Source of the DNA: an uncultured Leptospira sp.
GTDB taxonomy: Bacteria; Spirochaetota; UBA4802; UB4802
Direction: 5' to 3'
Length of the DNA: 64,000 nucleotides
NCBI GenBank assembly: GCA_964509195.1
Contig: CAZDWJ010000008.1
Span: forward strand, 61,190 to 125,189
Shown here: positions 1 to 64,000 of the stretch, one piece after another
How positions within the stretch are numbered: position 1 is the stretch's first letter
Layout of the letters: each line of letters begins with the position of its first letter
Position numbers and translations under genes: made by a program
Notes under the pieces: model-generated
Databases searched by the model: none
Told to the model about the DNA's origin: nothing
What the model saw: the letters and a program-made list of their open reading frames with translations, nothing else

Positions 1-323
1 TTTTTAATATGGCCTTGGTGTTAGCATACACACCAATGCGTTCAATGTGTGGATTTTTGGTTTTAATGTAAGTAAATATATCAAGTAAAGTTTGTGTTGG
101 CAATATAAGGACATCGCCATCGGTTAAGAATACACGTTTGAATCGGTAGCGTGAAGCTTCGTCAATGTCACGCTTAATCTGTTTTATGTCTTTGATATAG
201 AATTTCTGTTCCTTGTAGGTGCCGCAGAACGTGCACATGTTGTGTGAGCATCCTACCGTAACTTGAATTATCATGCTGTATGCTTCTGATGGTGGCCGTA
301 TAATATGCCCTACGTAATCCATA
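1..323 (-). CDS. radical SAM domain protein, N-terminal part; gene continues past the window start
   Basis: Reverse-strand translation from the ATG at 323 reads MDYVGHIIRPPSEAYSMIIQVTVGCSHNMCTFCGTYKEQ..., which contains a canonical CxxxCxxC [4Fe-4S]/SAM cluster motif (CSHNMCTFC). The start lies 7 nt downstream of the queE stop on the same strand. It is not in the ORF track because it is truncated by the window edge. Confidence 0.6.
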
Positions 324-330
324 GTGTCTC

Positions 331-987
331 CTAAAAATGTTTTGGTTCAGTATCCCACAATAGTTTGTGCAGTTGAATGTTGAGCCTCACCATAATTCTG
401 TCCCTCAGAATATATTCTGCCAGAGTGTGTGGATTCATAACATTTGCAACTGGCGAAAAATTTATCACGCAGGGAATATTTTTCAAGTACTTCCCTATAA
501 ATTCCTTAGAATAATTATAGTCATTGTCATCAGCAATCACAAATTTTATTTCATCGTGTGGTTGCAGAAGGGGAATATTGGAAAAATTAAATGAATCTGC
601 ATAGCCGCTTGAAGGTGTTTTAATATCAATAATTTTGTGGACGTGTGGTGGCACCTGTGCAATTGAAATACTCCCGTTTGTTTCAAGCTGCAGGGGGTAG
701 TTTTTTTGGGATAGAATATCCAGTAGCAGAAATGTCTCTTCCTGCAGCAATGGTTCACCACCGGTAATTGTGATGTGATGAAGTGAAGGATAAGTGTGTA
801 TGGTTTTAACGATCTGGGTGATAGTTACCGGAGATCCGTCTCGTGCATAGGGAGTATCGCACCACCTGCAGTTGAGATTGCAGCCAGCAAGCCGTATGAA
901 GAGTGAGGGGAAACCAGTGCGGGTTGTTTCGCCCTGCAGGGAATAAAAGATCTCATTGACGCACAGGGTAGTGTTAAATGTGTTCAT
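331..987 (-). CDS. queE: 7-carboxy-7-deazaguanine synthase (queuosine biosynthesis radical SAM enzyme)
   Basis: 218 aa. N-terminus NEIFYSLQGE...FIRLAGCNLNCRWCDTPYA matches the QueE signature, including its CxxxCxxC cluster motif and the following CDT. Confidence 0.8.
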   Translation of the reverse strand: MNTFNTTLCVNEIFYSLQGETTRTGFPSLFIRLAGCNLNCRWCDTPYARDGSPVTITQIVKTIHTYPSLHHITITGGEPLLQEETFLLLDILSQKNYPLQLETNGSISIAQVPPHVHKIIDIKTPSSGYADSFNFSNIPLLQPHDEIKFVIADDNDYNYSKEFIGKYLKNIPCVINFSPVANVMNPHTLAEYILRDRIMVRLNIQLHKLLWDTEPKHF

Positions 988-1307
988 ACAATACTATGCT
1001 ATTATGCCTAAGATGTATTATATCACTAACTGTCGCACATAATAAAGTGCGTTTGAAAATATTCAATAATAAAAATAAGGACACTTCTAAAAACTAAATT
1101 TTAAGAATATTCCTATGAGGACACATAAATGACTAAAAATTGCTTTTTATTGTACATTTTTTAGGATAAAGCAGTTTTTAATTGTGCCCATAAGCTATTA
1201 ATTGATTTACAATAAAAAATGGTTGAAATAGAATTGCAAAAATCTGAAAGTAAATGCATATTCTGAAAGTATACAAATGAAATTTATTATCATGAGGTGT
1301 TAAAAAT

Positions 1308-1733
1308 ATGGCAGGTAAAAGTGATAGCATGAACAGTACTATTGGGGAAGGTTCTGTATTTGAAGGCAAGTTTTACATCAGCGGGTCTCTGCGAATTGAT
1401 GGGAAATTTGAAGGTGAGATAAAGACAGATGAGGAGCTGGTAGTTGGCGAAACTGGCAAGGTTAAAACAAATATTCATGCCAAGAATGTTGTTGTTGCTG
1501 GCACGGTGATTGGGAATATTATTGCTGATGAAGAAGTGAAACTTCTGGAAACTGCGAAGGTGTTAGGTGATATAGAAACGCCCATCCTTACAGTGCAGCG
1601 AGGAGTGGTAGCCCATGGCATGGTGACCATTACCGGCGGTCAGAAGAAGGATGTCAAAAAGCTTATAGAAGAATCGTATGCCGGAACACCACAAACACAG
1701 GGGTTGTTTGGCAAAAAAGGGTCGGATAAATGA
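1308..1733 (+). CDS. bactofilin family cytoskeletal protein
   Basis: 141 aa with a right-handed beta-helix repeat pattern (GSLRIDGKFEGEIKTDEELVVGETGKVKTNIHAKNVVVAGTVIGNI...) typical of bactofilin/CcmA. GAGG-like RBS upstream. Confidence 0.8.
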   Translation: MAGKSDSMNSTIGEGSVFEGKFYISGSLRIDGKFEGEIKTDEELVVGETGKVKTNIHAKNVVVAGTVIGNIIADEEVKLLETAKVLGDIETPILTVQRGVVAHGMVTITGGQKKDVKKLIEESYAGTPQTQGLFGKKGSDK

Positions 1734-1764
1734 TTAATGATCTTGCTATGCCGATAATTACACT

Positions 1765-2772
1765 ATGAAACACTGGCAATTACATACAAATTCTTTTGGT
1801 AATCTCAGTATAACAATTTTATCAGCTGAGATTATTATAATCTACAGAGGTAAAAAAAACACTTTTATTAAAAGTGTACAATTAAAAAAAATTAAACGCG
1901 TAGCTGTAGCATGTGGAGCTATATGCGGGGCAATGGTTTTGCTGGCAGGAATGGTAGGCTTTAATGATGTGTTTAAATCAGAAGCTGCATGGTATGATGA
2001 GATAAAGAAAAAAGCAATCGCAACTAAAGAATTTGAGGAACCTGATAAAAAACCTGTATTAAAGATTGTAACGCATACCGTAAAACCTGGCGAAACTTTG
2101 AGTGAGATTGCGCGAATGTATGGTGTTTCAATGGATACAATCTGTGGATGTAATAAGTTAGAGTCATATGAGCTTGTACACGTGGGGCAGGTGTTAAAAA
2201 TACCAAATAAAGACGGTTTACTTGTGAGAGGACAGCGTGGACAGACACTGCAGATGCTTGCTAAAAAGTATAATGTGGCAATTAATAAAATCATTGAAGA
2301 AAATTCAATTGCTAATCCTGATTTTATTAATATAGGACAGGATATTTTTATTCCTGATGCAAAACCACTGGATATTTTTAAAGGCTTTTTATGGCCTGTG
2401 AAAACAAAAAGTGTAACAAGCGGGTATGGGTGGCGAAAAGATCCTTTCTATGGTGAAAACCAGTTCCACCAAGGTATAGATGTAAGAGCACATTATGAGT
2501 GGGTTCGTGCAAGCAAGTATGGAAGGGTAAGCTATGCAGGGTGGCTTGGTGGGTATGGTAAAGTTGTTGTGGTAACGCATCCTGGGGGGGATAAAACATT
2601 ATATGGCCATCTTTCTAAAATAGTTGTTCGTGAGGGGCAATACGTAAAACAGGGTCAGATTATTGCAAAAAGTGGCAACACTGGTAACTCAACAGGTCCA
2701 CATCTTCACTTTGAGATTATCCGTAAGGGACAGCACATTAACCCTTATGCCGAATTAAAAAAGAAACATTGA
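1765..2772 (+). CDS. LysM domain-containing M23 family peptidoglycan metalloendopeptidase
   Basis: Membrane anchor (KKIKRVAVACGAICGAMVLLAGMVGF), LysM motifs (HTVKPGETLSEIARMYGVSMDTI; GQTLQMLAKKYNVAINKI) and M23 motifs (HQGIDVRA ... GNTGNSTGPHLHFEI). The true start may be internal. Confidence 0.8.
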   Translation: MKHWQLHTNSFGNLSITILSAEIIIIYRGKKNTFIKSVQLKKIKRVAVACGAICGAMVLLAGMVGFNDVFKSEAAWYDEIKKKAIATKEFEEPDKKPVLKIVTHTVKPGETLSEIARMYGVSMDTICGCNKLESYELVHVGQVLKIPNKDGLLVRGQRGQTLQMLAKKYNVAINKIIEENSIANPDFINIGQDIFIPDAKPLDIFKGFLWPVKTKSVTSGYGWRKDPFYGENQFHQGIDVRAHYEWVRASKYGRVSYAGWLGGYGKVVVVTHPGGDKTLYGHLSKIVVREGQYVKQGQIIAKSGNTGNSTGPHLHFEIIRKGQHINPYAELKKKH

Positions 2773-2810
2773 GTATATAACAAATAATAATTCATTGACA
2801 GGACGTGAAT

Positions 2811-4883
2811 ATGGCAAAGCTTAATTTTGTATGCGAAATTGGTACCGAAGAAATACCTGCAGGGTACATCCCGCCGGCTATTGAGCAGGTAGAAAAAATT
2901 ATTACTGATAATTTACAATCATATCGTGTTGCATTTAGTGCATGCAATGTATTTGCAACACCACGCCGAATTGCAATTCTAGTATATGATATGGCTGCAA
3001 CTCAATCAGAAGATTATGAAGAACTCAAAGGGCCTTCTGTGAAAGCGGCATACGATGATAAAGGAAATCCCACAAAGGCATTAACAGGTTTTCTTGAGGG
3101 TAATAAAATTAAACTGGAAGATACCTATATACATAATACAAATAAGGGTGATTATATCTATGCTAAGCGTAAGGTAGAAGCAAAGCCAACCACAGAAATC
3201 ATCCCCAAACTTATTGAAAAGATACTACTGGAAGTAAATTTCCCCAAACGGATGCGTTGGAATGTGAAGCGCGTATCCTTCCCACGACCTGTCAATTACC
3301 TTTGTGTGCTTTTCAATGATGCGGTAGTGCCGTATGTAATTGATGGTATTGCATTTGATAATAAGGTGCGTGGGCATTACATACAACACAATACCATGAT
3401 ACCACTTTCACGATGTGAAGACTACATCCCGGTACTGGAAGAAAATGGCGTCATAGTAGATCAAGCTAAACGAAAGGCCATGATACATCAGCAATTGCAA
3501 CAGGCGGCTAAAGCATTGAATGGTATTCTTGTTGAAGATGAAGACCTGCTTGACACTGTAACTTTTTTAACTGAGTATCCATACGTGGTGACCTGCAGCT
3601 TTGATGAATCATTCCTAGCAATACCGGATATAGTACTCATTACTGAGATGAAAGAACATCAGAAATATTTTGCGGTGCGCGATAGCACCGGCGCTCTTTT
3701 GCCAAAATTTTTAGTAGTTTCAAATAATCCTCCCACAGAGCACATCGTTAAAGGGAATCAGCGAGTGATACGGGCACGTTTTACCGATGCGCGCTTTTTC
3801 TTTGAGGAAGACCGGAAAATACCACTGGCGGGCAGAGTGGATATGCTCAAAAGCATACTCTTTCACAAGGAGTTGGGTTCCATCTACGATAAAGTTGAAA
3901 GGATGCAAAAGATAGCAAACGTTATCTGTAATGAACTATCGACCGATACACAAACCACTCAGAAGATACAGCGTGCAGTGATGTTAACTAAAACCGACCT
4001 CACCACTGCACTGGTGTTTGAGTTTACATCACTGCAGGGACAGATTGGCAGGATATATGCGCTGCTTGATGGTGAGTATGCTGAAGTGGCAGATGCAATT
4101 GATTTTCAGTACAGACCCCGTTTCCATGGTGATGTACTCCCGGAACATATAGTGAGTATAGTAGTATCGCTGGCTGAAAAAATTGATAATATATTTGGTT
4201 CATTTTCGGTTGGCAATATCCCAAAGGGTTCAGCCGATCCTTATGCACTGCGCAGACAGGCCGCAGCAATCGTGGATATGCTGGTTGAACGTAAAATCCA
4301 TTTAGATCTTGCAAAGGTGTACAATGCCATTGCTGGTCAGTACAACAATGGAGAAAAGTTAGTAGAGCAGATACTGGATTTCATTAATGGCAGGGCAAAG
4401 ACATTTTTATACCAAATGCAGTTTGCCTTTGACGAGGTCAATGCATGCCTTGCAGTTGGTTGTTATGATTTCTATGAGCTGTATCTCAGGGCACAGAGCA
4501 TTCATGAATTCAGGAAGGATAAACGGTTTGGCGATTTACTTATTGCATTCAAACGCATGAATAATATTGTAAATGCCTTTGTGAAGAAAAATCCAGGTTA
4601 TTTATTTACGTTTAATCCCGAGGCACTGCTGGTTGATGAGGAAAAGAGATTATATCGCTTTTTCCATGAAAAAGAAAAAACAATAAAAGAATATATTGCA
4701 GCAAATAAATATAAAGAGTTGTTCCTTTTACTTATTGAGGGCAAAGAAGTTATCGACACATATTTTGATAAGGTAATGGTTATGGATAGCAATACAGCTG
4801 TTCGTGACAACAGGCTTGGGATGTTGCACTATATTCTGACATTGTTTACAACGCTGATTGATTTTTCTCAGATTCAGGAGTAG
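2811..4883 (+). CDS. glyS: glycine--tRNA ligase beta subunit
   Basis: About 690 aa. N-terminus LNFVCEIGTEEIPAGYIPPAIEQ and overall length are typical of GlyS. ATG at 2811 is preceded by AGGACG. No glyQ is adjacent. Confidence 0.9.
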   Translation: MAKLNFVCEIGTEEIPAGYIPPAIEQVEKIITDNLQSYRVAFSACNVFATPRRIAILVYDMAATQSEDYEELKGPSVKAAYDDKGNPTKALTGFLEGNKIKLEDTYIHNTNKGDYIYAKRKVEAKPTTEIIPKLIEKILLEVNFPKRMRWNVKRVSFPRPVNYLCVLFNDAVVPYVIDGIAFDNKVRGHYIQHNTMIPLSRCEDYIPVLEENGVIVDQAKRKAMIHQQLQQAAKALNGILVEDEDLLDTVTFLTEYPYVVTCSFDESFLAIPDIVLITEMKEHQKYFAVRDSTGALLPKFLVVSNNPPTEHIVKGNQRVIRARFTDARFFFEEDRKIPLAGRVDMLKSILFHKELGSIYDKVERMQKIANVICNELSTDTQTTQKIQRAVMLTKTDLTTALVFEFTSLQGQIGRIYALLDGEYAEVADAIDFQYRPRFHGDVLPEHIVSIVVSLAEKIDNIFGSFSVGNIPKGSADPYALRRQAAAIVDMLVERKIHLDLAKVYNAIAGQYNNGEKLVEQILDFINGRAKTFLYQMQFAFDEVNACLAVGCYDFYELYLRAQSIHEFRKDKRFGDLLIAFKRMNNIVNAFVKKNPGYLFTFNPEALLVDEEKRLYRFFHEKEKTIKEYIAANKYKELFLLLIEGKEVIDTYFDKVMVMDSNTAVRDNRLGMLHYILTLFTTLIDFSQIQE

Positions 4884-4886
4884 GAT

Positions 4887-5552
4887 ATGAAAGTGTGTGA
4901 TGGAGTGTATGCATATATATGGCGTGGTGTATTTGAAAACAACTGCAATACATTTTATTTCAGTGAGCCTTTCAACATGTTCATAGATCCGGGGCTTGCC
5001 AAATATGTAGATATGCGCTTTGCGGATATGAAAAAAGATAGAATAGATACTGATGCTATTAGGCATGTAGTGGCCACACACTCACATCCTGATCATTTTG
5101 AGGGCTGCCATCAGTTTATGGGCAACGGCCCTAAAGTGGCAATGCATAAAGAGGAAATAGCGTTTTTAAATGAAGTTGGCCCACAGTTTTTTGCCATGTT
5201 TGGAATGAAGTTCCCAAAGTTTACTTTTGATATTGAGTTGCAAGAAGGACCATGGAAAATTGGCAATGAAGTGTTGCATGTGTACAAAACTCCAGGGCAT
5301 TCACCAGGTTCTGTATGTTTGTACTGGGAATCAAAAAAGGTGCTTGTGTGTGGCGACCTGATATTTAAGGAAAGTGTAGGCAGAACCGATTTCCCTGGAG
5401 GCAGCAGCAAGCTGCTTAAGGAAAGCATACAGCGCATGAGGGAACTGGATATTGAATACTTGCTGCCGGGGCATATGGATATAGTGGTTGGAAAAAACAA
5501 CATTAAAAAGAATTTTGAGCTAATAGAAAAATATATATTTCCGATGCTGTGA
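4887..5552 (+). CDS. MBL-fold metallo-hydrolase (glyoxalase II-like)
   Basis: HSHPDHFEG metal-binding motif (HxHxDH) and 221 aa length. Start is 3 nt after the glyS stop. Confidence 0.75.
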   Translation: MKVCDGVYAYIWRGVFENNCNTFYFSEPFNMFIDPGLAKYVDMRFADMKKDRIDTDAIRHVVATHSHPDHFEGCHQFMGNGPKVAMHKEEIAFLNEVGPQFFAMFGMKFPKFTFDIELQEGPWKIGNEVLHVYKTPGHSPGSVCLYWESKKVLVCGDLIFKESVGRTDFPGGSSKLLKESIQRMRELDIEYLLPGHMDIVVGKNNIKKNFELIEKYIFPML

Positions 5553-6884
5553 TTACAAAGTCATCCGTGCTTTTTTGGATTGGCTATTCCAGAAAAGTTT
5601 GAATGTGCGCCTGGTTATAGATGTTGGTGCTGCTTTCAATTCTCTGTCCCAGCGTTCATGAAGTTCTAAAACTTTTTCCACACATTGCTTTGAAAAATCA
5701 AAATATTTTTGATTGCTGGATGATTTCTTTTTGTGTAATTCATTATCTTTTCTAATAAATTCATCTTCCAGTTCAAGTATAGTTGGGGCGATAGCTCTCA
5801 TAAAATAATCCCATTTGAAAATAGCCTGCCGGTGAATTCTTTCGTGCATCCACCAGTAGACATCAGGAGAATAGGTGCTTGTTTCATTAGCAGGTAGATA
5901 ATCTATTTCTTTTCCTATAAGGTAAAATGGCATGAAGACACTTGTACACGTACCTGAAGAGCCTGTTGCCCAGAAGACAGGAGTATCTTTGCGTAAATGA
6001 GCGACAAACGCAGCAACTGACTGGCTTGGCCGCGTTGGAGAAAGTGAGGCATGCATACATACGGTTCCCATATCAGTTTTATCGGGAGAAAGGTATTCAT
6101 GGTCACTTCCATGGTCACGCAAAAGTTGAAACATGGTTTGCGGCGTTATGGTACCAGAATAACGCAGTGCACAGCTTGTAGTTCGCGATTGCCTAACAGA
6201 ACATTTTGAAAAGTATGTGTAAAACCAGTCAGAGAAGCATTCTTTGAAGTTAAAGGGCTTGCCTTTTTTTAAGTATCCCTTTTTACGTGCATAATCTTCA
6301 ATGCCTTTAGATGAATAGTCAAATTCTTCACCTATTGTCAATCCATTGGAAATACTGCGAATGCCATCTACTTTTATAGCAACCCAGTGTTTGTTTGCAG
6401 TTTCAAGAACGTATGCTTCTTTTGTATCAGCAAAAATGAAAGAGTTATGATAATACAATGTATGTGCCATGCCGGCATTCCCACCCTGGCCATAATGCTG
6501 GATAAGTTCAGTAGAAAGCATTAATGCATCGTATGCTGTTTTACAACGCTCTAACGCAAGGCGCATAATATCCATTCCAAGCAATCCAGTTTTTTCATAG
6601 GGTTCTTTTGTGAATACTGCTTCATTGCCAATGGCAAGTCCGTATTCATTTGCTCCCATTTCGCAGCCCCACATCCAGAATGGAGTGGAGATTAATATCT
6701 CATGAGTTGTTTTAACCTGTGGTATGGAGATATAGGTGCACTGTACGGTGGTATCGTTGCCCCAGTTACGTTTAGCAATATATTTTAACAACTGGGCTTC
6801 GTTAGCTTCTCGGTCACTGTTTTTTGCCAGTATTACACTTCCATCAGCGGTTGCTTTACCAGTTGCAACAATGGTATCACACAT
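5553..6884 (-). CDS. Ntn-hydrolase, C69-like (secernin/dipeptidase family) peptidase
   Basis: 443 aa beginning MCDTIVATGKATADGSVILAKNSDREANE. Cys at position 2 followed by GK..DGS..AKNSDR is the pattern of N-terminal-nucleophile C69 peptidases. Confidence 0.5.
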   Translation of the reverse strand: MCDTIVATGKATADGSVILAKNSDREANEAQLLKYIAKRNWGNDTTVQCTYISIPQVKTTHEILISTPFWMWGCEMGANEYGLAIGNEAVFTKEPYEKTGLLGMDIMRLALERCKTAYDALMLSTELIQHYGQGGNAGMAHTLYYHNSFIFADTKEAYVLETANKHWVAIKVDGIRSISNGLTIGEEFDYSSKGIEDYARKKGYLKKGKPFNFKECFSDWFYTYFSKCSVRQSRTTSCALRYSGTITPQTMFQLLRDHGSDHEYLSPDKTDMGTVCMHASLSPTRPSQSVAAFVAHLRKDTPVFWATGSSGTCTSVFMPFYLIGKEIDYLPANETSTYSPDVYWWMHERIHRQAIFKWDYFMRAIAPTILELEDEFIRKDNELHKKKSSSNQKYFDFSKQCVEKVLELHERWDRELKAAPTSITRRTFKLFWNSQSKKARMTL

Positions 6885-7025
6885 AGTATTCCCCTTATAG
6901 TAAATATATTTATTATTTTGATTTTATAACACTCTTGAATAAAAGTCAAAAGAATTTTTAGGTTAATGAGTGTATACAGGAATATACCCCACCTTGTTTG
7001 GCAGTGGGGTATATACTATAATAAT

Positions 7026-8249
7026 TTAATGATTATTATTAACACCATTCAATCCATCTAATTGTGGAATTTCCTCATCAGCCATAGGTGCTTCAAGCAG
7101 GTGTTCTGGCAAAAAGAATGTGTTTGCGATAAGAGTAGGAACAACAGCACTGGTAATAACAGCTGCTATAAGGAAAGAATACTGTGCTTGATCAATTATA
7201 TTGTGAGTTAGTCCAAATAATGCTGCGATTGAACCAAATGTGAGCCCAGTTGACATAAGCAAGGTGTAGTACCAGCGCTCTTTTGTACTTTCTTTGAAAA
7301 TTCCTATTATTGGATAAAGCCCAAATATTTTTGTGATAACCTTTCCACCAAAAAGAATTATAAATGGTAAAGGTGCCAAAAAAATTGCCGGTAAACTTAC
7401 TAAAAAGCCAGCACGTAAGAAATAAATTGGTGTTAAAAATCCTATAGTCAATGTTCGTAATCGGCGCATGAAAAATTCATCTTTTGCAACACTTGAAGCA
7501 AGGACCATCCCTAATATATAGGCGGGAAGTACAGCCTCACTTCCTGACCATAGTGCTAATGCACCTAATGCAAATAACACAAACAAAATCCACTTGGTTC
7601 TGATAGCTGCGGTTCGGTGGCCATAGATTTTTGTTAGCCGCGCAGTTATTGCCGGCATTGCAAAGAAGGTAACTATCGACACTATTATAAAAATAATTGT
7701 TTTGTAGGTAAATGGAGAAAAGATGATGCCAAGTGCAATCACCGTCCCCAAATCATTGACAAAACAAGCTCCTAAGATCCCTTTACCGTACTTTGTTTTG
7801 TTAAATCCATATTCAATCATTACAGCATACACAACAGCCATTGATGTTGTTGACAGGGCTACACCAGCAAGCAAACTTGATTCAAAATTCCAGCCTAAAA
7901 GATAGTATGCAATTAATGCACTTCCAACAAAAGGTGACAGAAAGCCAATAAAGCCAACGACTGTTACTTCTTTGAATGTATCCCTGATAGTGTGGTAGTC
8001 AAGTTCAGCGCCCGCTAAAAACGTCAGCACCACAGCACCCGTGCTGGCAATAAATTTTATCCAGTCAGAATTTGCCTGCATAAAATCGGGATTAAAATAT
8101 TTTGCAAATAGTAAACCTGCTATCGCACCAACAGTTATTTCCATAAGTGCCATTGAAATTTTTAAACGGTTAGCCAATATAGTAGAAATTACAGCAAGGC
8201 CAAGCCATACTGATGCTACTACAAACATAGTAAGCATAACATCCTCCAT
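7026..8249 (-). CDS. cation:proton antiporter (CPA family Na+/H+ exchanger)
   Basis: 407 aa polytopic membrane protein with the Na+/H+ exchanger fold pattern. No C-terminal KTN domain. Confidence 0.8.
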   Translation of the reverse strand: MEDVMLTMFVVASVWLGLAVISTILANRLKISMALMEITVGAIAGLLFAKYFNPDFMQANSDWIKFIASTGAVVLTFLAGAELDYHTIRDTFKEVTVVGFIGFLSPFVGSALIAYYLLGWNFESSLLAGVALSTTSMAVVYAVMIEYGFNKTKYGKGILGACFVNDLGTVIALGIIFSPFTYKTIIFIIVSIVTFFAMPAITARLTKIYGHRTAAIRTKWILFVLFALGALALWSGSEAVLPAYILGMVLASSVAKDEFFMRRLRTLTIGFLTPIYFLRAGFLVSLPAIFLAPLPFIILFGGKVITKIFGLYPIIGIFKESTKERWYYTLLMSTGLTFGSIAALFGLTHNIIDQAQYSFLIAAVITSAVVPTLIANTFFLPEHLLEAPMADEEIPQLDGLNGVNNNH

Positions 8250-8427
8250 ACATAATTAGTAAAATTTTGGCGCAGGTAAAAATAAGAAACCTACTGCCAT
8301 GCAGTAGGAGCCATCAGCCGGAAGGCATTCAACGGGGGACCCCATCCCCAGTTATAGTAGTGCAGCAACTGTTACAGATGGTAACAGTAAAAAGAATAGC
8401 ACTTTTGTCAATAGAATAAAAAATAAT
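8250..8427 (-). promoter_or_regulatory. structured 5' leader of the antiporter gene: promoter-like element followed by three hairpins, the last a terminator-like stem plus U-tract
   Basis: On the minus strand: TTGACA ... TACTGT, then hairpins CTGTTAC-N5-GTAACAG (8369-8387), GGGG-N-CCCC (about 8335-8349) and CCTACTG-N5-CAGTAGG (8290-8308) followed by TTTCTTATTTTT about 35 nt before the ATG. Confidence 0.3.
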
Positions 8428-9939
8428 TTATGTAGTGCTAGTTTTTTCTGGTATAAAGAAAAATGCCAGCAATACTACCCCGCAAAATGTCAGATAATAC
8501 CCTGCCCATACTGAAGCCTCCGGAAATACGGAAGTAATAAAAAGATAATCCTGATTAATTGCCCACAGTAGAAATAAAAATAGGAAAATTCCTGTAACAA
8601 GCTGCAGAATCTGGAAGATGGAATATTTTTTTTGAATGAGTTTGAATTCACGAATTTTTAATAGTAGTCCTGTTACTAAACGATAAACCTGTAATAGCAG
8701 TGTTATAAATGCAACATACAGTATAACCCATAATGCATATTCTGCATATATAATTTTACTCATCCCAATGGTATCAAACCCAATCCATTTTGACCAATCA
8801 TTAAGGATATACGCAAAGAATGGCCAGCTTCGTTGACTGTTGGTTACTAGTACAATACCGTCACCAGTTTCAGGTAGTGAATGAAAGTGTGTCATCCACC
8901 CAGTTCCCTGGCCGCCATGTGATACAGCTTTTTTATTGTTTTTTGAAAATTCAATAAAATGCCCAAATCCATACCAGGGAAACGCAAAACCATACAAGCC
9001 TGGTATTTTTATAGTAGGCTGATACATTTTGTGAATAAATTCATTGCTCATTATTTTTAAGCCGATGGTATTGTACTTTGTCGTACCCGCAGTCACAAAC
9101 AGTGCAATATCCTCAACAGTTGAAAATAACCCGCCAGCTCCTTTTTCCGGATATACATACTCGGGGATTGCTGTTCCATTAAGAGTATATCCTTTGGGGA
9201 ATGGGGTATAGTTGTTATTCCATTTATAGCTTGAATGTTTCATGCCTAAATTGTTTAAAACCTCTTTTTGCATAAAATCAGCAAAGGGCTGTTTTGTTAC
9301 TTCTTCTATAAGCAATTCAAGCAGATTAAATCCCGTATTGGAATATGAAAAAATTGAACCCGCTGGTGCTATCATAATTGCATCTTTATAAAGACTTTCT
9401 TTTAGTGTTGGTCGTGCTTCCTCTGGAGAATAACGTACTCCAATAGTACCAAGAGGCAGGCCTGCACTGTGGCTCAATAATTGTCGTATAGTTATTTTTT
9501 CAGGGTGGTATGCTGAAGGTGGAAATTCCCATGTTTTAAAATATTTTGCAACTGGTTCATCTAAATTTATTTTACCGTTATATGCTAATCTCATTACGCC
9601 CCATGTGGTTACTGATTTTGAAATTGATTCAACGCGGCATATTGTTCCTACTTTCATAGGGATTTTTTTTTCTTTGTCAGCATATCCGTATGCGTTTGAC
9701 CATATTATTTTTCCTTGCTTGATGATCGCAATATTCACTCCAGGAATCTTATATTTTCTCATTAGAAATTTCACCCGATGATCAAGGTGGTGAATGAAAT
9801 TTTTTTCAGTTGTATATGATGTTATATGGGGGGAAGTAATCAGATAAAAATTATTTAAAAATATATATACTGCAAGTAGTATTGAAAATGTTATTATCGA
9901 AAACAATGCTAGTGCTCTTTTTTTTATGTGATAGTTCAT
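8428..9939 (-). CDS. serine hydrolase (beta-lactamase/PBP-like domain) fused to a C-terminal polytopic membrane domain
   Basis: N-terminal TM helix, SxxK active-site motif (ESISKSV), and four or more predicted TM helices at the C-terminus. Confidence 0.7.
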   Translation of the reverse strand: MNYHIKKRALALFSIITFSILLAVYIFLNNFYLITSPHITSYTTEKNFIHHLDHRVKFLMRKYKIPGVNIAIIKQGKIIWSNAYGYADKEKKIPMKVGTICRVESISKSVTTWGVMRLAYNGKINLDEPVAKYFKTWEFPPSAYHPEKITIRQLLSHSAGLPLGTIGVRYSPEEARPTLKESLYKDAIMIAPAGSIFSYSNTGFNLLELLIEEVTKQPFADFMQKEVLNNLGMKHSSYKWNNNYTPFPKGYTLNGTAIPEYVYPEKGAGGLFSTVEDIALFVTAGTTKYNTIGLKIMSNEFIHKMYQPTIKIPGLYGFAFPWYGFGHFIEFSKNNKKAVSHGGQGTGWMTHFHSLPETGDGIVLVTNSQRSWPFFAYILNDWSKWIGFDTIGMSKIIYAEYALWVILYVAFITLLLQVYRLVTGLLLKIREFKLIQKKYSIFQILQLVTGIFLFLFLLWAINQDYLFITSVFPEASVWAGYYLTFCGVVLLAFFFIPEKTSTT

Positions 9940-9977
9940 GATGACACAGTCCCCCTTTCTATTATTTGCTATAGTGT

Positions 9978-12227
9978 TTATAATACTTTTTTTCTTATTG
10001 CGAATTGTTTTTTTTCGTGTGATATCGATTGCAATGTGTCTATCTGAGACATTATTTTTGTTAACGTCTTTGTGAGTGCTTCAGTATTTTCATATACGGA
10101 ATTGGTTATTTCAACAAGTTGATTTATAGTAGATGTTATCTGGCTAAGTGTAATTTTTTCCTCCTGTGTTGCAGTTGTTATCTGTGAAGAACCCTGCAAC
10201 ACGACTACCATATTCTCTTCAATGCTTTTAGTCAATTGCTCCTGAGACATACAAAAATCAAGGATAGTGTCTATTGCGTGATTAACCATATACACAGAAC
10301 GCTCAACATCTTCATTTGAATACACCACTGTGCCCATAAGTATTGTCTGGGTTTCAATATCAGAAACTATCTCAGATAAAATTGCCTGAATACTTTTTGA
10401 TTGTTCTAATGATCTATCAGCTAATTTTCCAATTTCATCAGCAACTACAGCAAAGCCCCGGCCATACTCGCCTGCACGTGCGGCCTCAATCGAAGCATTG
10501 AGTGATAAAAGGTTTGTCTTTTCCGCAATATCATTAATGGTTTCAGTTATCTTAAGTATGGTATCAGAATAATTTTTTATTTTTTCTATACCTCTAAGTG
10601 CTTCTGAAAGATGTTCCTTTGTTACCGCAGTTTGGCCTTGGCTTTTGTAACTGAGCTTAACTGCCGTTTTGGCAGCATCGGTAATATGGTTGATGCCTTT
10701 GATTAATTCCATCAGAAGTTCCTTGTTTTTATTAAGCACTGTATCCTGATGCTGTGAGTTAGATGCAATAATATCTACTGTTGATGAAAATTCCTCCAGT
10801 GCTGCTGATGTCTGCTCTATACTAGATGTTTGGTCATGCATGCTGTGTTGCAGAACCTGTGCTGAACGTTCAACTTCCTTTGCAACCTGCTGTAATTCTG
10901 CAATTGACTGATTAATTTTTTGTAAGATTTGTATCAAATCTGCATTCTTTTTTTCAATGTATAGTTTTGAATCAAGGAGTTCCTCAGCAAGTGTTGCGGA
11001 TCGTTGAGACAGTATGGCACCTATACCTAAAATTAGTGCCGGATAACCTAAATTAAGCCAGAAAAAATTTGCATACAATACACCTGAAACAGCAAGTGAA
11101 TCATGTGCTACACATAGCATCATAAAAAGGTACGGGATTAACAGTGTTTTAGCTTCCTTTTGATTTTTTCGTATGCCTTTTATAATGAGTATTCCCCACA
11201 GTATCTGAACGGTAAGCCCAAAGGTTCCTATGACCTCAAACCTCCAGCCTGTAACAGGATCGTTTTCTGTTGCTGAAAGGCTTAGAATGATCATGCATGC
11301 AGCTGTAACTGTAATCACAATCCTGAGTGTTTTGTTAAAACTGGCTGTCACATTTTCAAAGAAGAAATATACAACGATAGCAATAACTGCAGTCAGGGCG
11401 TAGTATATTTTATCCTGTGTATTGAAATCAATAATCCAAAAATGCGGTAAGTAAAAATGCATTGCACTTACACACCACACTAGCGAAATAATTGCAAAAT
11501 ACAGTGTCAGCTTATCTTTGTTTTTCAAATAAAAATACAAAGCAATAATGCCTAAAATAAATGTGAGAAAACTTGTAGCAAGTGGTATATATTCGGCAAG
11601 TAAGGAACGGTAAAAATTTATTACTTTAGCATTAGACAGTGTGGTAATTAAAGGTACTCCATTATATTCAGCATTCTGGTTACTGAACACTCTTATGGCA
11701 ATAACATTTGGCTGGTTATAATTAATGATATGTGAAGGAATACTATAATACCTGAAACTGTTCCATTCAGAGTGGAAGTTTGGGTATTCGCTGCCAGCAG
11801 AGCCAATTTTGTAGCCATTGAAGAAAGTTTGTTCCACATCCCACACTTTGCCTAGTACAAATGCAATGTCATGCTTTTTAAATGATTCTGGTATTACTAC
11901 TGATTTCCTGAGCCATAGATACTGTTTTGTTTTTTTAGGCGATAGTTTCCCGGGAAGGGTAATTGGTTGCAGTGATGAATCATCAAATCCAGGATTTACA
12001 ATTGAAGAATTGTCGCCAGAATATATCTTCCAGTCAGAGTGAATGTCAATAACTGGAACGCCTGTATCACAGCCAGCAGTAATAAGCAAAAATATGAATA
12101 TGGTTATATACTGAAGTAAGATAGATACCTTCATTAGTATTCCTAAAAATAAACTGGTGAGATAAATCGCTGTGAATTTTTTATCAAATACAAACGAATA
12201 TGTCAACAATATAAAAAGGAGTGTCAA
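9978..12227 (-). CDS. methyl-accepting chemotaxis protein with a 7TMR-DISM extracellular and 7-TM sensor module
   Basis: Lipobox LLITAGC, an extracytoplasmic beta-rich domain, 7 TM helices, then the canonical MCP signalling motif [33 protein letters not shown]. No HAMP domain evident. The start may be the internal MKVSILL. Confidence 0.75.
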
Positions 12228-12261
12228 TATAAATTTTATCTTTATCTAACAAAGAAGTCAT

Positions 12262-12292
12262 ACTACATAGAAATGGGGTGCACCGCACCCCA
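12262..12292 (-). terminator. intrinsic terminator-like hairpin downstream of the metallopeptidase gene
   Basis: TGGGGTGC-ACC-GCACCCCA, an 8-bp GC-rich stem, followed on the minus strand by a T-rich tract. Confidence 0.5.
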
Positions 12293-12319
12293 TCTGCATT
12301 CTAACTTTGTTTGCTTTAT

Positions 12320-13018
12320 TTACTCATCTCTTCCACCAAGCAGTCCAGCTCTGATAAGGAAATACAACAGTGTCACTATTGCGGAAGCTGCAGCTGCCAC
12401 ATAGGTCATGGCGGCAGCGGAAAGCACTTTACTTACTCCTGCAAGTTCACCAGAGCTTACAATGCCATAGCCCTGAAGTATTTCCTTTGCACGGGATGAC
12501 GCGTTGAATTCAACCGGCAATGTAATAAGCTGGAACACCACCACTAAACTGAAGAGCAATATCCCAAGCTTAACAAGCCCAAGTGATCCCATGATAAACC
12601 CTGCAAAGATGATGATCCATGAAAGGTTTGAACCAATTGATGCAGTTGGTGCAATTGCATTACGTAGCACAAGTGGGCTGTACTGTTTAGCATGCTGTAT
12701 GGCATGACCTGTTTCATGAGCCGCAACGCCAATTGCAGCCAGTGAATTGCTATTATATACCTCAGGCGAAAGCCTTACTACTTTCTTGATTGGGTCATAG
12801 TGATCTGATAAAAATCCAGTGGTTTCTTCAACAGGTATATGGGACAATCCATTTCGCTGTAGAATGATTCGTGCAACATCAGCACCAGAGTACCCCGACC
12901 GTGATGGAATTTGAGAATATTTATTAAACGCACTTTTTACCCTGAACGATGCCCAAAGAGAAATAAGCAATACAGGAGCCATCATCATCCAGTATAAAGG
13001 GTCAATCCCAAAAAGCAT
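12320..13018 (-). CDS. membrane zinc metallopeptidase (Zn_peptidase_2 / COG2738-like)
   Basis: 232 aa with HETGHAIQH (HExxH) and flanking TM helices, typical of this family. Confidence 0.65.
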   Translation of the reverse strand: MLFGIDPLYWMMMAPVLLISLWASFRVKSAFNKYSQIPSRSGYSGADVARIILQRNGLSHIPVEETTGFLSDHYDPIKKVVRLSPEVYNSNSLAAIGVAAHETGHAIQHAKQYSPLVLRNAIAPTASIGSNLSWIIIFAGFIMGSLGLVKLGILLFSLVVVFQLITLPVEFNASSRAKEILQGYGIVSSGELAGVSKVLSAAAMTYVAAAASAIVTLLYFLIRAGLLGGRDE

Positions 13019-13299
13019 TTGTTACCTCCTTAAATGTTTTAGTATACTCAAGTATTAATGGTTCTATTAATGGTTCCTTCCAACACATCTTTACTTTACT
13101 ACATGCAATGTATAATATACAAAAATTCTTTACATATGCAAAGTATTTTTGTATCAATCCTTTTGTTTTTGTTACAAAATTATTACCAGTTTTATCTCCT
13201 GCTATTTTATATTTGACAGTTACTGGAAATAGTATATATTGTAATATACCTTTAATAACCAGGAATATCGCTTAATAATAGTATAAAGGAATTATTGCC

Positions 13300-15156
13300 A
13301 TGAAAAGATCCCTGCCCTTGTTGCTAAGTATTATACTTTCCTGTACCTCCGTTCAGAATGTTCAAAAGGGTAGTATAACTAAACCTGTTTATAAAGAAAC
13401 ATCATTTGAGTTGTACAGTAGAGCGTTATTGCTAAAAAATGAAAAGAATTACTCAGAGGCTATTTCCCTTTTTGAAGAAGCAAGCAAAGAAGGCAGGGAG
13501 TTAGATGCCATTTATTATCAGATTGCTGAATGTTATTATTATCTGTATGATTATGAAAAGGCGATAGATTATGCAAATAAATCAATAGCTATAAATGAAA
13601 ACTGGGATAAGCCTTACCTGTTGCAGTATTCAGTGTATATGAACCTGAATCAAATTGATGAAGGTACTTTAGTACTTGAAAAACTGTTACAGAAAAGACC
13701 TGAGTTGTACAGAGTTCGATTTAATCTGGCTACCGTCTATTATTCACAACTGAAACAGAATATTAAAGCCCGGTATCATTTTTTAAAAATTATCGAACAG
13801 AGTGAATTTGAATCAATTGAATCCTACTACAAAGAGCAATCATATTACTATTTGGGGCATATATATTACAGCTTTGGTGAATATAAAAAATCATATCACT
13901 TCTTTTCAAAGTCATATAATGAAAACCCCGAAAACCATTCCATGGTATATATACTTGGCCTTTTAAATCTTGAGAAAGGGGATATAACTCAGGCAACCAG
14001 CTTACTATCACAATATCTGGATCGCTATCCTAATGATCTCAAAGCCATATTGCATCTTGGCAGGATATATTATATCTATGAAGATATGAAAGCCTTGCAA
14101 GTGTTACGAAAGGCCATCCATCACAGGAGCTCTGAAGGGTTGCTGGCGCGAATGATGTATCTGGAACTTTTGCACAAAGATGATGAAGCTATGGAAATTG
14201 CTCAGAAATTAAAACGCATGAACAGCTCTCTAGATATGCCATATATTACAATAGCGCGTATTGCAATGAGGAAGCAGGACACTGCTACTGCTGCATCAAA
14301 TTTTTATACTGCCGGAGTATTGTTATATCAGAAAAAAGATAATAATGCAGCCATACCCATGTTTATCAAGGCACTGGGGATGGACCAAAATATACAGGAG
14401 GCAAATCTCTACTTAGGTCAAATATATGAAGATTTAAACCAGCTTAATACAGCCATCTATTATTATACTAAAGCAAAAACATCTAAAAATGAAAAAGACA
14501 TTTTACTGAGAGTAGGATATCTGTATGCACTGTTGAAGGATTATACTAAAGCATTTGAATATATGAATGCAGCGCAGGCAATGGATACAAAATATCCTGA
14601 TGCATATTTTTTCAAAGGTCTGGTATATTTAAAGAAAAATAGTTATAGTGAAGCTGAAGATATGTTGCGCAAAGCGGTTAATTTAAAAAAGGATGAAATG
14701 TATTATTTTTACTTAGCATCAGTTCTTGATAAACAGAAAAGAGTGCAGGATACTATCGCCATACTCCAGGAAGCCTGCGATAATGAGCTAAAAAGTGCCC
14801 GTATATGCAACTACCTTGGCTATTTATATGCAGATAATGGCATAAAATTAGATGAATCATATACGCTTATCAGTAGGGCCCTGGAAAGCGAACCAACCAA
14901 CGGTGCATATCTTGATTCGCTGGGGTGGGTATATTATAAAATGGGGAAATATCATGATGCGCTGCCATTATTACTTGAAGCTGCACAGGAATTGGAATTG
15001 GAAGGATACCCTGATGCAGTAGTGTATGAACATATAGGTGATGCCTACAATGCACTGCAATTACAGGATAAAGCTGTTGAGTACTGGAATAAATCATACA
15101 CTCTTGACCCAAAACCTGAAGTGCAAAGAAAGATACATACTCAGAAAGGGAAGTAA
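13300..15156 (+). CDS. TPR repeat lipoprotein
   Basis: Lipobox (LSCTS) and more than 10 TPR-like repeats (AISLFEEASKEG, YYQIAECYYYL, etc.). 618 aa. Confidence 0.75.
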   Translation: MKRSLPLLLSIILSCTSVQNVQKGSITKPVYKETSFELYSRALLLKNEKNYSEAISLFEEASKEGRELDAIYYQIAECYYYLYDYEKAIDYANKSIAINENWDKPYLLQYSVYMNLNQIDEGTLVLEKLLQKRPELYRVRFNLATVYYSQLKQNIKARYHFLKIIEQSEFESIESYYKEQSYYYLGHIYYSFGEYKKSYHFFSKSYNENPENHSMVYILGLLNLEKGDITQATSLLSQYLDRYPNDLKAILHLGRIYYIYEDMKALQVLRKAIHHRSSEGLLARMMYLELLHKDDEAMEIAQKLKRMNSSLDMPYITIARIAMRKQDTATAASNFYTAGVLLYQKKDNNAAIPMFIKALGMDQNIQEANLYLGQIYEDLNQLNTAIYYYTKAKTSKNEKDILLRVGYLYALLKDYTKAFEYMNAAQAMDTKYPDAYFFKGLVYLKKNSYSEAEDMLRKAVNLKKDEMYYFYLASVLDKQKRVQDTIAILQEACDNELKSARICNYLGYLYADNGIKLDESYTLISRALESEPTNGAYLDSLGWVYYKMGKYHDALPLLLEAAQELELEGYPDAVVYEHIGDAYNALQLQDKAVEYWNKSYTLDPKPEVQRKIHTQKGK

Positions 15157-15163
15157 TGATACC

Positions 15164-15955
15164 ATGATTGCAATATATAAGAACAAATTACTGCCAATAG
15201 CCATATTATATTTAGTTGTCTTTTTGGGATGTACATCCACACCAGTGAAAGAAACTGAAAAAAAAGAAACTAATGCCATAGCACTTTTAGAAAAAATAAT
15301 ACAATTAAATGCCACGTTGCCGCATACAGTGTCTGCGTCGTTCAGGATTGAGAGCATGTCCAAAAATAGTTTCAAGACTTCGGCAAAATTGCAGTATAAC
15401 GTGGATACAAAGAAAGCACGAATGTCAATTGTGGATTCGGTATTTGGCAGCCAGCTCAGTGTGGTAGTACGTGACAATGATACGCTGTACATTTATCAGC
15501 CTATTGATAATAACTTGCTTGTGTTTGATTATTCTAAGTTCCCAGTGCACTCATTCCTGCCGTTTGATATAGATGTTGAACTTATTGATAATCTTTTAAT
15601 AGGGAAAATTCCATTGTTGAAAAATTACTATGCTACTAAAGCTTTAGAATCTGATGGTGAGCAATTTATACTGCTGGAAAATGATACAATGCATCAAACC
15701 ATATCAATGAAAAATGCTATGCTCACAAAGATTTTATTTGTGCAAAAAGGAAGCAATGCCCGATATGAGATATATTTTATTAAGCCAAAGGTAGAAAATA
15801 ATATCTTTACCTGTACTGCAATACGATTTGTTGATGTTACCGGTAAAACAACCTTTGAAGTGACCATGCAGCAGTACACTATTAATGCTAGTGTGCCTGA
15901 TGGGATTGCGGAATTGAAATTGCCCAAAAATACAAAAATAATAGATTACCGATAG
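15164..15955 (+). CDS. hypothetical lipoprotein
   Basis: ATG at 15164 gives MIAIYKNKLLPIAILYLVVFLGCTST (lipobox). The longer track ORF from 15038 would overlap the TPR gene by 119 nt, so the internal start is preferred. Confidence 0.5.
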   Translation: MIAIYKNKLLPIAILYLVVFLGCTSTPVKETEKKETNAIALLEKIIQLNATLPHTVSASFRIESMSKNSFKTSAKLQYNVDTKKARMSIVDSVFGSQLSVVVRDNDTLYIYQPIDNNLLVFDYSKFPVHSFLPFDIDVELIDNLLIGKIPLLKNYYATKALESDGEQFILLENDTMHQTISMKNAMLTKILFVQKGSNARYEIYFIKPKVENNIFTCTAIRFVDVTGKTTFEVTMQQYTINASVPDGIAELKLPKNTKIIDYR

Positions 15956-17181
15956 TACTCAGATATAATATTTTGATATATAGTTGCCATTTGCATAGCG
16001 GCATTGTCCCAGTTGAAAAGTGTTTTTACACGCTGAATACCCTTGTGCGATAGCTCCTGTAGCAATGTTCTGTTGTGTAGTAGCCTGTCGATGGCATTAG
16101 CCAGTGCCACCTCATCACGGGTAGGCACAACAACTCCAGCATCGCCAACCACTTCCCTCAACGCACCACCGTCACTGGCAATAACTGGTGTACCGCATGC
16201 CATAGCCTCGGCAGCAGGAAAGCCAAACCCCTCGTACACAGACGGCACAATGGCTATTGCAGCTTCATTATAGTGATGCACCAGCTCATCAGTTGAGGCG
16301 GCGCCTACAAATTCTACTTTAGTGCGTACACCTAATGTATCAACAAGCTTCTGGGTGATGCGTCGGTGTGGAGCACCACCATCAATCACTGTCAATGTGG
16401 CCTTGCTTTTAATAAGGGTCAGAGCTTTTAAAAGATATACAAATCCTTTTTTGCCATCTTCAACATTTCCAACAAACAAAAGCTTGTCTGGCTTTTTCTT
16501 AACATGTGGAAGTTTTCTAAAAATTGAGGTATCTAACCCATTATATACCACTGACTGTTTGTGAGGAGGAACGCCAAAATCTTTTGTAATTCTGTTTTTT
16601 GAATCTTCCGAAACTGTAATGATATGGTTAAGCCTTTTTGAAACAATTTGCTGCATTAAAATAGGATAAAACATGACGCCTTTTATTCTGTTAGTAAACG
16701 ATGATGCACGCTCAAGCACATTTTCTAGGTCAATAGTTAATGGATGATGGATAGTGGCTATTACAGGAATACCTAAGGCTTTCATAAAAAGAAGGCCATA
16801 GCCAATACACTGATTGTCATGAATGATGTCAAACTGGAGTTTTTGGTGGAGCTTTCGCAGCATAAAAAAAGCACGATAGCTGAAACCGCTTATTTCAGAG
16901 AACGCACCAAACCGTGAGTGGATATATTCGTATGCGTTAATAGGATTAAAAATATCAAATGGCTTATCCTGTGTGATGAATTCAAAACCTTTTTTGATAT
17001 AGTATTGATTATTTTCTATATAGTGAATGGTAACATTTTCCATTTTGTGTGGATAGGGAGGGCCCACAACTGCATGCACCTGATGCCCCTGACGGGCAAG
17101 AGCTTCCGCTACATATTTAAGGTAAATACCCTGTCCTCCGCAAAAAGGGTTTGCCCTGTAACACAAAAGGCATATCCTCAT
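15946..17181 (-). CDS. glycosyltransferase family 4 (GT4, GT-B fold)
   Basis: 411 aa. C-terminal EGFGFPAAEAMACGTPVIASDGGALREVV is the canonical GT4 E-x7-E donor-binding region. Confidence 0.8.
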   Translation of the reverse strand: MRICLLCYRANPFCGGQGIYLKYVAEALARQGHQVHAVVGPPYPHKMENVTIHYIENNQYYIKKGFEFITQDKPFDIFNPINAYEYIHSRFGAFSEISGFSYRAFFMLRKLHQKLQFDIIHDNQCIGYGLLFMKALGIPVIATIHHPLTIDLENVLERASSFTNRIKGVMFYPILMQQIVSKRLNHIITVSEDSKNRITKDFGVPPHKQSVVYNGLDTSIFRKLPHVKKKPDKLLFVGNVEDGKKGFVYLLKALTLIKSKATLTVIDGGAPHRRITQKLVDTLGVRTKVEFVGAASTDELVHHYNEAAIAIVPSVYEGFGFPAAEAMACGTPVIASDGGALREVVGDAGVVVPTRDEVALANAIDRLLHNRTLLQELSHKGIQRVKTLFNWDNAAMQMATIYQNIISEYYR

Positions 17182-17813
17182 ATACGTGGTGCTCCCACCT
17201 TTTGATACAGTGTGCTATGAGTGATAACCTTCTCAGGGTCAATATCTTTTATAATCCGTGCAGGATTACCTGCCACAACAACATTTGGCGGTACATCCTT
17301 TGTTACTACGGCACCTGCGCCAACAACAGAGTTTTCGCCTATATGCACACCTTTGCAAATAATAGCAGAATCACCAATCCAAACACCCTTTTCAAGAATA
17401 ATTGGTGCAGTTTTGCCAATAGGATTGGTGCGGTCATGTATGTCATGCCAGTCGGCATCAGTAAGATAGCAAAAGTTTGCTAGCATACAGTCATCACCAA
17501 TAATAATATGCGATGCACTGCTGATGCGCACACCGTTCATAACAAGCACATTATTGCCAATATCAATACGCCCTTCGTGCCCGGCCAGCCTTACAGTTGT
17601 TAACGCAGTTTTGCTGCCATTTGCAGCCAAAAAGACCACATTTTTTCCAAGGTGTATGTTGGGACCATATATATCGATATTCCATAAGCCCCACACAATG
17701 GGATTACCTGCAATGGAAGCAAATTTCTTTTTATACGATAGCTCCCAGTATAAACGGGTTTTTATGTTAAACACCAATCGTTTGAATGCTGATACTTTGA
17801 GATAGTTTTCCAT
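17178..17813 (-). CDS. hexapeptide-repeat (LbH) sugar O-acetyltransferase-like protein
   Basis: Isoleucine-patch repeats (IGDDCMLANFCYL, IGKTAPIILEKGVWIGDSAIICKGVHIGENSVVGAGAVV). Overlaps the GT4 start by 4 nt, indicating an operon. Confidence 0.75.
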   Translation of the reverse strand: MENYLKVSAFKRLVFNIKTRLYWELSYKKKFASIAGNPIVWGLWNIDIYGPNIHLGKNVVFLAANGSKTALTTVRLAGHEGRIDIGNNVLVMNGVRISSASHIIIGDDCMLANFCYLTDADWHDIHDRTNPIGKTAPIILEKGVWIGDSAIICKGVHIGENSVVGAGAVVTKDVPPNVVVAGNPARIIKDIDPEKVITHSTLYQKVGAPRI

Positions 17814-17971
17814 AAAAAGTCCTTGTTTTAGTGATTACAGGCACACTATTCAAATTTGATACACCGTCAAGAGAATTTTTATTGTTCAAATAGAAAACCA
17901 ACTGGTAAAATTATATCCCAGTTGGTGTGCATTGTAAAAAATAATTGTTACAGTGATAATGATTTGCGCGT

Positions 17972-18796
17972 TTACAATTTTGTACTTACACCAAAGTCAG
18001 CCCACAGGTGATTTTTTAATTTGCTGGCTTTGCCATTGGCATCACCATCATAGTCAATAAAAAAGTCTCTTGCAATTGTGCGTGCATAATTTACTGCCGA
18101 AAAGAACGTAATGCCTTGATAATCATAAAGTGATGAAAATGTTACTCCGCTGTCACTGAAGCCTTTCCTATCAAAATAGGCATTATTGTAGTATGCTATC
18201 CATATGCCGGCTTTAAATGTAAAATTGTTTGCATTCACCAAATCTTTAAAAAGAGTACCTTTAATATATAGGTCCTGATTGACTGGTGTTTCATCGGCCG
18301 TTTCTTCCACATAGTAATCATAGTATACTTCAAGGGTAGGCACAAAATATGAACTATAACTTGCAATTACATATCCTTCAAAGAAGGATGGATCAACTGT
18401 TGCACCTGCACTATCATAAAATGGATAATGAGTATATTTTACTCCAATAGTGCTACTCAATGAATCTTTACTGTAAGCATATTCAATACCGTAGTCAAAC
18501 TCATGATATGTTTTAGCAAGTTTTCTATCACCTTTTTCAGTTGCCATCAAGTAATCCTGGTTGATACCCACAGTAACATATGCTGTTACTCCACTCAATT
18601 CCAGTCCCACTTTTGGCCATAGAACTCCAGCACCCTTGCCATTTAACTCAATACCACGCCACCAGTAGATACTGTTATAGGTAATGCTGAGCGGAAAATA
18701 TAATTTTTTTTCATCTGAGTAGCTTTTACCTGTAACAATAAAGAGACATGTTACACTAAACAAACATAGAATAAGTGTACTGATACTTTTTTTCAT
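17972..18796 (-). CDS. hypothetical secreted protein, probable outer-membrane beta-barrel
   Basis: Signal peptide (MKKSISTLILCLFSVTCLFIV), alternating hydrophobic/aromatic-rich strands, terminal aromatic region. RBS AAGGAG. Confidence 0.45.
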   Translation of the reverse strand: MKKSISTLILCLFSVTCLFIVTGKSYSDEKKLYFPLSITYNSIYWWRGIELNGKGAGVLWPKVGLELSGVTAYVTVGINQDYLMATEKGDRKLAKTYHEFDYGIEYAYSKDSLSSTIGVKYTHYPFYDSAGATVDPSFFEGYVIASYSSYFVPTLEVYYDYYVEETADETPVNQDLYIKGTLFKDLVNANNFTFKAGIWIAYYNNAYFDRKGFSDSGVTFSSLYDYQGITFFSAVNYARTIARDFFIDYDGDANGKASKLKNHLWADFGVSTKL

Positions 18797-18829
18797 AATA
18801 AACTCCTTTTAAAAAATTTTAAATTTTAC

Positions 18830-18849
18830 AACGCACATATATGTGCGTT
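18830..18849 (-). promoter_or_regulatory. perfect 20-nt palindrome forming a stem-loop at the 5' end of the outer-membrane-protein mRNA
   Basis: AACGCACATATATGTGCGTT. It lies between a minus-strand TTGACA-17-TATAAA promoter-like element (18854-18882) and the RBS/ATG at 18796. Confidence 0.4.
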
Positions 18850-18853
18850 TTTT

Positions 18854-18882
18854 TTATAGTTAGAAAATAATAATGTTGTCAA
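18854..18882 (-). promoter_or_regulatory. sigma70-like promoter candidate for the outer-membrane-protein gene
   Basis: Minus-strand TTGACA (18877-18882), 17-nt spacer, TATAAA (18854-18859). Confidence 0.4.
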
Positions 18883-19212
18883 CAACTGGCTATTTCCCGG
18901 GAGGTTTTAATAGGGTTATTTAACATAGTAGAAATATATATGTAATCTTACTGTAATAAATGGTTTAAGAATACGGTAGCGTTGTGATGTTTTTTATATT
19001 ACTATCCGGATTTACTATGGGGCTGTCCTACAAGTTGTCGTTGTGTAAATGTCGCAAACATTTTATTGTAAAAACGCTCATTTGGATATAATTTTGCCAC
19101 AATGCGTGGCAAAATTACTCAATGAGCGCTATAAAATTTTTATCCAAACAACTTTCTAAACAGCCCTTTAAAGGGGAGGTTATAGAATAATTCCTAGTTC
19201 AGGAAAAAACAT

Positions 19213-20190
19213 TCACTTCTTAGCTAGATCGCTAAGAAATACAGTAATAGCTTTTTCTGCTTTGCCCCAGTCAGATTTGACATATTTTGATAACAGGACA
19301 TGATCCCCATTTTCAATTGCAACTTTTCTGCTTAAAGAATGGGGATTTCCATTGTTAAATGTATCGTAAGCCTTCAGCATTGCCTCAACCTGGGCAGAAC
19401 CGTCTTTGTGTTTGTCATCTTTATAATAATAGAGTAGGAGTACAGGACATGAAACTTTTTTGTAAATATCATCATTAGCAATTAGATCTCCAAGATCTAG
19501 CAATGAATGAAGTGATGCCCAGTAATTTTTTTGATACCAGTACATAGTCCAATTATCTTTAGGATCATCATACGGATCATGTCGTTCACGGTAGGTAGTA
19601 AATAGTAACACGGTTTTAAAAAAAGGCCTGAAAAACAGGGCATTCCCTACTGGATTTGCAAAGCGGTAGAATGGTGATACCAGTACAATAGCATCAGGTA
19701 TATCTGGATGCTCTGCGGCAATATAGGTTGCGATGCCTCCCCCCATACTTGTGCCAATGATTACCAGCTTATCTCCCAAAAGTTTTGTCATCTGTGCAGC
19801 TTCTATAGCAGTGTCAAGAAGCTGGTAGTATTCTGTGTTTTTATGATCATCCATGGTGGTACCATGGCCGGGCAATCGCAAATAGTAAGTATTATATTTT
19901 AATTTTTTGGCGATAGTATCTATCACAAATTGGCCCTCACCACGGGAAGCACCATAACCGTGAATGTAGAGCATTGCTATTTTTGTTTTGGGAGCAAACT
20001 TTAAAAGTTTTTCCTCATTGTTAGGTCGAACTCCTTTTTCTTTACTTTCTTTGAGTTTTAATGTGTAATATTCATCAAATGTAGCAGGAAGTTTTTTTTG
20101 ATTGTATGTATAGGTTATATGTGATTGATACGCATCAACTGCAATGAGTGCAGCAATTACAATAGCAAGTCCTATTAATATTTTTTTCAT
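19213..20190 (-). CDS. secreted alpha/beta hydrolase (esterase/lipase-like)
   Basis: Signal peptide and nucleophile elbow GTSMGGG (GxSxG) in an alpha/beta-hydrolase length context (325 aa). Confidence 0.7.
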   Translation of the reverse strand: MKKILIGLAIVIAALIAVDAYQSHITYTYNQKKLPATFDEYYTLKLKESKEKGVRPNNEEKLLKFAPKTKIAMLYIHGYGASRGEGQFVIDTIAKKLKYNTYYLRLPGHGTTMDDHKNTEYYQLLDTAIEAAQMTKLLGDKLVIIGTSMGGGIATYIAAEHPDIPDAIVLVSPFYRFANPVGNALFFRPFFKTVLLFTTYRERHDPYDDPKDNWTMYWYQKNYWASLHSLLDLGDLIANDDIYKKVSCPVLLLYYYKDDKHKDGSAQVEAMLKAYDTFNNGNPHSLSRKVAIENGDHVLLSKYVKSDWGKAEKAITVFLSDLAKK

Positions 20191-20288
20191 ATGGGTCCTC
20201 CTAAGATAATTATTCGATATCGATAAAATAATAAGATATTGAACAGATTAAGTAAAGAAATTTTTAAAAATTTTTTCTTTTTACTATC

Positions 20289-21503
20289 TTAAAACGCCAC
20301 AGCTGTTTTAATGGCTTTATGTAATCCTTTGTTGCTATTTACCTCAATCATTTCTCTGTACAGTTCAATACTGAATGTATGGGTTACCATAGATTCAATA
20401 TCAGGCATTTTTTTCATAAGCTCAATGGCTTTTTCAAAGATATGTTTTTGTTTTCCTGCTTCCTTTACGTAGCCATATCCATATACGCCTTTGACAGTAA
20501 TAAGTTTTAACCACAGCGGTGTTGGATCAAAAGAAAGCTTGGCAGTGATACCAACAAGGCTTACTGTACCCCCGGCACGTGTAATATTTATGGCTTTAGC
20601 AAAAGTTTTTGTTGAGCCAACCGTGTCAAATACTTTATCAAAACCACCTTGCATGATATGTGGACCCATCATGGGTTTATATATTTTTCCTTTTGTAAGT
20701 TCAACTATCTGCGTTTCATTATCTATCACTGTATTTGCCCCGTATTCTAATGCCTTTTCTCTGTGGAATAAAGAAGGCTCCATAATCGCTATGGTAGATC
20801 TAATATTTAATGCTCTCAGTGCTCGAATGAGCATAAGTCCAATAACACCGCAGCCAATGATACATATGCGGTCAGAATTTTGTGGTTTATTATCATAGAT
20901 TGCCTGCAGAGCCACACTTAATGGCTCAGTAAGCACTGCTGCTTTATCGCTGATTGTAGCAGAAACTACAAAAAGCTGTGCGCGGTGTGCAGGCAGATAC
21001 TGCGCAAAGCCGCCGTTGACTTCTTTACAAATTCCAGTAAACATCCCTGGGGCAATACTGCCTTTAGCAAAGTTTTCGCAGTTTGCAGGCCTGCCATTTT
21101 TACACGCCTGGCATAGCGGTTGCTGTCGCACAACACAGGAAAGCATGGGATTTACTACCACACGCTGCCCTTTTTTTAAACCGGTGCCTCCTGGCTCTTC
21201 AATAGTACCACACACCTCATGACCAATCACGCATGGAAATGATGTAAATGGTGAGGCCATGGGCGAGTCATGAAGCTGTATCAGGTTATAATCACTTCCA
21301 CAAAAGCCACAATAGGTGACTTTAACAATGGCCCAGTTTGTATCAAGAGGCTTTGGTGCAGGAATATCTACAAGTTTGAGTGTGCCAAGTTGGCTTTTAT
21401 AGAACACAGATTTTGAAAATGCACCAAGTGTTTTGAGCGCTATCCATTGTGGGACAGTTACATTGAATTGCAGTGCTTTCATATTTTCACATTCATCAAT
21501 CAA
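20289..21503 (-). CDS. zinc-dependent medium-chain dehydrogenase/reductase (MDR alcohol dehydrogenase family)
   Basis: GHEVCGTIEE (the GHE zinc-ligand motif), structural-zinc Cys cluster (CQACKNGRPANC), Rossmann motif IGCGVIGL. The listed start overlaps the upstream TPP-enzyme gene by 8 nt. An alternative ATG is at 21482. Confidence 0.8.
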   Translation of the reverse strand: MIDECENMKALQFNVTVPQWIALKTLGAFSKSVFYKSQLGTLKLVDIPAPKPLDTNWAIVKVTYCGFCGSDYNLIQLHDSPMASPFTSFPCVIGHEVCGTIEEPGGTGLKKGQRVVVNPMLSCVVRQQPLCQACKNGRPANCENFAKGSIAPGMFTGICKEVNGGFAQYLPAHRAQLFVVSATISDKAAVLTEPLSVALQAIYDNKPQNSDRICIIGCGVIGLMLIRALRALNIRSTIAIMEPSLFHREKALEYGANTVIDNETQIVELTKGKIYKPMMGPHIMQGGFDKVFDTVGSTKTFAKAINITRAGGTVSLVGITAKLSFDPTPLWLKLITVKGVYGYGYVKEAGKQKHIFEKAIELMKKMPDIESMVTHTFSIELYREMIEVNSNKGLHKAIKTAVAF

Positions 21504-23151
21504 ATTTCAGCGACTGATAAAAAAGTGGCGTTGCCGGGCTTGTCACTGTCGGATCTGTTAAGACATTTACACATGCTGGTTTGCCGCTTTCCTTTGCACG
21601 GATGAGCGCTGGTGCTATCGCCTCATCCTTATCAACAAATTCGCCATAACAACCCATTCCTTCTACAACCTTTTCGTAGCGGCGAATGCCAAGCTCAGCA
21701 CAGGTCACGCGCTCTTTGCCAATTGAAAGCTCCTGGCTGTGTTTGATCATGCCCCACGCACAGTCATTGTTCACAATGCAGGTAAATGGGATATTATGGC
21801 GCACCGCTGTGTCAAATTCAAATCCGTTAAATCCAAATGAGCCATCGCCTGATAGTACCACCACCTGCTTATTCGGATGAATTAGCTTTGCAGCAATGCC
21901 AAAGGGCACCCCCGCACCAAGGCATCCAAGAAGTCCTGCCGATTGTGATATAACACCTGCTTTGTGTTTAGATTGAAATCCTACCAGGCCAAAGTATGTG
22001 GTATCACCACCATCTACCACATACAGAGCGTCGGTGCCAAACACTTCCTGAATCTTTGCAACCAGCCTGATTGGATGAATTGGATCAGAGGAATTCTGTC
22101 TAAGTTTTATTTCACTGTCAATAAATGCGTATCCTGCCTGAGTCAGCATATCAAGCCACTGTGTATGATCTTTTTGTTCAACAAGTGGCAGTAATGCTTT
22201 GAGTGCTGCGCCTGCATCGCCGTAAAGTCCCACATCAGCTTTTCGGTTGCGGTTGATCTCAGTTGGTTCAATGTCAATGCGTATAACTTTTGTGGTTGGC
22301 GGAATTATTGCCCCCGACTGAAAGAGCCAGTTGAAGCGGATACCGGTCGCAACAATGACATCAGCCTGTGATAGTGTCATCATGAGTCCTACGTTGCCAA
22401 TATTCCATATTGATTGGGGATGATTATCAGGAAGCACTCCGCGTCCACCATTGAGCAAAATAAACGGTATGCCGGTTTTTTCTACAAAAGCCTGTAGTTC
22501 CAGCGCACAGTTGCTATATCCTATACCTGAGCCACCAATAAAAAGTGGCTTTTTAGCAGTGTTGATAATATCAGCAGCTGTGTAAAGGCCTGCCATATCT
22601 GGCACAGGCTTGCAATTATCATAACTTATCTCAAATTCAAAATCATCAACCGACCTGCCCAACACATCTGGCGGCAGTTCTAAAAATACTGGACCTGGCC
22701 TGCCACATGTTGCGTGTCTAAATGCTAAGTCTAAATATTCTGGAATGCGCTTTGTATCATAACAGGTAGCGCACCATTTCACAATGGGCTTTACCACATC
22801 AACCTGATTCATCTCCTGCAGTGCGCCTTTGTGGTCATCACGCAGTGGATGACGTCCGCACAGCACCACAACTGGTGCATTATCTAAATACGCATTTGCA
22901 ATGCCGGTAATGCCGTTGGTAAAACCTGGACCTGCGGTTAGAAAACATACTCCGGGATTTCCGGTATACACTGCCACAGCATGCGCCATCATCACTGCAG
23001 CTTGTTCATGGCGTACATCAATCGACCTTATACCATACTGCTGCAACCCGTCTAACAGCGCTTCAATATGCCCACCTGATATGCCAAATGCAAATTGCAC
23101 ATCACGCTTTGACAAATACTTCCCTATCAAATGGCCACCATTTATAGCCAT
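21496..23151 (-). CDS. thiamine-pyrophosphate enzyme of the 2-hydroxyacyl-CoA lyase / oxalyl-CoA decarboxylase family
   Basis: 551 aa. Blocks remembered from human HACL1 are matched: GVLPDNHPQS (HACL GVVPDNHPYC), QADVIVATGIRFNWL (FADVIVLFGARLNWI), and the TPP motif LSGDGSFGFNGFEFDTAVRHNIPFTCIVNN ([29 protein letters not shown]). Confidence 0.8.
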   Translation of the reverse strand: MAINGGHLIGKYLSKRDVQFAFGISGGHIEALLDGLQQYGIRSIDVRHEQAAVMMAHAVAVYTGNPGVCFLTAGPGFTNGITGIANAYLDNAPVVVLCGRHPLRDDHKGALQEMNQVDVVKPIVKWCATCYDTKRIPEYLDLAFRHATCGRPGPVFLELPPDVLGRSVDDFEFEISYDNCKPVPDMAGLYTAADIINTAKKPLFIGGSGIGYSNCALELQAFVEKTGIPFILLNGGRGVLPDNHPQSIWNIGNVGLMMTLSQADVIVATGIRFNWLFQSGAIIPPTTKVIRIDIEPTEINRNRKADVGLYGDAGAALKALLPLVEQKDHTQWLDMLTQAGYAFIDSEIKLRQNSSDPIHPIRLVAKIQEVFGTDALYVVDGGDTTYFGLVGFQSKHKAGVISQSAGLLGCLGAGVPFGIAAKLIHPNKQVVVLSGDGSFGFNGFEFDTAVRHNIPFTCIVNNDCAWGMIKHSQELSIGKERVTCAELGIRRYEKVVEGMGCYGEFVDKDEAIAPALIRAKESGKPACVNVLTDPTVTSPATPLFYQSLKFD

Positions 23152-23163
23152 AATTCCTCCTGT

Positions 23164-23529
23164 TTATTTTTTGTTTTTATTAAGGGCGATAGTTACTGCA
23201 TCATTAAACCACTGTATAAAAAAAGCCATTCCCTCAACATGAAGGTTGCCTGCTGCTGCCGCATAAAACGATGCTTCTTGAGTTCCATCTTTCAACACAT
23301 TGAATGCGGTTTTTGCATCTGAAAACACCAGCGCAGCATCATAGTGTGCAAGACGCCGCGTTGAAGAGACCACCCCTTTGTTGAAAATGAATGTGCGGCC
23401 TTTGTTGTTTTTTGTTTTTATTGCAATTTTAACATTTACTGTTCCAATGTAGCGCTTAAATGCATTATTGTATTTTGATGCAAATTTTAAGGCCAGTCCC
23501 AGTATGCGAAGTAAGAGAGCGAACCTCAT
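23164..23529 (-). CDS. SCP2 sterol/lipid-carrier domain protein
   Basis: 121 aa. Layout (GRTFIFNKGVVSS...DAALVFSDAKTAFNVLKDG...AAAGNLHVEGMAFFIQ) follows SCP2 domains (ADCT..sd.df..l..Gkl....f..GKLKI.G.M). 12 nt upstream of the TPP-enzyme gene on the same strand. Confidence 0.55.
   Translation of the reverse strand: MRFALLLRILGLALKFASKYNNAFKRYIGTVNVKIAIKTKNNKGRTFIFNKGVVSSTRRLAHYDAALVFSDAKTAFNVLKDGTQEASFYAAAAGNLHVEGMAFFIQWFNDAVTIALNKNKK
23183..23201. repeat. copy of the AGGGCGATAGTTACTGCAT 19-mer (core GGCGATAGTTAC)
   Basis: Identical 19-mer also at 57655-57673. The core 10-mer CGATAGTTAC or its complement also occurs at 33462, 51483, 25625, 43030 and 7669. Confidence 0.5.
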
Positions 23530-23711
23530 TGTACTATCCTTTTATATTTTAAAAATGACAAATACACCTGCAAATGTATAATGAGTTTTGCTATTTTGTA
23601 AATTATTTTTTTTACATATGCTGAAAAAATATGCTTGCGATAAATGCATTTATAGTGTATTATATGTAGAATCTGGAAAAAGCATATAACGCACATAAGA
23701 GGTGATTGACC

Positions 23712-24059
23712 ATGCTTACTGTTTCGGTTAACCAGCTAGGAGATGTTGTAGTAATTGATATAGCAGGTGAGTTTGATATTGATGTAATACGGGATGTAGA
23801 GCAAGCATGGAGCCAGGCATTGAGCAAAAATCCAAAAGTAATAGGATTCAATTGCCTGGAATTAAAATTTATTGATTCATCAGCATTAGGCACTCTGGTT
23901 AAATTTATGAATAGTGCAACAAATAGAAAAATAACATTTACTCTTTTTAATATTTCACCACCAATTGCAACAATTTTTAAAACATCAAAACTGGATAAAT
24001 TTTTCTCAATTAATTCAAAAGAGGATTTTGAGAATAAATATCTTTCTATAAGCAAATAA
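23712..24059 (+). CDS. STAS domain anti-sigma factor antagonist (SpoIIAA-like)
   Basis: 115 aa. MLTVSVNQLGDVVVIDIAGEFD...KFIDSSALGTLVKF is the typical STAS layout. RBS AAGAGGTGA 6 nt before the ATG at 23712. Confidence 0.7.
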   Translation: MLTVSVNQLGDVVVIDIAGEFDIDVIRDVEQAWSQALSKNPKVIGFNCLELKFIDSSALGTLVKFMNSATNRKITFTLFNISPPIATIFKTSKLDKFFSINSKEDFENKYLSISK

Positions 24060-24313
24060 CGGGAATGCAAATTAAGTAAAAAACTTGCAAAATAAACCTA
24101 CCATTTTAGAAATATCTTTGTATGACACAATTTTCATTTAGCGCTATTACTCCCGCTAAAGAGTCAGTCATTTTATGGATACATCAAAAACTGCTTTCAT
24201 TCTGACTTTTAAAATTAAAGAAAGCAATTTTTGCATTTATATGTGTCCATACGGGAACATTCTTAAAATTATTTTTTAGAAGTTCCATTATAATATAAAA
24301 TGGAGGATAGATA

Positions 24314-25510
24314 ATGGCAGACAATGATGTTGTAGTTGTATCGGCATGCAGAACACCAATTGGGAGTTTTGGACAATCGCTTAAGGATGTAAAAGCGTAT
24401 GAGCTTGCTGCACTGGTAATGAAAGAAGCATTACAGCGTGCAGGTATTGAAGGTAGTGCGCTGTCAGATGTTATCTTTGGTAATTGCTTAATGGGATCTG
24501 ATGAGGCTAATGTGGCACGCACTGCTGCATTAAAAGCTGGTATACCTGTAGAGGTGCCTGCAACATCGGTGCAGCGACAGTGTGCTTCAGGTATGACTGC
24601 AGTGGTATTTGGCTCTCAGCAGCTTATTGCAGGGGATTCTGATATTGTACTGGTTGGAGGCGTTGAGTCAATGTCAAATGCTCCCTATGTGTTATGGAAA
24701 GCACGATGGGGACTTCGGCTTACACATTCTGAACTTACCGATGCTATGTGGGAATTGCTCCATTCCGGAAGCGGGCTTTTAGGTGAGCCCTATATTATGG
24801 GACAGACTGCTGAAAATCTGGCGGAAAAATATACTATATCACGTGAAGAACAGGATCAGGTAGCGTATGAAAGCCATAAAAAGGCAGCTGCAGCTATTGA
24901 TTCAGGAAGATTTAAGGATGAGATAGTTCCTGTCCCCATACCGCAGAAAAAAGGGGAACCTAAACTATTTGAAAACGATGAACATGTACGCCGTGATGTA
25001 ACACTGGAGAGCCTGGCAGCATTAAAACCCGCCTTTAAAAAGAATGGCACGGTGACAGCAGGCAATGCATCAGGAATTAATGATGGCGCTGCTGCACTGG
25101 TACTTACCACAGCCAAACGCGCACAGGAGTTGGGAGTAAAACCGTTAGCGCGTATTGCTGCAAATGCTTTTGCAGGTGTAGAGCCACATCTTATGGGATA
25201 TGGCCCTGTACCGGCAGTGACAAAGCTTCTTAAAAAAACCGGAAAAAAATTAGATGACATAAACCTGATTGAACTCAATGAAGCATTTGCTGCGCAGTAT
25301 CTTGCCTGTGAGAAGGGATTAGGGCTTGACCGCAGCAAAGTGAATGTGAACGGTTCGGGCATTGCGCTGGGGCATCCTGTTGGATGTACCGGTGCACGAA
25401 TAATTGTTTCGCTCATATATGAACTAAAGAAGCGCAATGCTCAATGGGGGATTGCAACTTTGTGTGTTGGCGGAGGAATGGGCGGTGCAGTACTTGTAGA
25501 GAATATATAG
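24314..25510 (+). CDS. acetyl-CoA C-acetyltransferase (thiolase II)
   Basis: 398 aa. VVVVSACRTPIGSFGQSLKDV N-terminus with active-site Cys, C-terminal GIALGHPVGCTGARI and CVGGGMG motifs. Confidence 0.9.
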   Translation: MADNDVVVVSACRTPIGSFGQSLKDVKAYELAALVMKEALQRAGIEGSALSDVIFGNCLMGSDEANVARTAALKAGIPVEVPATSVQRQCASGMTAVVFGSQQLIAGDSDIVLVGGVESMSNAPYVLWKARWGLRLTHSELTDAMWELLHSGSGLLGEPYIMGQTAENLAEKYTISREEQDQVAYESHKKAAAAIDSGRFKDEIVPVPIPQKKGEPKLFENDEHVRRDVTLESLAALKPAFKKNGTVTAGNASGINDGAAALVLTTAKRAQELGVKPLARIAANAFAGVEPHLMGYGPVPAVTKLLKKTGKKLDDINLIELNEAFAAQYLACEKGLGLDRSKVNVNGSGIALGHPVGCTGARIIVSLIYELKKRNAQWGIATLCVGGGMGGAVLVENI

Positions 25511-25558
25511 TTTGCTCCTTATGCTAGATTTGCTAATAGTACCAAACTCTATTTAGCA

Positions 25559-25598
25559 AAGAGCAAAACATTCACAGGGTGGTTATACACCCTGTGAA
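25559..25598 (+). terminator. rho-independent terminator of the thiolase gene
   Basis: CATTCACAGGGTG-GTTATA-CACCCTGTGAATG (13-bp perfect stem) followed by GTATTTTT. Confidence 0.75.
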
Positions 25599-25735
25599 TG
25601 GTATTTTTCCGGCAATGATTGAGGGTAACTATCGCCAAAACTGCCATAAAAAACTGAAAATATATAAAAGAATGATACATTTTTTACTATCATAATCCCG
25701 TATAATCAAAACCATTTATGTAAAAGGATACTGTT

Positions 25736-26995
25736 ATGGGCATGACAATTACTGAAAAAATATTAGCTGCACATGCCGGGAAGGAATATGTTGAGCCAGG
25801 CGAACTGATTGAAGCTAAAGTTGATCTTGTATTGGGAAATGATATTACTGCTCCTATAGCAATAAAAGAATTTGAAGAGTTAGGAATTGATAAAGTTTTT
25901 GATAATGAAAAAATAGCACTCATCCCTGACCACTTTACTCCCAATAAAGATATTAAATCTGCTGAGCAGGTTAAAATATTACGGGAATTTGCAAGAAAAT
26001 ACAGTATCATCCATTTTTATGATGTAGGAAGAGTGGGCGTTGAGCATGCACTGCTGCCTGAACTTGGCCTGGTACGGCCAGGTATGTGTATTATTGGTGC
26101 TGATTCGCATACGTGTACCTATGGCGCATTTGGTGCGTTTTCAACCGGTGTTGGCTCAACCGATATGGCTGCTGCAATGGCAACCGGCAAAACCTGGTTT
26201 AAGGTGCCTGAGTCAATCAAATTTGTTGTGTATGGAAAACTGCAACCGTATGTTTCGGCAAAGGATATCATTTTGCATATTATTGGCAGCATTGGCGTTG
26301 ATGGTGCTTTATATAAATCTATGGAATTTACCGGTGAGACAATCCATGAGCTATCAATGGAAGGCAGGATGACCATTGCCAATATGGCGATAGAAGCTGG
26401 TGCTAAAAATGGTATTTTTGCGCCTGATGGTAAGACTATTGAGTATATAAAAAGTCGTACAGGACTGCCGTATACGCTATATTACAGTGATGAAAATGCA
26501 CGATACAGCGATGTAAAAGAATACGATGCATCCACAATAGAACCAACAGTATCATTCCCCCATCTGCCAGAAAATACAAAACCTGCGCGCGAGTCAGGAG
26601 TACCAATTGACCAGGTGGTTATTGGCTCATGTACCAATGGACGTATAGAGGATTTACGGGTGGCAGCTAAGATTCTGAAAGGGCGAAAAGTCCATAAAGA
26701 TGTGCGTTTGCTCATCATCCCTGCTACTCAGGAAGTGTATCGCAAAGCGTTAGAAGAAGGATTGATTGATATCTTTATTGAAGCCGAAGCCGCTGTGTCA
26801 GCTCCTACCTGCGGTCCCTGTCTGGGTGGTCATATGGGAATTTTAGCTGAAGGTGAACGGTGTGTAGCTACAACCAACAGAAACTTTGTTGGCAGAATGG
26901 GTCATCCAAAAAGCGAAGTGTATCTGGCAAGCCCTGCGGTGGCGGCAGCATCTGCGATTTTAGGAAGGATTGCTCATCCAGATGAAGTGAAGTAA
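25736..26995 (+). CDS. leuC: 3-isopropylmalate/(R)-citramalate/homoaconitate dehydratase large subunit (short archaeal-type aconitase-family LeuC)
   Basis: 419 aa. [14 protein letters not shown]-terminus and Fe-S ligand cysteines ([11 protein letters not shown]; [12 protein letters not shown]). Exact substrate is not assignable from sequence. Confidence 0.8.
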
Positions 26996-27020
26996 AAAGA
27001 GCTATCGCCAAAAAATAACG

Positions 27021-27527
27021 ATGAGGTATAGTATGAAGGCATACGGAAAAGTATGGAAATTTGGCAACGATGTAAATACCGATGAGATAATACCTGCACG
27101 ATATCTTAACACATCAGATCCTGATGAGCTTGCACAGCACTGCATGGAAGATGCTGATCCTGAATTTATGAAAAAGGCTAAGGCTGGTGATATTATCGTT
27201 GCTGGGAAAAATTTTGGGTGTGGCTCTTCACGTGAGCATGCTCCCATTGCTATAAAAGCTGCAAAGATATCATGCGTTATTGCCGAGTCGTTTGCGCGCA
27301 TATTTTACCGAAACAGCATCAACATTGGGCTTCCCATCATTGAGTCAGAAGAAGCGGCACGTGACATAGCTGAAGGCGATGAGATTGAAATTGATTTTGA
27401 CTCAGGGGTTATTAAAAATATTACAAAGAACAAAGAATATAAAGCTAAACCATTTCCACCATTTATGCAGGATATTATTGCAAAAGGTGGGCTTATGGCC
27501 AAGGTTAAAGCTGAACTAAAAAAATAG
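27021..27527 (+). CDS. leuD: dehydratase small subunit (short LeuD type)
   Basis: 168 aa. [21 protein letters not shown] and [14 protein letters not shown] motifs. Confidence 0.8.
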
Positions 27528-27528
27528 A

Positions 27529-29616
27529 TTACCGAACCTGCTTTATATTTTTGCCATCAAAGATATCTTTCCCTTGTGCTCTAAACGGGATTATATACCA
27601 TCTGCCTTTTTTATATTTTGCCAATTGAAGCAAAGCAGGGTTTGGTAAATCCTGTATAAAATTAGAACTGAATTCCAGTGATATGGCTACATCACTTTCA
27701 TCATGACGGTTGTACTGGCCATTCAATTTAAGTCGTATCTCAGGTGCATTAAATATAAATGAATTGATGGTGATGGCAGGACCGTTAAGATTAAAATTAC
27801 CATATATTTTTTGAAACTCTAAATTAGCTAGTTTATATTTTAAATCCTGAAGCCATACGCTAAGACCATTCTGTAAGCCAGTGTTAGCTAGTTTACCGTT
27901 TTCTACTGAAACCTCAATCTTTCCGTTTATTCTATCAATAATAGGATCTTTTGGTTCGATAGTTACCTGTAATTGGCCTGATACATTACCAAAAAGGCGA
28001 TTTTCATACTCTTTAAGATACGCACTGATATTCTGCAATCGTAAGTTATTATATTTAGCAACAAGTGTTATTTGCGGATTATCTTGTGAGAGTGTGATAA
28101 CACTTCTACCGGTGACATCTCCTCCAAAAACTCTGGCCGTAAATGATGGTAGCGCAATAATATTTTTTGACATTGTGTAATTGCAGTTAACTTTTTCTAT
28201 CACAAGCTGATCTTTATACAATTTTTGCAAAACCAGTTTGCCCGATAGTTCATAAGGGATGTTTATTTCTTTTTTTGATTTTGCAGGTTGTTCAGGTTTT
28301 TTGGTAAGTATTTTATCCAGGTCAACTTCATCTGCTTCAATGTTTATGGTAAACTTTTTTAGCGAAGAATCTACTGTTGATACTGATATGACACAGGGCA
28401 CAGAATATACTGTTACCTGTATGCCATCTTTCTGGAACTGGTTGTTTTTGACAATAAGGCTTGTTTCCTTTAAAGCTATAATAGCATCTTTTTGGCCTAT
28501 AGAAATATTTGATAGCGTTACATCGGCATCAATTACGTTATTTTTATATTCAAAATTTCCATTTATTTCGCCTGAAATATCGCTTACATCAATATTGCCA
28601 AGTAGTGGAGCTATCTCTCTGATTCTAATTGATGCGTCATTGACTTTGATATTTTTAATATCACCATCAAAGTTAAATAATAACTGGTTTACAACAAAGG
28701 TTGAATTTTCTATTTTTCCTTTTGCGTTGGCGATTGTTACTGTTTCTTTGTTGATATTCACGGTACAGAATAGATTGCTTACAAAAAGCATAGAATTGTT
28801 GCTAAGCTTGCAGCTCCCTGTTACAGTTCCCTGAACACTGTTTTTTGTTATCACCAGATTATGTATTGTTCCTGTGAATATGCGGTAGGGCAGTATGCTT
28901 TCAAGATTATTGCCCCAGCGATATACCCATATAAGGTCACAGTTGTGTAACGATACATTGCCATGAATGCTATAGTCTTTTGAAGTTTTAATTAAGCAAT
29001 CACCAGAGATTTTTCCTCTGTTTTGTGGAAGTATGATCGACAGGTTTTTCAATTCTATATCGTCATCATTCAGCTCTACATTGGTATCTATACTGTATGT
29101 GCCTTCCAGTGGCTCGAGTTCTTTTGGTGGGTTTTGCAGGATGACTGTTGTATTATTAAATAATAGTGATTTGATCTCAGTGGTTATAGTAGATTTTTCA
29201 GCTGATAATAGTTCTTTGATAAGCTTTTCAAGGTTAGATGTTGTAAGTTTGTTTTCAGTATAATAAAGTATATTGATAACAGCATCATTGAGTGAGATAT
29301 AATTGATAATAAATTGTTTTTGCAATAAAGGTGCAAGCTGAAACCTGATTGCGGCATCTTTTGAATGTGCAATAAATGGCTTATTTTCGTCTGTGTCAAA
29401 AATATATAATTCAGTTAATTGGACACCTTTAATACTGTAATCTATTGCTCCTATTTTTACAGGCCTATGTAAAGCATCCTGCAAGGTTTGCACAATTATA
29501 GATTTCAATGTTTCTTTTGGGAAGAAATAGGTAAACGCTGCTGCAAAGGCAACAATCAGTAAGATAACAATAGAAAGAACTATCGCACTGTATTTAACTA
29601 CTCTTGCTGGCTTCAC
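27529..29616 (-). CDS. AsmA-family protein (large periplasmic beta-rich protein with N-terminal membrane anchor)
   Basis: 695 aa. N-terminal TM helix (YSAIVLSIVILLIVAFAAAFTYFF), a long repetitive beta-rich region, and an AsmA_2-like C-terminal end. Overlaps the upstream gene by 23 nt. Confidence 0.55.
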   Translation of the reverse strand: MKPARVVKYSAIVLSIVILLIVAFAAAFTYFFPKETLKSIIVQTLQDALHRPVKIGAIDYSIKGVQLTELYIFDTDENKPFIAHSKDAAIRFQLAPLLQKQFIINYISLNDAVINILYYTENKLTTSNLEKLIKELLSAEKSTITTEIKSLLFNNTTVILQNPPKELEPLEGTYSIDTNVELNDDDIELKNLSIILPQNRGKISGDCLIKTSKDYSIHGNVSLHNCDLIWVYRWGNNLESILPYRIFTGTIHNLVITKNSVQGTVTGSCKLSNNSMLFVSNLFCTVNINKETVTIANAKGKIENSTFVVNQLLFNFDGDIKNIKVNDASIRIREIAPLLGNIDVSDISGEINGNFEYKNNVIDADVTLSNISIGQKDAIIALKETSLIVKNNQFQKDGIQVTVYSVPCVISVSTVDSSLKKFTINIEADEVDLDKILTKKPEQPAKSKKEINIPYELSGKLVLQKLYKDQLVIEKVNCNYTMSKNIIALPSFTARVFGGDVTGRSVITLSQDNPQITLVAKYNNLRLQNISAYLKEYENRLFGNVSGQLQVTIEPKDPIIDRINGKIEVSVENGKLANTGLQNGLSVWLQDLKYKLANLEFQKIYGNFNLNGPAITINSFIFNAPEIRLKLNGQYNRHDESDVAISLEFSSNFIQDLPNPALLQLAKYKKGRWYIIPFRAQGKDIFDGKNIKQVR

Positions 29617-30811
29617 GTTTGCGTTCTAATGCTGATTTTTTCTTGTAAAAGTTAACAGTCTTTTCAAGCTCTTCTAAATTGGTACAGATGAGCTTGCCTT
29701 CATCCAATGTAATATTTTTGTCCTCAAGAAGTTCCACCACAAGATGATCCCCCTTATCCTGTGGGATTCCAACCATGTTAAGAAGCTCTTTGACTCCAAA
29801 ATCAAAGGTAAAACTTTCCTTGGGTGCAATCTTTACCTTTTGTTTTTCAACCTGAATGAGCAGTGTGTCATACATTCTGCCCAGCGGGTCGCGTATCATT
29901 AAGTTTTCAAGCTGGCGGTATGCTGTCCAAATTCGTTCACTTAAAAGCTGTATAAGCCGTGTTGCAAGCTGTGGTTGCGTCTGAACCATTGTTTCAAAAT
30001 TTTGTCTGTTGATTGCCATAAGTGTGGTATCACCAAACGTGATTGCAGAAGCGCTTCGGGGTCTGTTTTCAAGCAATGCCATTTCGCCAAAGATGTCACC
30101 TGGTTTTAATACCGCAAGCAGCACTTCTTCATCAACAATTTTGGTAATCTTAACCTTACCGCCCTGAATGATGTACAGTTCATCGCCTGGCTCATTTTCA
30201 CAGAATATCATCTGGTTGTCTTTATACACACGTGTGAGACTACTTTTCTGAGGATTTTCCGGGACTTTTAGCGGGGCATTGATTGATTTCAGATGAGCTA
30301 TCGCCTTATCCCTATTTACTCCATTTGGGCAGTGCTGTATATAGCGTTGCAATGCATATGCCGCATGGGGCAGGTTTTTCTTTTTAAGGTAGTATTCGCC
30401 AATTTTAAAAAGGTGTTCGGGATCCTCTTCAACTGCATTGGCAAAGGTAAGGCGGGTGATTGCCTGGTCAAACTCTCTGAGTTTGCGGGAAAAGAATCGA
30501 ATAATCTTCATGGCAACCGCAGGATTTTTCTGAATGAGAATACCAAACTGGTCTCGCTGCACTGAGATAAGCGAAACATCGGTTAATGCGACAGCACTTT
30601 CAATGTGGGCATGGCCACTCATGCAGGGAATAACACCAAAAAAATCACCAGGCCCAAGCAGGGGATTTGTTTCCTGTGCTATTGGATTTTCTTTCACAAG
30701 CTTAACTTTTCCCTGGCGTATGATATAAAAATTATCAGCGTTGCGCTTGCCTTCAACAACAACGAACGAATTTGCTAGATAGTTGACAACTTTAAACTGT
30801 TCCTGTGCCAT
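29594..30811 (-). CDS. protein with two cyclic-nucleotide-binding (cNMP/CAP-effector) domains
   Basis: Two copies of the beta-roll region: GPGDFFGVIPCMSGHAHIESAVAL and LKPGDIFGEMALLENRPRSASAITF (the classic G-E-x-A-L..x-R-[ST]-A motif). A TPR-like linker lies between them. No DNA-binding HTH evident. Confidence 0.7.
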   Translation of the reverse strand: MAQEQFKVVNYLANSFVVVEGKRNADNFYIIRQGKVKLVKENPIAQETNPLLGPGDFFGVIPCMSGHAHIESAVALTDVSLISVQRDQFGILIQKNPAVAMKIIRFFSRKLREFDQAITRLTFANAVEEDPEHLFKIGEYYLKKKNLPHAAYALQRYIQHCPNGVNRDKAIAHLKSINAPLKVPENPQKSSLTRVYKDNQMIFCENEPGDELYIIQGGKVKITKIVDEEVLLAVLKPGDIFGEMALLENRPRSASAITFGDTTLMAINRQNFETMVQTQPQLATRLIQLLSERIWTAYRQLENLMIRDPLGRMYDTLLIQVEKQKVKIAPKESFTFDFGVKELLNMVGIPQDKGDHLVVELLEDKNITLDEGKLICTNLEELEKTVNFYKKKSALERKREASKSS

Positions 30812-31031
30812 GCAGTGCCGTTACCATTTAAAATTACTGTCTTTGCTCAAAGGATAGTGTATTCACAATAAAAGTAAACAAAAAAATGAGTTTTAGCAAT
30901 AATACTATATACTAATTATTCCTAAACGCTTAATTATAACTAAAAAAGAAATTGATGCACACATCCTTATACATTAAAAATCGGTATTATAGACTATAAT
31001 ATCAAGAAAATTTAGATACATAAAAGGGTAT

Positions 31032-31382
31032 CTATGCTTTGAGGTTGGTAAGATTCTGTATTTTCAGGCGTTTGATCTGATTGAAAATATTTGAGTCCGA
31101 TGGCTCATAGTAGGATGCTTTTTGGTATGAAGCGATAGCTGCTTTTGTGTTCTGCAAAGTTTCATACACCTGACCGCGGTGAGAATAAAACTCCTTCTGG
31201 CGTATGCGTACTTTCTGTAACGAGAGATCCGGTTGCTCGCCAATTGGTGGTACTGGAAGCTCTTTTTTAAAGCGCTTCATAGGAGCAAGTATGTCATTTG
31301 TGGCATCTGCATACACAGAATCGCGTTTCTTGAGCTGTAGGATAACAGGTATTGGTGAAACGTTTTTAATTGGTTCAATCAT
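31032..31382 (-). CDS. hypothetical protein (single TPR-like helix pair)
   Basis: 116-aa ORF with a plausible start. Only weak TPR-like similarity. Confidence 0.35.
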   Translation of the reverse strand: MIEPIKNVSPIPVILQLKKRDSVYADATNDILAPMKRFKKELPVPPIGEQPDLSLQKVRIRQKEFYSHRGQVYETLQNTKAAIASYQKASYYEPSDSNIFNQIKRLKIQNLTNLKA

Positions 31383-31569
31383 AGTACTATTATTCCTATC
31401 TTACTATAAATATATATGGAATCCTTGTGGGAAGTCAACAAAAAAAAAGCTGGCTAACACTGCGATGTAGTTATTAAAACATCAAAATCCGCTTTCCTGA
31501 TTTTGCGGGAAGGGGATGGAAGTGGGGATACACTATAGTACTTATTTTCAACAGAGAAAAATTAAATAC

Positions 31570-33240
31570 CTAATCCGAAGTAAGATATTTTTCCAGATAC
31601 TCATTCAGGTCGTTGATGTTTTTTCGTATCATGGATTTAAATTCCGGAGGTATGTTCTGCTGCATTACCACTCTATAGTAATTCAGGGCATCACGCACTT
31701 TTCGCTTTTTTATAAGGTCATCTGCTTTCTGTAATAACGGTCTGTATTTATAAAAGGCATATTCCAGGATATTTTTTTCTCTTGAAAGGCTGAATTCATC
31801 CGGGAGTTTTTTAAAGTCATAAGTTACTTTTAATATTGGCAAATCCTTTTTCTTTCGTCTGTCATGCTGCAAAAACTTTTCATAAAATTTGCGGTCTTCT
31901 TCCAGTTTGCGAAGTGTTTCCGGGTCTGAAGTATCATATTCAACTTCTTCAGATTTTCTGTAGTCACCTAATATTTCAATTTCGTCCTGTTTTTTACGTT
32001 TATCCTCTTCAAGTATCTTTTTGAAGATATCTTCATCGCTGACTTCATCCAGCTCACTTTTTTTCTCATCTTTTATGATGTCGCTGATAAGTTCCCAGTC
32101 CTCTTCTTCTTTTTGTTTTTCAGTTTTTTCCACAATTTCTGATGATTGTGTTGTTTCACCCGGCTTGACTTTATCACCATACAGCTTTTTCAGAATATCT
32201 TTTGCAATATCCCCGTGAATTTTGTCTTTGTCTATGGGTTGTGGTTTTGGAGCGGTTATAGTTGGCAGCTTTTCCAGGATTTTTAGTATAGGCTCCGGGT
32301 CAATTTCAATTGGCAATTTGCCCTCATATTTTACTGTGGAAACAGCAGGCTGAGCGCCTGATTCAAGAAGCTTAGAGTGTACTTCCTTTAAACGTTCTAG
32401 TTCATTCCTGGTTTTTTCTTTTTCTTCATATAGTTTAAACATTCTGTCGGTAAGGTCATTTAGCTGATTTTGCAACTTCTGCATTTCGGATGATTCTTCT
32501 TTGCCGGCTAATCCCTTTAACTGGTTTGATAATTCTTTTTTTAATTCCTCTAAGCGTGATGCTAAGCTACTGATTTCATCTTTGTATTTATTGATTGCAG
32601 CTTCTTCCAGATTTTCTAATTTCTGCTTTTCCTGAATACGTCTGGTAATTTCATCAACTATCCTGTCAACATCCACAGGCTGAGGGTTAAATCCAATCTG
32701 TATTTTATCAGGAAGCTTTATGGGGCTGTCCAGTGAAATTTTGATTTCATTTGGCTTGCTTCTAGATTCAGTTTTCATCTGATGTTGTTGAGTTTCTTGT
32801 TTTTGCTTGTATTTTTTAAGGTAATCAATATTAGCATTGATTTTTGCATTGGTTTCCGCATCTAAGATTCTATCATTTACGCCTTCGTATAGTGAAATAG
32901 CTGTGGTAAAATCGCCTTTTTTAGCATACACTTCCGCATTCATTAGTATCCGCATATATATCCTGAATCGTGAATGAGAAGGAATTATCTCTAAAGCAGA
33001 ATAAGGCAATTTAAAATCATCATCAATGAATGTTTCTTCATGAGGTGCATCAGTTGCTCTTCTCTTAGGTTTGCTTGCATCAGGATATTTCTCTTCAATT
33101 TCGAGGTCACTTGCGCGGCGGCGGAAAATTTTTTCTGGAGGCGCACTTTGGGCTGTCTCAGCTTTTGAATCATTACCTGTGATTGCCCACAGTAGTATTA
33201 TAATCACAACAATCAACAATGTAATAAGAATTGGTATCAT
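31570..33240 (-). CDS. membrane-anchored coiled-coil protein with terminal TPR-like segments, highly K/E-rich
   Basis: N-terminal TM helix (MIPILITLLIVVIIILLWAITG), then a long charged heptad-rich region. 556 aa. Confidence 0.5.
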   Translation of the reverse strand: MIPILITLLIVVIIILLWAITGNDSKAETAQSAPPEKIFRRRASDLEIEEKYPDASKPKRRATDAPHEETFIDDDFKLPYSALEIIPSHSRFRIYMRILMNAEVYAKKGDFTTAISLYEGVNDRILDAETNAKINANIDYLKKYKQKQETQQHQMKTESRSKPNEIKISLDSPIKLPDKIQIGFNPQPVDVDRIVDEITRRIQEKQKLENLEEAAINKYKDEISSLASRLEELKKELSNQLKGLAGKEESSEMQKLQNQLNDLTDRMFKLYEEKEKTRNELERLKEVHSKLLESGAQPAVSTVKYEGKLPIEIDPEPILKILEKLPTITAPKPQPIDKDKIHGDIAKDILKKLYGDKVKPGETTQSSEIVEKTEKQKEEEDWELISDIIKDEKKSELDEVSDEDIFKKILEEDKRKKQDEIEILGDYRKSEEVEYDTSDPETLRKLEEDRKFYEKFLQHDRRKKKDLPILKVTYDFKKLPDEFSLSREKNILEYAFYKYRPLLQKADDLIKKRKVRDALNYYRVVMQQNIPPEFKSMIRKNINDLNEYLEKYLTSD

Positions 33241-33498
33241 AACAAACGCTAGTAATCAATCTCCGTATCAATTATATTTTATACACCACTGACATTCTAA
33301 AACTAGATAAAGAATTTGCACATGCTGTCATTGTAAACATTATTTAAGATGAGTTGTGCCATAAATGTCCTTTTTACCTTTTAACTATCGCTCATAATAA
33401 TTATAATATACAAATAATATATGCAATGCAATAGAATTATGAAAAAAATATTTTTTAAGCGATAGTTACTGTTAAAAATACCTTCTATTACACTATCG

Positions 33499-35646
33499 TC
33501 ATACGTGAGCAGAAATCAAAACTACAGATGACATTTTTTTAGTTAAATAGCTTTCCTGGGAAGGGATTGACGTACCTTGTAGTATTATATCATCAGGTGT
33601 ATGCAGTGAGGTATCGACCACACGTAGCCATTGACTACCGTTAAATGGCTTTGGTAGTGAAAATGCGAGGTCATATTCAGATGCGTTGAATATCATATAT
33701 ATATCATTATCGGGAGTACCGTATTGAAGCTTAGCATATGCACCGTTAAGATGCAATGCAATAGAATGGCTGTAATATCCAAGATCAGGGGCATGGCAGT
33801 TAACACCGTGCCACACGCAATCAGGGTGTGTAAACCCTTGCTGGGCAGTGCCTGATAAAAAGTGCTTTTGCCGTAGTACTGGATGCATTTTGCGAAATTG
33901 AATCAAACACCGCACAAATCTATGTATATCATCAAATTGCTGCATCCTGTCCCAGTTTATCCAGGATATTTCGTTATCCTGGCAGTAGGCGTTGTTGTTA
34001 CCATTTTGAGTTCTACCCATCTCATCTCCTGCAAGCATCATGGGTACACCCTGAGACAAAAACAGTGTAGTAAAAAAATTTTTTATCTGCTGTCTTCTGA
34101 TTGTAAGTATTTCAGGCGGAGCATCATGACCTTCAACGCCGTAGTTACAACTCAAGTTATTGTTGTCCCCGTCTTGATTATTTTCACCATTAGCAAGATT
34201 GTGTTTTTCATTAAATGAAACTAAATCCAGCATAGTAAAGCCATCGTGGCAGGTGATAAAATTAATGCTGTGCAGTGGACTTCTGTTGGTTTTTTGGTAA
34301 ATATCAGGGCTGCCAATAATGCGCTGCATAAAGTTGACAACGGTATCATTATCGCCACGCCAGAAATGACGGACATCGTCACGGAATTTGCCATTCCATT
34401 CGGCCCACCGTCCGGGGAAATGGCCTATTAAGTACGCTCCGCCAGCATCCCAGGCTTCGGCAATAATTTTAGTGTTGCGCAAGATGGGGTCTTCGGATAT
34501 TTTTTCGATAAGTGGTGGATTTTGCAAAATATTTCCATCCTGATCCCTTCCAAGTATTGAAGCCAGATCAAATCTAAATCCATCAACATGCATATCAACA
34601 ACCCAGTAGCGCAAGCAGTCTAAGATAAAATCACGTACCAGTGGATTATTGCAGTTAACTGTGTTACCGCAGCCGGAAAAATTTTGATAAAATCGTTTGT
34701 TCTCTTTCAGCATGTAGTATATAGAATTATCAAAACCTTTAAAACTTATTGTGGGACCCAGATGGTCACCCTCAGCGGTATGATTGAATACAACGTCTAA
34801 AAACACCTCAATGCCAGCTTCATGAAAATCACGGATCATTTCCTTGAATTCATTAATCTGCTGACCCATTGTGCCACTTGATGAATATGTTGATTTTGGT
34901 GCAAAGAACGCAATGGTGCTGTAGCCCCAGTAGTTTTTGAGTCGCTCACCGGTAAACGGGTTCACATTAACATTTTCAAATTCATCAAATTCCTGAATGG
35001 GCATAAGTTCAACGGCAGTAATTCCCAATTCTTTCAAATAGGGTATCTTTTCGGTTAAGCCTTTAAAGGTACCTCTGTGCTTGACATTTGATGATGGATG
35101 ATAGGTAAACCCTTTTACATGAAGTTCGTAGATGATGGTATCTTCCATTGGAGTTTGAATGGGACGATCGTACCAATCAAATTCAGTGTCTACAACAATA
35201 CATTTGGGTGATTCTTTATAGTTTTTATCTGTAGAAAACGAAAGGTCCTCATCCGGGTGCCCCTTAATGTATCCACAGGCTTTGCTGAAATCCCATATAT
35301 GATTGCCACTGATAGCTTTAGCATAGGGGTCAAGCAACAGCTTATTTTTATTAAAACGATGCCCCTGATTAGGCTGATATGGTCCGTCAACTTTATAGCC
35401 ATAAAGCTGTCCTTCACGAATACCAGCAATCCAGATATGCCAGACATCACCTGTTTTATTGAGTTTGGGATCTAATTCAATTTCAATATATTCTTCAGTT
35501 TCTGATGAAGAAAATAGCAGGATTGAAACAGCTGTGGCATGACGGCTGAATAGCGCAAACCGTGCACCATGCCTGTCTAAATGAACACCTAATGGCAGGG
35601 GAGTCCCCGGCAACGTAACAAAATGATGTTGTTTAATGGGATGCAT
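33499..35646 (-). CDS. glgX: glycogen debranching enzyme (GH13 isoamylase-type)
   Basis: 715 aa. GH13 catalytic regions (DGFRFDLASIL; EAWD). N-terminal CBM48-like region. Confidence 0.85.
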   Translation of the reverse strand: MHPIKQHHFVTLPGTPLPLGVHLDRHGARFALFSRHATAVSILLFSSSETEEYIEIELDPKLNKTGDVWHIWIAGIREGQLYGYKVDGPYQPNQGHRFNKNKLLLDPYAKAISGNHIWDFSKACGYIKGHPDEDLSFSTDKNYKESPKCIVVDTEFDWYDRPIQTPMEDTIIYELHVKGFTYHPSSNVKHRGTFKGLTEKIPYLKELGITAVELMPIQEFDEFENVNVNPFTGERLKNYWGYSTIAFFAPKSTYSSSGTMGQQINEFKEMIRDFHEAGIEVFLDVVFNHTAEGDHLGPTISFKGFDNSIYYMLKENKRFYQNFSGCGNTVNCNNPLVRDFILDCLRYWVVDMHVDGFRFDLASILGRDQDGNILQNPPLIEKISEDPILRNTKIIAEAWDAGGAYLIGHFPGRWAEWNGKFRDDVRHFWRGDNDTVVNFMQRIIGSPDIYQKTNRSPLHSINFITCHDGFTMLDLVSFNEKHNLANGENNQDGDNNNLSCNYGVEGHDAPPEILTIRRQQIKNFFTTLFLSQGVPMMLAGDEMGRTQNGNNNAYCQDNEISWINWDRMQQFDDIHRFVRCLIQFRKMHPVLRQKHFLSGTAQQGFTHPDCVWHGVNCHAPDLGYYSHSIALHLNGAYAKLQYGTPDNDIYMIFNASEYDLAFSLPKPFNGSQWLRVVDTSLHTPDDIILQGTSIPSQESYLTKKMSSVVLISAHV

Positions 35647-36110
35647 GTTTAAATAAATATGATTAGCTTTGTTGTGTAAATAGTTACAGCATACAAATAT
35701 GGATGTATGCGCATAACAGTCAATGCAAATTTTTCTTAAACAGTGGTATGTTTATAGCTTATTGTGAAACAGTCCAATACCTTTGGAAAACAAAGATATA
35801 AAAATGCTATAGTAATGGAAGCTAAAAGTGGGGATAAAATGCGCAATGTAAACCATAGCGGTAAAAAAAAGATCAATGTATTTTAAGTTGGTTTATGCTC
35901 TGCAATATTAAAAAATGATATATGGTGTTTCAGTAAAGTGTTAGTTAATACGTTAGATTTAAGGGAACTTGAGTAAATGCATTTATAAAGAAGTACTCAT
36001 GTCATCCACCAATACACTGTGAAGATATTGCTTTAAAAAAAATTTAAAAAAATTCATTGACAAATCTAGTATATATAATAACATCAGACCATATGATAAT
36101 CTGATTTTTT

Positions 36111-37121
36111 TTGTGGACAAAAACCATGATTAAAATTGCTGAATTGCTTCCCCCGCGCCCTTCTGCATTGTGGACCATGGTAAAGCAATGTGGAATAGAG
36201 TATGTTGTTGGCGGTATGCAGCATTACGCTGGCTGGGAAAATATGCCAAAGGACTTCTGGCCATGGAGCTATAATTCACTGGTTCATATTAAGACCAATT
36301 ATGAAAACGGAGGATTTACGCTTGGAGTCATTGAATCCCGACCTCCAATGGAAAAAATAAAATTAGGCCTGCCGGGAAGGGATGAAGAAATTGAAAATGT
36401 CATAATGCTTATACAGAACATGGGGAAACTGGGCATTCCCGTATGGTGTTATGAATGGATGCCCGTGTTTGGTTGGACAAGGACTTCAACAACAACGCCC
36501 ATCCGCGGGGGTGCAATGGCTACCTCTTATGATCATGCACTAATGGAAAAGGCTCCAATGACTGAGTACGGAATTGTAACCGAAGAAACATTATGGAAAA
36601 ATCTACAGTATTTTCTAAACGCCGTTATCCCTGAAGCAGAAAAAGCAGGTGTAAAATTAGCCATGCATCCAGATGATCCACCCATTTCTCCTATTCGCGG
36701 TGTTGCGCGTATTATGCGCTCGGTTGAACATTTTCAAAAGTTACTGGATCTTTATCCAAGTGAGTTTAATGGCATTGCATTGTGTCAGGGTAATTTTGCA
36801 TTGATGACGGATGATCTTCCTGCTGTAATCAGAAAATTTGGAAAACAGGGTAAAATCTTTTTTGTCCATTTCAGGAATGTAAAGGGAACCGCACACAAAT
36901 TTACTGAAACATTTCATGACGATGGGATGATTGATATGTACGAATGCATGAAGGCATACTATGAGATTGGCTATGAGGGACTGATGCGTCCTGATCATGT
37001 TCCCACTATGGAAGGCGATAGCAATGATAATCCTGCCTATTCCTCAATTGGTAGGCTTTTTGCCATTGGGTACATAAAGGGCCTGGCGGAAGCAGTTGAA
37101 AAAAATCAATGCGGAAGGTGA
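36111..37121 (+). CDS. uxuA: D-mannonate dehydratase
   Basis: Conserved blocks match E. coli UxuA: VWCYEWMPVFGWTRT (VCYNFMPVLDWTRT), AMHPDDPPISPIRGVARI (AVHPDDPPRPILGLPRI), MRPDHV...AYSSIGRLFAIGYIKGLAEA (MRPDHG...GYSAIGRLKGLAEVRGV). Confidence 0.85.
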   Translation: MWTKTMIKIAELLPPRPSALWTMVKQCGIEYVVGGMQHYAGWENMPKDFWPWSYNSLVHIKTNYENGGFTLGVIESRPPMEKIKLGLPGRDEEIENVIMLIQNMGKLGIPVWCYEWMPVFGWTRTSTTTPIRGGAMATSYDHALMEKAPMTEYGIVTEETLWKNLQYFLNAVIPEAEKAGVKLAMHPDDPPISPIRGVARIMRSVEHFQKLLDLYPSEFNGIALCQGNFALMTDDLPAVIRKFGKQGKIFFVHFRNVKGTAHKFTETFHDDGMIDMYECMKAYYEIGYEGLMRPDHVPTMEGDSNDNPAYSSIGRLFAIGYIKGLAEAVEKNQCGR

Positions 37122-37129
37122 ATTAGATA

Positions 37130-37830
37130 TGGATACCATACAACCAATTAAGCGTAATAAGCTCACTGAATCGATAGTGAATCTGGTATTGACAAATATT
37201 AAAAATGGCACTCTTCCTCCAGGAAGCAAATTGCCTCCCGAGCGGGAATTGATGAAAAAATTGCAGGTGGGGCGTTCCACATTGCGTGAAGCGGTACAGT
37301 CGCTTGCACTTATGGGTATACTGGATGTAAAACCGGGTGAAGGAACTTTTGTAAGAACTATAGCCAAAGAAGAAATTATTGGCCCTCATTTATTTGTTCC
37401 ATTGATTGATAACGAAAGTATGGCAGATTTTTTTGAAGCTCGCCTTTTAATTGAACCACGCATCGCTGCGCTGGCAAGCAAAAGAAGGAATGCAGAGGAT
37501 ATTAAAGCTATTGAAGATACATTGGTAAAGACAAAACAACATATCAATAGTGGGGAAGATGTGGATCGCTTTGCAGGTCAGTTCCACTTGCAGATTGCAA
37601 AGGCATCAAAAAATATTGTGTGTGTCCGCTTTATGGAAGCCATTCTTTCATTCCTGGTTGGGAAAAGAGAAAACGCTGAACGTAATAAAGCCTTTTTACA
37701 ATGGGAGTATGAATCACACGAAAGCATTTTTACAGCAATAAAAAAGGGAGATGAAACAAAAGCATATAAGGCTATGGAGCAACATATTCAGGCAGTTTCA
37801 CAGTGGTATAAAAAATTAGATGTTGTATGA
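37130..37830 (+). CDS. GntR family transcriptional regulator, FadR/FCD subfamily
   Basis: N-terminal winged HTH (LPPGSKLPPERELMKKLQVGRSTLREAVQSL) and a C-terminal FCD-type all-helical domain. ATG at 37130 is chosen to avoid overlap with uxuA. Confidence 0.8.
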
Positions 37831-37853
37831 TTTTTCACTGATGGAGGTTTGCC

Positions 37854-40700
37854 GTGTATGGGAAACTATCTATTCTATTTTTGATACTTTTTTTTAATGT
37901 TGGGTATGCGATAGCAGCCACGTTCAATGTACTCATCTATCCAACGCCACTAGTATACATACACAATCAATCATATTTTCAGAGAATCATTATACAGGCT
38001 CATCAAGAGTTTGAAGGTGAAATTGTTGCCTGGATGGATGGTGTCAGCACAAAGAAGATAGTTACTACTCCAACAACTAATACAGCTATCGACTGTAAAA
38101 GAAATAGTATCAACTCGCCATCACAATTGAAAATTACTATAAGAAGGAATGATTCTATAGTTGCACAAAAAATCCTGTCAATACCTCCGGTAAAGGAATG
38201 GAAAATCTACTGTGTGCCCTTTGCGCACGTAGACATAGGTTTTACACAATCACAAAAGAATGTCCGCATTCAGAATCTGCGCAATATCGATACACATCTT
38301 TCCTTGTGCCAAAAGACAAAAAACTATCCGCCCGGCTCTCGATTTAAGCTTTTTACGGAAGTGAGCTGGCCTATTATTGAATACCTCAATGACCCGGCAA
38401 CACCTCACAGCAACAAGAATACACTTATTAAAGCATTGAAAAATGGTGATGTTGAGCTGGGTGCTTTTGTCATTTCTCATCAAAATAGGTTTATGAGTAC
38501 TTATGCACTTTTATCATCAGTGCGGCATACACTTACTATCGCACAAAAATACAACGTTGCCGTGAAAACTGCATGTATTCATGATGTCATGGATTTTTCC
38601 AAATTGCCAAAAGTCCTATATGCCAATAATATACCATACTGCCTGATTGGCCCCAATGACTCACGATATATAGTGCCGCCCCTTTTTTATCTAGCATCAC
38701 CTGATGGAAGCGCAAAGGTGCTGGCGTGGCATACCGTTGGGCTTAACGGGTATGGCGAAAATTTTGATTTGAATATGCGTCTTACATTGCCCTTCAAAGA
38801 CGATGATTTTAGCATAATGGAAACCAGCGTTGCACAGCATTTGGCGCAACTTGAAAAAGGATATCCCACAGAAGAAATTTCACGGTATTATGATTATGCA
38901 AACAAACAGTGGAACTATCCCTATGATGCATATCTTTTACCGTATTATCCGTCCCAGGGTGGCGACAATCAGCCTCAGACGATTGTACCTTCAGAAATTG
39001 CAAAGAGATGGAATGCAAAATTTATTAATCCAAAGATAGTCATTGCAACGCCTGCGGATTTCTTTGATTATGTATCAGCTGCGTATGGCGCACAGATTCC
39101 GATTATAAAAGGGGAATTGCCGCCATTCTGGGGTGAACAGATATATTTAGATTTTATTCAGGTTGATCCGCAGCGATTATCAATTAACTACTGGTATGAT
39201 TATGCACACCATTCACGCGGGATACATATGGTACAATCGCTACTTCTTGGTAAGCCTGTTGATATTACATCGTATAGTACACAAAGTCTTGAAGGGTACA
39301 TGGCAATCATACTTAATAATGACCACAATCCCAGACCTGTGCCATTCGGGAAAACGCATTACACAAAGCAGGATGTTCAAGACTGGATGGACACACGCAA
39401 TCAGTGGGTATATGCGCCTTTGAATGTTATGAAGGATGCAAAAGATGTACAGCAAAGCCGTAAGGAAGATGCTTTGTGGACGCTGGTGAACACACAAACA
39501 AATCCTCTAATTCTTGAAAATGCATTCTACCGTATTGCATTTGATAAAACGAAAGGCTGTATTACCAGTATTTTTGATGCACAGCTACAAAAGGAATTGG
39601 TAAACACACAGCACCGCTACGGCTTTAATCAATACGTTATAGGGGTACGGGGTGAAAACACTGGGAAGCGCAATTATTTTGACACCCAGGAAGGATTCAA
39701 ACGCGTCATATCCACGGTATATACAAATCCCAACAACGATTACAAAATAATTGTTAAAGGGTCAGAGCGTTCCTATTACAAGGGTATGGAATTGCTCTCT
39801 GAATTTTTGCATAAAGCATTTGGCATAAAGTTACCACCAACTTTGTTGAAAGTAGCGTATTTTTTCTATCAGCTGTTTACACCATCACTGTCGCTTACAC
39901 AGGAGATTATCATACCTGCTAATGAAAAGCGAATTGATTGTATACAACATTTTGAAGGTACTGCACCTCAAATAGCGGAACATTACTTTGCCTATCCTTT
40001 GGTTTTTGATGAGCTATCGTATGATTCTGGCTTTACGGTTGTAAAATGGAAGAGTCAAGACAATAGCGGTGACCTTATCCCAGCCGCTAAAAATACTGCA
40101 CCATTTAGAAGCATTAACGATACGCTGTATCCATTTCAGTGGATGTACGCAATCCCAACTTCTTTGTATTGTGATGGGTTTGTGTTGCAAAAAGACCGTT
40201 CACACTATGCATTATTTATCACACACAATAGCAAGGCGATAGTTCCAGATAATGATTCAAGTGCATTTTATCACTGTTGCATTGGATGGTCGTTGTGGGG
40301 TACTTTAGGGCTGGGACGCAATTTGCCAGATACTATCGCATTTAAAAGCACTTTTACAAGCTTTACGGCACACACAAAGAATGAAGCGATAGCAACTGCG
40401 TACAAACTTACATTTGATATATCAGGCCACACGAATCAATCGGCTGTAGAGTCACGTAATAGTAATGTGCGTGTTGTATATCTTCAACCTCTTTCAGAAA
40501 AAAGGATTGTTGTTGGTGTTTATGAGCTATCAGGCACGATGCAGTTTACTGAGCTTGTGATAAACACAAAACGTAGGATACTCAAGGCATATCATTCAGA
40601 CATTAATGGAAAAAAAATCAAAGCGCTGCAATTATCAGGAACTTCATTACCATTGAGTCTACATCCACATCAACTATCGTTTATAACATTTGAATTATAA
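37854..40700 (+). CDS. secreted glycoside hydrolase family 38-like protein (putative alpha-mannosidase-like), 948 aa
   Basis: Signal peptide. VPFAHVDIGFTQ resembles the GH38 N-terminal metal-binding motif (VPHSHNDPGW / HMHWDREW), but the first His is Phe here. An extra roughly 120-aa N-terminal domain is present. Family assignment is tentative. Confidence 0.4.
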   Translation: MYGKLSILFLILFFNVGYAIAATFNVLIYPTPLVYIHNQSYFQRIIIQAHQEFEGEIVAWMDGVSTKKIVTTPTTNTAIDCKRNSINSPSQLKITIRRNDSIVAQKILSIPPVKEWKIYCVPFAHVDIGFTQSQKNVRIQNLRNIDTHLSLCQKTKNYPPGSRFKLFTEVSWPIIEYLNDPATPHSNKNTLIKALKNGDVELGAFVISHQNRFMSTYALLSSVRHTLTIAQKYNVAVKTACIHDVMDFSKLPKVLYANNIPYCLIGPNDSRYIVPPLFYLASPDGSAKVLAWHTVGLNGYGENFDLNMRLTLPFKDDDFSIMETSVAQHLAQLEKGYPTEEISRYYDYANKQWNYPYDAYLLPYYPSQGGDNQPQTIVPSEIAKRWNAKFINPKIVIATPADFFDYVSAAYGAQIPIIKGELPPFWGEQIYLDFIQVDPQRLSINYWYDYAHHSRGIHMVQSLLLGKPVDITSYSTQSLEGYMAIILNNDHNPRPVPFGKTHYTKQDVQDWMDTRNQWVYAPLNVMKDAKDVQQSRKEDALWTLVNTQTNPLILENAFYRIAFDKTKGCITSIFDAQLQKELVNTQHRYGFNQYVIGVRGENTGKRNYFDTQEGFKRVISTVYTNPNNDYKIIVKGSERSYYKGMELLSEFLHKAFGIKLPPTLLKVAYFFYQLFTPSLSLTQEIIIPANEKRIDCIQHFEGTAPQIAEHYFAYPLVFDELSYDSGFTVVKWKSQDNSGDLIPAAKNTAPFRSINDTLYPFQWMYAIPTSLYCDGFVLQKDRSHYALFITHNSKAIVPDNDSSAFYHCCIGWSLWGTLGLGRNLPDTIAFKSTFTSFTAHTKNEAIATAYKLTFDISGHTNQSAVESRNSNVRVVYLQPLSEKRIVVGVYELSGTMQFTELVINTKRRILKAYHSDINGKKIKALQLSGTSLPLSLHPHQLSFITFEL

Positions 40701-40714
40701 AAGGAGGAAAACGT

Positions 40715-41419
40715 ATGGCACCAGCATATTCGCATGACGAAATTATAAAACTTTGTGAGCGATTGGAGAAAACCTACACGCCAGCAGTGTGTGATACGCT
40801 TGATGAGATGGGCTTTATGCATCAGGCAATGTGTTCTGGATTTATGCCCATTATGCCACGCGCTGCTGTTGCAGGGCCTGCATTTACAATGGAAGAAGCA
40901 AAGACACGCAAAAGCACACGATTAAAAGAGTATGATCCGGAATTTGTTGCCAAGGTGCTTGAGGATCTGTTTGGCACCATGCAAAAGGGGCAGGTGGTAG
41001 CAGTGAATACTAATGAATTTTACGGTGCAGGTGCGTGGGGTGAGCTTATGTCAACGACGTGCAAATTTTTTGGCGGCGTAAAAGGCGCTGTGGTTGATGG
41101 GCCAATTCGGGATATTAATCGCATTCTGGAAATTGAGTTTCCTGTGTGGGCACGCGGTAATATCCCCACCGATTCAATAGGAAGGGTTGATCTTGTTGGC
41201 ATTGGTGGTCCTATATGGTGTGGTGGCGTGCGGGTAAATCCCGGTGACATTATTTTTGCCGACTGTGATGGAGTGGTAGTTATTCCAATGAAGGATGTTG
41301 ATTTAAAAGAAGTGGTTGAAAAAGCAGAAGAGGTGGTGCAGGCAGAACGGCGTTCACGCCAGGAGATACGGCAGGGCAAGTCATTGCTTGATGTGTACCG
41401 CAAATATGGAAAGCTGTAA
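40715..41419 (+). CDS. RraA-family protein (class II pyruvate-aldolase / RNase E inhibitor fold)
   Basis: 234 aa. GGVKGAVVDGPIRDINRILEIEFPVWARG ... VNPGDIIFADCDGVVVIP matches the RraA/HMG-CHA aldolase family pattern. Confidence 0.8.
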   Translation: MAPAYSHDEIIKLCERLEKTYTPAVCDTLDEMGFMHQAMCSGFMPIMPRAAVAGPAFTMEEAKTRKSTRLKEYDPEFVAKVLEDLFGTMQKGQVVAVNTNEFYGAGAWGELMSTTCKFFGGVKGAVVDGPIRDINRILEIEFPVWARGNIPTDSIGRVDLVGIGGPIWCGGVRVNPGDIIFADCDGVVVIPMKDVDLKEVVEKAEEVVQAERRSRQEIRQGKSLLDVYRKYGKL

Positions 41420-41433
41420 TGTGAGGAAAGGAT

Positions 41434-42405
41434 ATGAAAACAATAGTTGTAACGGGATGTTCAGGGTATCTGGGGCAGCATGTAGTGCAAACGTTACTAC
41501 AGGAACAATATGCAGTCACCGGCATTGATATAAAAGAATCACCGGCACAGGGTCAGAGCAATTTTACGTTTGTCAAAGGCGATATTGTTGATTCTGAATT
41601 TGTGATGAATGCCTGTAAAAATGCTAATGCCGTAGTCCATTGTGCTGCTGCGCTTGCGCAATTTGTCAAAGATGCACAACGCATGCATGATATAAATGTA
41701 ATTGGTACAAAGAATATCATTGGAGCGTGTAAAAAACATGCCATAAAACAATTAGTATTTATCTCATCGGTTGAAGTGTATGGTATTGATGTGCCCGTTC
41801 CCTGTCCTGAGGATGCACCTTTGCGCCCTGTATGTCCATACGGCGAACACAAGGTTGAAGGGGAGCGGATGTGTGCAGAATTAGCCGGGAAAGGCTGTGG
41901 TGTTGCAATCCTCAGACCACCAACAATTAACGGACCCGGGCAAAACGAGCCTTTCCTTGTTGAACAGATGAAAGCTATAAAACAAGGAAAGCCAGTAATT
42001 CTTCCAGGTGGAGGAAAAACACGATTGCAGATGGTGGATGTCCGCGATGTTGCTCAGGCAGTGCTGCTGTCACTCAAAAAAGTTAGCAAAGGAGTACTCA
42101 TTGCAAATATTGCTAGCGATAATGTGCCTACCATCCGCCAGATGGTAAAAGCTCTGTTTAATCATGCAGGAAAGAAAGAAAAGATACTATCTGTACCTGC
42201 ACCTGTAGCACGTGCTATTGTCAAAACCCTTTCATTGTTTGGCATATCACCGCTGGAACCACAACATCTGGAAATAGCACTGCGCGATTATGTGTTTGAT
42301 AATACACGAGCAAAGAAAGAGTTGGGATGGAAACCAACCAAAAATGACATTGAAAGCGCTATTGATGCATATGAGTGGTTTATCCACCACAATCCTTCGA
42401 CGTAG
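41434..42405 (+). CDS. NAD-dependent epimerase/dehydratase family (extended SDR) protein
   Basis: VTGCSGYLGQHVV Rossmann motif, catalytic YxxxK (YGEHK). 323 aa. Confidence 0.8.
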   Translation: MKTIVVTGCSGYLGQHVVQTLLQEQYAVTGIDIKESPAQGQSNFTFVKGDIVDSEFVMNACKNANAVVHCAAALAQFVKDAQRMHDINVIGTKNIIGACKKHAIKQLVFISSVEVYGIDVPVPCPEDAPLRPVCPYGEHKVEGERMCAELAGKGCGVAILRPPTINGPGQNEPFLVEQMKAIKQGKPVILPGGGKTRLQMVDVRDVAQAVLLSLKKVSKGVLIANIASDNVPTIRQMVKALFNHAGKKEKILSVPAPVARAIVKTLSLFGISPLEPQHLEIALRDYVFDNTRAKKELGWKPTKNDIESAIDAYEWFIHHNPST

Positions 42406-42540
42406 CATTGAAAATAATGGAATTAGCTATGAAACAGGGGGTTCCACTGCAAAAATTAGTCACTCATAAATTTAGCATTGATGAAGCTGAAGCGGCATTG
42501 CTACGAAGTGATTACATGAAAGCAGTAATTGTGCCATAAG
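42375..42540 (+). pseudogene. relic 3' end (about 50 codons) of a zinc-dependent MDR dehydrogenase gene
   Basis: Translates to ...SFDVALKIMELAMKQGVPLQKLVTHKFSIDEAEAALLRSDYMKAVIVP*. This is the typical C-terminus of threonine/sorbitol-dehydrogenase-like MDRs (..iTH.F.L.e...Af......K.vi). No N-terminal part exists. It overlaps the SDR gene's last 30 nt in another frame. Confidence 0.45.
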
Positions 42541-42560
42541 TATATTGATGAGGATGAGTC

Positions 42561-43262
42561 ATGAACATTTTTTTTATATTAATTGGACAGGCAACCGTTG
42601 TTATTAACGTAAATGGGATAGTCTTTATGACCGATCCCTGGTGGGGCTCTTTTGAATTTTTGCGTGCAGTCCCATTGTCAATAAATCCAGAGGAAATATC
42701 ACCTCTGCATTATATGCTAGTTTCACATAATCACATTGATCATTGGTGTGAGAGTGCCATCAAACTGGCAAAAGAAAAGGATTGCATGGTTATAGGGTCA
42801 ACAAAATCGGTAAAACGTGCCCGTAAAAAGAGTGTTAAACAATGTAAGGCTCTGACCCCGGGCGATAGTGTTGATTGCAATGGTGTTATGGTGTATGCGG
42901 TTCCAGGATTTCATCCATTTGCAAAGGATGCAATAGGCTTTATCATACAAAAAGGTAATATTACACTGTATTTTTCGGGGGATACGCTGTACACTGAAAA
43001 TTTACTCAAGGCTCTGACCCCATACTCAGTAACTATCGCCATGATACAGGTTGCCTGTTCCACCTACCCACTGGTGGGTAAAGACGGGATGGATTTGGAG
43101 GCGGCATCACGCTTTGTTGCAGATGTAAAACCTGGGATTGTAATACCCATACACTATCAGATAAAGGGAAAGTACCTCACTTACGCGCAGTTACAAAACT
43201 GGAACGTTGATGCACAAAAAATTATTTTGCCCCATGGGAAGGAGTTTCATTTGCAAATATAA
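42561..43262 (+). CDS. MBL-fold metallo-hydrolase (possible lactonase)
   Basis: 233 aa. HNHIDHW metal-binding motif. Confidence 0.7.
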   Translation: MNIFFILIGQATVVINVNGIVFMTDPWWGSFEFLRAVPLSINPEEISPLHYMLVSHNHIDHWCESAIKLAKEKDCMVIGSTKSVKRARKKSVKQCKALTPGDSVDCNGVMVYAVPGFHPFAKDAIGFIIQKGNITLYFSGDTLYTENLLKALTPYSVTIAMIQVACSTYPLVGKDGMDLEAASRFVADVKPGIVIPIHYQIKGKYLTYAQLQNWNVDAQKIILPHGKEFHLQI

Positions 43263-43508
43263 GGGAACTTTTAAAAAACCATTTATAAGGTTGTTCCCTT
43301 GTGGGCACAATATATAGGCAAAAACCGCTTTTTTGCTGCTAATTGTAAGGATGAAAGTGGTTTTTAGAGGTGCCCATAATTTCTGGGATTTTAGTGCAAT
43401 TGTTGTAACAAAATGAGAATAGCATGAAAATGTTATATTGATCACTACCAAAAGGAGAAACATCCAGGGTTGTAAAGACTAAATTTTCGATCGCATAATG
43501 ACCTCAAA

Positions 43509-44858
43509 ATGACATTACAAAAAAATATTTTGGAGGAAAGTATGATAGAAAAGCCACCTTCTGGTTTTAACCTCATCAAAGTGTTGGGTCCGGGGCTTGT
43601 GTGGTCGGCAAGTGCAATTGGGGTGTCAGAGCTTGTGTTTGCCACACGTTCTGGCGCGTTATTTGGATATTTGTTGTTATGGGCGCCGATTGTATCTCTT
43701 GTGATGAAGTATGCTATCTTTGAGCTGGTTGGCCGATACACCATTGCAACAGGTCAAAATGTCCTGATTGCATTTGCCCAGGTTGAAATTGATCTAAAAC
43801 TTTTCAAACTAAAAACCGGGTGGGTGATAACACTTTTCTGGATAGTGTTTATTGCAAGTGTTTCAGGAATAGCAGGTATTGCCTTGTCGGTTGGTAGCTG
43901 CATATACGGGCTTGTTCCTGCAATTTCAATGGAGATGGCAACGGTGTGTTCGATAGTAGCTGTTGGAATAATTTTGTATTTAGGAAGTTATGTAACGCTG
44001 GAAAAAATATCACGGGTGCTGGTTTTTGTAATGATACTGTTTTTAGTGTATGCATTAATCGAAACTTCTCCCAATCCAGCTGAGATGGCAGGTGGTCTGC
44101 TACCACGGGCGCCGTTTTACACGTTACGTGAGCTCATTCCGCTTTTAGGGTGGACTGGTGCAGGAGCCATAGGCGTGGTATGGTATTCATTATGGATAGA
44201 AGGCAGTAAACGTGGTAAAGGCGATAACACCATAGATACAGACGAAGACAAGCACAGGATAAAAAAATGGATAACCATTAATCAAATAGATTTAAGCATT
44301 AACACTCTCATCACCGCACTGTTAACAGTATTGTTTTTGATTGCAGGTGCAGTGATATTATACCCCAGAGGTATAGTTCCTAAAGGTGAGCAATTAGGCC
44401 TGCACATATCACAGATTGCAGGGGAGAGCTTTGGCAAAGCAGGCGAGATAATTTTTCTTGTTGGCATCTTTGGCACACTGTTTAGCACATTGCTTGCAAA
44501 TATTGATGGATTATGCCGTGTAGCATCTAACTCTGTGTGGTATAGGCGCAAAAAAGATGGCGATAGCAAGTTGCATTATTATAGACTTTTTGTTTTTGTT
44601 TACGTGATACTCACAGCTCTGTTTGCAGTGGTTTTTCCTGCCCCGGTAATACTATTGCAAATTTCTGCAATCATTGATACAGTTTTTTTGCCACTGGTTA
44701 TTGGTCTTGGTATCTACATCTGCCACACACACCTGCCAGATATCTACCGGCCGGGGAAGACACTTACCATAACTGCAATAGCATCAGCACTTTTTTTTAC
44801 TTTTTTTATTGGACTATTTTTCTGGGCTGTGATAATGAAAGTTAACTTTTCAATGTAA
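43509..44858 (+). CDS. Nramp-fold (APC/LeuT superfamily) transporter lacking the canonical metal-binding motifs
   Basis: 449 aa, 11-12 TM helices. The TM1 region GPGLVWSASAIGVSE...FGYLLLW aligns to the Nramp GPGFLMSIAYIDPGN...GFKLLW block with DPGN replaced by GVSE. The TM6 MPH position reads WYS. Confidence 0.6.
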   Translation: MTLQKNILEESMIEKPPSGFNLIKVLGPGLVWSASAIGVSELVFATRSGALFGYLLLWAPIVSLVMKYAIFELVGRYTIATGQNVLIAFAQVEIDLKLFKLKTGWVITLFWIVFIASVSGIAGIALSVGSCIYGLVPAISMEMATVCSIVAVGIILYLGSYVTLEKISRVLVFVMILFLVYALIETSPNPAEMAGGLLPRAPFYTLRELIPLLGWTGAGAIGVVWYSLWIEGSKRGKGDNTIDTDEDKHRIKKWITINQIDLSINTLITALLTVLFLIAGAVILYPRGIVPKGEQLGLHISQIAGESFGKAGEIIFLVGIFGTLFSTLLANIDGLCRVASNSVWYRRKKDGDSKLHYYRLFVFVYVILTALFAVVFPAPVILLQISAIIDTVFLPLVIGLGIYICHTHLPDIYRPGKTLTITAIASALFFTFFIGLFFWAVIMKVNFSM

Positions 44859-44868
44859 GCACGTAAGT

Positions 44869-45891
44869 ATGAATACTGTTATGTTCGATAGCTCAAAATA
44901 TTTTATCTGCTTTGGGGAAGTGCTCCTACGCATGTCACCACCAGATACTCAGCAGTTGATGCAAACAAATGTGTTTCATTCATATTTTGGTGGTGCTGAA
45001 GCCAATTGTGCAGTGTTGCTATCGCAGCTTGGATTAAAAACAAAATTAATTACTGCAATACCTGATAATGACCTTGGGAAGGCTTTAGTGCGATATTTTA
45101 GATCATTTGGTATTGCTATGGATAATGTCATAGTAGTGCAAGATGCACGAGTGGGAGTTTATTTTTATGAAAAAGGCATAGGTGTGCGTCCTTCACGATT
45201 AATATACGACCGGGGTCACAGTGCGTTTGCATTAATACAAAAAGGTGACATCAACTGGGAAGAGGTTTTGAAAGACTGTGGCTGGTTTCATACTACAGGG
45301 ATAACGCTTTCACTATCGCCGGTAATAGTTGAAGAAACACTGAAAGCATGTGACATTGTGAAGAGTACTCACGGCATTGTATCGTTTGACATTAATTATC
45401 GCTCAACATTATGGAAAGATATACAGTTAGCTAAAAGTATTATTGGCGAATTTGTAAAAAAAGTAGATGTGTTAATTGGGAATGAAGAACATATAAAGAT
45501 GCTTTTATTGTCGGAGAATGTATCACACTATTATGATATTATAGATTATCTTTTTACAAAGTTTCCCAATTTGAACAGTATATTGCTAACACATCGATAT
45601 GGTACAACCGCTTCTGAGGTTGAAATAGGAGCAGTAGCAGCAACACATGATGCTAGTACAGAATTAAAAATTAGAAAACTGCATAATGTTGTTGACCGGG
45701 TGGGTTCAGGAGACGCGATGGCAGCAGCGTTTATGTACGGATTAATGAGTAGCTACACGTTAGAATACTGTGTTGATTTTGCTATAGCAGCTGGTGGTCT
45801 GGCGCATATGATCGATGGTGATAATTTTATTGTGAGTGCTAACGATATCCTTACAGTAATGAAAGATGCAGGCTGGCAATTAATCCGGTAA
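44869..45891 (+). CDS. kdgK: PfkB-family sugar kinase, 2-dehydro-3-deoxygluconokinase-like
   Basis: 340 aa. GGAEAN, DINYRSTLW (KdgK DNNYRPRLW) and the C-terminal GSGDAMAAAF anion-hole motif. Confidence 0.75.
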   Translation: MNTVMFDSSKYFICFGEVLLRMSPPDTQQLMQTNVFHSYFGGAEANCAVLLSQLGLKTKLITAIPDNDLGKALVRYFRSFGIAMDNVIVVQDARVGVYFYEKGIGVRPSRLIYDRGHSAFALIQKGDINWEEVLKDCGWFHTTGITLSLSPVIVEETLKACDIVKSTHGIVSFDINYRSTLWKDIQLAKSIIGEFVKKVDVLIGNEEHIKMLLLSENVSHYYDIIDYLFTKFPNLNSILLTHRYGTTASEVEIGAVAATHDASTELKIRKLHNVVDRVGSGDAMAAAFMYGLMSSYTLEYCVDFAIAAGGLAHMIDGDNFIVSANDILTVMKDAGWQLIR

Positions 45892-46860
45892 GTGGGGGGG
45901 GTTATGGTATCAAAAAAAAGAAGATACATCATAGCTCTTGTAATCGCAGCATGCATTGTACTGGTGGTAATCTGTAAACCAGTTGATAAAGGAAAACCAT
46001 ATAATGATTACTTTGCTTCACTAAATAAAGAATTAAAAACAAGTGGGATTGCATTACCGTGTATCATAATAGATCTTGACTGAGTAGACCATAATATACA
46101 TCAAATGAACAGTTTACTGAAAGCTCCACTTAATTATCGTATAGTAACAAAATCACTGCCTTCCATAGAGTTGCTGGATTATGTGATGAAAAAAAACCAG
46201 CACTAATAAGCTCATGGAATTTCATCAACCATATCTGTCGCTTATAGTAAAAAAGTATGGTTATAACCTGGATATTCTTTTGGGTAAGCCGTTTCCCATA
46301 CAAAGCGTACAAAAATTTTATAATGATTTTCCAAAGAGTGACTATCAGCAGTTATTTGGTGAATGATATTGCAGCAGGCTCATGTGTGGTTAAACCATCT
46401 ACTTTTGATTTTTTTACTCTTGATACACATATTCCAGCACTATTTATTGCAGCTCCAATTTTGAAAAAAATTAATAGCTATGAGGTGCCATTTCTTGAAC
46501 TGTTTAACTGACTGATAGAGTGATGGGATCCAAACTGCAGGCAAACATATTATACGTATGGTGGTGGGTGGAACGAACTTATAGATTCTCCTGAAGGTGT
46601 TTTTGTAAATGCACTGACTGCAAGCCCTCCCAACGAAAATTTGCTTCCCAATCAGAGTATGCTGAATGGGTCATCGTCAACAAAACTTGAAGTGGGGGAT
46701 TTTGTCTTTTATAGGCCAAAACAGGGGGATGCGTTATTTCATTTCTGAGATATTATCGTTATTAGGAATGGTAAAATCATTGCATCGTGGAAACCATTTC
46801 CTGAAAGATTTTAATTTTACAATATCTTTACAGGGTCTTCATAATTTCTTTATAATTATG
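45892..46860 (+). pseudogene. frameshifted remnant of a DSD1-family PLP enzyme gene (D-serine deaminase / D-threonine aldolase-like, alanine-racemase-fold)
   Basis: Segments in three frames: ...GIALPCIIIDLD* / VDHNIHQMNSLLKAPLNYRIVTKSLPSIELL / KLMEFHQPYLSLIVKKYGYNLDILLGKPFP / EGVFVNALTASPPNENLLPNQSMLNGSSSTKLEVGDFVFYRPKQGDALFHF* / DIIVIRNGKIIASWKPFPE. They follow the N- and C-terminal domain order of DSD1 enzymes but are interrupted by multiple stops and frameshifts. Confidence 0.5.
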
Positions 46861-47005
46861 AGATTTGTTACAGTTAATAGTTAATTCCTATCAGTTATTG
46901 GAATACATTTTTTCAATTTCATATCTGTTGTAGTGGTATTGCTTTTAGCAGCAGCATTGGAAAGTGTATTAAAGGAATTTATAAAACAAATAATAGTAAA
47001 TTGCT

Positions 47006-47914
47006 ATGTTAAAAGATACTTTAAAATCAGCACTTAATATCCACAACGTAAGCGACAAAATGGTGAAATATATCTTCGCTGTTGTGGGATTTTTATCTGT
47101 TTCGTTTTTGTTTTTGATCATGATATTCCTCTTCAAGGAAGGTCTTCCAATTTTTAAAACGGTCAGTCTAAAGGATTTCATTTTTGGAACAAGTTGGTAT
47201 CCAACGTCAGAACCTCCAAAATTTGGGACGTTGCCATTGATTGTAGCATCATTATCAGTTACATTTGTTGCTGCTATTTTAGCTGTGCCATTCAGTTTAG
47301 GGATAGCAATCTATTTATCAGAATTGGCACCTGCATTTGTCCGTGAAATCGTCAAGCCAACCATTGAACTTATAGCATCTATTCCATCGGTTATCATTGG
47401 TTTTTTTGGAATGGTTGTTATTGCTCCATTTCTACAGTACCATTTTGATATTGATACTGGGTTGAATCTTTTTAATGCTTCAATCATGCTTGCTTTTATG
47501 GCAATACCAACAATCGCAAGCATATCAGAGGATGCTTTATCATCTGTACCGATATCATTGAAAGAGGCATCATACGCGCTTGGTGCAAACCGTTGGCAGA
47601 CAATTGTGCACATCACTATGCCTGCAGCTCTTTCAGGTATATGGACAGCTATTATACTAGGTATAGCACGAGTTCTTGGCGAAACAATGGTGGTGCTTAT
47701 GGTAGCTGGTGGTGCAACAACATTTCCCACATCGCTGTTTGACCCGGTGAGACCATTGACATCAAATATTGCTGCTGAAATGGCAGAGGCATCATATCGC
47801 AGTGACCATTATTTTGCATTGTTTGCAATAGGCATAATATTGTTTCTGCTTACGATGCTTTTTAATATTATAGCTAACTACCTTTCATTACGATATAAAT
47901 TCAAATATCATTAA
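47006..47914 (+). CDS. pstC: phosphate ABC transporter permease
   Basis: 302 aa, 6 TM helices, EAA-like loop region. 8 nt upstream of pstA. Confidence 0.85.
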   Translation: MLKDTLKSALNIHNVSDKMVKYIFAVVGFLSVSFLFLIMIFLFKEGLPIFKTVSLKDFIFGTSWYPTSEPPKFGTLPLIVASLSVTFVAAILAVPFSLGIAIYLSELAPAFVREIVKPTIELIASIPSVIIGFFGMVVIAPFLQYHFDIDTGLNLFNASIMLAFMAIPTIASISEDALSSVPISLKEASYALGANRWQTIVHITMPAALSGIWTAIILGIARVLGETMVVLMVAGGATTFPTSLFDPVRPLTSNIAAEMAEASYRSDHYFALFAIGIILFLLTMLFNIIANYLSLRYKFKYH

Positions 47915-47922
47915 AGGAAACT

Positions 47923-48789
47923 ATGGCATCATTACAGGCAAAAGCGAAAGCAATTGAAAAAACATCATTCATAATAATCAGTTCTCTGTCATATATCATA
48001 ATAGCGTTCCTGTTGTTTGTGCTGGGGTACATATTTTTACAGGGTTATCGAGCATTATCATGGGAATTTTTAACTGCATTCCCAAAAAACGAAATGCGTG
48101 AGGGGGGAATCTACCCGGCAATATTAGGAACATTCTACCTTATGGTAGGCTCTTCAGTTATATCGGTTCCTATTGGTATCATGACAGCAATATATTTGAC
48201 TGAGTATGTGGAAAATATTAAGGTGCTCCAATTCATACGGTTGGGTATCAATAATCTAGCTGGTGTACCATCGGTAGTATTTGGCCTTTTTGGATTAAGT
48301 GTTTTTGTTATATTCCTGGATTTTGGTTCTTCTATTGTTGCTGGATCACTAACATTGGGAATTCTCAACCTTCCGCTCGTCATACGTTCAACCGAGGAAG
48401 CACTGCTAACAGTGCCAATTTCATATCGTGAAGCTTCGTTATCGTTAGGTGCAACCAAATGGCAGACAATTTATAAGATAGTTCTGCCAACAGCTCTACC
48501 GGGTATACTGACGGGCATTATGCTGTCACTGGGAAGAGCAGCAGGGGAGACAGCTCCGATAATGTTTACCTGCGCTACATTTTACACACCGCATATCCCT
48601 GACTCCCTGTTCAGTGAAGTGATGGCGCTGCCCTATCACATTTATGTACTGGCTACAGCAGGAACTCACATTGAAGCAACACGGCATATACAATATGGAA
48701 CAGCGATAGTACTTATTGCACTGGTGTTGGGATTAAATTTTACCGGCATGGTATTGCGGTACAAATACAGAAAGAAATTTAAACAGTAG
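47923..48789 (+). CDS. pstA: phosphate ABC transporter permease
   Basis: 288 aa. PstA-type permease with conserved loop region. Confidence 0.85.
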   Translation: MASLQAKAKAIEKTSFIIISSLSYIIIAFLLFVLGYIFLQGYRALSWEFLTAFPKNEMREGGIYPAILGTFYLMVGSSVISVPIGIMTAIYLTEYVENIKVLQFIRLGINNLAGVPSVVFGLFGLSVFVIFLDFGSSIVAGSLTLGILNLPLVIRSTEEALLTVPISYREASLSLGATKWQTIYKIVLPTALPGILTGIMLSLGRAAGETAPIMFTCATFYTPHIPDSLFSEVMALPYHIYVLATAGTHIEATRHIQYGTAIVLIALVLGLNFTGMVLRYKYRKKFKQ

Positions 48790-48961
48790 TGTTTTTATTT
48801 TACTCTAAAAGTTTTAATTAAATTGCACCAGCCTCTTTTGATAAAAAATGTGATTTTCATTCTGTATCTGTGACGATTTTGCACTGCAATGAAATTGTTA
48901 AGATGATATTGTTAACAAGCACACATTGTGATAAACTGTAATAATGAAAATATTTACATAG

Positions 48962-49156
48962 AATGATGAAAAGAATACACTATTGAAAAGAACCGGAGTA
49001 TTTCTTTTTAAGGTTGTGGTTAATTGTATTCAAGAGGGCAAATTATTGTCAATTGTTGAGCATAAAAATCCAGATAGATATCCTAACCAAAGGATGTACA
49101 TAATTGAGTTTAACAATTATGTATATTTAGTCCCTTTTATTAAAACTGAAAAGTAA
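48962..49156 (+). pseudogene. possible remnant of a small toxin gene (partner of the adjacent BrnA-like antitoxin relic)
   Basis: Open frame without ATG: ...KRTGVFLFKVVVNCIQEGKLLSIVEHKNPDRYPNQRMYIIEFNNYVYLVPFIKTEK*. A short ATG frame MMKRIHY* precedes it in frame +1. Composition resembles small toxins that pair with COG3514-type antitoxins. Family assignment is uncertain. Confidence 0.25.
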
Positions 49157-49237
49157 ATTTTTTTGAAAACAATTATTCCCATAAGAAGAGCAACGAAATT
49201 TTCTCTAGAGGAAAATAAAAAAACAAATTTAGTAAAT

Positions 49238-49500
49238 ATGAAAAGAGATGTAGTAGAATTTTATAAAAATAATGAGTTAGAAAGAAGTTAAGGGGATAAA
49301 GAATAAAATTAAAAGACATGGAAGCCATGCAAAAGCTGCTTTAAAGAACGATAAACGCGTAAATATACGAATTTCACAAAAGAATCTTGAATCATTACAA
49401 AATAGCGTTGGAAGAAGGTATTCCTTACCAAACTTTGATGTCCAGTGTACTTCGTAAATATGCAAATGGGAAATTAGTTGAAGTTAAGAAATATAAATAA
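49238..49500 (+). pseudogene. BrnA-like (COG3514, ribbon-helix-helix) antitoxin gene disrupted by frameshifts
   Basis: Frame 1: MKRDVVEFYKNNELERS*. Frame 2: ...KRHGSHAKAALKNDKRVNIRISQKNLESLQN. Frame 3: IALEEGIPYQTLMSSVLRKYANGKLVEVKKYK*. The joined text matches the BrnA hallmark K.V..Rld.d.l......G.gYQT.in..Lr.Y. The second shift is at the A-run TTACAAAATAGCG (about 49396-49408). Confidence 0.4.

Positions 49501-64000: not shown

Follow-up and report, generated by a model that had tools for sequence, protein, structure and literature searches.

The window analysed here, a stretch of 64,000 nucleotides, contains one copy of a three-gene cassette that is conserved in strictly anaerobic bacteria across phyla and encodes an SCP2-like protein, a ThDP-dependent enzyme and a zinc-dependent MDR dehydrogenase. 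Judged from its sequence, the ThDP enzyme is a member of its own, previously undescribed clade within the HACL/OXC/benzaldehyde-lyase superclade. With a confidence that falls somewhat short of even, the cassette may be assigned to C–C bond cleavage or ligation of the acyloin type, independent of CoA and O2, with a lipophilic substrate that the SCP2-like protein would present while the MDR enzyme handles the neighbouring carbonyl.

Layout and conservation of the cassette

According to the ORF reading, the cassette consists of three co-directional, tightly packed genes on the (−) strand between positions 20289 and 23529. The features of the locus are as follows:

23533–23602 (−): promoter-like hexamer pairs in front of the SCP2-like gene (consensus matches only, their number not above shuffled expectation)
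23164–23529 (−): SCP2-fold protein of 121 aa from a divergent subfamily without Pfam assignment, proposed to be a small subunit that presents lipids (ORF, AF2, Foldseek, synteny)
23152–23163 (−): 12-nt spacer from the stop of the SCP2-like gene to the start of the ThDP-enzyme gene, containing AGGAGG (sequence read)
21496–23151 (−): ThDP-dependent enzyme of 551 aa that here founds a clade of its own within the BAL/AcHACL/HACS/OXC superclade (Pfam, MSA, NJ tree, Foldseek)
20289–21482 (−): 397-aa Zn-dependent MDR dehydrogenase of the polyol/secondary-alcohol type, revised start ATG 21482 (Pfam, homologue N-termini, independent gene call)
19213–20190 (−): 325-aa alpha/beta hydrolase, S33/Hydrolase_4-like, with GTSMGGG and an N-terminal hydrophobic segment (Pfam)
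19214–19241 (−): terminator-like hairpin and T-run where the hydrolase gene ends, the sole such site downstream of the cassette (consensus match only)

The reading frames of 121 and 551 aa, the MDR gene ending at 20289 (−) and the alpha/beta hydrolase gene all lie where a preliminary description of this DNA had placed them, and the 12-nt spacer that it reported is present, with the AGGAGG motif inside; in front of the ATG of the SCP2-like gene, AAGGA serves as RBS. By contrast, the 8-nt overlap claimed for the ThDP-enzyme and MDR genes is replaced by a 13-nt spacer, since the apparent overlap arose from taking the longest ORF (TTG 21503). The MDR start is placed at ATG 21482 because MKALQF is the N-terminus of sixty-odd homologues and because an independent gene call on an identical public contig yields a protein of 397 aa that begins 13 nt past the stop of the ThDP-enzyme gene.

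The conservation of this arrangement was assessed in a synteny sample of 80 related species-level loci around the ThDP gene. An SCP2-like gene lies directly upstream and co-directional in 63 of them, and an MDR gene adjoins the ThDP gene in 65, the gene orders being SCP2-TPP-MDR or MDR-SCP2-TPP (TPP denoting the ThDP gene); the order is the same in a 50%-cluster representative. Recurrence of the full trio in about 64 of 81 loci, each from a different species, puts the linkage far beyond chance, and the conserved synteny shows that the three proteins work together. The hosts, which are strictly anaerobic, belong to Spirochaetota, Smithella/Syntrophales and Desulfobacterales. A divergent subclade retains the MDR gene and has no SCP2 gene, which indicates that the chemistry can do without the carrier. 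In Spirochaetia UBA2205, the closest named relative, only remnants of the MDR gene are left, and the gene after the ThDP gene encodes a D-isomer-specific 2-hydroxyacid dehydrogenase, a replacement that hints at a 2-hydroxy or 2-oxo acid substrate. No description of the cassette, or of an SCP2-fold protein dedicated to a ThDP enzyme, was found in the literature.

Other neighbours in the 80 loci include extended SDRs (3beta-HSD/fatty-acyl-reductase-like, NAD_binding_4; 33 loci), VOC proteins (22) and TetR regulators (21), as well as acyl-CoA synthetase (9) and, in a few cases, ACAD; a B12 mutase is absent from all of them. These additional genes are in keeping with redox reactions of lipids and with an inducible catabolic function. 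The hydrolase and a thiolase, both of which had been pointed out close to the proposed module, are not conserved partners. The hydrolase gene, which may be cotranscribed with the cassette, is set off from it by a 98-nt AT-rich spacer that includes a separate AGGAGG and a weakly promoter-like site; it is absent from 79 of the 80 related loci, and in Desulfosarcina widdelii a homologue of 28% identity lies at a distance of 5 kb from the cassette. Its alpha/beta-hydrolase nature, the GTSMGGG nucleophile elbow and the N-terminal hydrophobic segment stand, but its designation as a secreted lipase is not established. The thiolase gene is found 1.1 kb away, beyond a STAS gene, and the closest syntenic relative lacks this thiolase.

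The SCP2-fold protein and the dehydrogenase

For the 121-aa protein, Pfam PF02036 (SCP2) gives no match even at E=10. Its AF2 model (pLDDT 89.6, topology H-H-E-E-E-E-H-H-E-H) nonetheless retrieves SCP2 folds for all of the best 45 Foldseek matches in the PDB (E values of 1.6e-5 and up, TM 0.6-0.67), with UbiJ-SCP2 at the top, besides SCP2 and alkylsulfatase C-domains; identities to the solved SCP2 proteins are 13-17%. Close homologues number 13 and were found only in Spirochaetota MAGs, while the wider HMM family comprises 123 representatives, of which some remote members clear the Pfam SCP2 cut-off (P0186 with 23.0 bits vs 21.3). Thus, an SCP2 fold is confidently predicted, in agreement with the earlier SCP2 assignment of this ORF, for which structure prediction had been named as the check, and lipid presentation is the proposed role. 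In predicted fold, size and proposed hydrophobic-substrate presentation the protein resembles UbiJ/UbiT, SCP2/SCPx and the alkylsulfatase SCP2 domains, from which it differs in having no detectable Pfam SCP2 match and in its gene pairing with a ThDP enzyme.

The MDR protein was correctly recognised as a zinc MDR dehydrogenase: it contains both Pfam domains (ADH_N and ADH_zinc_N), the catalytic-zinc ligands in CGFCGSD and GHEVCG (Cys/His/Glu), a C-x7-C-x2-C-x7-C structural-zinc motif and GCGVIG as GxGxxG motif. Domains, zinc ligands and GCGVIG are shared with (R,R)-butanediol, sorbitol, L-idonate and L-threonine dehydrogenases, and such relatives oxidise secondary alcohols beside another functional group. 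Among solved structures, 4ej6, (R,R)-butanediol dehydrogenase, RspB and sorbitol dehydrogenase come nearest, yet the best match has no more than 91 bits, and the protein stays below all NCBIfam cut-offs. The protein exceeds the polyol-type Zn-MDR enzymes by about 50 residues, and its first strand is immediately followed by an inserted hydrophobic segment of some 25 aa (MKALQFNVTVPQWIALKTLGAFSKSVFYKS...) that is kept family-wide.

Clade and active site of the ThDP enzyme

All three ThDP domains (Pfam TPP_enzyme_N/M/C) are present in the 551-aa protein, which has more than 7800 homologues, the best 120 sharing 65-95% identity. Identity to every reference enzyme is 28–32%. By sequence, the nearest solved structures are HACL/HACS, then BAL (benzaldehyde lyase), then OXC, the best-scoring one being AcHACL, the actinobacterial 2-hydroxyisobutyryl-CoA lyase (PDB 7PT1-4), with 268 bits and 32% identity vs 244 bits for BAL. 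Foldseek comparison with HACL1-type HACL/HACS and OXC gives E values of 1e-43 to 1e-39 and TM 0.8-0.85, for a model that is poor in the active-site loops. The enzyme stays below every NCBIfam cut-off, including those of PRK05858 (an ‘acetolactate synthase’ model and the best match, 397 vs 587), HdaclCoAlyACT (actinobacterial HACL, second-best, 345 vs an equivalog cut-off of 600), the ALS model TIGR00118 (321 vs 538) and the OXC models PRK09259 (275 vs 557) and TIGR03254 (255 vs 739).

In a distance-based NJ tree with 100 bootstraps and few references, the ThDP family is monophyletic (100%) and is separated from ALS/IlvI, Gcl and PoxB with 100% bootstrap. Its grouping with AcHACL and BAL receives 69% and that with OXC and HACS 8%; it is sister to AcHACL in 45% and to BAL in 41% of bootstraps. 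The tree, a check that the preliminary description had asked of its own proposal, places the enzyme inside neither the OXC nor the ALS clades. Identity as an acetolactate synthase was rejected on the basis of this split and of the scores below all ALS cut-offs; a gene for a small regulatory (ACT) subunit was not found near the ThDP gene. The earlier view of an HACL-type TPP enzyme thus holds for the HACL/OXC superfamily neighbourhood, but the protein forms a separate clade, falls in no characterised HACL group and is devoid of the CoA-binding arginines.

Across 200 members of the ThDP family, E49 (the cofactor-activating Glu) as well as D436 and N462 of the GDG...NN Mg-ThDP motif are invariant, which, together with the three domains, predicts a functional enzyme. 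Three peptide blocks that had been quoted as marks of HACL all occur in the protein but are not HACL-specific, since the MSA finds the PDNHPQS, RFNWL and GDGSFGF blocks to be common to OXC, HACS, AcHACL or BAL. Similarity to RuHACL, ApbHACS, TbHACS and OXC extends to superfamily, fold and the PDNHP and RxNW blocks, whereas the ThDP family lies outside the HACL1-type/OXC clade and is missing R260/R400, the GIP loop and NNGGIY (OXC Y483), with Q replacing the OXC Y-E pair.

The acyl-CoA-binding arginines of AcHACL (R273/R417) correspond to R260/R400 of ApbHACS (PMC8760513, PMC11271303). Both columns hold Arg in five of five CoA-dependent references and a different residue in the window enzyme, where the ALS-like loop IWNIGNVGLMM occupies the first and YFGLVGF the second; the stretches around them are Arg-free in 197/200 and 184/200 family members, respectively. 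CoA binding by other means would be possible despite the loss of both arginines. With AcHACL, the family shares GGH, L-Q, an alpha-helix after the NN motif and the lack of the OXC ‘GIP’ loop. Unlike AcHACL, it has neither the R273, R417 and Q255 CoA contacts, the Q255 column being an invariant Asn, nor the catalytic E493 (Ile/Val in 200/200) nor the long C-terminal lid domain; S274 and R362 are aligned pairwise to Asn and Phe, in regions of uncertain alignment. At the signature sites, the window enzyme displays SGGHI, L-Q and NNDCAWGMIKHSQ, and the family ends in its own invariant C-terminal TDPTVTSPATPLFYQSLK tail.

BAL from Pseudomonas fluorescens (PDB 2AG0/3D7K; engineered derivative formolase) shares the three-domain ThDP fold and the superclade with the window enzyme and, as is predicted for the latter, has no CoA site. 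H28 (199/200) and Q112 (200/200) fall in the columns of BAL H29 and Q113, which we take to be catalytic residues of BAL. The active-site helix W466-G467-x3-H471-x-Q473 aligns with W478-G479...H483...Q485 of BAL, with W, G, H and Q conserved. In contrast to these shared residues, the pocket positions differ (M468/I469/K470/S472 vs BAL A480/T481/L482/F484), the two proteins are only 31.6% identical, and the window enzyme's family forms a separate clade. K470 is invariant in the family, and IlvI also has Lys in this column.

Candidate reactions of the cassette

On these grounds, the ThDP enzyme is tentatively proposed to act like benzaldehyde lyase rather than 2-hydroxyacyl-CoA lyase; the chemistry envisaged here, reversible alpha-hydroxyketone cleavage to two aldehydes, is the one that BAL catalyses. 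ThDP would attack the carbonyl of a non-CoA alpha-hydroxy-carbonyl compound of the acyloin or 2-hydroxy-aldehyde type, and the C–C bond would then break to give two carbonyl fragments, the reverse carboligation being equally possible. The MDR enzyme could oxidise a vicinal diol or secondary alcohol to the alpha-hydroxyketone, or reduce the released aldehyde to the alcohol. By analogy with UbiJ in the ubiquinone-synthesis complex, the SCP2-fold protein may hold the hydrophobic substrate or product and pass it to the two soluble enzymes. TetR/AraC regulators beside the cassette in other genomes would suggest an inducible, catabolic, O2-independent cutting of lipid chains where beta-oxidation is blocked. 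Against this reading, HACLs still score best among the solved sequences, and BAL acts on aromatic acyloins in an aerobic Pseudomonas, without an SCP2 or MDR partner.

The preliminary description had envisaged a genuine HACL that converts a 2-hydroxy (or 3-methyl-branched 2-hydroxy) fatty acyl-CoA into formyl-CoA and the n-1 aldehyde, with SCP2 carrying the chain and the MDR enzyme processing the aldehyde, which would amount to alpha-oxidation in a bacterium. The nearest solved sequences and folds, the second-best NCBIfam match, the GGH and L-Q motifs shared with AcHACL, the sister position to AcHACL in 45% of bootstraps, and the acyl-CoA synthetase and ACAD genes in a minority of loci all speak for this route; moreover, the SCP2 partner recalls peroxisomal SCP2/SCPx. 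Yet it appears unlikely, given the family-wide absence of both arginines, the exchanges at Q255, E493 and, less certainly, S274 and R362, the missing GIP and NNGGIY elements and the score far below the equivalog cut-off. Furthermore, no formyl-CoA transferase is encoded in the neighbourhood, acyl-CoA synthetase is not a regular neighbour, and strict anaerobes cannot make 2-hydroxyacyl-CoA by an O2-dependent hydroxylase. The lack of oxalate context noted earlier holds, with neither frc nor an oxalate transporter nearby. Hence, the proposed SCP2, ThDP and MDR module is real, tightly packed and conserved, but its 2-hydroxyacyl-CoA/formyl-CoA route is only partly supported: a one-carbon or C–C shortening of lipids is possible, though probably not via these two intermediates.

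A CoA-free alpha-oxidation, in which a dehydrogenase turns a 2-hydroxy (fatty) acid into the 2-oxo acid and the ThDP enzyme forms the n-1 aldehyde or an acyloin by decarboxylation or ALS-type ligation while SCP2 carries the lipid, is likewise rated improbable. It would account for the D-2-hydroxyacid dehydrogenase next to the MDR remnants in UBA2205, although this exchange of genes is known from one MAG only, where a faulty assembly might have produced it. Fusions of SCP2-like domains to 3-hydroxyisobutyrate-dehydrogenase-like enzymes in other genomes also speak for this route, as do the PRK05858 match and the long ALS-like loop in place of the Arg-bearing one; K470 and H471 could conceivably bind a carboxylate. 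Opposed to this are the bootstrap split from ALS/Gcl/PoxB and the scores below all ALS cut-offs, the fact that polyol-type MDRs are not typical 2-hydroxyacid dehydrogenases, and the finding that no decarboxylase-type catalytic dyad was identified in the ThDP enzyme.

Alternatively, the cassette could be biosynthetic and join a fatty aldehyde to a small donor (pyruvate, glyoxylate or a formaldehyde equivalent), with the MDR enzyme reducing the long-chain acyloin to a vicinal diol (membrane lipid or signal) and SCP2 carrying the product. Enzymes of the BAL and AHAS types perform carboligation efficiently, and the frequent extended-SDR neighbour (NAD_binding_4, fatty-acyl-reductase-like) could supply the aldehyde. 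We know of no such diol or acyloin lipid from these lineages, and the TetR/AraC regulators and occasional ACAD or acyl-CoA synthetase look catabolic, while no glycosyl- or acyl-transferase is consistently linked. Even with the precedent of AHAS and butanediol dehydrogenase yielding beta,gamma-alkanediols (PMC13104072), this proposal is highly doubtful. Finally, equating the enzyme with the ThDP ketone-activating (formylating) enzyme proposed for acetone degradation in the sulfate reducers Desulfococcus biacutus and Desulfosarcina cetonica, with the MDR as a secondary-alcohol dehydrogenase feeding in ketones, is hardly credible: ThDP-family relatives do occur in Desulfobacterales including Desulfosarcina, and acetone induces an uncharacterised ThDP enzyme as well as a Zn-MDR in D. 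biacutus (PMC4103992, PMC5123277), but the induced D. cetonica enzyme has 77.6 kDa (PMC7888143, Table 1) vs about 60 kDa here, its cluster includes the B12 mutase missing from all 80 loci, the D. biacutus MDR (38 kDa) is encoded away from the ThDP gene and has no counterpart in D. cetonica, and the reaction is thought to yield a CoA ester, at odds with the lost CoA-binding arginines.

Taken together, the BAL-like reading leaves room for the possibility, itself rather doubtful, that the cassette represents an unrecognised O2- and CoA-independent way in which strict anaerobes break or make C–C bonds beside an oxygenated carbon in a lipid, by means of a new ThDP-lyase family with a dedicated SCP2-fold subunit that takes up the water-insoluble substrate. 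If true, these anaerobes would have a functional equivalent of alpha-oxidation that is assembled from different parts.

Gene layout and conserved synteny of the cassette

Homologues point to an uncultured member of the Spirochaetota as the source of the window. Four co-directional minus-strand genes are confirmed by a six-frame ORF listing, which for the dehydrogenase was combined with the starts of its homologues:

23164–23529, minus strand: 121-aa ORF, SCP2-like protein
21496–23151, minus strand: 551-aa ORF, ThDP enzyme
21482 (start ATG)–20289, minus strand: dehydrogenase (MDR) ORF
19213–20190, minus strand: 325-aa ORF, alpha/beta hydrolase

The 12-nt spacer between the SCP2 and ThDP genes is likewise found as described; it reads ACAGGAGGAATT, a strong ribosome-binding site. 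The supposed 8-nt overlap of the ThDP and MDR genes is an artefact of choosing the longest ORF (TTG 21503). About 60 MDR homologues start with MKALQF, and in a public contig with an identical protein the gene is called at 397 aa, 13 nt past the upstream stop. Hence, ATG 21482 is the MDR start. The hydrolase gene is preceded by a 98-nt AT-rich spacer carrying its own AGGAGG, and its end harbors the sole terminator-like hairpin found. Promoter and terminator matches across the locus do not exceed shuffled expectation and are of descriptive value only. It is plausible that three or four genes share one transcript. Elsewhere in the window, a fluoride riboswitch (8298–8358, minus strand; Rfam RF01734, 43.8 bits versus a gathering score of 34) is the only Rfam match, and an unusually long tRNA-Tyr (GTA) of 92 nt (36794–36885, plus strand) is the sole tRNA in the 64 kb.

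The main new result is the conserved synteny of the cassette. A one-genome-per-species scan yielded more than 576 relatives of the ThDP enzyme, the best 80 of which (51–84% identity) were fetched with their flanks and analyzed by ORF calling, BLAST, clustering and HMM; public-record gene calls agree with the outcome. These 80 loci belong to Spirochaetota/Leptospirales MAGs, Smithella and other Syntrophales, Desulfobacterales and Desulfatiglandales, along with a few Chloroflexi and Actinobacteria bins. Cultured carriers of the cassette are the Desulfobacterales Desulfatibacillum alkenivorans DSM 16219 and Desulfosarcina widdelii PP31. In 63 of the best 80 loci, the ThDP gene is directly preceded by a co-oriented SCP2-like gene, and in 65 it adjoins an MDR gene. 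The gene order is SCP2-TPP-MDR in Spirochaetota and Syntrophales and MDR-SCP2-TPP in Desulfobacterales. Of the other 17 loci, four are located at contig ends and 13 constitute a divergent subclade without an SCP2-like gene (L070, L073–L076 and L078–L085; 51–59% identity), in which the MDR gene is adjacent in ten cases and missing in L075, L084 and L085. In this subclade, a classical SDR is often encoded upstream instead.

Accessory genes recurring among the best 80 loci encode an extended SDR with Epimerase/3beta-HSD/NAD_binding_4 domains (33 loci), a VOC/Glyoxalase_4 protein (22), a divergent TetR regulator (21), an acyl-CoA synthetase (9) and an ACAD (5), and AraC regulators are present at some of them. 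The hydrolase and the thiolase, which the preliminary description had noted beside the module, are not conserved across these loci, and neither are the STAS gene and the 274-aa beta-barrel-like protein, which were sought there as well. The latter is a signal-peptide protein without a Pfam match, encoded downstream of the hydrolase (17972–18796, minus strand). Something similar was seen only in D. widdelii, where a Gcw_chp outer-membrane beta-barrel and a homologue of the hydrolase (28% identity) are encoded about 5 kb from the cassette (locus L058, 15918–16664), yet the 274-aa protein shares only a short WRG motif with this barrel and the similarity is negligible. At another fetched locus (L006, 3493–8304), a FGGY-family sugar kinase gene starts 22 nt after the cassette, followed by genes for a NifS-like cysteine desulfurase, ThiM and ThiE, i.e. 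thiamine-salvage genes beside a thiamine-dependent enzyme.

The closest named relative, Spirochaetia bacterium UBA2205 (locus L007), aligns with 21.5–32.5 kb of the window at about 74% DNA identity. Relative to this collinear locus, the thiolase gene (24314–25510) is an insertion (window 24031–25648 versus L007 6949–7004), and the hydrolase gene is likewise missing from UBA2205. Beside the thiolase gene, an aconitase-family large/small subunit pair (25736–27527, plus strand; 419 and 168 aa), LeuC/LeuD-like on inspection of the translations, keeps its position in UBA2205.

The SCP2-fold protein and the dehydrogenase

With the 121-aa protein as query, neither Pfam nor NCBIfam nor the PDB sequences returned a match, and the protein was resolved only by structure prediction and an exhaustive profile search. 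Its close relatives in a word-indexed database number only 13, all from uncultured bacteria; wherever the source names a taxon, it is a Spirochaetota/Spirochaetes MAG. An AlphaFold2 model built on the alignment of these close relatives is confident (pLDDT 89.6, pTM 0.82) and runs from two helices through four strands, two more helices and one strand to a last helix. Its top 45 Foldseek matches in the PDB are exclusively SCP2 folds, including UbiJ-SCP2 (E 1.6e-5, TM 0.63–0.67), the SCP2 proteins of Thermus, yeast, human and insect, and the SCP2-like C-domains of alkylsulfatases. The profile search recovered 123 cluster representatives, among them five proteins of about 420 aa (P0151, P0176, P0186, P0192 and P0211) in which the SCP2-like domain is part of a fusion with a 3-hydroxyisobutyrate-dehydrogenase-like enzyme, as identified by domain scans of P0151, P0176 and P0186; one of these fusions exceeds the Pfam SCP2 gathering score. 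Owing to the model, the Foldseek matches and this remote fusion, the earlier SCP2 assignment is borne out at the level of the fold, with the protein representing a divergent, unannotated subfamily.

These remote members are fused N-terminally to the 3-hydroxyisobutyrate-dehydrogenase-like enzymes. In a further representative (P0233, 558 aa), the SCP2-like domain is joined to a pyrogallol-hydroxytransferase-like molybdopterin oxidoreductase. The fusions suggest that the SCP2-like domain may serve as a general substrate-binding module of anaerobic redox enzymes. The remote contexts, a Mo-hydroxylase/tungstate-transport locus and a 3-hydroxyisobutyrate dehydrogenase fusion beside TetR, gave no pointer to the substrate.

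The dehydrogenase contains ADH_N and ADH_zinc_N domains (Pfam). Ligands of the catalytic zinc (CGFCGSD, GHE) can be read from its translation, together with GCGVIG and a cluster of cysteines for the structural zinc. Throughout the family, a hydrophobic stretch of some 25 residues is inserted after the first strand and conserved. No solved structure is close to the dehydrogenase (at most 91 bits); the nearest are of the polyol/secondary-alcohol type, namely a Sinorhizobium Zn-dehydrogenase, (R,R)-butanediol dehydrogenase, RspB, and sorbitol, idonate and threonine dehydrogenases.

The ThDP enzyme and candidate reactions

The 551-aa enzyme carries three ThDP domains (Pfam) and reaches no curated NCBIfam cut-off, scoring 397 versus 587 for PRK05858 'acetolactate synthase', 345 versus 600 for the actinobacterial HACL model and 275 versus 557 for the OXC model. 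Sequence ranking against solved structures is shallow (AcHACL 268, HACS 262, RuHACL 257, BAL 244 and OXC 222 bits). Foldseek with the AF2 model (pLDDT 75.8, active-site loops below 50) does not discriminate between HACS, OXC, AcHACL and BAL, all at E 1e-43 to 1e-38. For alignment and tree building, references were drawn from E. coli genes and from HMMER alignments to PDB chains and then aligned with members of the ThDP family, which share 25–32% identity with each reference. In the neighbor-joining tree (100 bootstraps), the family is monophyletic (100%) and falls within a superclade of AcHACL, BAL and OXC plus HACS (100%), apart from IlvI, Gcl and PoxB. A grouping with AcHACL and BAL is recovered in 69% of replicates, the sister being AcHACL in 45% or BAL in 41%, and one with OXC and HACS in just 8%. 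The protein represents a new clade and is predicted to be functional as a ThDP enzyme.

In AcHACL, acyl-CoA is bound by Q255, R273, S274, R362, R417, D561 and K564 (PMC8760513), E493 is the catalytic base and Q128 contacts the substrate; the corresponding acyl-CoA-binding residues in ApbHACS are R260 and R400 (PMC11271303). Both arginine columns are occupied by Arg in each of the five CoA-dependent references. At these positions, the window enzyme has a longer ALS-like loop (IWNIGNVGLMM) and YFGLVGF, and Arg-free stretches occur in 197 and 184 of 200 family members, respectively. The AcHACL E493 column is Ile or Val in 200/200 members, and the GIP loop of OXC and HACS, NNGGIY and the Y-E pair of OXC are absent from the family in the alignment and residue table. 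Judged from the alignment, a defining feature of CoA-dependent lyases is missing. Similarity is instead seen to BAL, whose catalytic residues H29 and Q113 align with H28 (199/200) and Q112 (200/200). In addition, the helix W466-G467-M-I-K-H471-S-Q473 matches BAL W478-G479-A-T-L-H483-F-Q485 in W, G, H and Q. K470 and H471 of this helix are invariant, and the protein ends in a PLFYQSLK tail.

The best-supported reading, which we favor tentatively, is a BAL-like, CoA-independent reaction in which the ThDP enzyme would cleave or ligate a lipophilic alpha-hydroxy-carbonyl compound presented to it by the SCP2-fold protein, and the MDR enzyme would interconvert the adjacent alcohol and carbonyl. The data show that the cassette exists, and they show the folds, the lack of the CoA-binding arginines and the BAL-like residues; substrate class, reaction direction and carrier role are what we infer here. 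A possible role of the SCP2 protein as an AHAS-like 'small regulatory subunit' was considered and merged into the idea of a substrate-presenting subunit.

The CoA-dependent HACL reaction of the preliminary description appears unlikely. Its placement of the enzyme in the HACL superfamily stands, but the family forms its own clade, lacks the CoA arginines and stays under the HACL cut-off; the sequence blocks quoted for HACL recognition are common to OXC, HACS, AcHACL or BAL and therefore non-diagnostic. Just as doubtful is a CoA-free decarboxylation of 2-oxo acids, which is kept alive as a rival by UBA2205. There, only remnants of the MDR are left (residues 1–28 and 287–397), and a D-isomer-specific 2-hydroxyacid dehydrogenase gene separates the ThDP gene from the remnant (L007 9952–10920 and 10971–11370). 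This swap may be a non-orthologous displacement or a MAG assembly artefact. It offers a hint that the dehydrogenase partnering the ThDP enzyme acts on an alpha-hydroxy-carbonyl or carboxyl group. A biosynthetic role of the cassette, directed at diols or acyloins, seems improbable to us. Identity with the acetone-activating enzyme of the sulfate reducers Desulfococcus biacutus and Desulfosarcina cetonica is highly improbable and this lead was dropped, as the induced ThDP enzyme is described as a 77.6 kDa protein linked to a B12 mutase (PMC7888143), with an unlinked MDR of 38 kDa.

A putative dedicated SCP2-fold partner in anaerobes

A full-text literature search for the SCP2-ThDP-MDR gene combination returned nothing relevant, as did a literature search on the roles of the BAL residues. 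In source annotations, the small protein is 'hypothetical', and the ThDP enzyme, which has more than 7800 homologues, goes by 'acetolactate synthase' or 'thiamine pyrophosphate-binding protein'. The cassette defines two families that are unannotated or generically named in current databases, and what we rate as new is a ThDP-lyase clade that is conserved in anaerobes together with an SCP2-fold partner of its own. BAL, HACS and OXC relatives are valued as carboligases in C1 and acyloin biocatalysis, so a clade for hydrophobic substrates with a built-in delivery protein would be of practical interest.

Anaerobes living on fatty acids and hydrocarbons, such as Smithella, Desulfobacterales and free-living spirochaetes, face lipids that resist beta-oxidation, including 2-hydroxy, keto, diol and branched chains. 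Aerobes employ O2-dependent hydroxylases and Baeyer-Villiger enzymes on such lipids, and anaerobes must do without them. The cassette is a concrete candidate for the anaerobic handling of these compounds, and two cultured strains allow it to be tested directly.

Follow-up and report, generated by a model that had tools for sequence, protein, structure and literature searches.

Organization and conservation of the gene cluster

Eight ORFs, all on the + strand, occupy positions 36111–45891 of the window, the 64-kb stretch of DNA that was analysed. The initial annotation had described eight co-directional genes here; all were recovered, and the families assigned to them were upheld by Pfam and NCBIfam profile searches of each protein, although the match to the GH38 N-terminal domain is marginal. 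The features of the locus are:

36057..36105, +, conserved region with promoter and operator: TTGACA and a -10-like element, followed by ATCAGACCAT
36126..37121, +, uxuA, member of the mannonate dehydratase family (PF03786, 322 bits; NF003027, 252.7, cutoff 191)
37096..37830, +, FCD-type GntR regulator (PF00392 and PF07729)
37854..40700, +, secreted glycoside hydrolase with a highly divergent GH38 fold (PF01074, 27.2 bits; fold match; signal peptide)
40715..41419, +, RraA-like protein, candidate metal-dependent (class II) lyase acting on a 2-keto-3-deoxy acid (PF03737, 110 bits)
41434..42405, +, NAD(P)-dependent oxidoreductase of the extended SDR type, candidate aldose 1-dehydrogenase (PF01370, 149 bits)
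42384..42536, +, remnant of a deleted Zn-dependent MDR dehydrogenase gene, last 51 codons (tblastn, 63–67% identity to the MDR C-terminus)
42561..43262, +, MBL-fold metallohydrolase, candidate sugar lactonase (PF12706 and PF13483; H56xHxDH motif)
43509..44858, +, Nramp-family carrier, candidate sugar or sugar-acid importer (PF01566, 66 bits; NF037982, 107.5, cutoff 50)
44869..45891, +, PfkB kinase, KDG-kinase-like (PF00294, 116 bits; DINYR and GSGD motifs)

The gaps between the genes are short, with a single conserved promoter/operator ahead of the cluster. In a synteny comparison the gene order recurred in about 10 distinct spirochaete-type lineages, with 48–95% protein identity, far above chance level, so the cluster is a true operon. 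The eight genes form one operon that is widely conserved in uncultured bacteria; the arrangement had been considered unusual for a compact bacterial operon, but it is not rare. No published characterisation of the cluster was found in the literature. Automatic names for two of the products – nucleoside-diphosphate-sugar epimerase for the SDR and regulator of RNase E for the RraA-like protein – would suggest neighbouring genes with no common pathway. This is very improbable, as order and membership are kept across phyla while single steps are repeatedly displaced, the gaps and the shared promoter/operator speak for one unit, and the RNase E regulator equivalog matches with just 35 bits where its cutoff is 136.

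A promoter-like match, TTGACA-N16-TAACAT, lies ahead of uxuA, and all nine orthologous loci carry TTGACA followed by ATCAGACCAT in the region before this gene. Across these nine loci the operator proposed earlier, ATCAGA-N11-TCTGAT, is not conserved as a whole palindrome; only its left half, ATCAGACCAT, is. A full palindrome, ATCATCAGA-CCA-TCTGATGAT, is present in the corresponding upstream region of locus L006.

The uxuA ORF opens at a TTG at 36111, but all UxuA orthologs begin with MIKIAELL, so the start is most likely the ATG at 36126. The start of gntR is probably at 37129. UxuA exceeds its NCBIfam subfamily cutoff, while its score against TIGR00695 (185.9) is slightly below the cutoff of 199.55. 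The best NCBIfam matches of the regulator are NanR (147 bits) and LldR, each below cutoff. The kinase carries DINYRSTLW and is closest in similarity to KDG kinases; its best NCBIfam matches, all below cutoff, are the KHG/KDPG aldolase-kinase fusion (kinase half, 293 bits) and KDG/KDGal kinases. With the profile matches listed above, the earlier calls for these three proteins are sustained, as are those of the extended SDR, the MBL-fold protein and the Nramp-fold transporter.

Hydrolase, carrier and dehydrogenases

The 948-aa protein has a marginal GH38N match (27.2 bits, cutoff 25) and a GH38 C-domain match below cutoff. Its AlphaFold model (pLDDT 88.6) has as its top Foldseek matches GH38 alpha-mannosidases, with E values of 1e-30 to 1e-21 at about 10% identity. 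It shares the overall multidomain fold of these enzymes (SpGH38 2WYH, Bl_Man38A-C, Ams1 and Golgi mannosidase II), along with the His-x-Asp, Asp and His residues of the metal site and a candidate acid/base Asp. Five invariant residues – H125, D127, D244, D371 and H491 – align to the HSHVD, DV, GGDN and EH motifs of a bona fide GH38, P0045. The earlier description of this protein as GH38-like is therefore well founded. It differs from the known alpha-mannosidases in its low identity, its marginal N-domain and an additional N-terminal beta-sandwich, and its specificity is putative. The signal peptide is kept in orthologs. Related clusters are associated with GH38-fold proteins from three subfamilies.

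The carrier belongs to the family of the Nramp/MntH divalent-metal transporters by Pfam and NF037982, but the metal-binding motifs of these transporters are missing: in all 20 cluster-linked copies, compared with an E. coli MntH reference, GVSE replaces DPGN and Met-Pro-His (MPH) is gone.

The SDR has the motifs T7GxxGxxG, S111/S112 and Y136xxxK. Every NCBIfam equivalog scored below cutoff against it, and its nearest PDB entry is 8rdg, a GDP-sugar 4-epimerase, at just 87 bits; having a nucleotide-sugar epimerase as its nearest relative of solved structure counts against a role in sugar oxidation. Extended-SDR equivalogs in NCBIfam do include enzymes for free sugar acids and sugar phosphates, among them D-erythronate dehydrogenase and Azf. 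In many clusters there is an additional Zn-MDR dehydrogenase between the SDR and MBL genes, which makes the assignment of the SDR as the aldose dehydrogenase ambiguous. L019, L020 and clusters of the IlvD type have this gene intact in the interval. In the window, the 155-nt spacer between the SDR and MBL genes, which aligns to the MDR C-terminus, is the scar of this gene's deletion. The gaps in the operon are short as first described, but this one is not empty. The MBL hydrolase has weak similarity to the UlaG lactonase and to TM1162, in addition to its HxHxDH motif.

The RraA-like protein and Eda

The RraA-like protein is in the same fold family as HMG/CHA aldolase (LigK/PcmE; PDB 3NOJ), and the catalytic Arg, Asp and Glu of that enzyme are all kept. 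R132, D133, E211, E110 and G109 correspond to R123, D124, E199, D102 and G101, so that the Arg-Asp pair, the metal-binding Glu and the Gly-Asp/Glu pocket for pyruvate are conserved. Alignable similarity is confined to the C-terminal 140 residues (about 63 bits), scores against the HMG/CHA aldolase equivalogs are below cutoff (94.9 against 179 and 81.9 against 304.5), and the gene context is that of sugar acids, not aromatic catabolism. Identity is 87–95% among the spirochaete-type clusters and 56–78% in other RraA-centred clusters, with at least 70% in several phyla. Every version of the operon encodes an RraA-family protein. An aldolase is the slightly favoured function.

As stated in the initial annotation, the operon has no UxaC, UxuB or Eda. 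A search with an E. coli Eda sequence found no Eda homolog in the 64-kb window, nor in the sequence flanking the syntenic spirochaete-type loci (as much as 10 kb where contigs permit). An RraA-fold aldolase had been suggested in place of Eda. The retained HMG/CHA aldolase residues agree with this suggestion, and the RraA-like protein is a plausible stand-in for the usual Eda aldolase. The replacement itself is weakened by related clusters. In seven of these, an RraA 71–75% identical to that of the window lies side by side with KdgK and a canonical Eda (TIGR01182, 193, cutoff 156), so that a second aldolase would be redundant there; L052 consists of RraA-Eda-KdgK and nothing else. In addition, spirochaete clusters of the L006 type encode an HpcH/HpaI-like protein, whose gene is divergent from uxuA and separated from it by the spacer with the operator-like palindrome. 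A DHDPS-family gene is also present in L017. That RraA has replaced Eda for KDPG in this organism is therefore rather doubtful.

The same seven clusters, among them L028 with its order RraA-SDR-Eda-KdgK, point to another, unlikely possibility: KDPG from the same upper pathway could be cut by a canonical Eda encoded elsewhere, with RraA and the SDR forming a separate branch at KDG. This branch would be similar to FlRed/FlDet of Flavobacterium, the SDR converting KDG or its aldehyde form to 2-keto-3-deoxy-hexarate, which RraA would dehydrate and decarboxylate to 2-oxoglutarate semialdehyde. FlDet of Flavobacterium sp. UMI-01, the only characterised sugar-pathway RraA-like enzyme, is a 2-keto-3-deoxy-hexarate dehydratase/decarboxylase, not an aldolase, and acts downstream of an SDR (PMC8563752). 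RraA adjoins the SDR in the window, L013, L017 and L028, and L010 couples RraA to a Mo aldehyde oxidoreductase. FlDet, in its alginate context, feeds a 2-oxoglutarate-semialdehyde dehydrogenase (PMC8563752), whereas such an ALDH is absent in and beside every cluster examined, this operon included. None of 120 listed RraA homologs (down to about 40% identity, most without a source name) is labelled Flavobacteriia, a weak hint that FlDet is distant.

A candidate oxidative sugar pathway

Across clusters, the RraA-like protein, extended SDR and MBL hydrolase come with different dehydratases: UxuA, an enolase-superfamily protein (L013) or an IlvD/EDD protein (L016, L017, L024–L055). L010, in which RraA adjoins a UxaA/GarD-like dehydratase without SDR or MBL, brings the sugar-acid dehydratase partners of RraA to four unrelated families. 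The GH38-fold hydrolase and the Nramp-like carrier often accompany the module. More distant RraA subfamilies (about 40% identity) have the same slot within classical four-gene sets – in L079, RraA is found with an enolase dehydratase, a classical SDR and a protein of the lactonase family Amidohydro_2. Pairing with unrelated dehydratases supports the order aldose dehydrogenase, lactonase, dehydratase, cleavage; the pathway logic proposed earlier thus draws support from non-orthologous displacement, seen in over 40 related loci. The operon is quite probably a module from aldose to keto-deoxy acid by oxidation.

The best explanation of the whole, with a probability of roughly 50%, is a GntR/FCD-repressed operon through which a mannose-type hexose would be broken down oxidatively in an Entner-Doudoroff-like manner. 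The repressor would govern the single operon. A sugar released by the periplasmic GH38-fold hydrolase would be imported by the Nramp-like carrier without a metal site, oxidised at C1 to a lactone by the extended SDR, and the ring opened by the MBL hydrolase. The aldonate is most likely D-mannonate, which UxuA would dehydrate to give 2-keto-3-deoxygluconate (KDG). The RraA-like protein would then cleave the keto-deoxy acid to pyruvate and a triose, working as a class II pyruvate lyase that uses a divalent metal and an Arg to stabilise the enolate, while KdgK would supply a phosphorylated branch. The substrates named for each step are those we infer, KDG or KDPG for the RraA-like protein included.

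D-mannose as the sugar is an even call, made because of the GH38 fold, UxuA and a haloarchaeal figure – the legend to Natronoglomus beta-mannan gene clusters that lists manD, a 'UDP-glucose 4-epimerase' and RraA (PMC10963439). An AldT-UxuA-KdgK mannose route has been proposed in Coxiella (PMC13252051).

The substrate could instead be a uronic acid freed by the GH38-like enzyme, with the SDR as uronate dehydrogenase, the MBL protein as aldarolactonase, the dehydratase acting on an aldarate and RraA as a FlDet-like dehydratase/decarboxylase. The operon's regulator is of the FCD type, and such regulators are often carboxylate sensors. Many clusters hold an ACS-type sugar-acid MFS carrier, and the dehydratases of L013 and L010 are nearest glucarate and galactarate dehydratase, respectively, though far below cutoff. 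UxuA, however, scores as a mannonate dehydratase, known GH38 enzymes are alpha-mannosidases, KdgK (and Eda where found) would have no role, and the semialdehyde dehydrogenase is absent, so this route is improbable.

Slightly less probable still is that RraA acts first, splitting an imported 3-deoxy-2-ulosonic acid such as KDN to pyruvate and mannose, which the remaining operon would oxidise. It would use each gene once in the fullest clusters, L029 and L053 (RraA, dehydrogenase, lactonase, LarA-type epimerase, dehydratase, KdgK and Eda); IlvD-type clusters usually begin with the RraA gene, and the regulator's top NCBIfam match, below cutoff, is the sialate regulator NanR. The basis is chemistry alone, there is no sialidase or KDN-ase, and clusters of the L010 and L079 types read more simply with RraA after the dehydratase.

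The proposed oxidative mannose-type route has the step order of non- and semi-phosphorylative Entner-Doudoroff-type pathways (archaeal glucose/galactose, L-rhamnose LRA1-4, the Dahms route, and Thermoplasma AldT and ManD for mannose): sugar 1-dehydrogenase, lactonase, acid-sugar dehydratase, optional KDG kinase and pyruvate-releasing lyase. Interchangeable dehydratase families are common to both. The operon differs in its RraA-fold protein where these have an Eda, DHDPS or HpcH aldolase, in its MBL-fold lactonase candidate, extended-SDR dehydrogenase candidate and Nramp-like importer, and in its bacterial host and attached secreted GH38-fold enzyme. It shares UxuA and a KDG-type kinase with the canonical hexuronate lower pathway, UxuA-KdgK-Eda, but lacks UxaC, UxuB and Eda; mannonate would presumably come from aldose oxidation here, in place of the fructuronate reduction of that pathway.

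Gene content of the operon

Eight co-directional ORFs occupy 36111–45891 of the forward strand with intergenic gaps of 7–246 nt, and the families to which the initial annotation had assigned them were upheld by Pfam and NCBIfam. The flanks are unrelated to the operon: a divergent isoamylase gene lies upstream and ABC permease genes downstream. The window has 51 ORFs of at least 150 aa; in the 38 of them that were scanned, no UxaC-type or UxuB-type family was found, in agreement with the claimed absence of both from the locus.

UxuA scores well above the cutoff of PF03786 (322 bits, cutoff 23.7) and above that of NF003027 (252.7, cutoff 191), and slightly below that of the stricter equivalog TIGR00695 (185.9, cutoff 199.55). 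On these scores it is a member of the mannonate dehydratase family, with a predicted activity of converting D-mannonate to 2-keto-3-deoxygluconate (KDG). Its start is most likely the ATG at 36126, because all orthologues open with MIKIAELL. ARAGORN called a 92-nt tRNA-Tyr inside uxuA (36794–36885, +), almost certainly a false positive, since Rfam detects no tRNA at that place. The regulator has a GntR winged-helix HTH domain (PF00392, 64 bits) and an FCD domain (PF07729, 77 bits). The PfkB kinase (PF00294, 116 bits) contains the DINYR and GSGD motifs, and each of its top NCBIfam models is a KDG or KDGal kinase, in every case below cutoff (293 vs 700; 180 vs 440).

Upstream of uxuA, every orthologous locus keeps a TTGACA with ATCAGACCAT after it. 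The palindrome ATCAGA-N11-TCTGAT at 36083–36105, earlier proposed as the operator, is not conserved among them. In L006, one of the comparison loci from other genomes and metagenomes (L numbers), the region upstream of uxuA contains the operator-like palindrome ATCATCAGA-CCA-TCTGATGAT.

The secreted 948-aa protein is at the edge of detection by Pfam – the GH38 N domain is marginal (27.2, cutoff 25) and the C domain is below cutoff (18.5 vs 25). The fold and the site residues bear out the original GH38-like claim. An AlphaFold model built from an alignment of 40 homologues has a pLDDT of 88.6, and its best 40 Foldseek matches are all GH38 alpha-mannosidases (E 5e-30 to 6e-18, TM 0.5–0.63, identity about 10%), among them Bl_Man38A-C, Ams1, SpGH38, Golgi mannosidase II and jack-bean mannosidase. 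H125, D127, D244, D371 and H491 are invariant among the 40 homologues. P0045, a homologue with the complete set of GH38 Pfam domains, has the motifs HSHVD, DV, GGDN and EH at the aligned positions. These five residues we take to be the metal-binding His-x-Asp, the nucleophile Asp, the acid/base Asp and the second His of GH38. Close homologues keep the signal peptide, and one has a lipoprotein box. The modelled fold, the invariant site residues and the signal peptide mark the protein as a secreted, highly divergent GH38-fold hydrolase whose predicted metal and catalytic site is intact.

The extended SDR (PF01370, 149 bits) has the cofactor motif TGxxGxxG as T7GCSGYLG, and S111/S112 with Y136GEHK as the catalytic Ser and YxxxK. 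Against the nucleotide-sugar epimerase and dehydratase equivalogs it scores far below cutoff (GalE, 99 vs 262; dTDP-glucose dehydratase, 84.8 vs 365). Its homologue list includes orthologues about 50% identical in Asgard archaea (Sigynarchaeota, Lokiarchaeota and Promethearchaeia). The MBL hydrolase (PF12706, 63 bits) has the metal motif HxHxDH as H56NHIDH and falls short of the UlaG-type lactonase equivalog NF008688 (45.5 vs 306). From genomic context only, we infer that it is a candidate lactonase. A Haloferax pentonolactonase, considered as a precedent for the MBL fold, was dropped as a review assigns pentonolactonases to the SMP30 family.

The spacer between the SDR and MBL genes contains the remnant of another gene:

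42384–42536, forward strand: 51 C-terminal residues of a Zn-dependent dehydrogenase (MDR), in a frame other than that of the SDR gene

The remnant is 63–67% identical to the C-terminus of a Zn-MDR dehydrogenase whose gene is intact between the SDR and MBL genes in L019, L020 and the clusters with an IlvD-type dehydratase; L018 has a comparable remnant of 45 codons. Because the spacer codes for the MDR C-terminus where relatives keep an intact gene, it is a deletion scar, and the Zn-MDR dehydrogenase is dispensable in the window's lineage. A second Zn-MDR dehydrogenase, which shares about 25% identity with the MDR of the clusters and has a weak glucose-dehydrogenase C-terminal signature, is encoded at 19213–23151 (-), where its neighbours are a TPP-dependent enzyme and an alpha/beta hydrolase.

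The Nramp-like carrier (43509–44858) scores above the cutoffs of PF01566 (66.2 vs 29.8) and NF037982 (107.5 vs 50). In 20 of 20 cluster-linked copies the TM1 motif DPGN is replaced by GVSE or GVAE and the TM6 motif MPH is absent, as judged by alignment to an E. coli MntH reference sequence. To judge from sequence, a metal substrate is unlikely for this carrier; if so, a non-metal substrate class would be added to the Nramp fold. NCBIfam would name the cluster-linked genes of L003–L051 divalent-metal transporters despite the missing motifs.

The stretch of about 0.9 kb that separates kdgK from the ABC permease genes (45905–46800) has stops throughout all frames and contains pieces of what was once an ORF with a membrane anchor at its N terminus. 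L003, a syntenic locus, lacks this stretch. A guess that it is an alanine-racemase-fold pseudogene was discarded, the reconstructed translation having no Pfam match.

A recurring module centred on RraA

Among the GTDB genomes scanned, Spirochaetota MAGs and one contig binned as Rikenella have the complete cluster with its order kept. Further copies came from a metagenome scan, for a total of about ten distinct lineages. Within the operon, RraA is the best-conserved protein.

Protein identity to the window in the genome loci
RraA-like protein: 87–94% (95% in metagenome locus L018)
Nramp-like carrier: 79–94%
UxuA: 84–89%
SDR: 69–82%
MBL hydrolase: 65–78%
GH38-like protein: 52–69%
KdgK: 48–72%

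In the lineage of L006, L007 and L023, uxuA is inverted and placed downstream of kdgK, divergent to a weak HpcH/HpaI-like gene. At L006 19124–19349, and at the equivalents in L007 and L023, this gene (250 aa) lies across the palindrome-bearing intergenic region from uxuA. The L006 protein has no sequence match in PDB and none in NCBIfam.

In a survey of about 45 annotated loci centred on RraA, this protein was repeatedly accompanied by the extended SDR and the MBL hydrolase known from the window, and by one sugar-acid dehydratase. The dehydratase comes from unrelated families – UxuA in loci of the window type, the enolase superfamily in L013, and IlvD/EDD in some 20 loci. The RraA of L010 adjoins a UxaA/GarD-like dehydratase, and both SDR and MBL are absent there. 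Common extras are a motif-less Nramp-like or an MFS carrier and the Zn-MDR between SDR and MBL, and GH38-fold proteins of three subfamilies accompany the module. In seven of the loci, a true Eda (TIGR01182, 193 vs cutoff 156) and KdgK also occur as neighbours. Distant RraA subfamilies, about 40% identical, occur in textbook four-gene oxidative sets; L079 combines a classical SDR, an Amidohydro_2 protein, an enolase-family dehydratase and RraA. Genes for LarA-type nickel-pincer hydroxyacid epimerases are present whenever the module has an IlvD/EDD or UxaA-like dehydratase (L024–L055, L010, L017) and never when it has UxuA, a distribution that fits an epimerisation adapting the aldonate to the dehydratase.

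Judged by score, ArgC beside the SDR in L013 and IlvD beside RraA in L012 are genuine housekeeping enzymes, and both were therefore left out of the pathway evidence. In the Desulfomonilia form of the cluster, the argC gene (L013 11693–12643; TIGR01851, 430 vs cutoff 230) has a 4-nt overlap with the end of the SDR gene; it may be a chance neighbour or a recruited semialdehyde dehydrogenase. For enzyme discovery, the module supplies a well-defined set of enzymes that co-evolve and can replace one another. No published characterisation of an RraA-SDR-MBL-dehydratase module was found in the literature searched.

The RraA-like protein and its step

The RraA-like protein scores 110 bits against PF03737 (cutoff 24.5). 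Aligned with the HMG/CHA aldolase structure 3NOJ, its R132 corresponds to the essential Arg-123, D133 and E211 to the metal ligands Asp-124 and Glu-199, and G109 and E110 to Gly-101 and Asp-102; all five residues are invariant within its family. Arg-123 is catalytic in that aldolase, and Asp-124 and Glu-199 bind the metal (PMC5065237). While the catalytic Arg and both metal ligands are common to the two proteins, the LigK/PcmE equivalog scores fall well below cutoff: 94.9 vs 179 for NF006731 and 81.9 vs 304.5 for TIGR02798. Scores against the RNase E regulator equivalogs are also well below cutoff (NF006875, 35.1 vs 136; TIGR02998, 18.4 vs 241). By these scores the protein is a member of the family, but an orthologue of neither the HMG/CHA aldolase (LigK) nor the RNase E regulator. 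Homologues at least 70% identical are found in Desulfomonilia, Chloroflexota and further phyla; RNase E regulator, MenG and HMG aldolase are routine misannotations of its relatives. The L028 homologue is extended by 155 residues at its N terminus, and that of L017 forms a fusion with an SCP2 domain. In sugar metabolism, one RraA-like enzyme alone has been characterised: FlDet of Flavobacterium sp. UMI-01, a keto-deoxy-hexarate dehydratase/decarboxylase that acts after an SDR (PMC8563752).

At the level of gene content, candidates for a dehydrogenase, a lactonase, a dehydratase and a lyase are encoded together and co-conserved, and the module recurs with each of its steps displaced by unrelated families. 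This comparative evidence supports the oxidative pathway logic proposed initially. Because all the other steps can be swapped and RraA stays constant, RraA is most simply read as acting on the product of the dehydratase, a 2-keto-3-deoxy acid. Two minimal operons, RraA-Eda-KdgK alone (L052 10001–12367) and RraA-SDR-Eda-KdgK (L028 9521–13012), tie RraA to the KDG/KDPG node even where no dehydratase is encoded. We somewhat favour RraA being a lyase for KDG or KDPG, with a probability of roughly 0.55. If it is, a large, highly conserved branch of the RraA-like family would have a sugar-catabolic function.

Whether RraA also takes the place of Eda, as first suggested, is a narrower matter. In line with the claim made for the locus, tblastn with an E. 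coli Eda sequence detected no Eda homologue in the window or in the spirochaete-type loci, which share the window's gene order, whereas it does detect Eda in seven further clusters. KdgK without an adjacent Eda occurs only in the spirochaete type, and there in every copy, within the flanks retrieved (up to 10 kb per side, contig permitting), which favours replacement. Were RraA a KDPG aldolase, the window genes would make up a complete path to pyruvate and glyceraldehyde-3-phosphate. Against replacement, RraAs 71–75% identical to that of the window share operons with Eda and KdgK, a DHDPS-family gene is also present in L017, and clusters of the L006 type have the HpcH-like gene beyond the intergenic region with the operator-like palindrome. 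The replacement of Eda by RraA is, on balance, doubtful.

The sugar and the wider pathway

Mannose is the best candidate for the substrate, from the GH38 fold, UxuA, the link between LarA and IlvD/EDD, and a figure legend on Natronoglomus. That legend, to beta-mannan gene clusters, names manD, a 'UDP-glucose 4-epimerase' and RraA (PMC10963439). An oxidative mannose route through AldT, UxuA and KdgK has been proposed in Coxiella (PMC13252051), and LarA homologues include mannonate and gluconate 2-epimerases (PMC7583248). The presence of LarA with IlvD/EDD and its absence with UxuA form a pattern suggestive of mannonate. The cluster LarAs score 98 against the NCBIfam hexonate-epimerase model. 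They were rejected as orthologues of the GntE 2-epimerase, since they match malate racemase best (200 and 158 bits) and reach only 43–64 bits with 4nar, which we take to be the structure of T. maritima GntE.

Taken jointly, RraA would be a new class II KD(P)G aldolase replacing Eda in these spirochaetes, the Nramp-fold carrier would transport a sugar or sugar acid in place of metal ions, and with the divergent secreted GH38 protein they would form a bacterial oxidative mannose pathway widespread in uncultured anaerobes. This combination is tentative and rather unlikely to hold in full. If true, it would be a second, oxidative bacterial way to use mannosides, and the known range of GH38-related enzymes would be widened.

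Elsewhere in the window, a fluoride riboswitch (RF01734, 43.8 bits) at 8298–8358 (-) lies directly upstream of a gene of the Na+/H+-exchanger family at 7026–8249 (-).

Follow-up and report, generated by a model that had tools for sequence, protein, structure and literature searches.

The analysis of the window, that is, the whole stretch of 64,000 nucleotides, revealed a conserved and so far undescribed cluster for sugar-acid breakdown that contains a gene for an RraA-like protein of 234 residues (40715..41419, + strand). This protein adopts the RraA/HMG-CHA-aldolase fold and is an enzyme of metabolism. Its non-RraA score, its invariant catalytic set and the position of its orthologues next to sugar-acid dehydratases give good support to a metabolic role with a 2-keto-3-deoxy sugar acid as substrate. 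As for the reaction, our best guess, held with somewhat less than even confidence, is that it works as a metal-dependent pyruvate aldolase on a 2-keto-3-deoxy-hexonate that is non-phosphorylated or epimeric.

Fold and catalytic residues of the RraA-like protein

The open reading frame starts with ATG, with the sequence AAGGAGG placed 6-12 nt upstream, and its product matches the Pfam family PF03737 over the full length of the profile (1-152 of 152; E 1.5e-31, 110 bits, cutoff 24.5). The top structural neighbours of the AF2 model (pLDDT 92.7) in Foldseek were 5ir2, 3k4i, 5x15 and the HMG/CHA aldolase 3noj (TMq 0.73-0.79), and a probability of 1.00 with these four, with 2c5q and with RraA structures places the protein in the RraA-like fold, a superfamily of 12,348 cluster representatives at E<=1e-3. 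No match to PF01081, the family of the class I TIM-barrel aldolase Eda, was found in the Pfam search. The closest solved structures belong to two uncharacterised long RraA-like proteins, 5IR2 ('novel cellulase' of a gut microbe; E 7e-23, 31-34% identity) and 3K4I (PSPTO_3204; E 9e-19, 24-26% identity), and no credible biochemical function for either could be found in the literature searched. An Opitutaceae MAG encodes a 74% orthologue of 5IR2 in the order IclR-UxuA-like-?-SDR-RraA, and thus the same module as the window; 5IR2 itself has a Gly at the position of Glu110 of the present clade.

The HMG/CHA aldolase of the LigK/GalC/ProA type (P. putida F1, 3NOJ) shows the same alpha-beta-beta-alpha fold (TMq 0.76) and is likewise a long form of ~230 aa with a C-terminal helix, but is only 24-28% identical to the RraA-like protein. 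The residues Asp102, Arg123, Asp124 and Glu199 of 3NOJ, whose roles have been described (PMC5065237), align with E110, R132, D133 and E211, respectively, and these four positions are invariant in an alignment of 50 relatives. The metal- and pyruvate-binding residues, whose conservation the preliminary description had proposed to check, are thus all in place, Asp102 as a Glu. The aldolase motif was reportedly given in a 2014 study by Mazurkewich, cited in PMC5065237, as D-X20-R-D, or alternatively as G-X20-R-D-X2-E/D. The clade departs from both, with an invariant Glu and a one-residue insertion (E110-X21-R132-D133) in the first case and a segment RDINR that is without the X2-E/D in the second. 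As the change (Asp to Glu plus one inserted residue) is conservative, catalysis is still plausible, and metal-dependent pyruvate-enolate chemistry of the kind seen in the HMG/CHA aldolase would be expected from the conserved set. The protein nevertheless scores below the equivalog level of the HMG/CHA aldolase models (TIGR02798, 81.9 bits, cutoff 304.5; NF006731, 94.9 bits, cutoff 179). The setting also differs: the genes of protocatechuate/gallate 4,5-cleavage, among which the HMG/CHA aldolase is found, are absent from the window and from the orthologous loci, where the context is sugar-acid catabolism, and the substrate of the RraA-like protein would be without the 4-carboxylate.

The operon and its counterparts in other genomes

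The gene is the fourth of an operon in the order uxuA-like, GntR/FCD, GH38-like, RraA-like, extended SDR, MBL hydrolase, Nramp-like transporter and KDG kinase, all on the + strand. A promoter-like site, TTGACA-16-TAACAT, overlapped by a candidate GntR/FCD operator, precedes the first gene (36057..36093, +). The operator, AACATCAGACCATA (consensus ATCATCAGACCATC, palindrome half ATCATCAGACCATCTGATGAT), is the only good operator-like site detected in the window by the motif scan (36080-36093). Exact copies of the motif are placed 5' of uxuA in locus L017 and, in L001-3, both 5' of the gntR operon and ~40 nt 5' of uxuA. Open reading frames, neighbours and the strand shared with the uxuA-like gene and the PfkB kinase gene were seen in the ORF and Pfam/NCBIfam scans as first described, and the promoter scan and operator-like motif support co-transcription of the RraA-like gene with uxuA and kdgK, and its membership with them in a candidate regulon.

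The uxuA-like gene (36111..37121, +) codes for a short form (336 aa) of a sugar-acid, mannonate-type dehydratase (PF03786, E 5e-96; NCBIfam NF003027, 252.7 bits, cutoff 191), followed by a GntR/FCD regulator (37096..37830, +; PF00392, PF07729) that heads orthologous clusters too. The GH38-like glycoside hydrolase (37854..40700, +) is a remote relative of alpha-mannosidases (PF01074, 27 bits, cutoff 25) with a hydrophobic, signal-peptide-like N-terminus. Its homologues bear PF01074, PF07748, PF17677 and PF09261, and its family profile matches the GH38 mannosidases 6lz1 and 7ufs, whereas a PDB search with the single sequence gave no match; in most orthologous clusters its gene stands directly 5' of the RraA-like gene. 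The extended SDR (41434..42405, +) belongs to the NAD-dependent epimerase/dehydratase family (PF01370, E 2e-43). Its best PDB relative, the GDP-sugar 4-epimerase 8rdg (E 9e-24), is uninformative for its role, which is presumably that of an aldose 1-dehydrogenase or, alternatively, of a 2-keto-3-deoxy-acid dehydrogenase or an epimerase. The MBL-fold metal hydrolase (42561..43262, +; PF12706, PF13483), with the motif HNHIDH and TM1162 (UPF0173, 3e-8) as best PDB match, is presumably a lactonase. A divergent Nramp-like transporter (43509..44858, +; PF01566, E 3.7e-18; NF037982, 107 bits) follows, which is exchanged for an MFS_2/GPH transporter elsewhere (L007, L011 and L179 have MFS_2 in this position). 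The last gene codes for a PfkB-family 2-keto-3-deoxygluconate (KDG/KDGal-type) kinase (44869..45891, +; PF00294), whose top NCBIfam models, those for KDG/KDGal kinases and for the kinase portion of a KHG/KDPG-aldolase/kinase fusion, gave scores under their cutoffs throughout.

Orthologues with 56-95% identity, from several phyla, adjoin a sugar-acid dehydratase. Such an enzyme, from one of four unrelated families, is encoded beside the gene in all of the ~17 distinct orthologous architectures except L096, L098, L177 and L178, and within 5 kb of it in 34 of 75 more distant relatives. The dehydratase family is interchangeable, being UxuA, enolase-type, IlvD-like together with LarA, or GarD/UxaA-like together with LarA. 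The SDR, the MBL protein and the GH38-like gene are usually present as well; the SDR gene adjoins either the RraA-like or the dehydratase gene, and the MBL gene comes after it in nearly all clusters. The conserved core is RraA-SDR-MBL, which with a dehydratase makes up the classical non-phosphorylative set. The GH38-like hydrolase, the RraA-fold enzyme, the extended SDR, the MBL lactonase, the transporter and the interchangeable dehydratase, with or without a LarA-type 2-epimerase, could together represent an undescribed module. The chances are about even that this module spans phyla undescribed and that its RraA-fold reaction is new to the fold, either as a fourth non-homologous KDG/KDGal aldolase or as a 2-keto-3-deoxy-hexonate epimerase/isomerase. 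A by-product would be a physiological role for the LarA-type 2-hydroxyacid epimerase paired with the IlvD-like dehydratase.

Independent evidence in favour of the proposed pathway comes from the literature on haloarchaeal beta-mannan clusters, in which an RraA-family gene occurs together with ManD and an extended SDR that carries the annotation 'UDP-glucose 4-epimerase' (PMC10963439). The exchange of UxuA for ManD had been considered as an argument for a mannonate substrate, which is weakened by the enolase-family gene of L007 being GudD-like and not ManD. For this reason, and because the relation to GH38 is remote, the assignment to mannose is soft. A neighbour census for relatives with 33-42% identity (124 immediate neighbours; AIRC 10, NIPSNAP 9, adh_short 8, MR_MLE 7) was too heterogeneous to fix the reaction.

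Proposed pathway and relation to Eda

The operon may serve to degrade a mannose-type sugar oxidatively. The sugar would be freed by the GH38-like hydrolase, converted by the extended SDR and the MBL hydrolase via the lactone to the aldonic acid, and dehydrated by the UxuA-like enzyme to a 2-keto-3-deoxy-hexonate (KDG or a stereoisomer); in other lineages this last step would fall to the enolase-type, IlvD-like or GarD/UxaA-like dehydratase, the last two with a LarA-type 2-epimerase. The RraA-like enzyme would then bind the 2-oxo acid, with a divalent metal held by Asp133, Glu110 and Glu211 and the pyruvate-type enolate stabilized by Arg132, and split the 2-keto-3-deoxy acid, in its non-phosphorylated (or 4-epimeric) form, into pyruvate and an aldehyde in a retro-aldol cleavage. 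Such a pathway would define a new oxidative sugar route, probably for mannose, in uncultured anaerobes. Many clusters (L094, L011-13, L179 and L007/L095) contain neither a kinase nor another C-C cleaving enzyme. In L004/L101 a molybdenum aldehyde oxidoreductase gene lies 3' of the dehydratase gene, which is compatible with an aldehyde product. The gene that follows the SDR in L007/L095, a supposed 'semialdehyde dehydrogenase', was discarded as evidence of this kind, as it proved to code for a genuine ArgC (430 bits, cutoff 230).

Functional analogues of the proposed aldolase would be Eda and, in archaea with a branched Entner-Doudoroff pathway, the KD(P)G aldolase of the DHDPS/NAL family, which convert KDG or KDPG to pyruvate and glyceraldehyde or its 3-phosphate. 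In Thermoproteus and Sulfolobus the aldolase genes are clustered with those for a glycosidase, a sugar-acid dehydratase and KDG kinase. Both enzymes are class I Schiff-base TIM barrels, unrelated in fold and mechanism to the RraA-like protein.

The preliminary description had placed the RraA-like gene where an Eda-type aldolase would be expected. Its observation that the window holds no such aldolase was borne out: Pfam searches of all ORFs >=150 aa in the 64 kb window found no Eda, HpcH/HpaI or DHDPS aldolase, and tblastn of the window with Eda and HpcH seeds gave no match at E<=1. However, in other genomes the RraA-like gene is often accompanied by Eda. Eda and KdgK are co-clustered or co-operonic with it in at least four orthologous architectures and one paralogous one: a compact RraA-like/Eda/PfkB operon whose first two genes overlap by 4 nt (L177), the order RraA-SDR-Eda-PfkB (L098), clusters that include Eda and PfkB (L009/10 and L018) and, for a 41% paralogue, SDR-RraA-SDR-Eda-PfkB (L036). 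The Eda genes beside the orthologues in L009, L018, L098 and L177 are genuine. In the 87%-identical relatives L001-3 an HpcH/HpaI-type aldolase gene adjoins uxuA. An eda gene co-regulated with uxuA/kdgK, which had been named as one of the findings that would speak against the idea, is thus seen in orthologous clusters of other genomes, and with Eda and KdgK already in the same cluster or operon a second aldolase looks redundant. What the preliminary description had said of a metabolic enzyme with invariant residues, in one unit with uxuA and kdgK and in the company of dehydratases, has stood, whereas the gene as a stand-in for Eda is weakened by these comparisons and by the failure of FlDet, the one characterised sugar-acid enzyme of the family, to act on KDG or KDPG (PMC8563752). 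Retro-aldol cleavage by the RraA-like protein would rather run beside the KDG-kinase/KDPG-aldolase branch, and not instead of Eda.

Alternative functions of the RraA-like protein

The redundancy would be avoided only if the RraA-like protein were a 2-keto-3-deoxy-hexonate epimerase/isomerase, which is unlikely on balance but the first alternative to be weighed. The product of the dehydratase would then be turned into KDG for KdgK and Eda, by retro-aldol cleavage and re-addition or by enolisation, possibly with the neighbouring SDR, in a linear pathway from aldonate through an intermediate X to KDG, KDPG and finally pyruvate and GAP. This agrees with the Eda-containing architectures (L177, L098, L036, L009/10 and L018) and suits the window as well, with kdgK in the operon and an eda that could be elsewhere, while the conserved residues back the enolate chemistry. 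SDR pairs of the anhydrogalactose pathway convert KD-hexonate stereoisomers into KDG; for the RraA fold, however, we know of no such epimerase/isomerase activity. It would moreover demand a non-KDG product from four unrelated dehydratase families, when UxuA-type enzymes normally yield KDG directly, and unlinked genes for the clusters that hold neither kinase nor Eda (L094, L011-13, L179 and L007/L095). If true, unusual sugar acids would be channelled into the KdgK-Eda route.

Less probable again is a 2,4-diketo-3-deoxy-acid (acylpyruvate-type) hydrolase as partner of the adjacent SDR, in which the SDR would oxidise the C4-OH and the RraA-like protein would hydrolyse the C3-C4 bond to give pyruvate and a carboxylic acid (glycerate from KDG). 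FAH-family hydrolases, paired with an SDR, carry out the terminal C-C cleavage of non-phosphorylative sugar-acid routes, and in the L-fucose/L-rhamnose route it is such an enzyme that cleaves the diketo acid. These 2,4-diketo-3-deoxy-L-fuconate/rhamnonate hydrolases would be functional analogues of unrelated fold, and to our knowledge diketo-acid hydrolase activity of this type has no precedent among RraA-like proteins or in the RraA fold. An adjacent RraA-SDR pair does recur across unrelated arrangements, namely in the window, L007 and L098, in L089 (SDR-RraA with a UxuA-like gene), in L021 (RraA-SDR-lactonase-SDR with IlvD/EDD nearby) and in L036 (SDR-RraA-SDR); the pyruvate-enolate leaving group would be as in the oxaloacetate decarboxylase activity of the HMG/CHA aldolase (PMC5065237). 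The window, however, has a single SDR, and in 9 of 10 architectures this enzyme is paired with the MBL 'lactonase', a pairing that an aldose dehydrogenase fits better; SDR-less orthologous clusters also exist (L004/L101 and L006).

Activity towards a 2-keto-3-deoxy sugar acid has been demonstrated for one RraA-family enzyme only, FlDet of Flavobacterium sp. UMI-01. This KDGR dehydratase/decarboxylase of ~235 aa is stimulated by Mg2+, Co2+ or Ni2+, accepts no substrate but the aldarate KDGR, does not act on KDG or KDPG and works with an alpha-KGSA dehydrogenase (PMC8563752). A similar dehydration, with or without decarboxylation, of a 2-keto-3-deoxy aldarate or aldonate to a keto-semialdehyde in a Weimberg-type route is very improbable for the present protein. 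FlDet does share the conserved acid/Arg-Asp/Glu set (Asp/Arg-Asp/Glu in FlDet), and in L004 the gene is followed by a GarD-like dehydratase and an aldehyde oxidoreductase. Nevertheless, comparison with the FlDet sequence, taken from the supplement of PMC8563752, gave 28% identity (E 3e-10; 26% over the family alignment), no closer than other long RraA-like proteins, against the 63-80% reported there among FlDet orthologues. None of the 160 fetched loci held such an orthologue (maximum 32% identity). The alpha-ketoglutarate-semialdehyde dehydrogenase partner is absent too, with no Aldedh-family gene in the window cluster or the listed orthologous loci; the uxuA-like gene and the KDG kinase point to a hexonate and not an aldarate, and the co-operonic Eda/KdgK would be left unexplained. 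Our literature search turned up FlDet and the haloarchaeal mannan cluster as the only relevant reports, and neither an RraA-fold KDG aldolase nor a link between LarA and RraA.

A non-catalytic regulator, be it an RNase E/ES inhibitor of the E. coli RraA or S. coelicolor RraAS2 type or a modulator of a neighbouring enzyme, is scarcely credible: the fold is common to RraA, and RraAS2 (5x15), a described RNase ES inhibitor and the second-best PDB sequence match, is a long form with D-X20-R-D, but the protein scores only 35.1 bits with the RraA equivalog NF006875 (cutoff 136), RraA proper is a short form of ~160 aa whose structures span only about half of the 234-residue model (TMq 0.51-0.56, ~0.54), the catalytic residues are invariant and the gene stays strictly inside catabolic operons across phyla, so that the preference of the preliminary description for a metabolic enzyme over RNase E regulation holds. 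As a rule RraA-like proteins receive the annotation 'regulator of RNase E' or 'HMG aldolase', although most carriers have neither target. Because this clade and its 33-42% relatives are tied to sugar-acid dehydratases, SDRs, lactonases and KdgK/Eda, they provide a specific starting point, inexpensive to test, for finding out what much of the family really does.

Gene neighbourhood and candidate operator

The RraA-like gene (40715–41419, + strand) comprises 234 codons from an ATG start, with AAGGAGG placed 6–12 nt upstream, and its product covers the whole PF03737 (RraA-like) profile in the Pfam scan (E 1.5e-31). It lies within a row of same-strand genes whose gaps are short or overlapping. By Pfam and NCBIfam matches these are a uxuA-like dehydratase (36111–37121, +), preceded by a promoter-like site found by promoter scan (36057–36084, +), a GntR/FCD regulator (37096–37830, +), a remote GH38 relative of 948 aa (37854–40700, +), the RraA-like gene itself, an extended SDR (41434–42405, +), an MBL-fold hydrolase with an HNHIDH motif (42561–43262, +), a divergent Nramp-like transporter (43509–44858, +; PF01566, only 66 bits) and a PfkB KDG-type kinase (44869–45891, +). 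No Eda, HpcH/HpaI or DHDPS-type aldolase was found in the 64 kb window when all ORFs of 150 aa or more were scanned against Pfam, and tblastn of the window with genuine Eda and HpcH proteins likewise revealed no aldolase. The ORF coordinates, Pfam labels and searches thus confirm in every point the preliminary description of the locus, which had placed the gene between the GH38-like and SDR genes, co-directional with uxuA and kdgK, with no Eda-type aldolase in the window.

The GH38-like protein begins with a hydrophobic, signal-peptide-like segment (37854–37940; KLSILFLILFFNVGYAIA) and carries an H-V-D motif at residues 125–127 that resembles the GH38 metal site; it may act outside the cytoplasm. 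The Nramp-like transporter holds the cluster position taken in other lineages by an MFS_2/GPH sugar transporter, and for this reason it may carry the sugar or sugar acid instead of a metal; another possibility is that it provides UxuA or the RraA-like enzyme with Mn2+/Fe2+. A GlgX glycogen debranching enzyme (33499–35646, −; TIGR02100, 806 bits, above cutoff) is divergent from the uxuA operon. Between kdgK and pstC (45892–46900), short same-strand ORFs in shifting frames (MGGVMVSKKRRYIIALV...IIDLD*, then MNSLLKAPLNYRIVTKSLPSIELLDYVMKK..., on to ...LEVGDFVFYRPKQGDALFHF) resemble a gene decayed by stops and frameshifts, and the complete phosphate set at 47006–55452 (pstC, pstA, histidine kinase, response regulator, PhoU, pstB and two PstS-like binding proteins) appears ordinary and unrelated to the RraA-like gene.

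A candidate GntR/FCD operator, the palindrome ATCATCAGACCATC(TGATGAT), with ATCATCAGACCATC forming one half of the palindrome ATCATCAGACCATCTGATGAT, was seen in three related Spirochaetota genomes. It overlaps the promoter 5' of uxuA both in the window (36080–36093, two mismatches) and in the related locus L017 (5342–5355). In loci L001-3 uxuA is relocated to the far cluster end on the opposite strand, and the motif occurs twice, one copy preceding the gntR operon and the other lying about 40 nt 5' of uxuA (6353–6366 and 16383–16396 in L001). Since the motif precedes both even where uxuA has moved, uxuA and the RraA-like operon appear, from these sequences, to belong to one regulon.

Protein family and active site

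The window protein scored 35 bits against a cutoff of 136 with the RraA equivalog model and fell well under the cutoffs of the LigK-type HMG/CHA aldolase models; its top NCBIfam match, the uncharacterised PRK08245 family, was also under its cutoff. On its RraA score, the protein is no E. coli-type regulator of RNase E. The nearest solved structures by sequence are the long RraA-like proteins 5ir2 (deposited as 'cellulase'; E 7e-23), 5x15 (S. coelicolor RraAS2), 3k4i and 3noj (an HMG/CHA aldolase; E 2e-16). A confident AlphaFold model from 50 relatives (pLDDT 92.7) matched these four with TMq of 0.73–0.79, short RraAs spanning only about half.

Residues E110, R132, D133 and E211 are invariant in an alignment of 50 relatives (40–90% identity), and a profile alignment places them on Asp102, Arg123, Asp124 and Glu199 of 3NOJ. 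Asp102 is the opening residue of the D-X20-R-D motif of Mazurkewich (2014), which is conservatively altered to E-X21-R-D in the clade of the window protein. In the 3NOJ-type aldolase the pyruvate enolate is stabilised by Arg123, with Asp124 and Glu199 as acidic metal ligands (PMC5065237). The metal- and pyruvate-binding residues are therefore conserved rather than lost, and the apparatus that would hold a 2-oxo acid on a divalent metal and generate its enolate is intact, which argues for an enzyme. The fold, the catalytic motif and the idea that most RraA-like proteins are enzymes were already known (PMC5065237).

Cluster architectures of the orthologues

Orthologues (56–95% identity) were found in MAGs of Spirochaetota, Desulfomonilia, other 'delta proteobacteria', Dehalococcoidia, other Chloroflexota, Syntrophomonadaceae, Hydrogenedentota, Abyssubacteria and others. 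Called genes with Pfam labels, and phmmer labelling seeded from the same loci, were used to compare about 17 distinct arrangements, and a sugar-acid dehydratase adjoins or lies near the RraA-like gene in all but four (L096, L098, L177, L178). This dehydratase is UxuA-like (window, L017, L097, L001-3), of the enolase superfamily (L007/8, L095), IlvD-like (L009/10, L011-13, L014-16, L018, L094, L100, L103, L179, L006) or of the SAF + GD_AH (GarD/UxaA-like) type (L004/5, L099, L101). The scores of the IlvD-like genes lie at the threshold for true dihydroxy-acid dehydratase. In L007 the enolase-type dehydratase was ruled out as ManD, being GudD-like, and the 'semialdehyde dehydrogenase' 3' of the SDR in L007/L095 was discarded as pathway evidence, being a genuine ArgC. 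The conserved core, RraA-SDR-MBL or RraA-LarA-IlvD-SDR-MBL, is usually joined by a transporter of Nramp-like or MFS_2 type and by the GH38-like gene, and many clusters (L094, L011-13, L179, L007/L095) contain neither a kinase nor another cleaving enzyme. Such a dehydratase also lies within 5 kb in 34 of 75 more distant relatives (33–42% identity), whose neighbours are heterogeneous.

The trio of dehydratase, extended SDR and RraA-family protein has been independently reported in beta-mannan utilisation clusters of natronoarchaea, where the dehydratase is a mannonate dehydratase, the SDR carries the annotation 'UDP-glucose 4-epimerase' and the RraA-family protein that of a 'putative oxaloacetate decarboxylase'; the authors of that study predict a route from mannose via mannonate and KDG into the semi-phosphorylative ED pathway and give the RraA gene no role (PMC10963439). 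The context data, the apparent shared regulon and this haloarchaeal trio together strongly support a metabolic role for the RraA-like protein, as an enzyme in a pathway for 2-keto-3-deoxy sugar acids. The metabolic rather than RNase E role proposed earlier is upheld by the RraA model score, the dehydratase neighbourhoods and the invariant residues. The tentative assignment to mannose rests on the remote GH38 relation, the short-form UxuA-like protein and the haloarchaeal analogy. A search of the available literature found no description of this clade and its cluster; at 50% identity the clade makes up one to three clusters of a superfamily that has 12,348 representatives, and both the clade and the conserved gene cluster, in which the dehydratases are interchangeable, appear to be new.

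A LarA-type (Lar_N) 2-hydroxyacid racemase/epimerase, nearest to malate racemases in NCBIfam and under cutoff, accompanies 10 of the 11 IlvD-like arrangements and also the GD_AH type, and never UxuA-like or enolase-type dehydratases in the arrangements compared (L009-L016, L018, L094, L100, L103, L179, L004/L101 versus window, L017, L001-3, L007, L095). The pattern suggests that C2 epimerisation adapts one aldonate to different dehydratases; on one reading, the native aldonate would be 2S,3S (manno-type), taken directly by UxuA and requiring C2 inversion for the other dehydratases. In two unrelated genomes (L006, L098) the RraA-like orthologue has a class-III aminotransferase as its direct neighbour, with BKACE, an FAD oxidoreductase and DUF6206 upstream in L098; these loci may represent a variant of the pathway that handles an amino sugar acid.

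Relation to Eda and proposed reaction

The idea that the RraA-like protein stands in for Eda found no support in the orthologous clusters. L177 (73% identity) holds a compact three-gene operon of RraA-like, Eda (PF01081) and PfkB genes, in which Eda overlaps the RraA-like stop by 4 nt; L098 (74%) has the order aminotransferase-RraA-SDR-Eda-PfkB; and L009/10 (75%) and L018 (57%) carry an Eda-PfkB pair side by side within the cluster. Around a 41% paralogue in a Bacillota MAG (L036, 2226–13246) lie Zn-ADH, GntR, two enolase-type dehydratases, an IlvD/EDD-family dehydratase, SDR, RraA, SDR, Eda and PfkB. An eda co-regulated with uxuA/kdgK, which counts against a replacement of Eda, is thus found in orthologous clusters of other genomes. 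In many lineages the RraA-like protein therefore operates alongside KdgK and Eda and does not take the place of Eda. The relatives in Spirochaetota that are 87% identical (L001-3) have an HpcH/HpaI-family gene divergent from uxuA; its co-regulation with uxuA is uncertain because the operator is on the uxuA side.

The classical non-phosphorylative sugar-acid route consists of an aldose dehydrogenase, a lactonase, a dehydratase and C-C cleavage to pyruvate, and the SDR, MBL hydrolase, dehydratase and RraA-like protein make up this four-enzyme set, with presumed roles for the SDR, MBL protein, transporter and LarA. Where the SDR is missing (L004/L101), the gene directly 3' of the dehydratase encodes a molybdenum aldehyde oxidoreductase, which fits an aldehyde co-product or else direct oxidation of the aldose. 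Because of the four-enzyme set, the clusters without a kinase or other cleaving enzyme and this oxidoreductase, the reading ranked first, tentatively and at somewhat under an even chance, is that the protein splits a non-phosphorylated 2-keto-3-deoxy-hexonate, either KDG or a stereoisomer not accepted by Eda, in a metal-dependent retro-aldol reaction. Cleavage would run beside the KdgK/Eda branch, like the branched Entner-Doudoroff pathways of archaea.

An enzyme that makes KDG from what the dehydratase yields, for instance by epimerisation or isomerisation, would be the only reading free of redundancy in the Eda-containing operons, and we consider it rather unlikely. More doubtful still is a hydrolase of 2,4-diketo-3-deoxy acids that would follow oxidation by the adjacent SDR: the recurring RraA-SDR adjacency (window, L007, L098, L089, L021, L036) speaks for it, the tight pairing of the SDR with the MBL gene and the clusters without an SDR against it. 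FlDet, an RraA-family dehydratase/decarboxylase of Flavobacterium sp. UMI-01 (28% identity to the window protein; sequence from the supplement of PMC8563752), keeps the same catalytic residues, which therefore cannot tell an aldolase from the FlDet reaction. It is the only RraA-family enzyme shown to be active on a 2-keto-3-deoxy sugar acid and is not an aldolase, converting 2-keto-3-deoxy-glucarate to alpha-ketoglutarate semialdehyde and being inactive on KDG, KDPG and 4-hydroxy-2-oxoglutarate (PMC8563752); this, too, speaks against a replacement of Eda. FlDet orthologues were present in none of the 160 fetched loci, and a FlDet-like dehydratase is held to be very improbable; a non-catalytic regulator, set against the intact catalytic residues, is the least credible reading.

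An Opitutaceae MAG (L089, 6201–10639) encodes a 74% orthologue of PDB 5IR2 in the arrangement IclR-UxuA-like-unknown-SDR-RraA-like, and the 'novel cellulase' label of 5IR2 is probably wrong. In Paenibacillus nitricinens (L021, 6996–13122) a 41% RraA-like paralogue sits, like that of L036, in a textbook-looking oxidative sugar cluster, here with three GFO/IDH/MocA oxidoreductases, two SDRs, an SMP-30 lactonase and IlvD/EDD; strains of Paenibacillus that can be cultivated would lend themselves to genetic tests.

Follow-up and report, generated by a model that had tools for sequence, protein, structure and literature searches.

A conserved reading frame at the site of a deleted MDR dehydrogenase gene in a Spirochaetota operon: a candidate fragment-derived small protein

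What is a frame of some fifty codons, reading like the end of an enzyme, doing between an SDR gene and the gene of an MBL-fold hydrolase? The locus lies in a stretch of 64,000 nucleotides from an uncultured Leptospira sp. (contig CAZDWJ010000008.1), here called the window. An extended-SDR gene of the NAD-dependent epimerase/dehydratase family (41434-42405, + strand; Pfam PF01370, E=2e-43) is followed there by the gene of a UlaG-like MBL-fold hydrolase, a putative lactonase (42561-43262, +; assigned from Pfam PF12706 and PF13483 and from synteny), and the ORF list of the window places in the gap between them an ORF at 42375-42539 (+), in a frame differing from that of the SDR gene. This ORF comprises 54 codons and the stop TAA (42537-42539), begins with a GTG at 42375 that is itself preceded by a stop codon, and translates as VVYPPQSFDVALKIMELAMKQGVPLQKLVTHKFSIDEAEAALLRSDYMKAVIVP, a predicted product that includes the stretch LVTHKFSIDEAEAALLR; 21 nt separate its end from the MBL start. 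On the opposite strand, no ORF of at least 30 aa was found across most of the segment. An earlier note, made from the letters alone, had taken a frame of about 50 residues behind the SDR stop for the C-terminal tail of an MDR dehydrogenase lacking its upstream body, and had observed that this frame runs into the 3' end of the SDR gene. The latter is exact: the two genes overlap by 31 nt in different frames, and the SDR stop TAG (42403-42405) falls inside the ORF.

The resemblance to an MDR tail is also genuine. A Pfam scan of the 54-aa peptide gave no match, and the two threonine dehydrogenase entries that it approached stayed below threshold (NCBIfam TIGR00692 tdh, E=0.14, profile positions 291-331 of 340; PDB 5kia, E=0.69, residues 295-332 of 351); its best PDB matches were designed helical repeat proteins and were discarded as spurious. 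A scan with the MBL protein led to a locus in Ca. Geothermincolia (L010) encoding a 382-aa protein with ADH_N and ADH_zinc_N domains, whose last 51 residues match the ORF product with 65% identity over 51 aa (BLASTP E=6e-22). Fifteen further loci with the homologous tail inside an MDR gene, mostly of full length (about 383 aa) and a few of them cut by contig ends, were obtained from the metagenome scan. The tblastn comparison that the earlier note had proposed aligned residues 334-384 of the orthologous MDR of L011 to positions 42384-42536 (+) of the window with E=1.6e-16, the segment corresponding to about residues 333-383 of the MDR. ORF residues 4-54 thus correspond by homology to the C-terminal 51 residues of an MDR of 383 aa. 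Identity to the tails of orthologous full-length MDRs ranges from 61 to 90%, the closest intact tails being those of P0017 in L027 (82%) and of L031 (46 of 51 residues), and the homology is significant at the syntenic position.

In MDR dehydrogenases of the threonine/sorbitol dehydrogenase-like group these last ~51 residues form a helix, a strand, a helix and a strand that fold back onto the catalytic domain. The AF2 model of the intact P0017 (pLDDT 92.8) shows the tail segment as a helix at 335-349, a short helix at 354-357, a strand at 360-363, a helix at 364-372 and a strand at 379-382, whereas the peptide alone is modelled with a pLDDT of 58 and without a confident fold; judged by the model, the two strands of the tail need partners in the catalytic domain that were lost with the deletion described below. 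Neither the GroES-like catalytic domain with the zinc ligands (ADH_N, PF08240) nor the Rossmann-fold coenzyme domain (ADH_zinc_N, PF00107) was found in the ORF by Pfam scan and tblastn, in contrast to the intact orthologs, which carry both and whose nearest solved structure is 1vj0, a Thermotoga zinc ADH (E=1.7e-48). Without zinc ligands and a Rossmann fold, the orphan tail is a fragment and cannot be an enzyme. The missing body was not met elsewhere in the window, in agreement with the earlier note: tblastn with full-length MDRs found no second piece of the tail's parent. A split gene with its body encoded elsewhere in the window was rejected, since the sole other MDR there, a distant full-length paralog at 20289-21503 (- strand), is 25% identical and has a tail of its own.

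Relatives carry the intact gene at exactly this place (L031, L027 and loci of the L011 type), as the earlier note had suggested that a comparison of syntenic loci might reveal. The closest is L031, a Spirochaetes MAG (GCA_026414805.1) with the operon of the window plus a 383-aa MDR between SDR and MBL (GH38-like, RraA, SDR, MDR, MBL, Nramp, PfkB); its MBL protein is 81% identical to that of the window. In L027 the order is SDR, MDR, MBL, PfkB, and the SDR is 88% identical over its last 76 aa. In both, the intact MDR is followed by the same spacer of ~20 nt, which persists in the window at 42540-42560 (+) and there carries the MBL Shine-Dalgarno sequence GAGGA (42550-42554). More remote loci (L011, L014, L015, L019-L022) read RraA, IlvD/Edd-type dehydratase, MFS transporter, SDR, MDR, MBL, Nramp. 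The MBL gene is the downstream neighbour of the MDR gene in intact operons, and the SDR gene lies directly upstream of the intact MDR in L031, L027, L011, L014-L016, L019-L022, L024 and L026, an adjacency that reaches from another phylum (SDR 53% identical) to the close relative L031 (SDR pN about 0.1). Because this holds in every intact locus, the SDR gene is an old neighbour of the MDR gene and not a newcomer. The earlier note had supposed that an MDR gene was largely deleted or overwritten when the SDR gene was acquired: the body was indeed deleted, but the SDR gene had stood upstream of the intact MDR all along, and a non-orthologous displacement in progress does not fit these loci. It is near certain that an MDR dehydrogenase gene once stood here, in an ancestral SDR-MDR-MBL sugar-acid operon, and that the segment is its C-terminal end, left in place. 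This operon would have run RraA-like, SDR, MDR dehydrogenase, MBL hydrolase, Nramp-like, PfkB.

The alignments show a deletion of ~1.03-1.05 kb, beginning in the final codons of the SDR and reaching MDR codon ~329-333, and its edges occur in two forms. Junction A lies at 42383/42384 (+) of the window, with SDR-derived TGGTTTAT on its left and CCACCACAA, MDR sequence from codon ~333 onward, on its right; alignments with L001 and L012 and with the intact L031 and L027 place it identically in the window and L002. Junction B, in L001, L012 and L036, joins GAGTGGTTT(G/A)TAAA(A/G)A on the left to CA(A/C)TGGTCATGTCC on the right, so that the SDR through EWF(V/I)K is fused to MDR QWSCPPQSFD. Junction A is without a further 17 nt (B keeps QWSC), and relative to L031 about 1031 nt are missing at B and 1048 nt at A. 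SDR orthologs end in DAYEWF(I/V) with divergent residues beyond, and the 17-nt difference shifts the frame of this SDR tail, which terminates with IHHNPST in the window but with VKTLVMSAAII in L001; in the window SDR the final 7 sense codons together with the stop (42384-42405) are out-of-frame MDR-derived DNA. A deletion of about 1.03 kb would first have fused the SDR end (after EWF-I/V-K) to MDR codon ~329 (QWSCPPQSFD), sparing the MDR gene from its final ~55 codons through the stop, and with it the spacer before MBL; in the lineage of the window and L002 an extra 17-nt deletion would then have shifted the junction on to codon ~333, altered the frame of the SDR tail and brought the GTG into frame. 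A microhomology-mediated deletion between the AGTGGT or GTCAA repeats of the intact locus was discarded, as the junctions that it predicts differ from those observed. Neighbour-joining trees left it unsettled whether one deletion or separate ones lie behind junctions A and B; the gene trees conflict, which points to recombination at the locus.

The ORF occurs in the same setting (GH38-like, RraA-like, SDR, ORF, MBL, Nramp-like, PfkB) in L001-L004, L012 and L033-L036, and probably also in L032, a contig that begins within the tail. Gene callers annotated a 36-40 aa protein at this position in relatives (P0001-P0003), and the 36-aa peptide encoded in L003 and L004 is identical to that of the window. 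Elsewhere in the clade the MDR is wholly lost: in L005-L008 and L037-L039, whose operons are otherwise identical to those of the tail carriers, the SDR stop lies 0-46 nt from the MBL start. These sequences show that the MDR was lost repeatedly in this clade. The orphan tail is limited to a handful of metagenomic lineages. A word-indexed protein search with the peptide returned nothing beyond the three short ORFs of relatives, and an exhaustive phmmer search of 1.84 billion representatives found no wider orphan-tail family. Its only matches were P0001; P0125 (L030), the one additional short match, which is a contig-end fragment of an intact MDR; and P0124, a protein of 3294 aa rejected as a summation artefact of a repeat protein.

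Remnants of deletions are common and usually uninteresting; what sets this one apart is a signature of purifying selection after the deletion. Substitutions were counted by the Nei-Gojobori method, and the cleanest pairs are those that share a junction, so that their divergence postdates the deletion. Between the window and L002, which share junction A, the 51 codons differ at 15 of 153 sites, with ten synonymous and five nonsynonymous differences (pS 0.30, pN 0.042, pN/pS 0.14). With 78% of sites nonsynonymous, the probability of five or fewer nonsynonymous differences among 15 under neutrality is 2.4e-4, and about 36 nonsynonymous differences would be expected under neutrality for this pair. 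The junction B pair L001 and L036 has seven synonymous and four nonsynonymous differences (P=0.003). An excess of third-position changes is present in all pairs; between the window and L001 the counts at the three codon positions are 3, 4 and 22 (P=3e-6). Over the 45 codons from Val-10, pN is 0.05-0.08 and pS 0.27-0.79, and the flanking RraA, SDR and MBL genes are similar (pN/pS about 0.03-0.29). Between the window and L002 these 45 codons differ at 13 of 135 sites (9.6%) without an indel, against 27% with indels in the MBL-Nramp spacer of the same pair (P=5e-6). Distances to the outgroup L027 agree with this, pN being 0.133 and 0.137 for the relics and 0.126 for the intact L031 tail. With an open frame and pN/pS of 0.05-0.16 in the window, L002, L001 and L036, the tail does not behave there as a neutral remnant, and the comparison of the window with L002 marks it as an independent ORF conserved under purifying selection after its separation from the parent gene, with the caveat of the gene conversion seen in L036 (below). 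The lineage-specific counts are small: two synonymous and two nonsynonymous changes for the window, 3/1 for L002 and 9/3 for the intact L031. The earlier note was silent on the conservation of the relic as an ORF under purifying selection rather than in decay.

Where translation of the ORF might begin is suggested by the same comparison. Candidate in-frame starts are the GTG at 42375, a TTG at 42408 and ATGs at 42417 and 42429 (all +), the two ATGs being conserved. None of them is preceded by a Shine-Dalgarno site, in contrast to the SDR, MBL and Nramp genes, all of which have strong ones. The downstream starts lie 2-23 nt past the SDR stop, a spacing that would permit re-initiation, and no promoter or terminator was predicted between SDR and MBL, so the genes are probably co-transcribed. 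Upstream of Met-15 (PPQSFDVALKI), five of the five changes between the window and L002 are synonymous; translation therefore seems to begin upstream of this residue, which fits the GTG at 42375. In L001 and L036 a GTG stands at Val-10, two nucleotides past the SDR stop.

One sublineage of tail carriers follows another course. L012 and L033-L035 have a common +1 frameshift after EAEA(A/T)L, and its presence in four contigs from different samples or assemblies indicates that it is real and inherited. In these loci Val-10 is encoded by GTT and there is no in-frame start upstream of Ala-11; a downstream TTG is found only in L012 and is lost in L033. The sublineage also has several private nonsynonymous changes, and by its sequence the ORF is decaying there in the manner of a neutral remnant. 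The lineage without an upstream in-frame start is thus the one that carries the inherited frameshift, which we counted in favour of selection on the others. Together with the absence of the tail from close relatives, the frameshift indicates that the tail is not required.

We therefore favour, with a probability of roughly 55%, the reading that purifying selection maintains the remnant as a small, translated ORF in the lineage of the window, which would make it a small protein derived from a fragment. The lineages of the window, L002, L001 and L036 would each keep an intact ORF of 45-54 codons with its amino-acid sequence under selection, translated from the GTG at 42375 or, after SDR termination at 42403-42405, from a start at which the same ribosomes begin anew. 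As the peptide cannot be an enzyme, its most likely mode of action would be binding of a former contact of this MDR segment, for which the MBL hydrolase or the SDR are the obvious candidates; any such role would be dispensable, sister lineages having deleted the tail entirely and one having frameshifted it. For the complete scenario, in which the micro-protein was created in situ by deletion of its parent, is translated by coupling to SDR termination in place of a ribosome-binding site of its own and is retained as a binder of a former MDR partner (the MBL hydrolase, the SDR or the paralogous MDR), the sequence data put the odds about even. If true, the locus would capture, in nature, the birth of a small protein out of a piece of a gene.

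Two known small proteins offer a likeness: MntS, whose source is the signal peptide of SitA (bioRxiv 10.1101/2023.06.02.543501), and AcnSP, which has 44 aa and resembles the N-terminal part of aconitase (PMC7336809). As in these cases, a short ORF (36-54 aa here) stems from a piece of a larger protein, its sequence is conserved and it sits in the original gene neighbourhood. Unlike MntS and AcnSP, which have demonstrated expression, partners and phenotypes, the orphan tail is known from sequence conservation; it moreover stems from a C-terminus, arose through deletion in situ instead of duplication, lacks a ribosome-binding site and is restricted to few lineages. With ordinary pseudogene fragments it shares its origin by internal deletion, its loss in sister lineages and its frameshift in one sublineage, but unlike them it is open in four lineages with pN/pS like that of flanking genes.

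The strongest competitor, to which we give a substantial but clearly smaller share of belief, is that the tail is a non-functional pseudogene fragment whose conservation comes from the youth of the deletion alleles and from recombination or gene conversion with intact MDR alleles of related populations. Exchange of this kind has left traces. L036 carries a patch of ~45 nt identical to the intact L031 and unlike its sister L001, a conversion from an intact-type allele, and the trees are mosaic: the intact L031 is sister to the relic-bearing L002 by its flanking genes (RraA and SDR; also RraA, SDR and MBL, with 99.5% bootstrap), while MBL and the tail instead group the window with L002. Conversion from intact alleles under selection could mimic purifying selection, and the synonymous-only pattern could be partly imported. 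The lack of a Shine-Dalgarno site, the low AF2 pLDDT of the peptide, the frameshift in L012 and L033-L035, the complete and repeated loss of the MDR in several lineages and the even split of changes on the terminal branch of the window are likewise what a decaying fragment would be expected to show. Against it stand the tails of the window and L002, which are each other's closest and have the same junction, yet differ by five nonsynonymous changes out of 15: to produce this without selection, similar donors would have had to convert both lineages repeatedly. The tail pS of 0.30 is not near zero, so that the shared junction is old, and the 45 codons from Val-10 are far less diverged than the spacer of the same pair and free of indels.

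We consider it unlikely that the stretch has a role in cis to which the peptide sequence is irrelevant, either by carrying ribosomes across the SDR-MBL gap (translational coupling or protection from polarity) or as an mRNA element. Every form of the operon does have an upstream ORF ending 0-46 nt before the MBL start, and in all carriers the SDR stop lies just upstream of candidate starts of the relic. Such a role would keep a frame open or a structure stable but not preserve amino-acid identity, whereas the substitutions are concentrated at third positions and synonymous; the MBL gene moreover has a strong Shine-Dalgarno site of its own, and lineages without the tail manage. An RNA element was also rejected directly, as the segment has no match to an Rfam family and its folding energy is not unusual (z=0.12).

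Still less probable is an SDR-MDR-tail fusion, in which ribosomes that slip or shift frame would add the tail to the C-terminus of the SDR. Three features would suit a fusion: the ORF overlaps the 3' end of the SDR gene, an in-frame start upstream of PPQSFD is absent from L001 and L012, and five consecutive A (GTAAAAAC) stand at the junction. The shift needed would however be -1 in the window and L002 and +1 in L001 and L012, because of the 17-nt indel, and a canonical slippery heptamer is absent from the window. Five consecutive A are too few for ribosomes to slip efficiently. Least probable of all is that the MDR was overwritten on acquisition of the SDR gene: many lineages have kept the SDR and lost the MDR, and the two dehydrogenases may by conjecture be functionally redundant, but the genes are ancestral neighbours and no acquisition coincides with a loss.

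If the peptide is made and functional, it would exemplify in nature the origin of bacterial small proteins from broken-up enzymes, a path for which support so far comes from few cases (MntS, AcnSP). If its conservation instead stems from gene conversion, the locus would be a useful warning that, where populations recombine, a remnant can show dN/dS below 1 without being functional. For annotation, hypothetical proteins of 36-40 aa beside truncated operons can be recognisable tails of genes. A single Spirochaetota clade here presents a rare complete allelic series, from the intact gene (L031, L027) through the conserved tail (window, L002, L001, L036) and the frameshifted tail (L012, L033-L035) to clean loss (L005-L008, L037-L039).

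Gene trees disagree around the relic, a C-terminal remnant of a deleted MDR zinc-dependent dehydrogenase (window 42375-42539, plus strand). In the tree of RraA and SDR, the relic-bearing locus L002 groups with L031, a locus with an intact SDR-MDR-MBL order, whereas for MBL and the tail itself L002 groups with the window, in conflict with the RraA and SDR grouping. This conflict among L031, L002 and the window implies that recombination breakpoints lie close to the deletion junction. A second sign of exchange was observed in the open-frame relic of L036, where a patch of about 45 nt (L036:2090-2140) matches the intact MDR allele in L031 without a difference (L031:2927-2971) but is unlike the sister locus L001. 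It appears to be a short tract left by gene conversion between an intact allele and a deleted one.

In another group of relic carriers (L012, 3339-3557; L033; L034; L035), an inherited +1 frameshift was found in the relic upstream of the MBL gene, after the residues EAEA(A/T)L. The frameshift replaces the last 12 residues of the relic, and the resulting open reading frame extends into the MBL start. The four contigs that carry it derive from separate samples or assemblies, so the frameshift is not a sequencing error.

Two matches from the exhaustive protein search with the relic peptide were rejected as artefacts: P0124, a 3294-aa repeat protein whose score is the sum of many weak 18-aa matches, and P0125 (locus L030), a 36-aa 'protein' that is a piece of an intact MDR cut by the contig end. 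The window encodes a second, distant MDR paralog of 404 aa (20289-21503, minus strand), which shares 25% identity with the deleted MDR, has a C-terminal tail of its own and adjoins a gene for a ThDP-dependent enzyme (21496-23151, minus strand).

Further features of the sugar-acid cluster lie on both sides of the relic. At the operon head, a gene encoding a 948-aa protein (window 37854-40700) is kept in the Spirochaetota version and missing from the distant L011-type version; the protein gave only weak Pfam matches, to GH38 N-terminal and C-terminal domains, and no match in an NCBIfam search. The spacer between MBL and the Nramp gene contains a segment of about 120 nt (window 43263-43385) that is missing in L002. 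The segment opens, directly 3' of the MBL stop, with a hairpin (GGGAAC...GTTCCC), and could represent either a terminator or a small repeat that was inserted here. The Nramp-family transporter gene (window 43509-44858; L011:6886-8250) is found beside MBL in both the Spirochaetota loci and the distantly related L011-type loci; in the latter, the next gene encodes a LarA-like nickel-dependent racemase. For a carbohydrate pathway, a metal transporter is an unusual companion.

Follow-up and report, generated by a model that had tools for sequence, protein, structure and literature searches.

An Nramp-related transporter without canonical metal ligands, held in a conserved sugar-acid gene cluster, as a candidate carbohydrate importer

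Automated annotation pipelines label proteins of the Nramp family as divalent-metal transporters. What would such a protein carry when it is encoded within a sugar-acid locus and none of the canonical metal ligands is in place? The question is raised by a gene in a 64,000-nt stretch of DNA (hereafter the window) from an uncultured Leptospira sp., whose product passes the NCBI model so named. An earlier note on this DNA had placed the gene at 43509-44858, and reading of the sequence confirmed an intact 449-aa open reading frame there on the plus strand. The probable coding region within this mechanically called frame is slightly shorter (43542..44858, +; 438 aa): M12 (43542), 33 nt 3′ of 43509, is likely the true start, because a GGAGG Shine-Dalgarno sequence at 43532-43536 is followed after 5 nt by this ATG and because the orthologs P0002-P0006 are 438 aa long.

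Membership in the family is clear, as the protein scores 66.2 bits against Pfam Nramp (PF01566, cutoff 29.8) and 107.5 bits against NCBIfam Nramp_1 (NF037982, cutoff 50). The MntH equivalog and subfamily HMMs failed by a wide distance (NF001923, 48.5 versus a cutoff of 430; TIGR01197, 32.1 versus 272.5). An AlphaFold2 model (pLDDT 77.6, pTM 0.81) displays 11 TM helices with helix breaks at residues 45-46 in TM1, where confidence is only 64-72 pLDDT, and at residues 217-219 in TM6. The top Foldseek matches to this model are all Nramps (TM-scores 0.65-0.81, identity 15-19%), with DraNramp as the best. A PDB search with the single sequence returned zero matches, and a profile built from the 23-member family did align. 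Pfam, NCBIfam, AF2/Foldseek, and the profile alignment thus agree with the earlier description of an Nramp-fold transporter devoid of canonical metal ligands. The gene product is best explained as a secondary transporter with a LeuT fold that belongs among the "Nramp-related" (non-Slc11) proteins of PF01566.

At the TM1 site, the profile alignment of 23 members places G38-V39-S40-E41 (codons at 43620..43631, +) opposite D56-P57-G58-N59 of DraNramp, and the reading of the DPGN position as GVSE consequently stands. All members have G38 and V39, whereas position 40 varies among S, A, and G; at position 41, 18 members have E, 4 have S, and 1 has C. The proposed TM6 reading, in which MPH had been equated with W225-Y226-S227, turned out to be four residues out of register: DraNramp A227/M230/P231/H232 align with A218/I221/G222/V223, in agreement with the AF2 helix break at 217-219. 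The unwound TM6 segment G217-A218-G219-A220-I221-G222-V223 (codons at 44157..44177, +) aligns with G-A-T-V-M-P-H of DraNramp, with G217, A218, G219, A220, and G222 invariant, I, M, or V at 221, and T or V at 223. In the clade, the places of DraNramp D56, N59, M230, and H232 are taken by G, E/S, I/M/V, and T/V. Invariant G123 and L126 occupy the positions of the TM3 acids D131 and E134, in a region where alignment confidence is moderate. An alignment artefact as the source of the missing motifs was considered and rejected, because the strings DPGN, DP.N, and MPH are absent over the full length of all 23 members.

The clade nonetheless keeps its own site. Conservation is highest in TM1a (0.87), TM1b (0.82), and the TM6 break (1.00), and a Gly/Ala-rich substrate site is flanked by invariant W215, W225, W229, and R47. 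Across the 23 members, which come from several phyla, 97 columns are invariant and concentrate in TM1, TM6, and TM8. With dN/dS values of 0.04-0.07 between the transporter and five Spirochaetota orthologs, the clade is under strong purifying selection. The TM1/TM6 site is remodeled and conserved without metal ligands, and is maintained rather than decayed. The invariant TM8 pair S326-T327 was considered as a Na2-type sodium site and dropped: canonical Nramps carry an "SST" motif in TM8 with the same S-T pair, which is common to the whole alignment of relatives and is therefore uninformative on the coupling ion.

Whether the canonical motifs were lost, as the earlier note had it, is a question of ancestry, and the relatives speak against loss: down to ~25% identity, all carry G-x-[GSA]-[EH] at the DPGN position. 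Given this pattern and published phylogenies in which "Nramp-related" or "outgroup" proteins form a paraphyletic grade with canonical Nramps arising from within (PMC9606685; PMC12873925), DPGN and MPH were most likely never present in this lineage. The Nramp-related groups have been described but, apart from NRMT and the hypothesized MntG, are entirely uncharacterized (2026 preprint, PMC12873925). The transporter fits the definition of the "outgroup" or "G-motif" groups (PMC9606685; PMC12873925), sharing PF01566 membership, the 11-TM LeuT/Nramp fold, the absence of DPGN/MPH with Gly at the TM1 Asp position, the absence of the TM3 proton-pathway acids, and <30% identity to Slc11 proteins. What sets it apart is the TM1/TM6 signature of its clade and an invariant catabolic neighborhood, as well as the absence of the TM3 Glu that many members of these groups keep. 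Canonical MntH/Nramp/DMT1 (Slc11) proteins share the fold and a GPG...G..(F/Y)G(Y/F).LLW block in TM1, but here none of the four metal-ligand side chains and neither of the TM3 acids is kept.

Comparison with NRMT and NRAT, which the earlier note had drawn, is loose, in that both keep the TM1 aspartate, in NRMT with changed residues beside it, and the present transporter has Gly there. EleNRMT/NrmT shares the fold, with a Foldseek TM-score of about 0.7-0.77 to 7qia, and likewise lacks the full canonical motif and proton pathway, but the profile E-value against 7qia is only 1.4e-3. NRMT genes are frequently associated with an M-box riboswitch or an MgtE fragment (PMC4072509), whereas neither an M-box (at E<=1) nor an MgtE-like neighbor was found here. 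Similar in setting are YcsG/PxpT/MntG, Nramp-related proteins whose genes likewise lie in an operon for the breakdown of a small, polar organic molecule with a GntR-type regulator nearby, and for which the same question of organic substrate versus metal arises (PMC10448178; PMC13274462). Identity to the YcsG model 9a52 is nevertheless 14% in structural alignment, pxpABC genes occur in 0 of the 23 loci, and the partners here are sugar and sugar-acid enzymes. SGLT/vSGLT (SSS) transporters, which have the same superfold and a carbohydrate operon, offer a comparison of mechanism rather than of membership. A common site at unwound TM1/TM6 with an aromatic and polar lining may be proposed by inference, but a sequence relationship is undetectable and SSS proteins are absent among the best 50 Foldseek matches listed.

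The transporter gene belongs to a cluster of eight genes on the same strand that begins with uxuA and ends with a kdgK-like kinase gene. Domain annotation of the neighbors supports the sugar-acid setting proposed for the locus, including the MBL-fold hydrolase upstream and the KdgK-like PfkB kinase downstream (Pfam, NCBIfam). The UxuA-type mannonate dehydratase (36111..37121, +; Pfam UxuA, E=5e-96) passes the mannonate dehydratase subfamily cutoff of NCBIfam NF003027 (252.7 bits, cutoff 191), and its orthologs, 83-88% identical, adjoin the transporter in Spirochaetota loci L009 and L011-L015. A GntR/FCD-family transcriptional regulator follows (37096..37830, +; Pfam GntR and FCD domains), with best NCBIfam matches to NanR, LldR, PdhR, UxuR, and ExuR types, all below cutoff. 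This regulator is kept in Spirochaetota, delta-proteobacterial, Leptospiraceae, and L028 loci, and its place is taken by an IclR regulator in Anaerolineae loci. The third gene encodes an exported GH38-like glycoside hydrolase of 948 aa (37854..40700, +) with weak matches to the Pfam GH38 N- and C-terminal domains, zero PDB or NCBIfam matches, and a Sec signal peptide (MYGKLSILFLILFFNVGYAIA/AT). Its homologs in L009, L011-L014, L027, and L008 all start with a signal-peptide or lipobox sequence.

The remaining enzymes lie closer to the transporter. The RraA-like/HMG-CHA-aldolase-family protein (40715..41419, +; Pfam RraA-like, E=1.5e-31), whose closest solved structures are uncharacterized proteins and the HMG/CHA aldolase 3noj, is the most conserved of the cluster. 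Its identity across phyla amounts to 73-93% in the UxuA-type and most IlvD-type loci, in which the transporter is 47-53% identical outside Spirochaetota, and drops to 56-57% in L026 and L030 and to 37-38% in enolase-type loci. An extended SDR of the NAD-dependent epimerase/dehydratase family (41434..42405, +; Pfam Epimerase, E=2e-43) is only distantly akin to solved NDP-sugar epimerases, is present in every locus whose contig extends to its position, and is proposed here as a putative sugar 1-dehydrogenase. For the MBL-fold metal-dependent hydrolase (42561..43262, +; Pfam Lactamase_B_2 and Lactamase_B_3; HxHxDH motif), a lactonase function may be proposed; its first and second NCBIfam matches, PRK00685 and the UlaG L-ascorbate-6-P lactonase, are both below cutoff. 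In the UxuA- and IlvD-type loci the MBL gene immediately precedes the transporter gene, the one exception being L028, in which an MFS gene separates the two; in L007 their coding regions overlap. Downstream of the transporter, the KdgK-like PfkB sugar kinase (44869..45891, +; Pfam PfkB, E=2.5e-33) best matches NCBIfam KDG/KDGal kinase models, all below cutoff, and is found in most related loci.

The transporter clade is small. It forms a single 50%-identity cluster with the signatures GV[SAG][ES]LVFATR in TM1 and GW.GAGA.G..W.S.W in TM6, and of 185,579 species genomes 23 proved to carry it, all of them uncultured MAGs from at least five phyla (carriers: Spirochaetota, Chloroflexota, Thermodesulfobacteriota/delta, Bacteriovoracaceae, Bacillota, and Leptospiraceae). 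In each of the 18 loci that have sufficient flanking sequence, the transporter gene shares its strand with the RraA-like, SDR, and MBL genes; the five truncated contigs carry parts of the cluster as far as they reach, and there are zero counterexamples. Each of the 18 also encodes a dehydratase for acid sugars, which comes from one of three unrelated families (UxuA, IlvD/EDD, or the enolase superfamily). In most cases a KdgK-like kinase is present as well, and Eda and the GH38-like enzyme are frequent. A LarA-type 2-hydroxyacid epimerase is present in addition in 9 of 9 IlvD/EDD loci. The transporter, SDR, MBL, and RraA-like genes are orthologous across all dehydratase types, and such nonorthologous replacement of the dehydratase is the pattern expected of a catabolic route whose entry substrate stays the same. 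The IlvD-, enolase-, and LarA-type proteins are all below NCBIfam cutoffs, and the SDR, MBL, RraA-like, and LarA-type proteins have distant PDB matches only. Assignment of the SDR, MBL, RraA-like, LarA-, enolase-, and GH38-like proteins to pathway steps is accordingly soft, each being far below equivalog cutoffs or without a characterized close relative. The LarA homolog falls outside the known gluconate-epimerase groups, and a gluconate/mannonate epimerase function is a guess.

In 11 of the 18 complete loci, that of the window included, the transporter is the sole polytopic membrane protein in or beside the cluster and ABC ATPases are absent, the unrelated pstCA genes aside, and in these 11 the GH38-like enzyme has a signal peptide. 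Since the enzyme is exported, its product would be freed outside the cytoplasm and would need to be imported. The other seven complete loci contain an extra MFS transporter, GPH-like or, in L018 and L019, ACS-like. Given synteny conserved across phyla, a nonmetal, carbohydrate-type substrate is the leading hypothesis suggested by the gene content. In its most specific form, to which we assign a probability of roughly 0.55, the transporter would bring in the carbohydrate, most likely mannose, that feeds an oxidative hexose pathway of Entner-Doudoroff-like type.

Family membership, fold, missing motifs, purifying selection, and the conserved neighborhood are observed, and from them we infer in this scheme which way transport runs, what is carried, which ion is coupled, and what each pathway enzyme does. 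The exported GH38-like enzyme would free a hexose, most likely D-mannose, which would cross the cytoplasmic membrane inward via the Nramp-related transporter. Oxidation by the SDR would then yield a lactone, whose ring would be opened by the MBL hydrolase to give the hexonate. In the window, UxuA would convert the hexonate to 2-keto-3-deoxygluconate; in other lineages, dehydration would fall to the IlvD-type together with the LarA-type enzyme or to the enolase-type enzyme. The dehydration product would be phosphorylated by the KdgK-like kinase and finally cleaved by an aldolase, Eda in other loci and possibly the RraA-like protein in the window. The choice of mannose rests mainly on UxuA and on family membership of the hydrolase, GH38 being the α-mannosidase family, and regulators of GntR/FCD or IclR type are counted in favor of a carbohydrate. 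Mannose is also favored by haloarchaeal β-mannan clusters, which bring together ManD, a "UDP-glucose-4-epimerase-like" SDR, an RraA-family protein, and IclR (PMC10963439). Precedents for an organic substrate are a second Nramp-related clade in a sugar locus (P0033/P0042, below) and PxpT (Nramp family, TCDB 2.A.55), which by genetic evidence C. glutamicum needs in order to grow on 5-oxoproline (PMC13274462).

Two features weigh against import of a sugar, and both would suit a divalent-metal importer with a noncanonical site, expressed along with the operon so that its metalloenzymes receive their metal: the MBL hydrolase, the RraA-like enzyme (of class II aldolase type), UxuA or IlvD, and LarA. 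Where an MFS transporter able to handle sugar is encoded (7 of 18 loci), the Nramp-related protein would be redundant as a carbohydrate importer, and the constant partners are probably all metal-dependent enzymes, the ever-present MBL (HxHxDH) and RraA-like proteins coming from metal-dependent families. A metal substrate also accords with passage of the NCBIfam "Nramp family divalent metal transporter" model, with transport of Mg2+ and Mn2+ by the Nramp-related EleNRMT without the full canonical motif (PMC12873925), and with the report that B. subtilis YcsG/MntG, from the pxp operon, is a Mn2+ importer whose overexpression raised cellular Mn (PMC10448178). The carboxylate of E41, at the position of DraNramp N59, is present in 18 of 23 members, and most relatives have E or H there, but Ser or Cys in the other five members means that there is no conserved acidic TM1 ligand. 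Other positions also speak against a metal: Gly invariably replaces the TM1 Asp, I/M/V and T/V stand in for the Met and His of TM6, Leu is invariant where many Nramp-related proteins keep the Glu of TM3, and the invariant R47 lies beside the predicted TM1 break. No metal riboswitch was detected (35600-46600, Rfam), the regulators are of sugar-acid types, the alternative dehydratases need different metals while the transporter stays unchanged, and 11 of the 18 loci would have no linked importer despite an exported glycosidase. We regard metal import, the main rival, as unlikely.

Somewhat less probable again is carriage of another organic solute of the pathway, be it uptake of a hexonate, a hexonolactone, or a GH38 aglycone or co-product, or efflux of a reactive lactone or acid intermediate. 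Binding of a carboxylate is conceivable at the invariant R47, R235, and R337, the nearest constant neighbor is a putative lactonase rather than a glycosidase, and 5-oxoproline, the proposed PxpT substrate, is a lactone-acid-like cyclic amide carboxylate. That acid entry points exist is indicated by the ACS-like MFS proteins of L018 and L019, a type typical of acid-sugar uptake. Acid import would, however, make the constant SDR and MBL steps needless, yet these are the most tightly linked genes, and efflux is unusual for LeuT-fold transporters in catabolic operons; sequence alone cannot tell this solute apart from the entry sugar. As for a decaying, functionless Nramp relic that came to lie in the locus by chance, the missing canonical motifs and the failure of the single-sequence search against solved structures speak for it, but the intact frame, the low dN/dS, the invariant columns in TM1, TM6, and TM8, and synteny kept across phyla contradict it, and we consider it highly improbable.

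If the transporter does import a hexose, the "Nramp-related" grade would include organic-solute carriers, and metal transport would be a derived speciality of Slc11. Tentatively, and with somewhat less than even odds, the clade may represent the first Nramp-family transporter of a carbohydrate, namely a hexose and probably mannose, and a marker of an undescribed, horizontally mobile oxidative hexose pathway built from the extended SDR, the MBL-fold lactonase, the RraA-like enzyme, and interchangeable dehydratases. A literature search found no prior description of such an operon or of an Nramp-like sugar transporter. Confirmation would widen the substrate range of the Nramp family to carbohydrates, bear on metal-site evolution in a LeuT-fold carrier, correct a systematic misannotation, and give roles to RraA-like proteins, UPF0173-type MBL proteins, a new LarA group, and a divergent exported GH38-like enzyme. 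The invariant neighborhood reduces the candidates to a short list: mannose, other hexoses, their lactones, and aldonates.

The association with sugar loci is limited to certain clades. Linkage as a general trait of Nramp-related proteins was rejected, since among the sister clades examined it was seen in P0033/P0042 only. These two proteins (81% identical) occupy the same position on two independent contigs, beside GFO/IDH/MocA, 3-keto-disaccharide-hydrolase-like, Zn-ADH, and SDR genes. For P0036, P0041, P0070, and the P0122 clade, the last being nearest to the transporter clade by profile score, linkage is missing or the loci are uninformative. One P0122-clade locus has a Fe/Mn superoxide dismutase gene two genes upstream.

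Between the MBL and transporter genes lies an AT-rich spacer of 279 nt (43263..43541, +), in which direct reading of the sequence revealed, besides the GGAGG, two hairpins (GGGAAC...GTTCCC and GCAAAAA-CCGC-TTTTTTGC). An Rfam search of the spacer returned zero families at E<=1, and within 35600-46600 there was no M-box, yybP-ykoY, or any other Rfam element. No operator motif of at least 10 nt is common to the spacer and the region upstream of uxuA, and promoter-like and terminator-like matches are no more frequent than in shuffled sequence. The spacer is longer than the corresponding gap in related loci.

An intact ORF (43509–44858, + strand, 449 aa) encodes the Nramp-related transporter, whose true start is probably M12, since a GGAGG at 43532–43536 lies 5 nt upstream of the ATG at 43542 and the nearest orthologs are 438 aa long and start at the equivalent Met. 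The protein belongs to the broad PF01566 family (Pfam Nramp; 66.2 bits vs a gathering cutoff of 29.8), to its "outgroup/G-motif" grade, and to NF037982 (NCBIfam "Nramp family divalent metal transporter"; 107.5 bits vs 50). It scores far under the cutoffs of the MntH and Nramp NCBIfam models (48.5 vs 430 and 32.1 vs 272.5) and falls outside canonical Slc11, NRMT, and YcsG/PxpT. A single-sequence search matched no solved structure; a profile of the 23-member family matched the canonical metal transporter DraNramp (E = 2.4e-6), BfraNramp, EleNRMT, and human NRAMP1. An AlphaFold2 model built on the 23-member alignment (pLDDT 77.6, pTM 0.81) contains 11 TM helices and shows helix breaks at residues 45–46 and 217–219. 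Its best structural matches are Nramps throughout (TM-scores 0.65–0.81, identity 15–19%), and the structure prediction suggested in an earlier, sequence-only note thus bears out the Nramp fold proposed there.

In the profile alignment, G38-V39-S40-E41 is paired with D56-P57-G58-N59 of DraNramp, as the earlier note had read the DPGN position (GVSE). Its reading of the TM6 MPH as WYS (W225-Y226-S227) was four residues too far downstream: the profile aligns G217-A218-G219-A220-I221-G222-V223 with G-A227-T-V-M230-P231-H232, thereby pairing MPH with I-G-V, and the predicted helix break at 217–219 is consistent with this register. The claim that the metal motifs are missing holds, as DPGN, DP.N, and MPH strings occur nowhere in any of the 23 family sequences scanned, which rules out an alignment artefact. 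The TM3 acids D131 and E134 of DraNramp correspond to G123 and L126, both invariant in the family. Further invariant residues include S35, G38, V39, T46, R47, K67, E72, E208, W215, G217–A220, and G222, as well as W225, S227, W229, R235, D261, S326, T327, D333, R337, Q384, and D390. At position 41, 18 members have E, four have S, and one has C.

Loss, the term used in the earlier note, does not describe this absence well. Where Slc11 proteins have DPGN, all relatives down to ~25% identity read G-x-[GSA]-[EH], and the literature recognizes within PF01566, besides Slc11 proper and NRMT, an "outgroup" devoid of the Slc11-specific TM1/TM6 residues (PMC9606685, PMC4072509); the ancestors of this lineage most likely never carried DPGN/MPH. 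"NRMT-like" and "G-motif" groups have also been defined among Nramp relatives and described as "entirely uncharacterized" except for the Mg2+ transporter EleNRMT and the hypothesized Mn importer MntG (PMC12873925). Nramp relatives lacking the motifs are thus already on record. Literature searches returned no account of the present clade, its operon, or any sugar-transporting Nramp relative, so we take the clade and its operon context as new: within an otherwise uncharacterized grade, a defined clade with an invariant catabolic context yields a substrate hypothesis open to testing. The result is purely computational, but solid, and of use to transporter and carbohydrate-metabolism specialists.

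The clade is small and sharply bounded. A word-indexed search retrieved ~30 clusters at 48–100% identity, followed by a steep fall in score from 358 to 154 bits. When 1.84 billion representatives clustered at 50% identity were searched exhaustively, it shrank to one full-length representative (713 bits; runner-up 255 bits) among 3083 at E ≤ 1e-3. Its members occur in 23 of 185,579 species genomes, all 23 of them MAGs. The Spirochaetota proteins are 78–94% identical to the window's transporter, and other carriers belong to Anaerolineae, Dehalococcoidia, Thermodesulfobacteriota, a delta-proteobacterium, Bacteriovoracaceae, Syntrophomonadaceae, another Bacillota, and Leptospiraceae.

In the window, the transporter is the seventh of eight + strand genes: uxuA, a GntR/FCD regulator, a GH38-like gene, an RraA-like gene, an extended SDR, an MBL hydrolase, the transporter, and a KdgK-like kinase. 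The flanking hydrolase and kinase genes agree with the sugar-acid setting recognized earlier, and Pfam-annotated contigs of ~50%-identity homologs carry the same gene set. A tblastn synteny survey covered 31 loci (L001–L031), with the tally taken over the 23 from species genomes (L009–L031). RraA-like, SDR, and MBL genes lie on the transporter's strand in all 18 loci with enough flank; five truncated contigs contain the expected parts as far as each reaches, with no counterexamples. Spirochaetota use UxuA as the dehydratase; nine loci have IlvD/EDD instead, and three Anaerolineae/Chloroflexota loci an enolase-superfamily enzyme. Most loci also have a PfkB kinase, and about half encode an Eda aldolase. 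Eleven of the 18 complete loci have no further protein with ≥6 TM helices or ABC ATPase within 3 kb of the cluster, the unrelated pstCA aside, and seven contain an MFS transporter (GPH-like or ACS-like).

The RraA-like/HMG-CHA-aldolase-family gene (40715–41419; also in L002–L030) is the most conserved cluster gene in most loci. Its product shows 73–93% identity across phyla in UxuA- and most IlvD-type loci (transporter identity outside Spirochaetota, 47–53%), with lower values in L026 and L030 (56–57%) and in enolase-type loci (37–38%). Since roughly half of the loci encode Eda as well, the RraA-like protein is not just the KDPG aldolase. A homolog of the LarA-type nickel-pincer 2-hydroxyacid epimerases accompanies all nine IlvD/EDD dehydratases (L016, L018–L020, L025–L028, and L030) and is absent from UxuA and enolase-type loci. 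The GH38-like enzyme (37854–40700, 948 aa) carries a Sec signal peptide predicting export, and signal peptides or a lipobox likewise mark the homologs from seven other loci. Neither the PDB sequence set nor NCBIfam contains a match, Pfam yields only marginal hits to the GH38 N- and C-domains, and the protein may represent a divergent glycoside-hydrolase family. In L003 and L005, a different GH38/57-like protein adjoins an MFS transporter.

The most economical reading of the cluster is an oxidative, Entner–Doudoroff-like hexose pathway. The entry sugar would be imported by the Nramp-related protein and oxidized to a lactone by the SDR; the MBL hydrolase would open the lactone, one of three interchangeable dehydratases would generate a 2-keto-3-deoxy-hexonate, and phosphorylation by the PfkB kinase would precede aldolase cleavage. 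Four points suggest D-mannose as the entry sugar: UxuA scores above the mannonate-dehydratase subfamily cutoff, GH38 is the alpha-mannosidase family, some LarA homologs interconvert mannonate and gluconate (PMC7583248), and the beta-mannan clusters of haloarchaea bring together ManD, an RraA-family protein, IclR, and an SDR that carries the annotation UDP-glucose 4-epimerase (PMC10963439). The assignment is soft, given that the IlvD-type enzyme lies slightly under the dihydroxy-acid dehydratase cutoff, glucarate dehydratase, rather than ManD, is the closest match of the enolase-type enzyme, and the LarA homolog lies outside the known gluconate-epimerase and hexonate groups, its nearest NCBIfam models being malate racemases, far under cutoff. 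The SDR, MBL, and RraA-like proteins have distant structural relatives only, and the GH38-like protein is unmatched.

We favor a carbohydrate importer, with a probability of roughly 0.55. Pointing to an organic substrate are the missing canonical ligands and TM3 acids, a TM1 devoid of conserved acidic residues, an invariant Arg beside the predicted TM1 break, regulators of the sugar-acid type, and the lack of any metal riboswitch detected at the cluster; these features also argue against import of a metal through a noncanonical site. At least half of the loci encode no other linked importer despite the predicted exported glycosidase, and a second Nramp-related clade (P0033/P0042, 81% identical) also keeps its position among sugar-oxidation genes. 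Growth on 5-oxoproline genetically requires PxpT (PMC13274462), a partial forerunner of the organic-substrate idea for Nramp-related proteins. The MFS transporters in 7/18 loci and the constant partner enzymes, which are probably metal-dependent, weigh against an organic substrate and lend some support to metal import, as does the increase in cellular Mn reported on YcsG/MntG overexpression in B. subtilis (PMC10448178). On balance, metal import is unlikely, and transport of another pathway-related organic solute, or efflux, slightly more so. A relic is highly improbable, with dN/dS at 0.04–0.07 (vs five Spirochaetota orthologs) and family conservation peaking at TM1a (0.87), TM1b (0.82), and the TM6 break (1.00). 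Judged from the alignments, the substrate site is remodelled and maintained, without decay.

Association with sugar loci is restricted to certain Nramp-related clades, as no consistent sugar link was found in the loci of other sister clades. The P0033/P0042 proteins, with GSGE at the DPGN position, are a candidate for another sugar-linked Nramp relative. Their genes are identically placed on two independent contigs (L033, 3918–5354; L036, 4126–5514), neighboring a divergent GFO/IDH/MocA oxidoreductase and a 3-keto-disaccharide-hydrolase-like gene, with a glucose-dehydrogenase-type Zn-ADH, a classical SDR, and a ~620-aa unknown protein downstream. In L041 (2431–9299; P0122-like, the nearest clade by profile score), GH15, glucose-dehydrogenase-type ADH, Fe/Mn superoxide dismutase, and baeRF-family genes precede the Nramp-related gene, a sugar hint and a manganese hint together; the arrangement is not kept in L039. 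On the 1-Mb contig L032, two PF01566 genes (7001–8368 and 14003–15316) stand 5.6 kb apart around a TonB-dependent receptor and a MIP-family channel.

Within the window, a 279-nt AT-rich spacer (43263–43541) separates the MBL and transporter genes and exceeds its equivalent in related Spirochaetota loci. It contains the hairpins GGGAAC...GTTCCC, immediately following the stop of the MBL gene, and GCAAAAA-CCGC-TTTTTTGC, has no Rfam match, and could be an attenuator or internal promoter region. The 1.1-kb gap between kdgK and pstC (45892–47005) holds only short mixed-frame ORFs, such as one of 63 aa at 45892–46083, and may be a decayed gene or insertion remnant; pstC comes ~0.9 kb earlier in L009 and L010. 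No visible pstS gene precedes pstC. The region 3′ of the cluster (47006–52587) carries pstC and pstA (+), recognized by sequence and 6-TM pattern, and, on the − strand, phoR-, phoB-, and phoU-like genes judged by eye from translations only.
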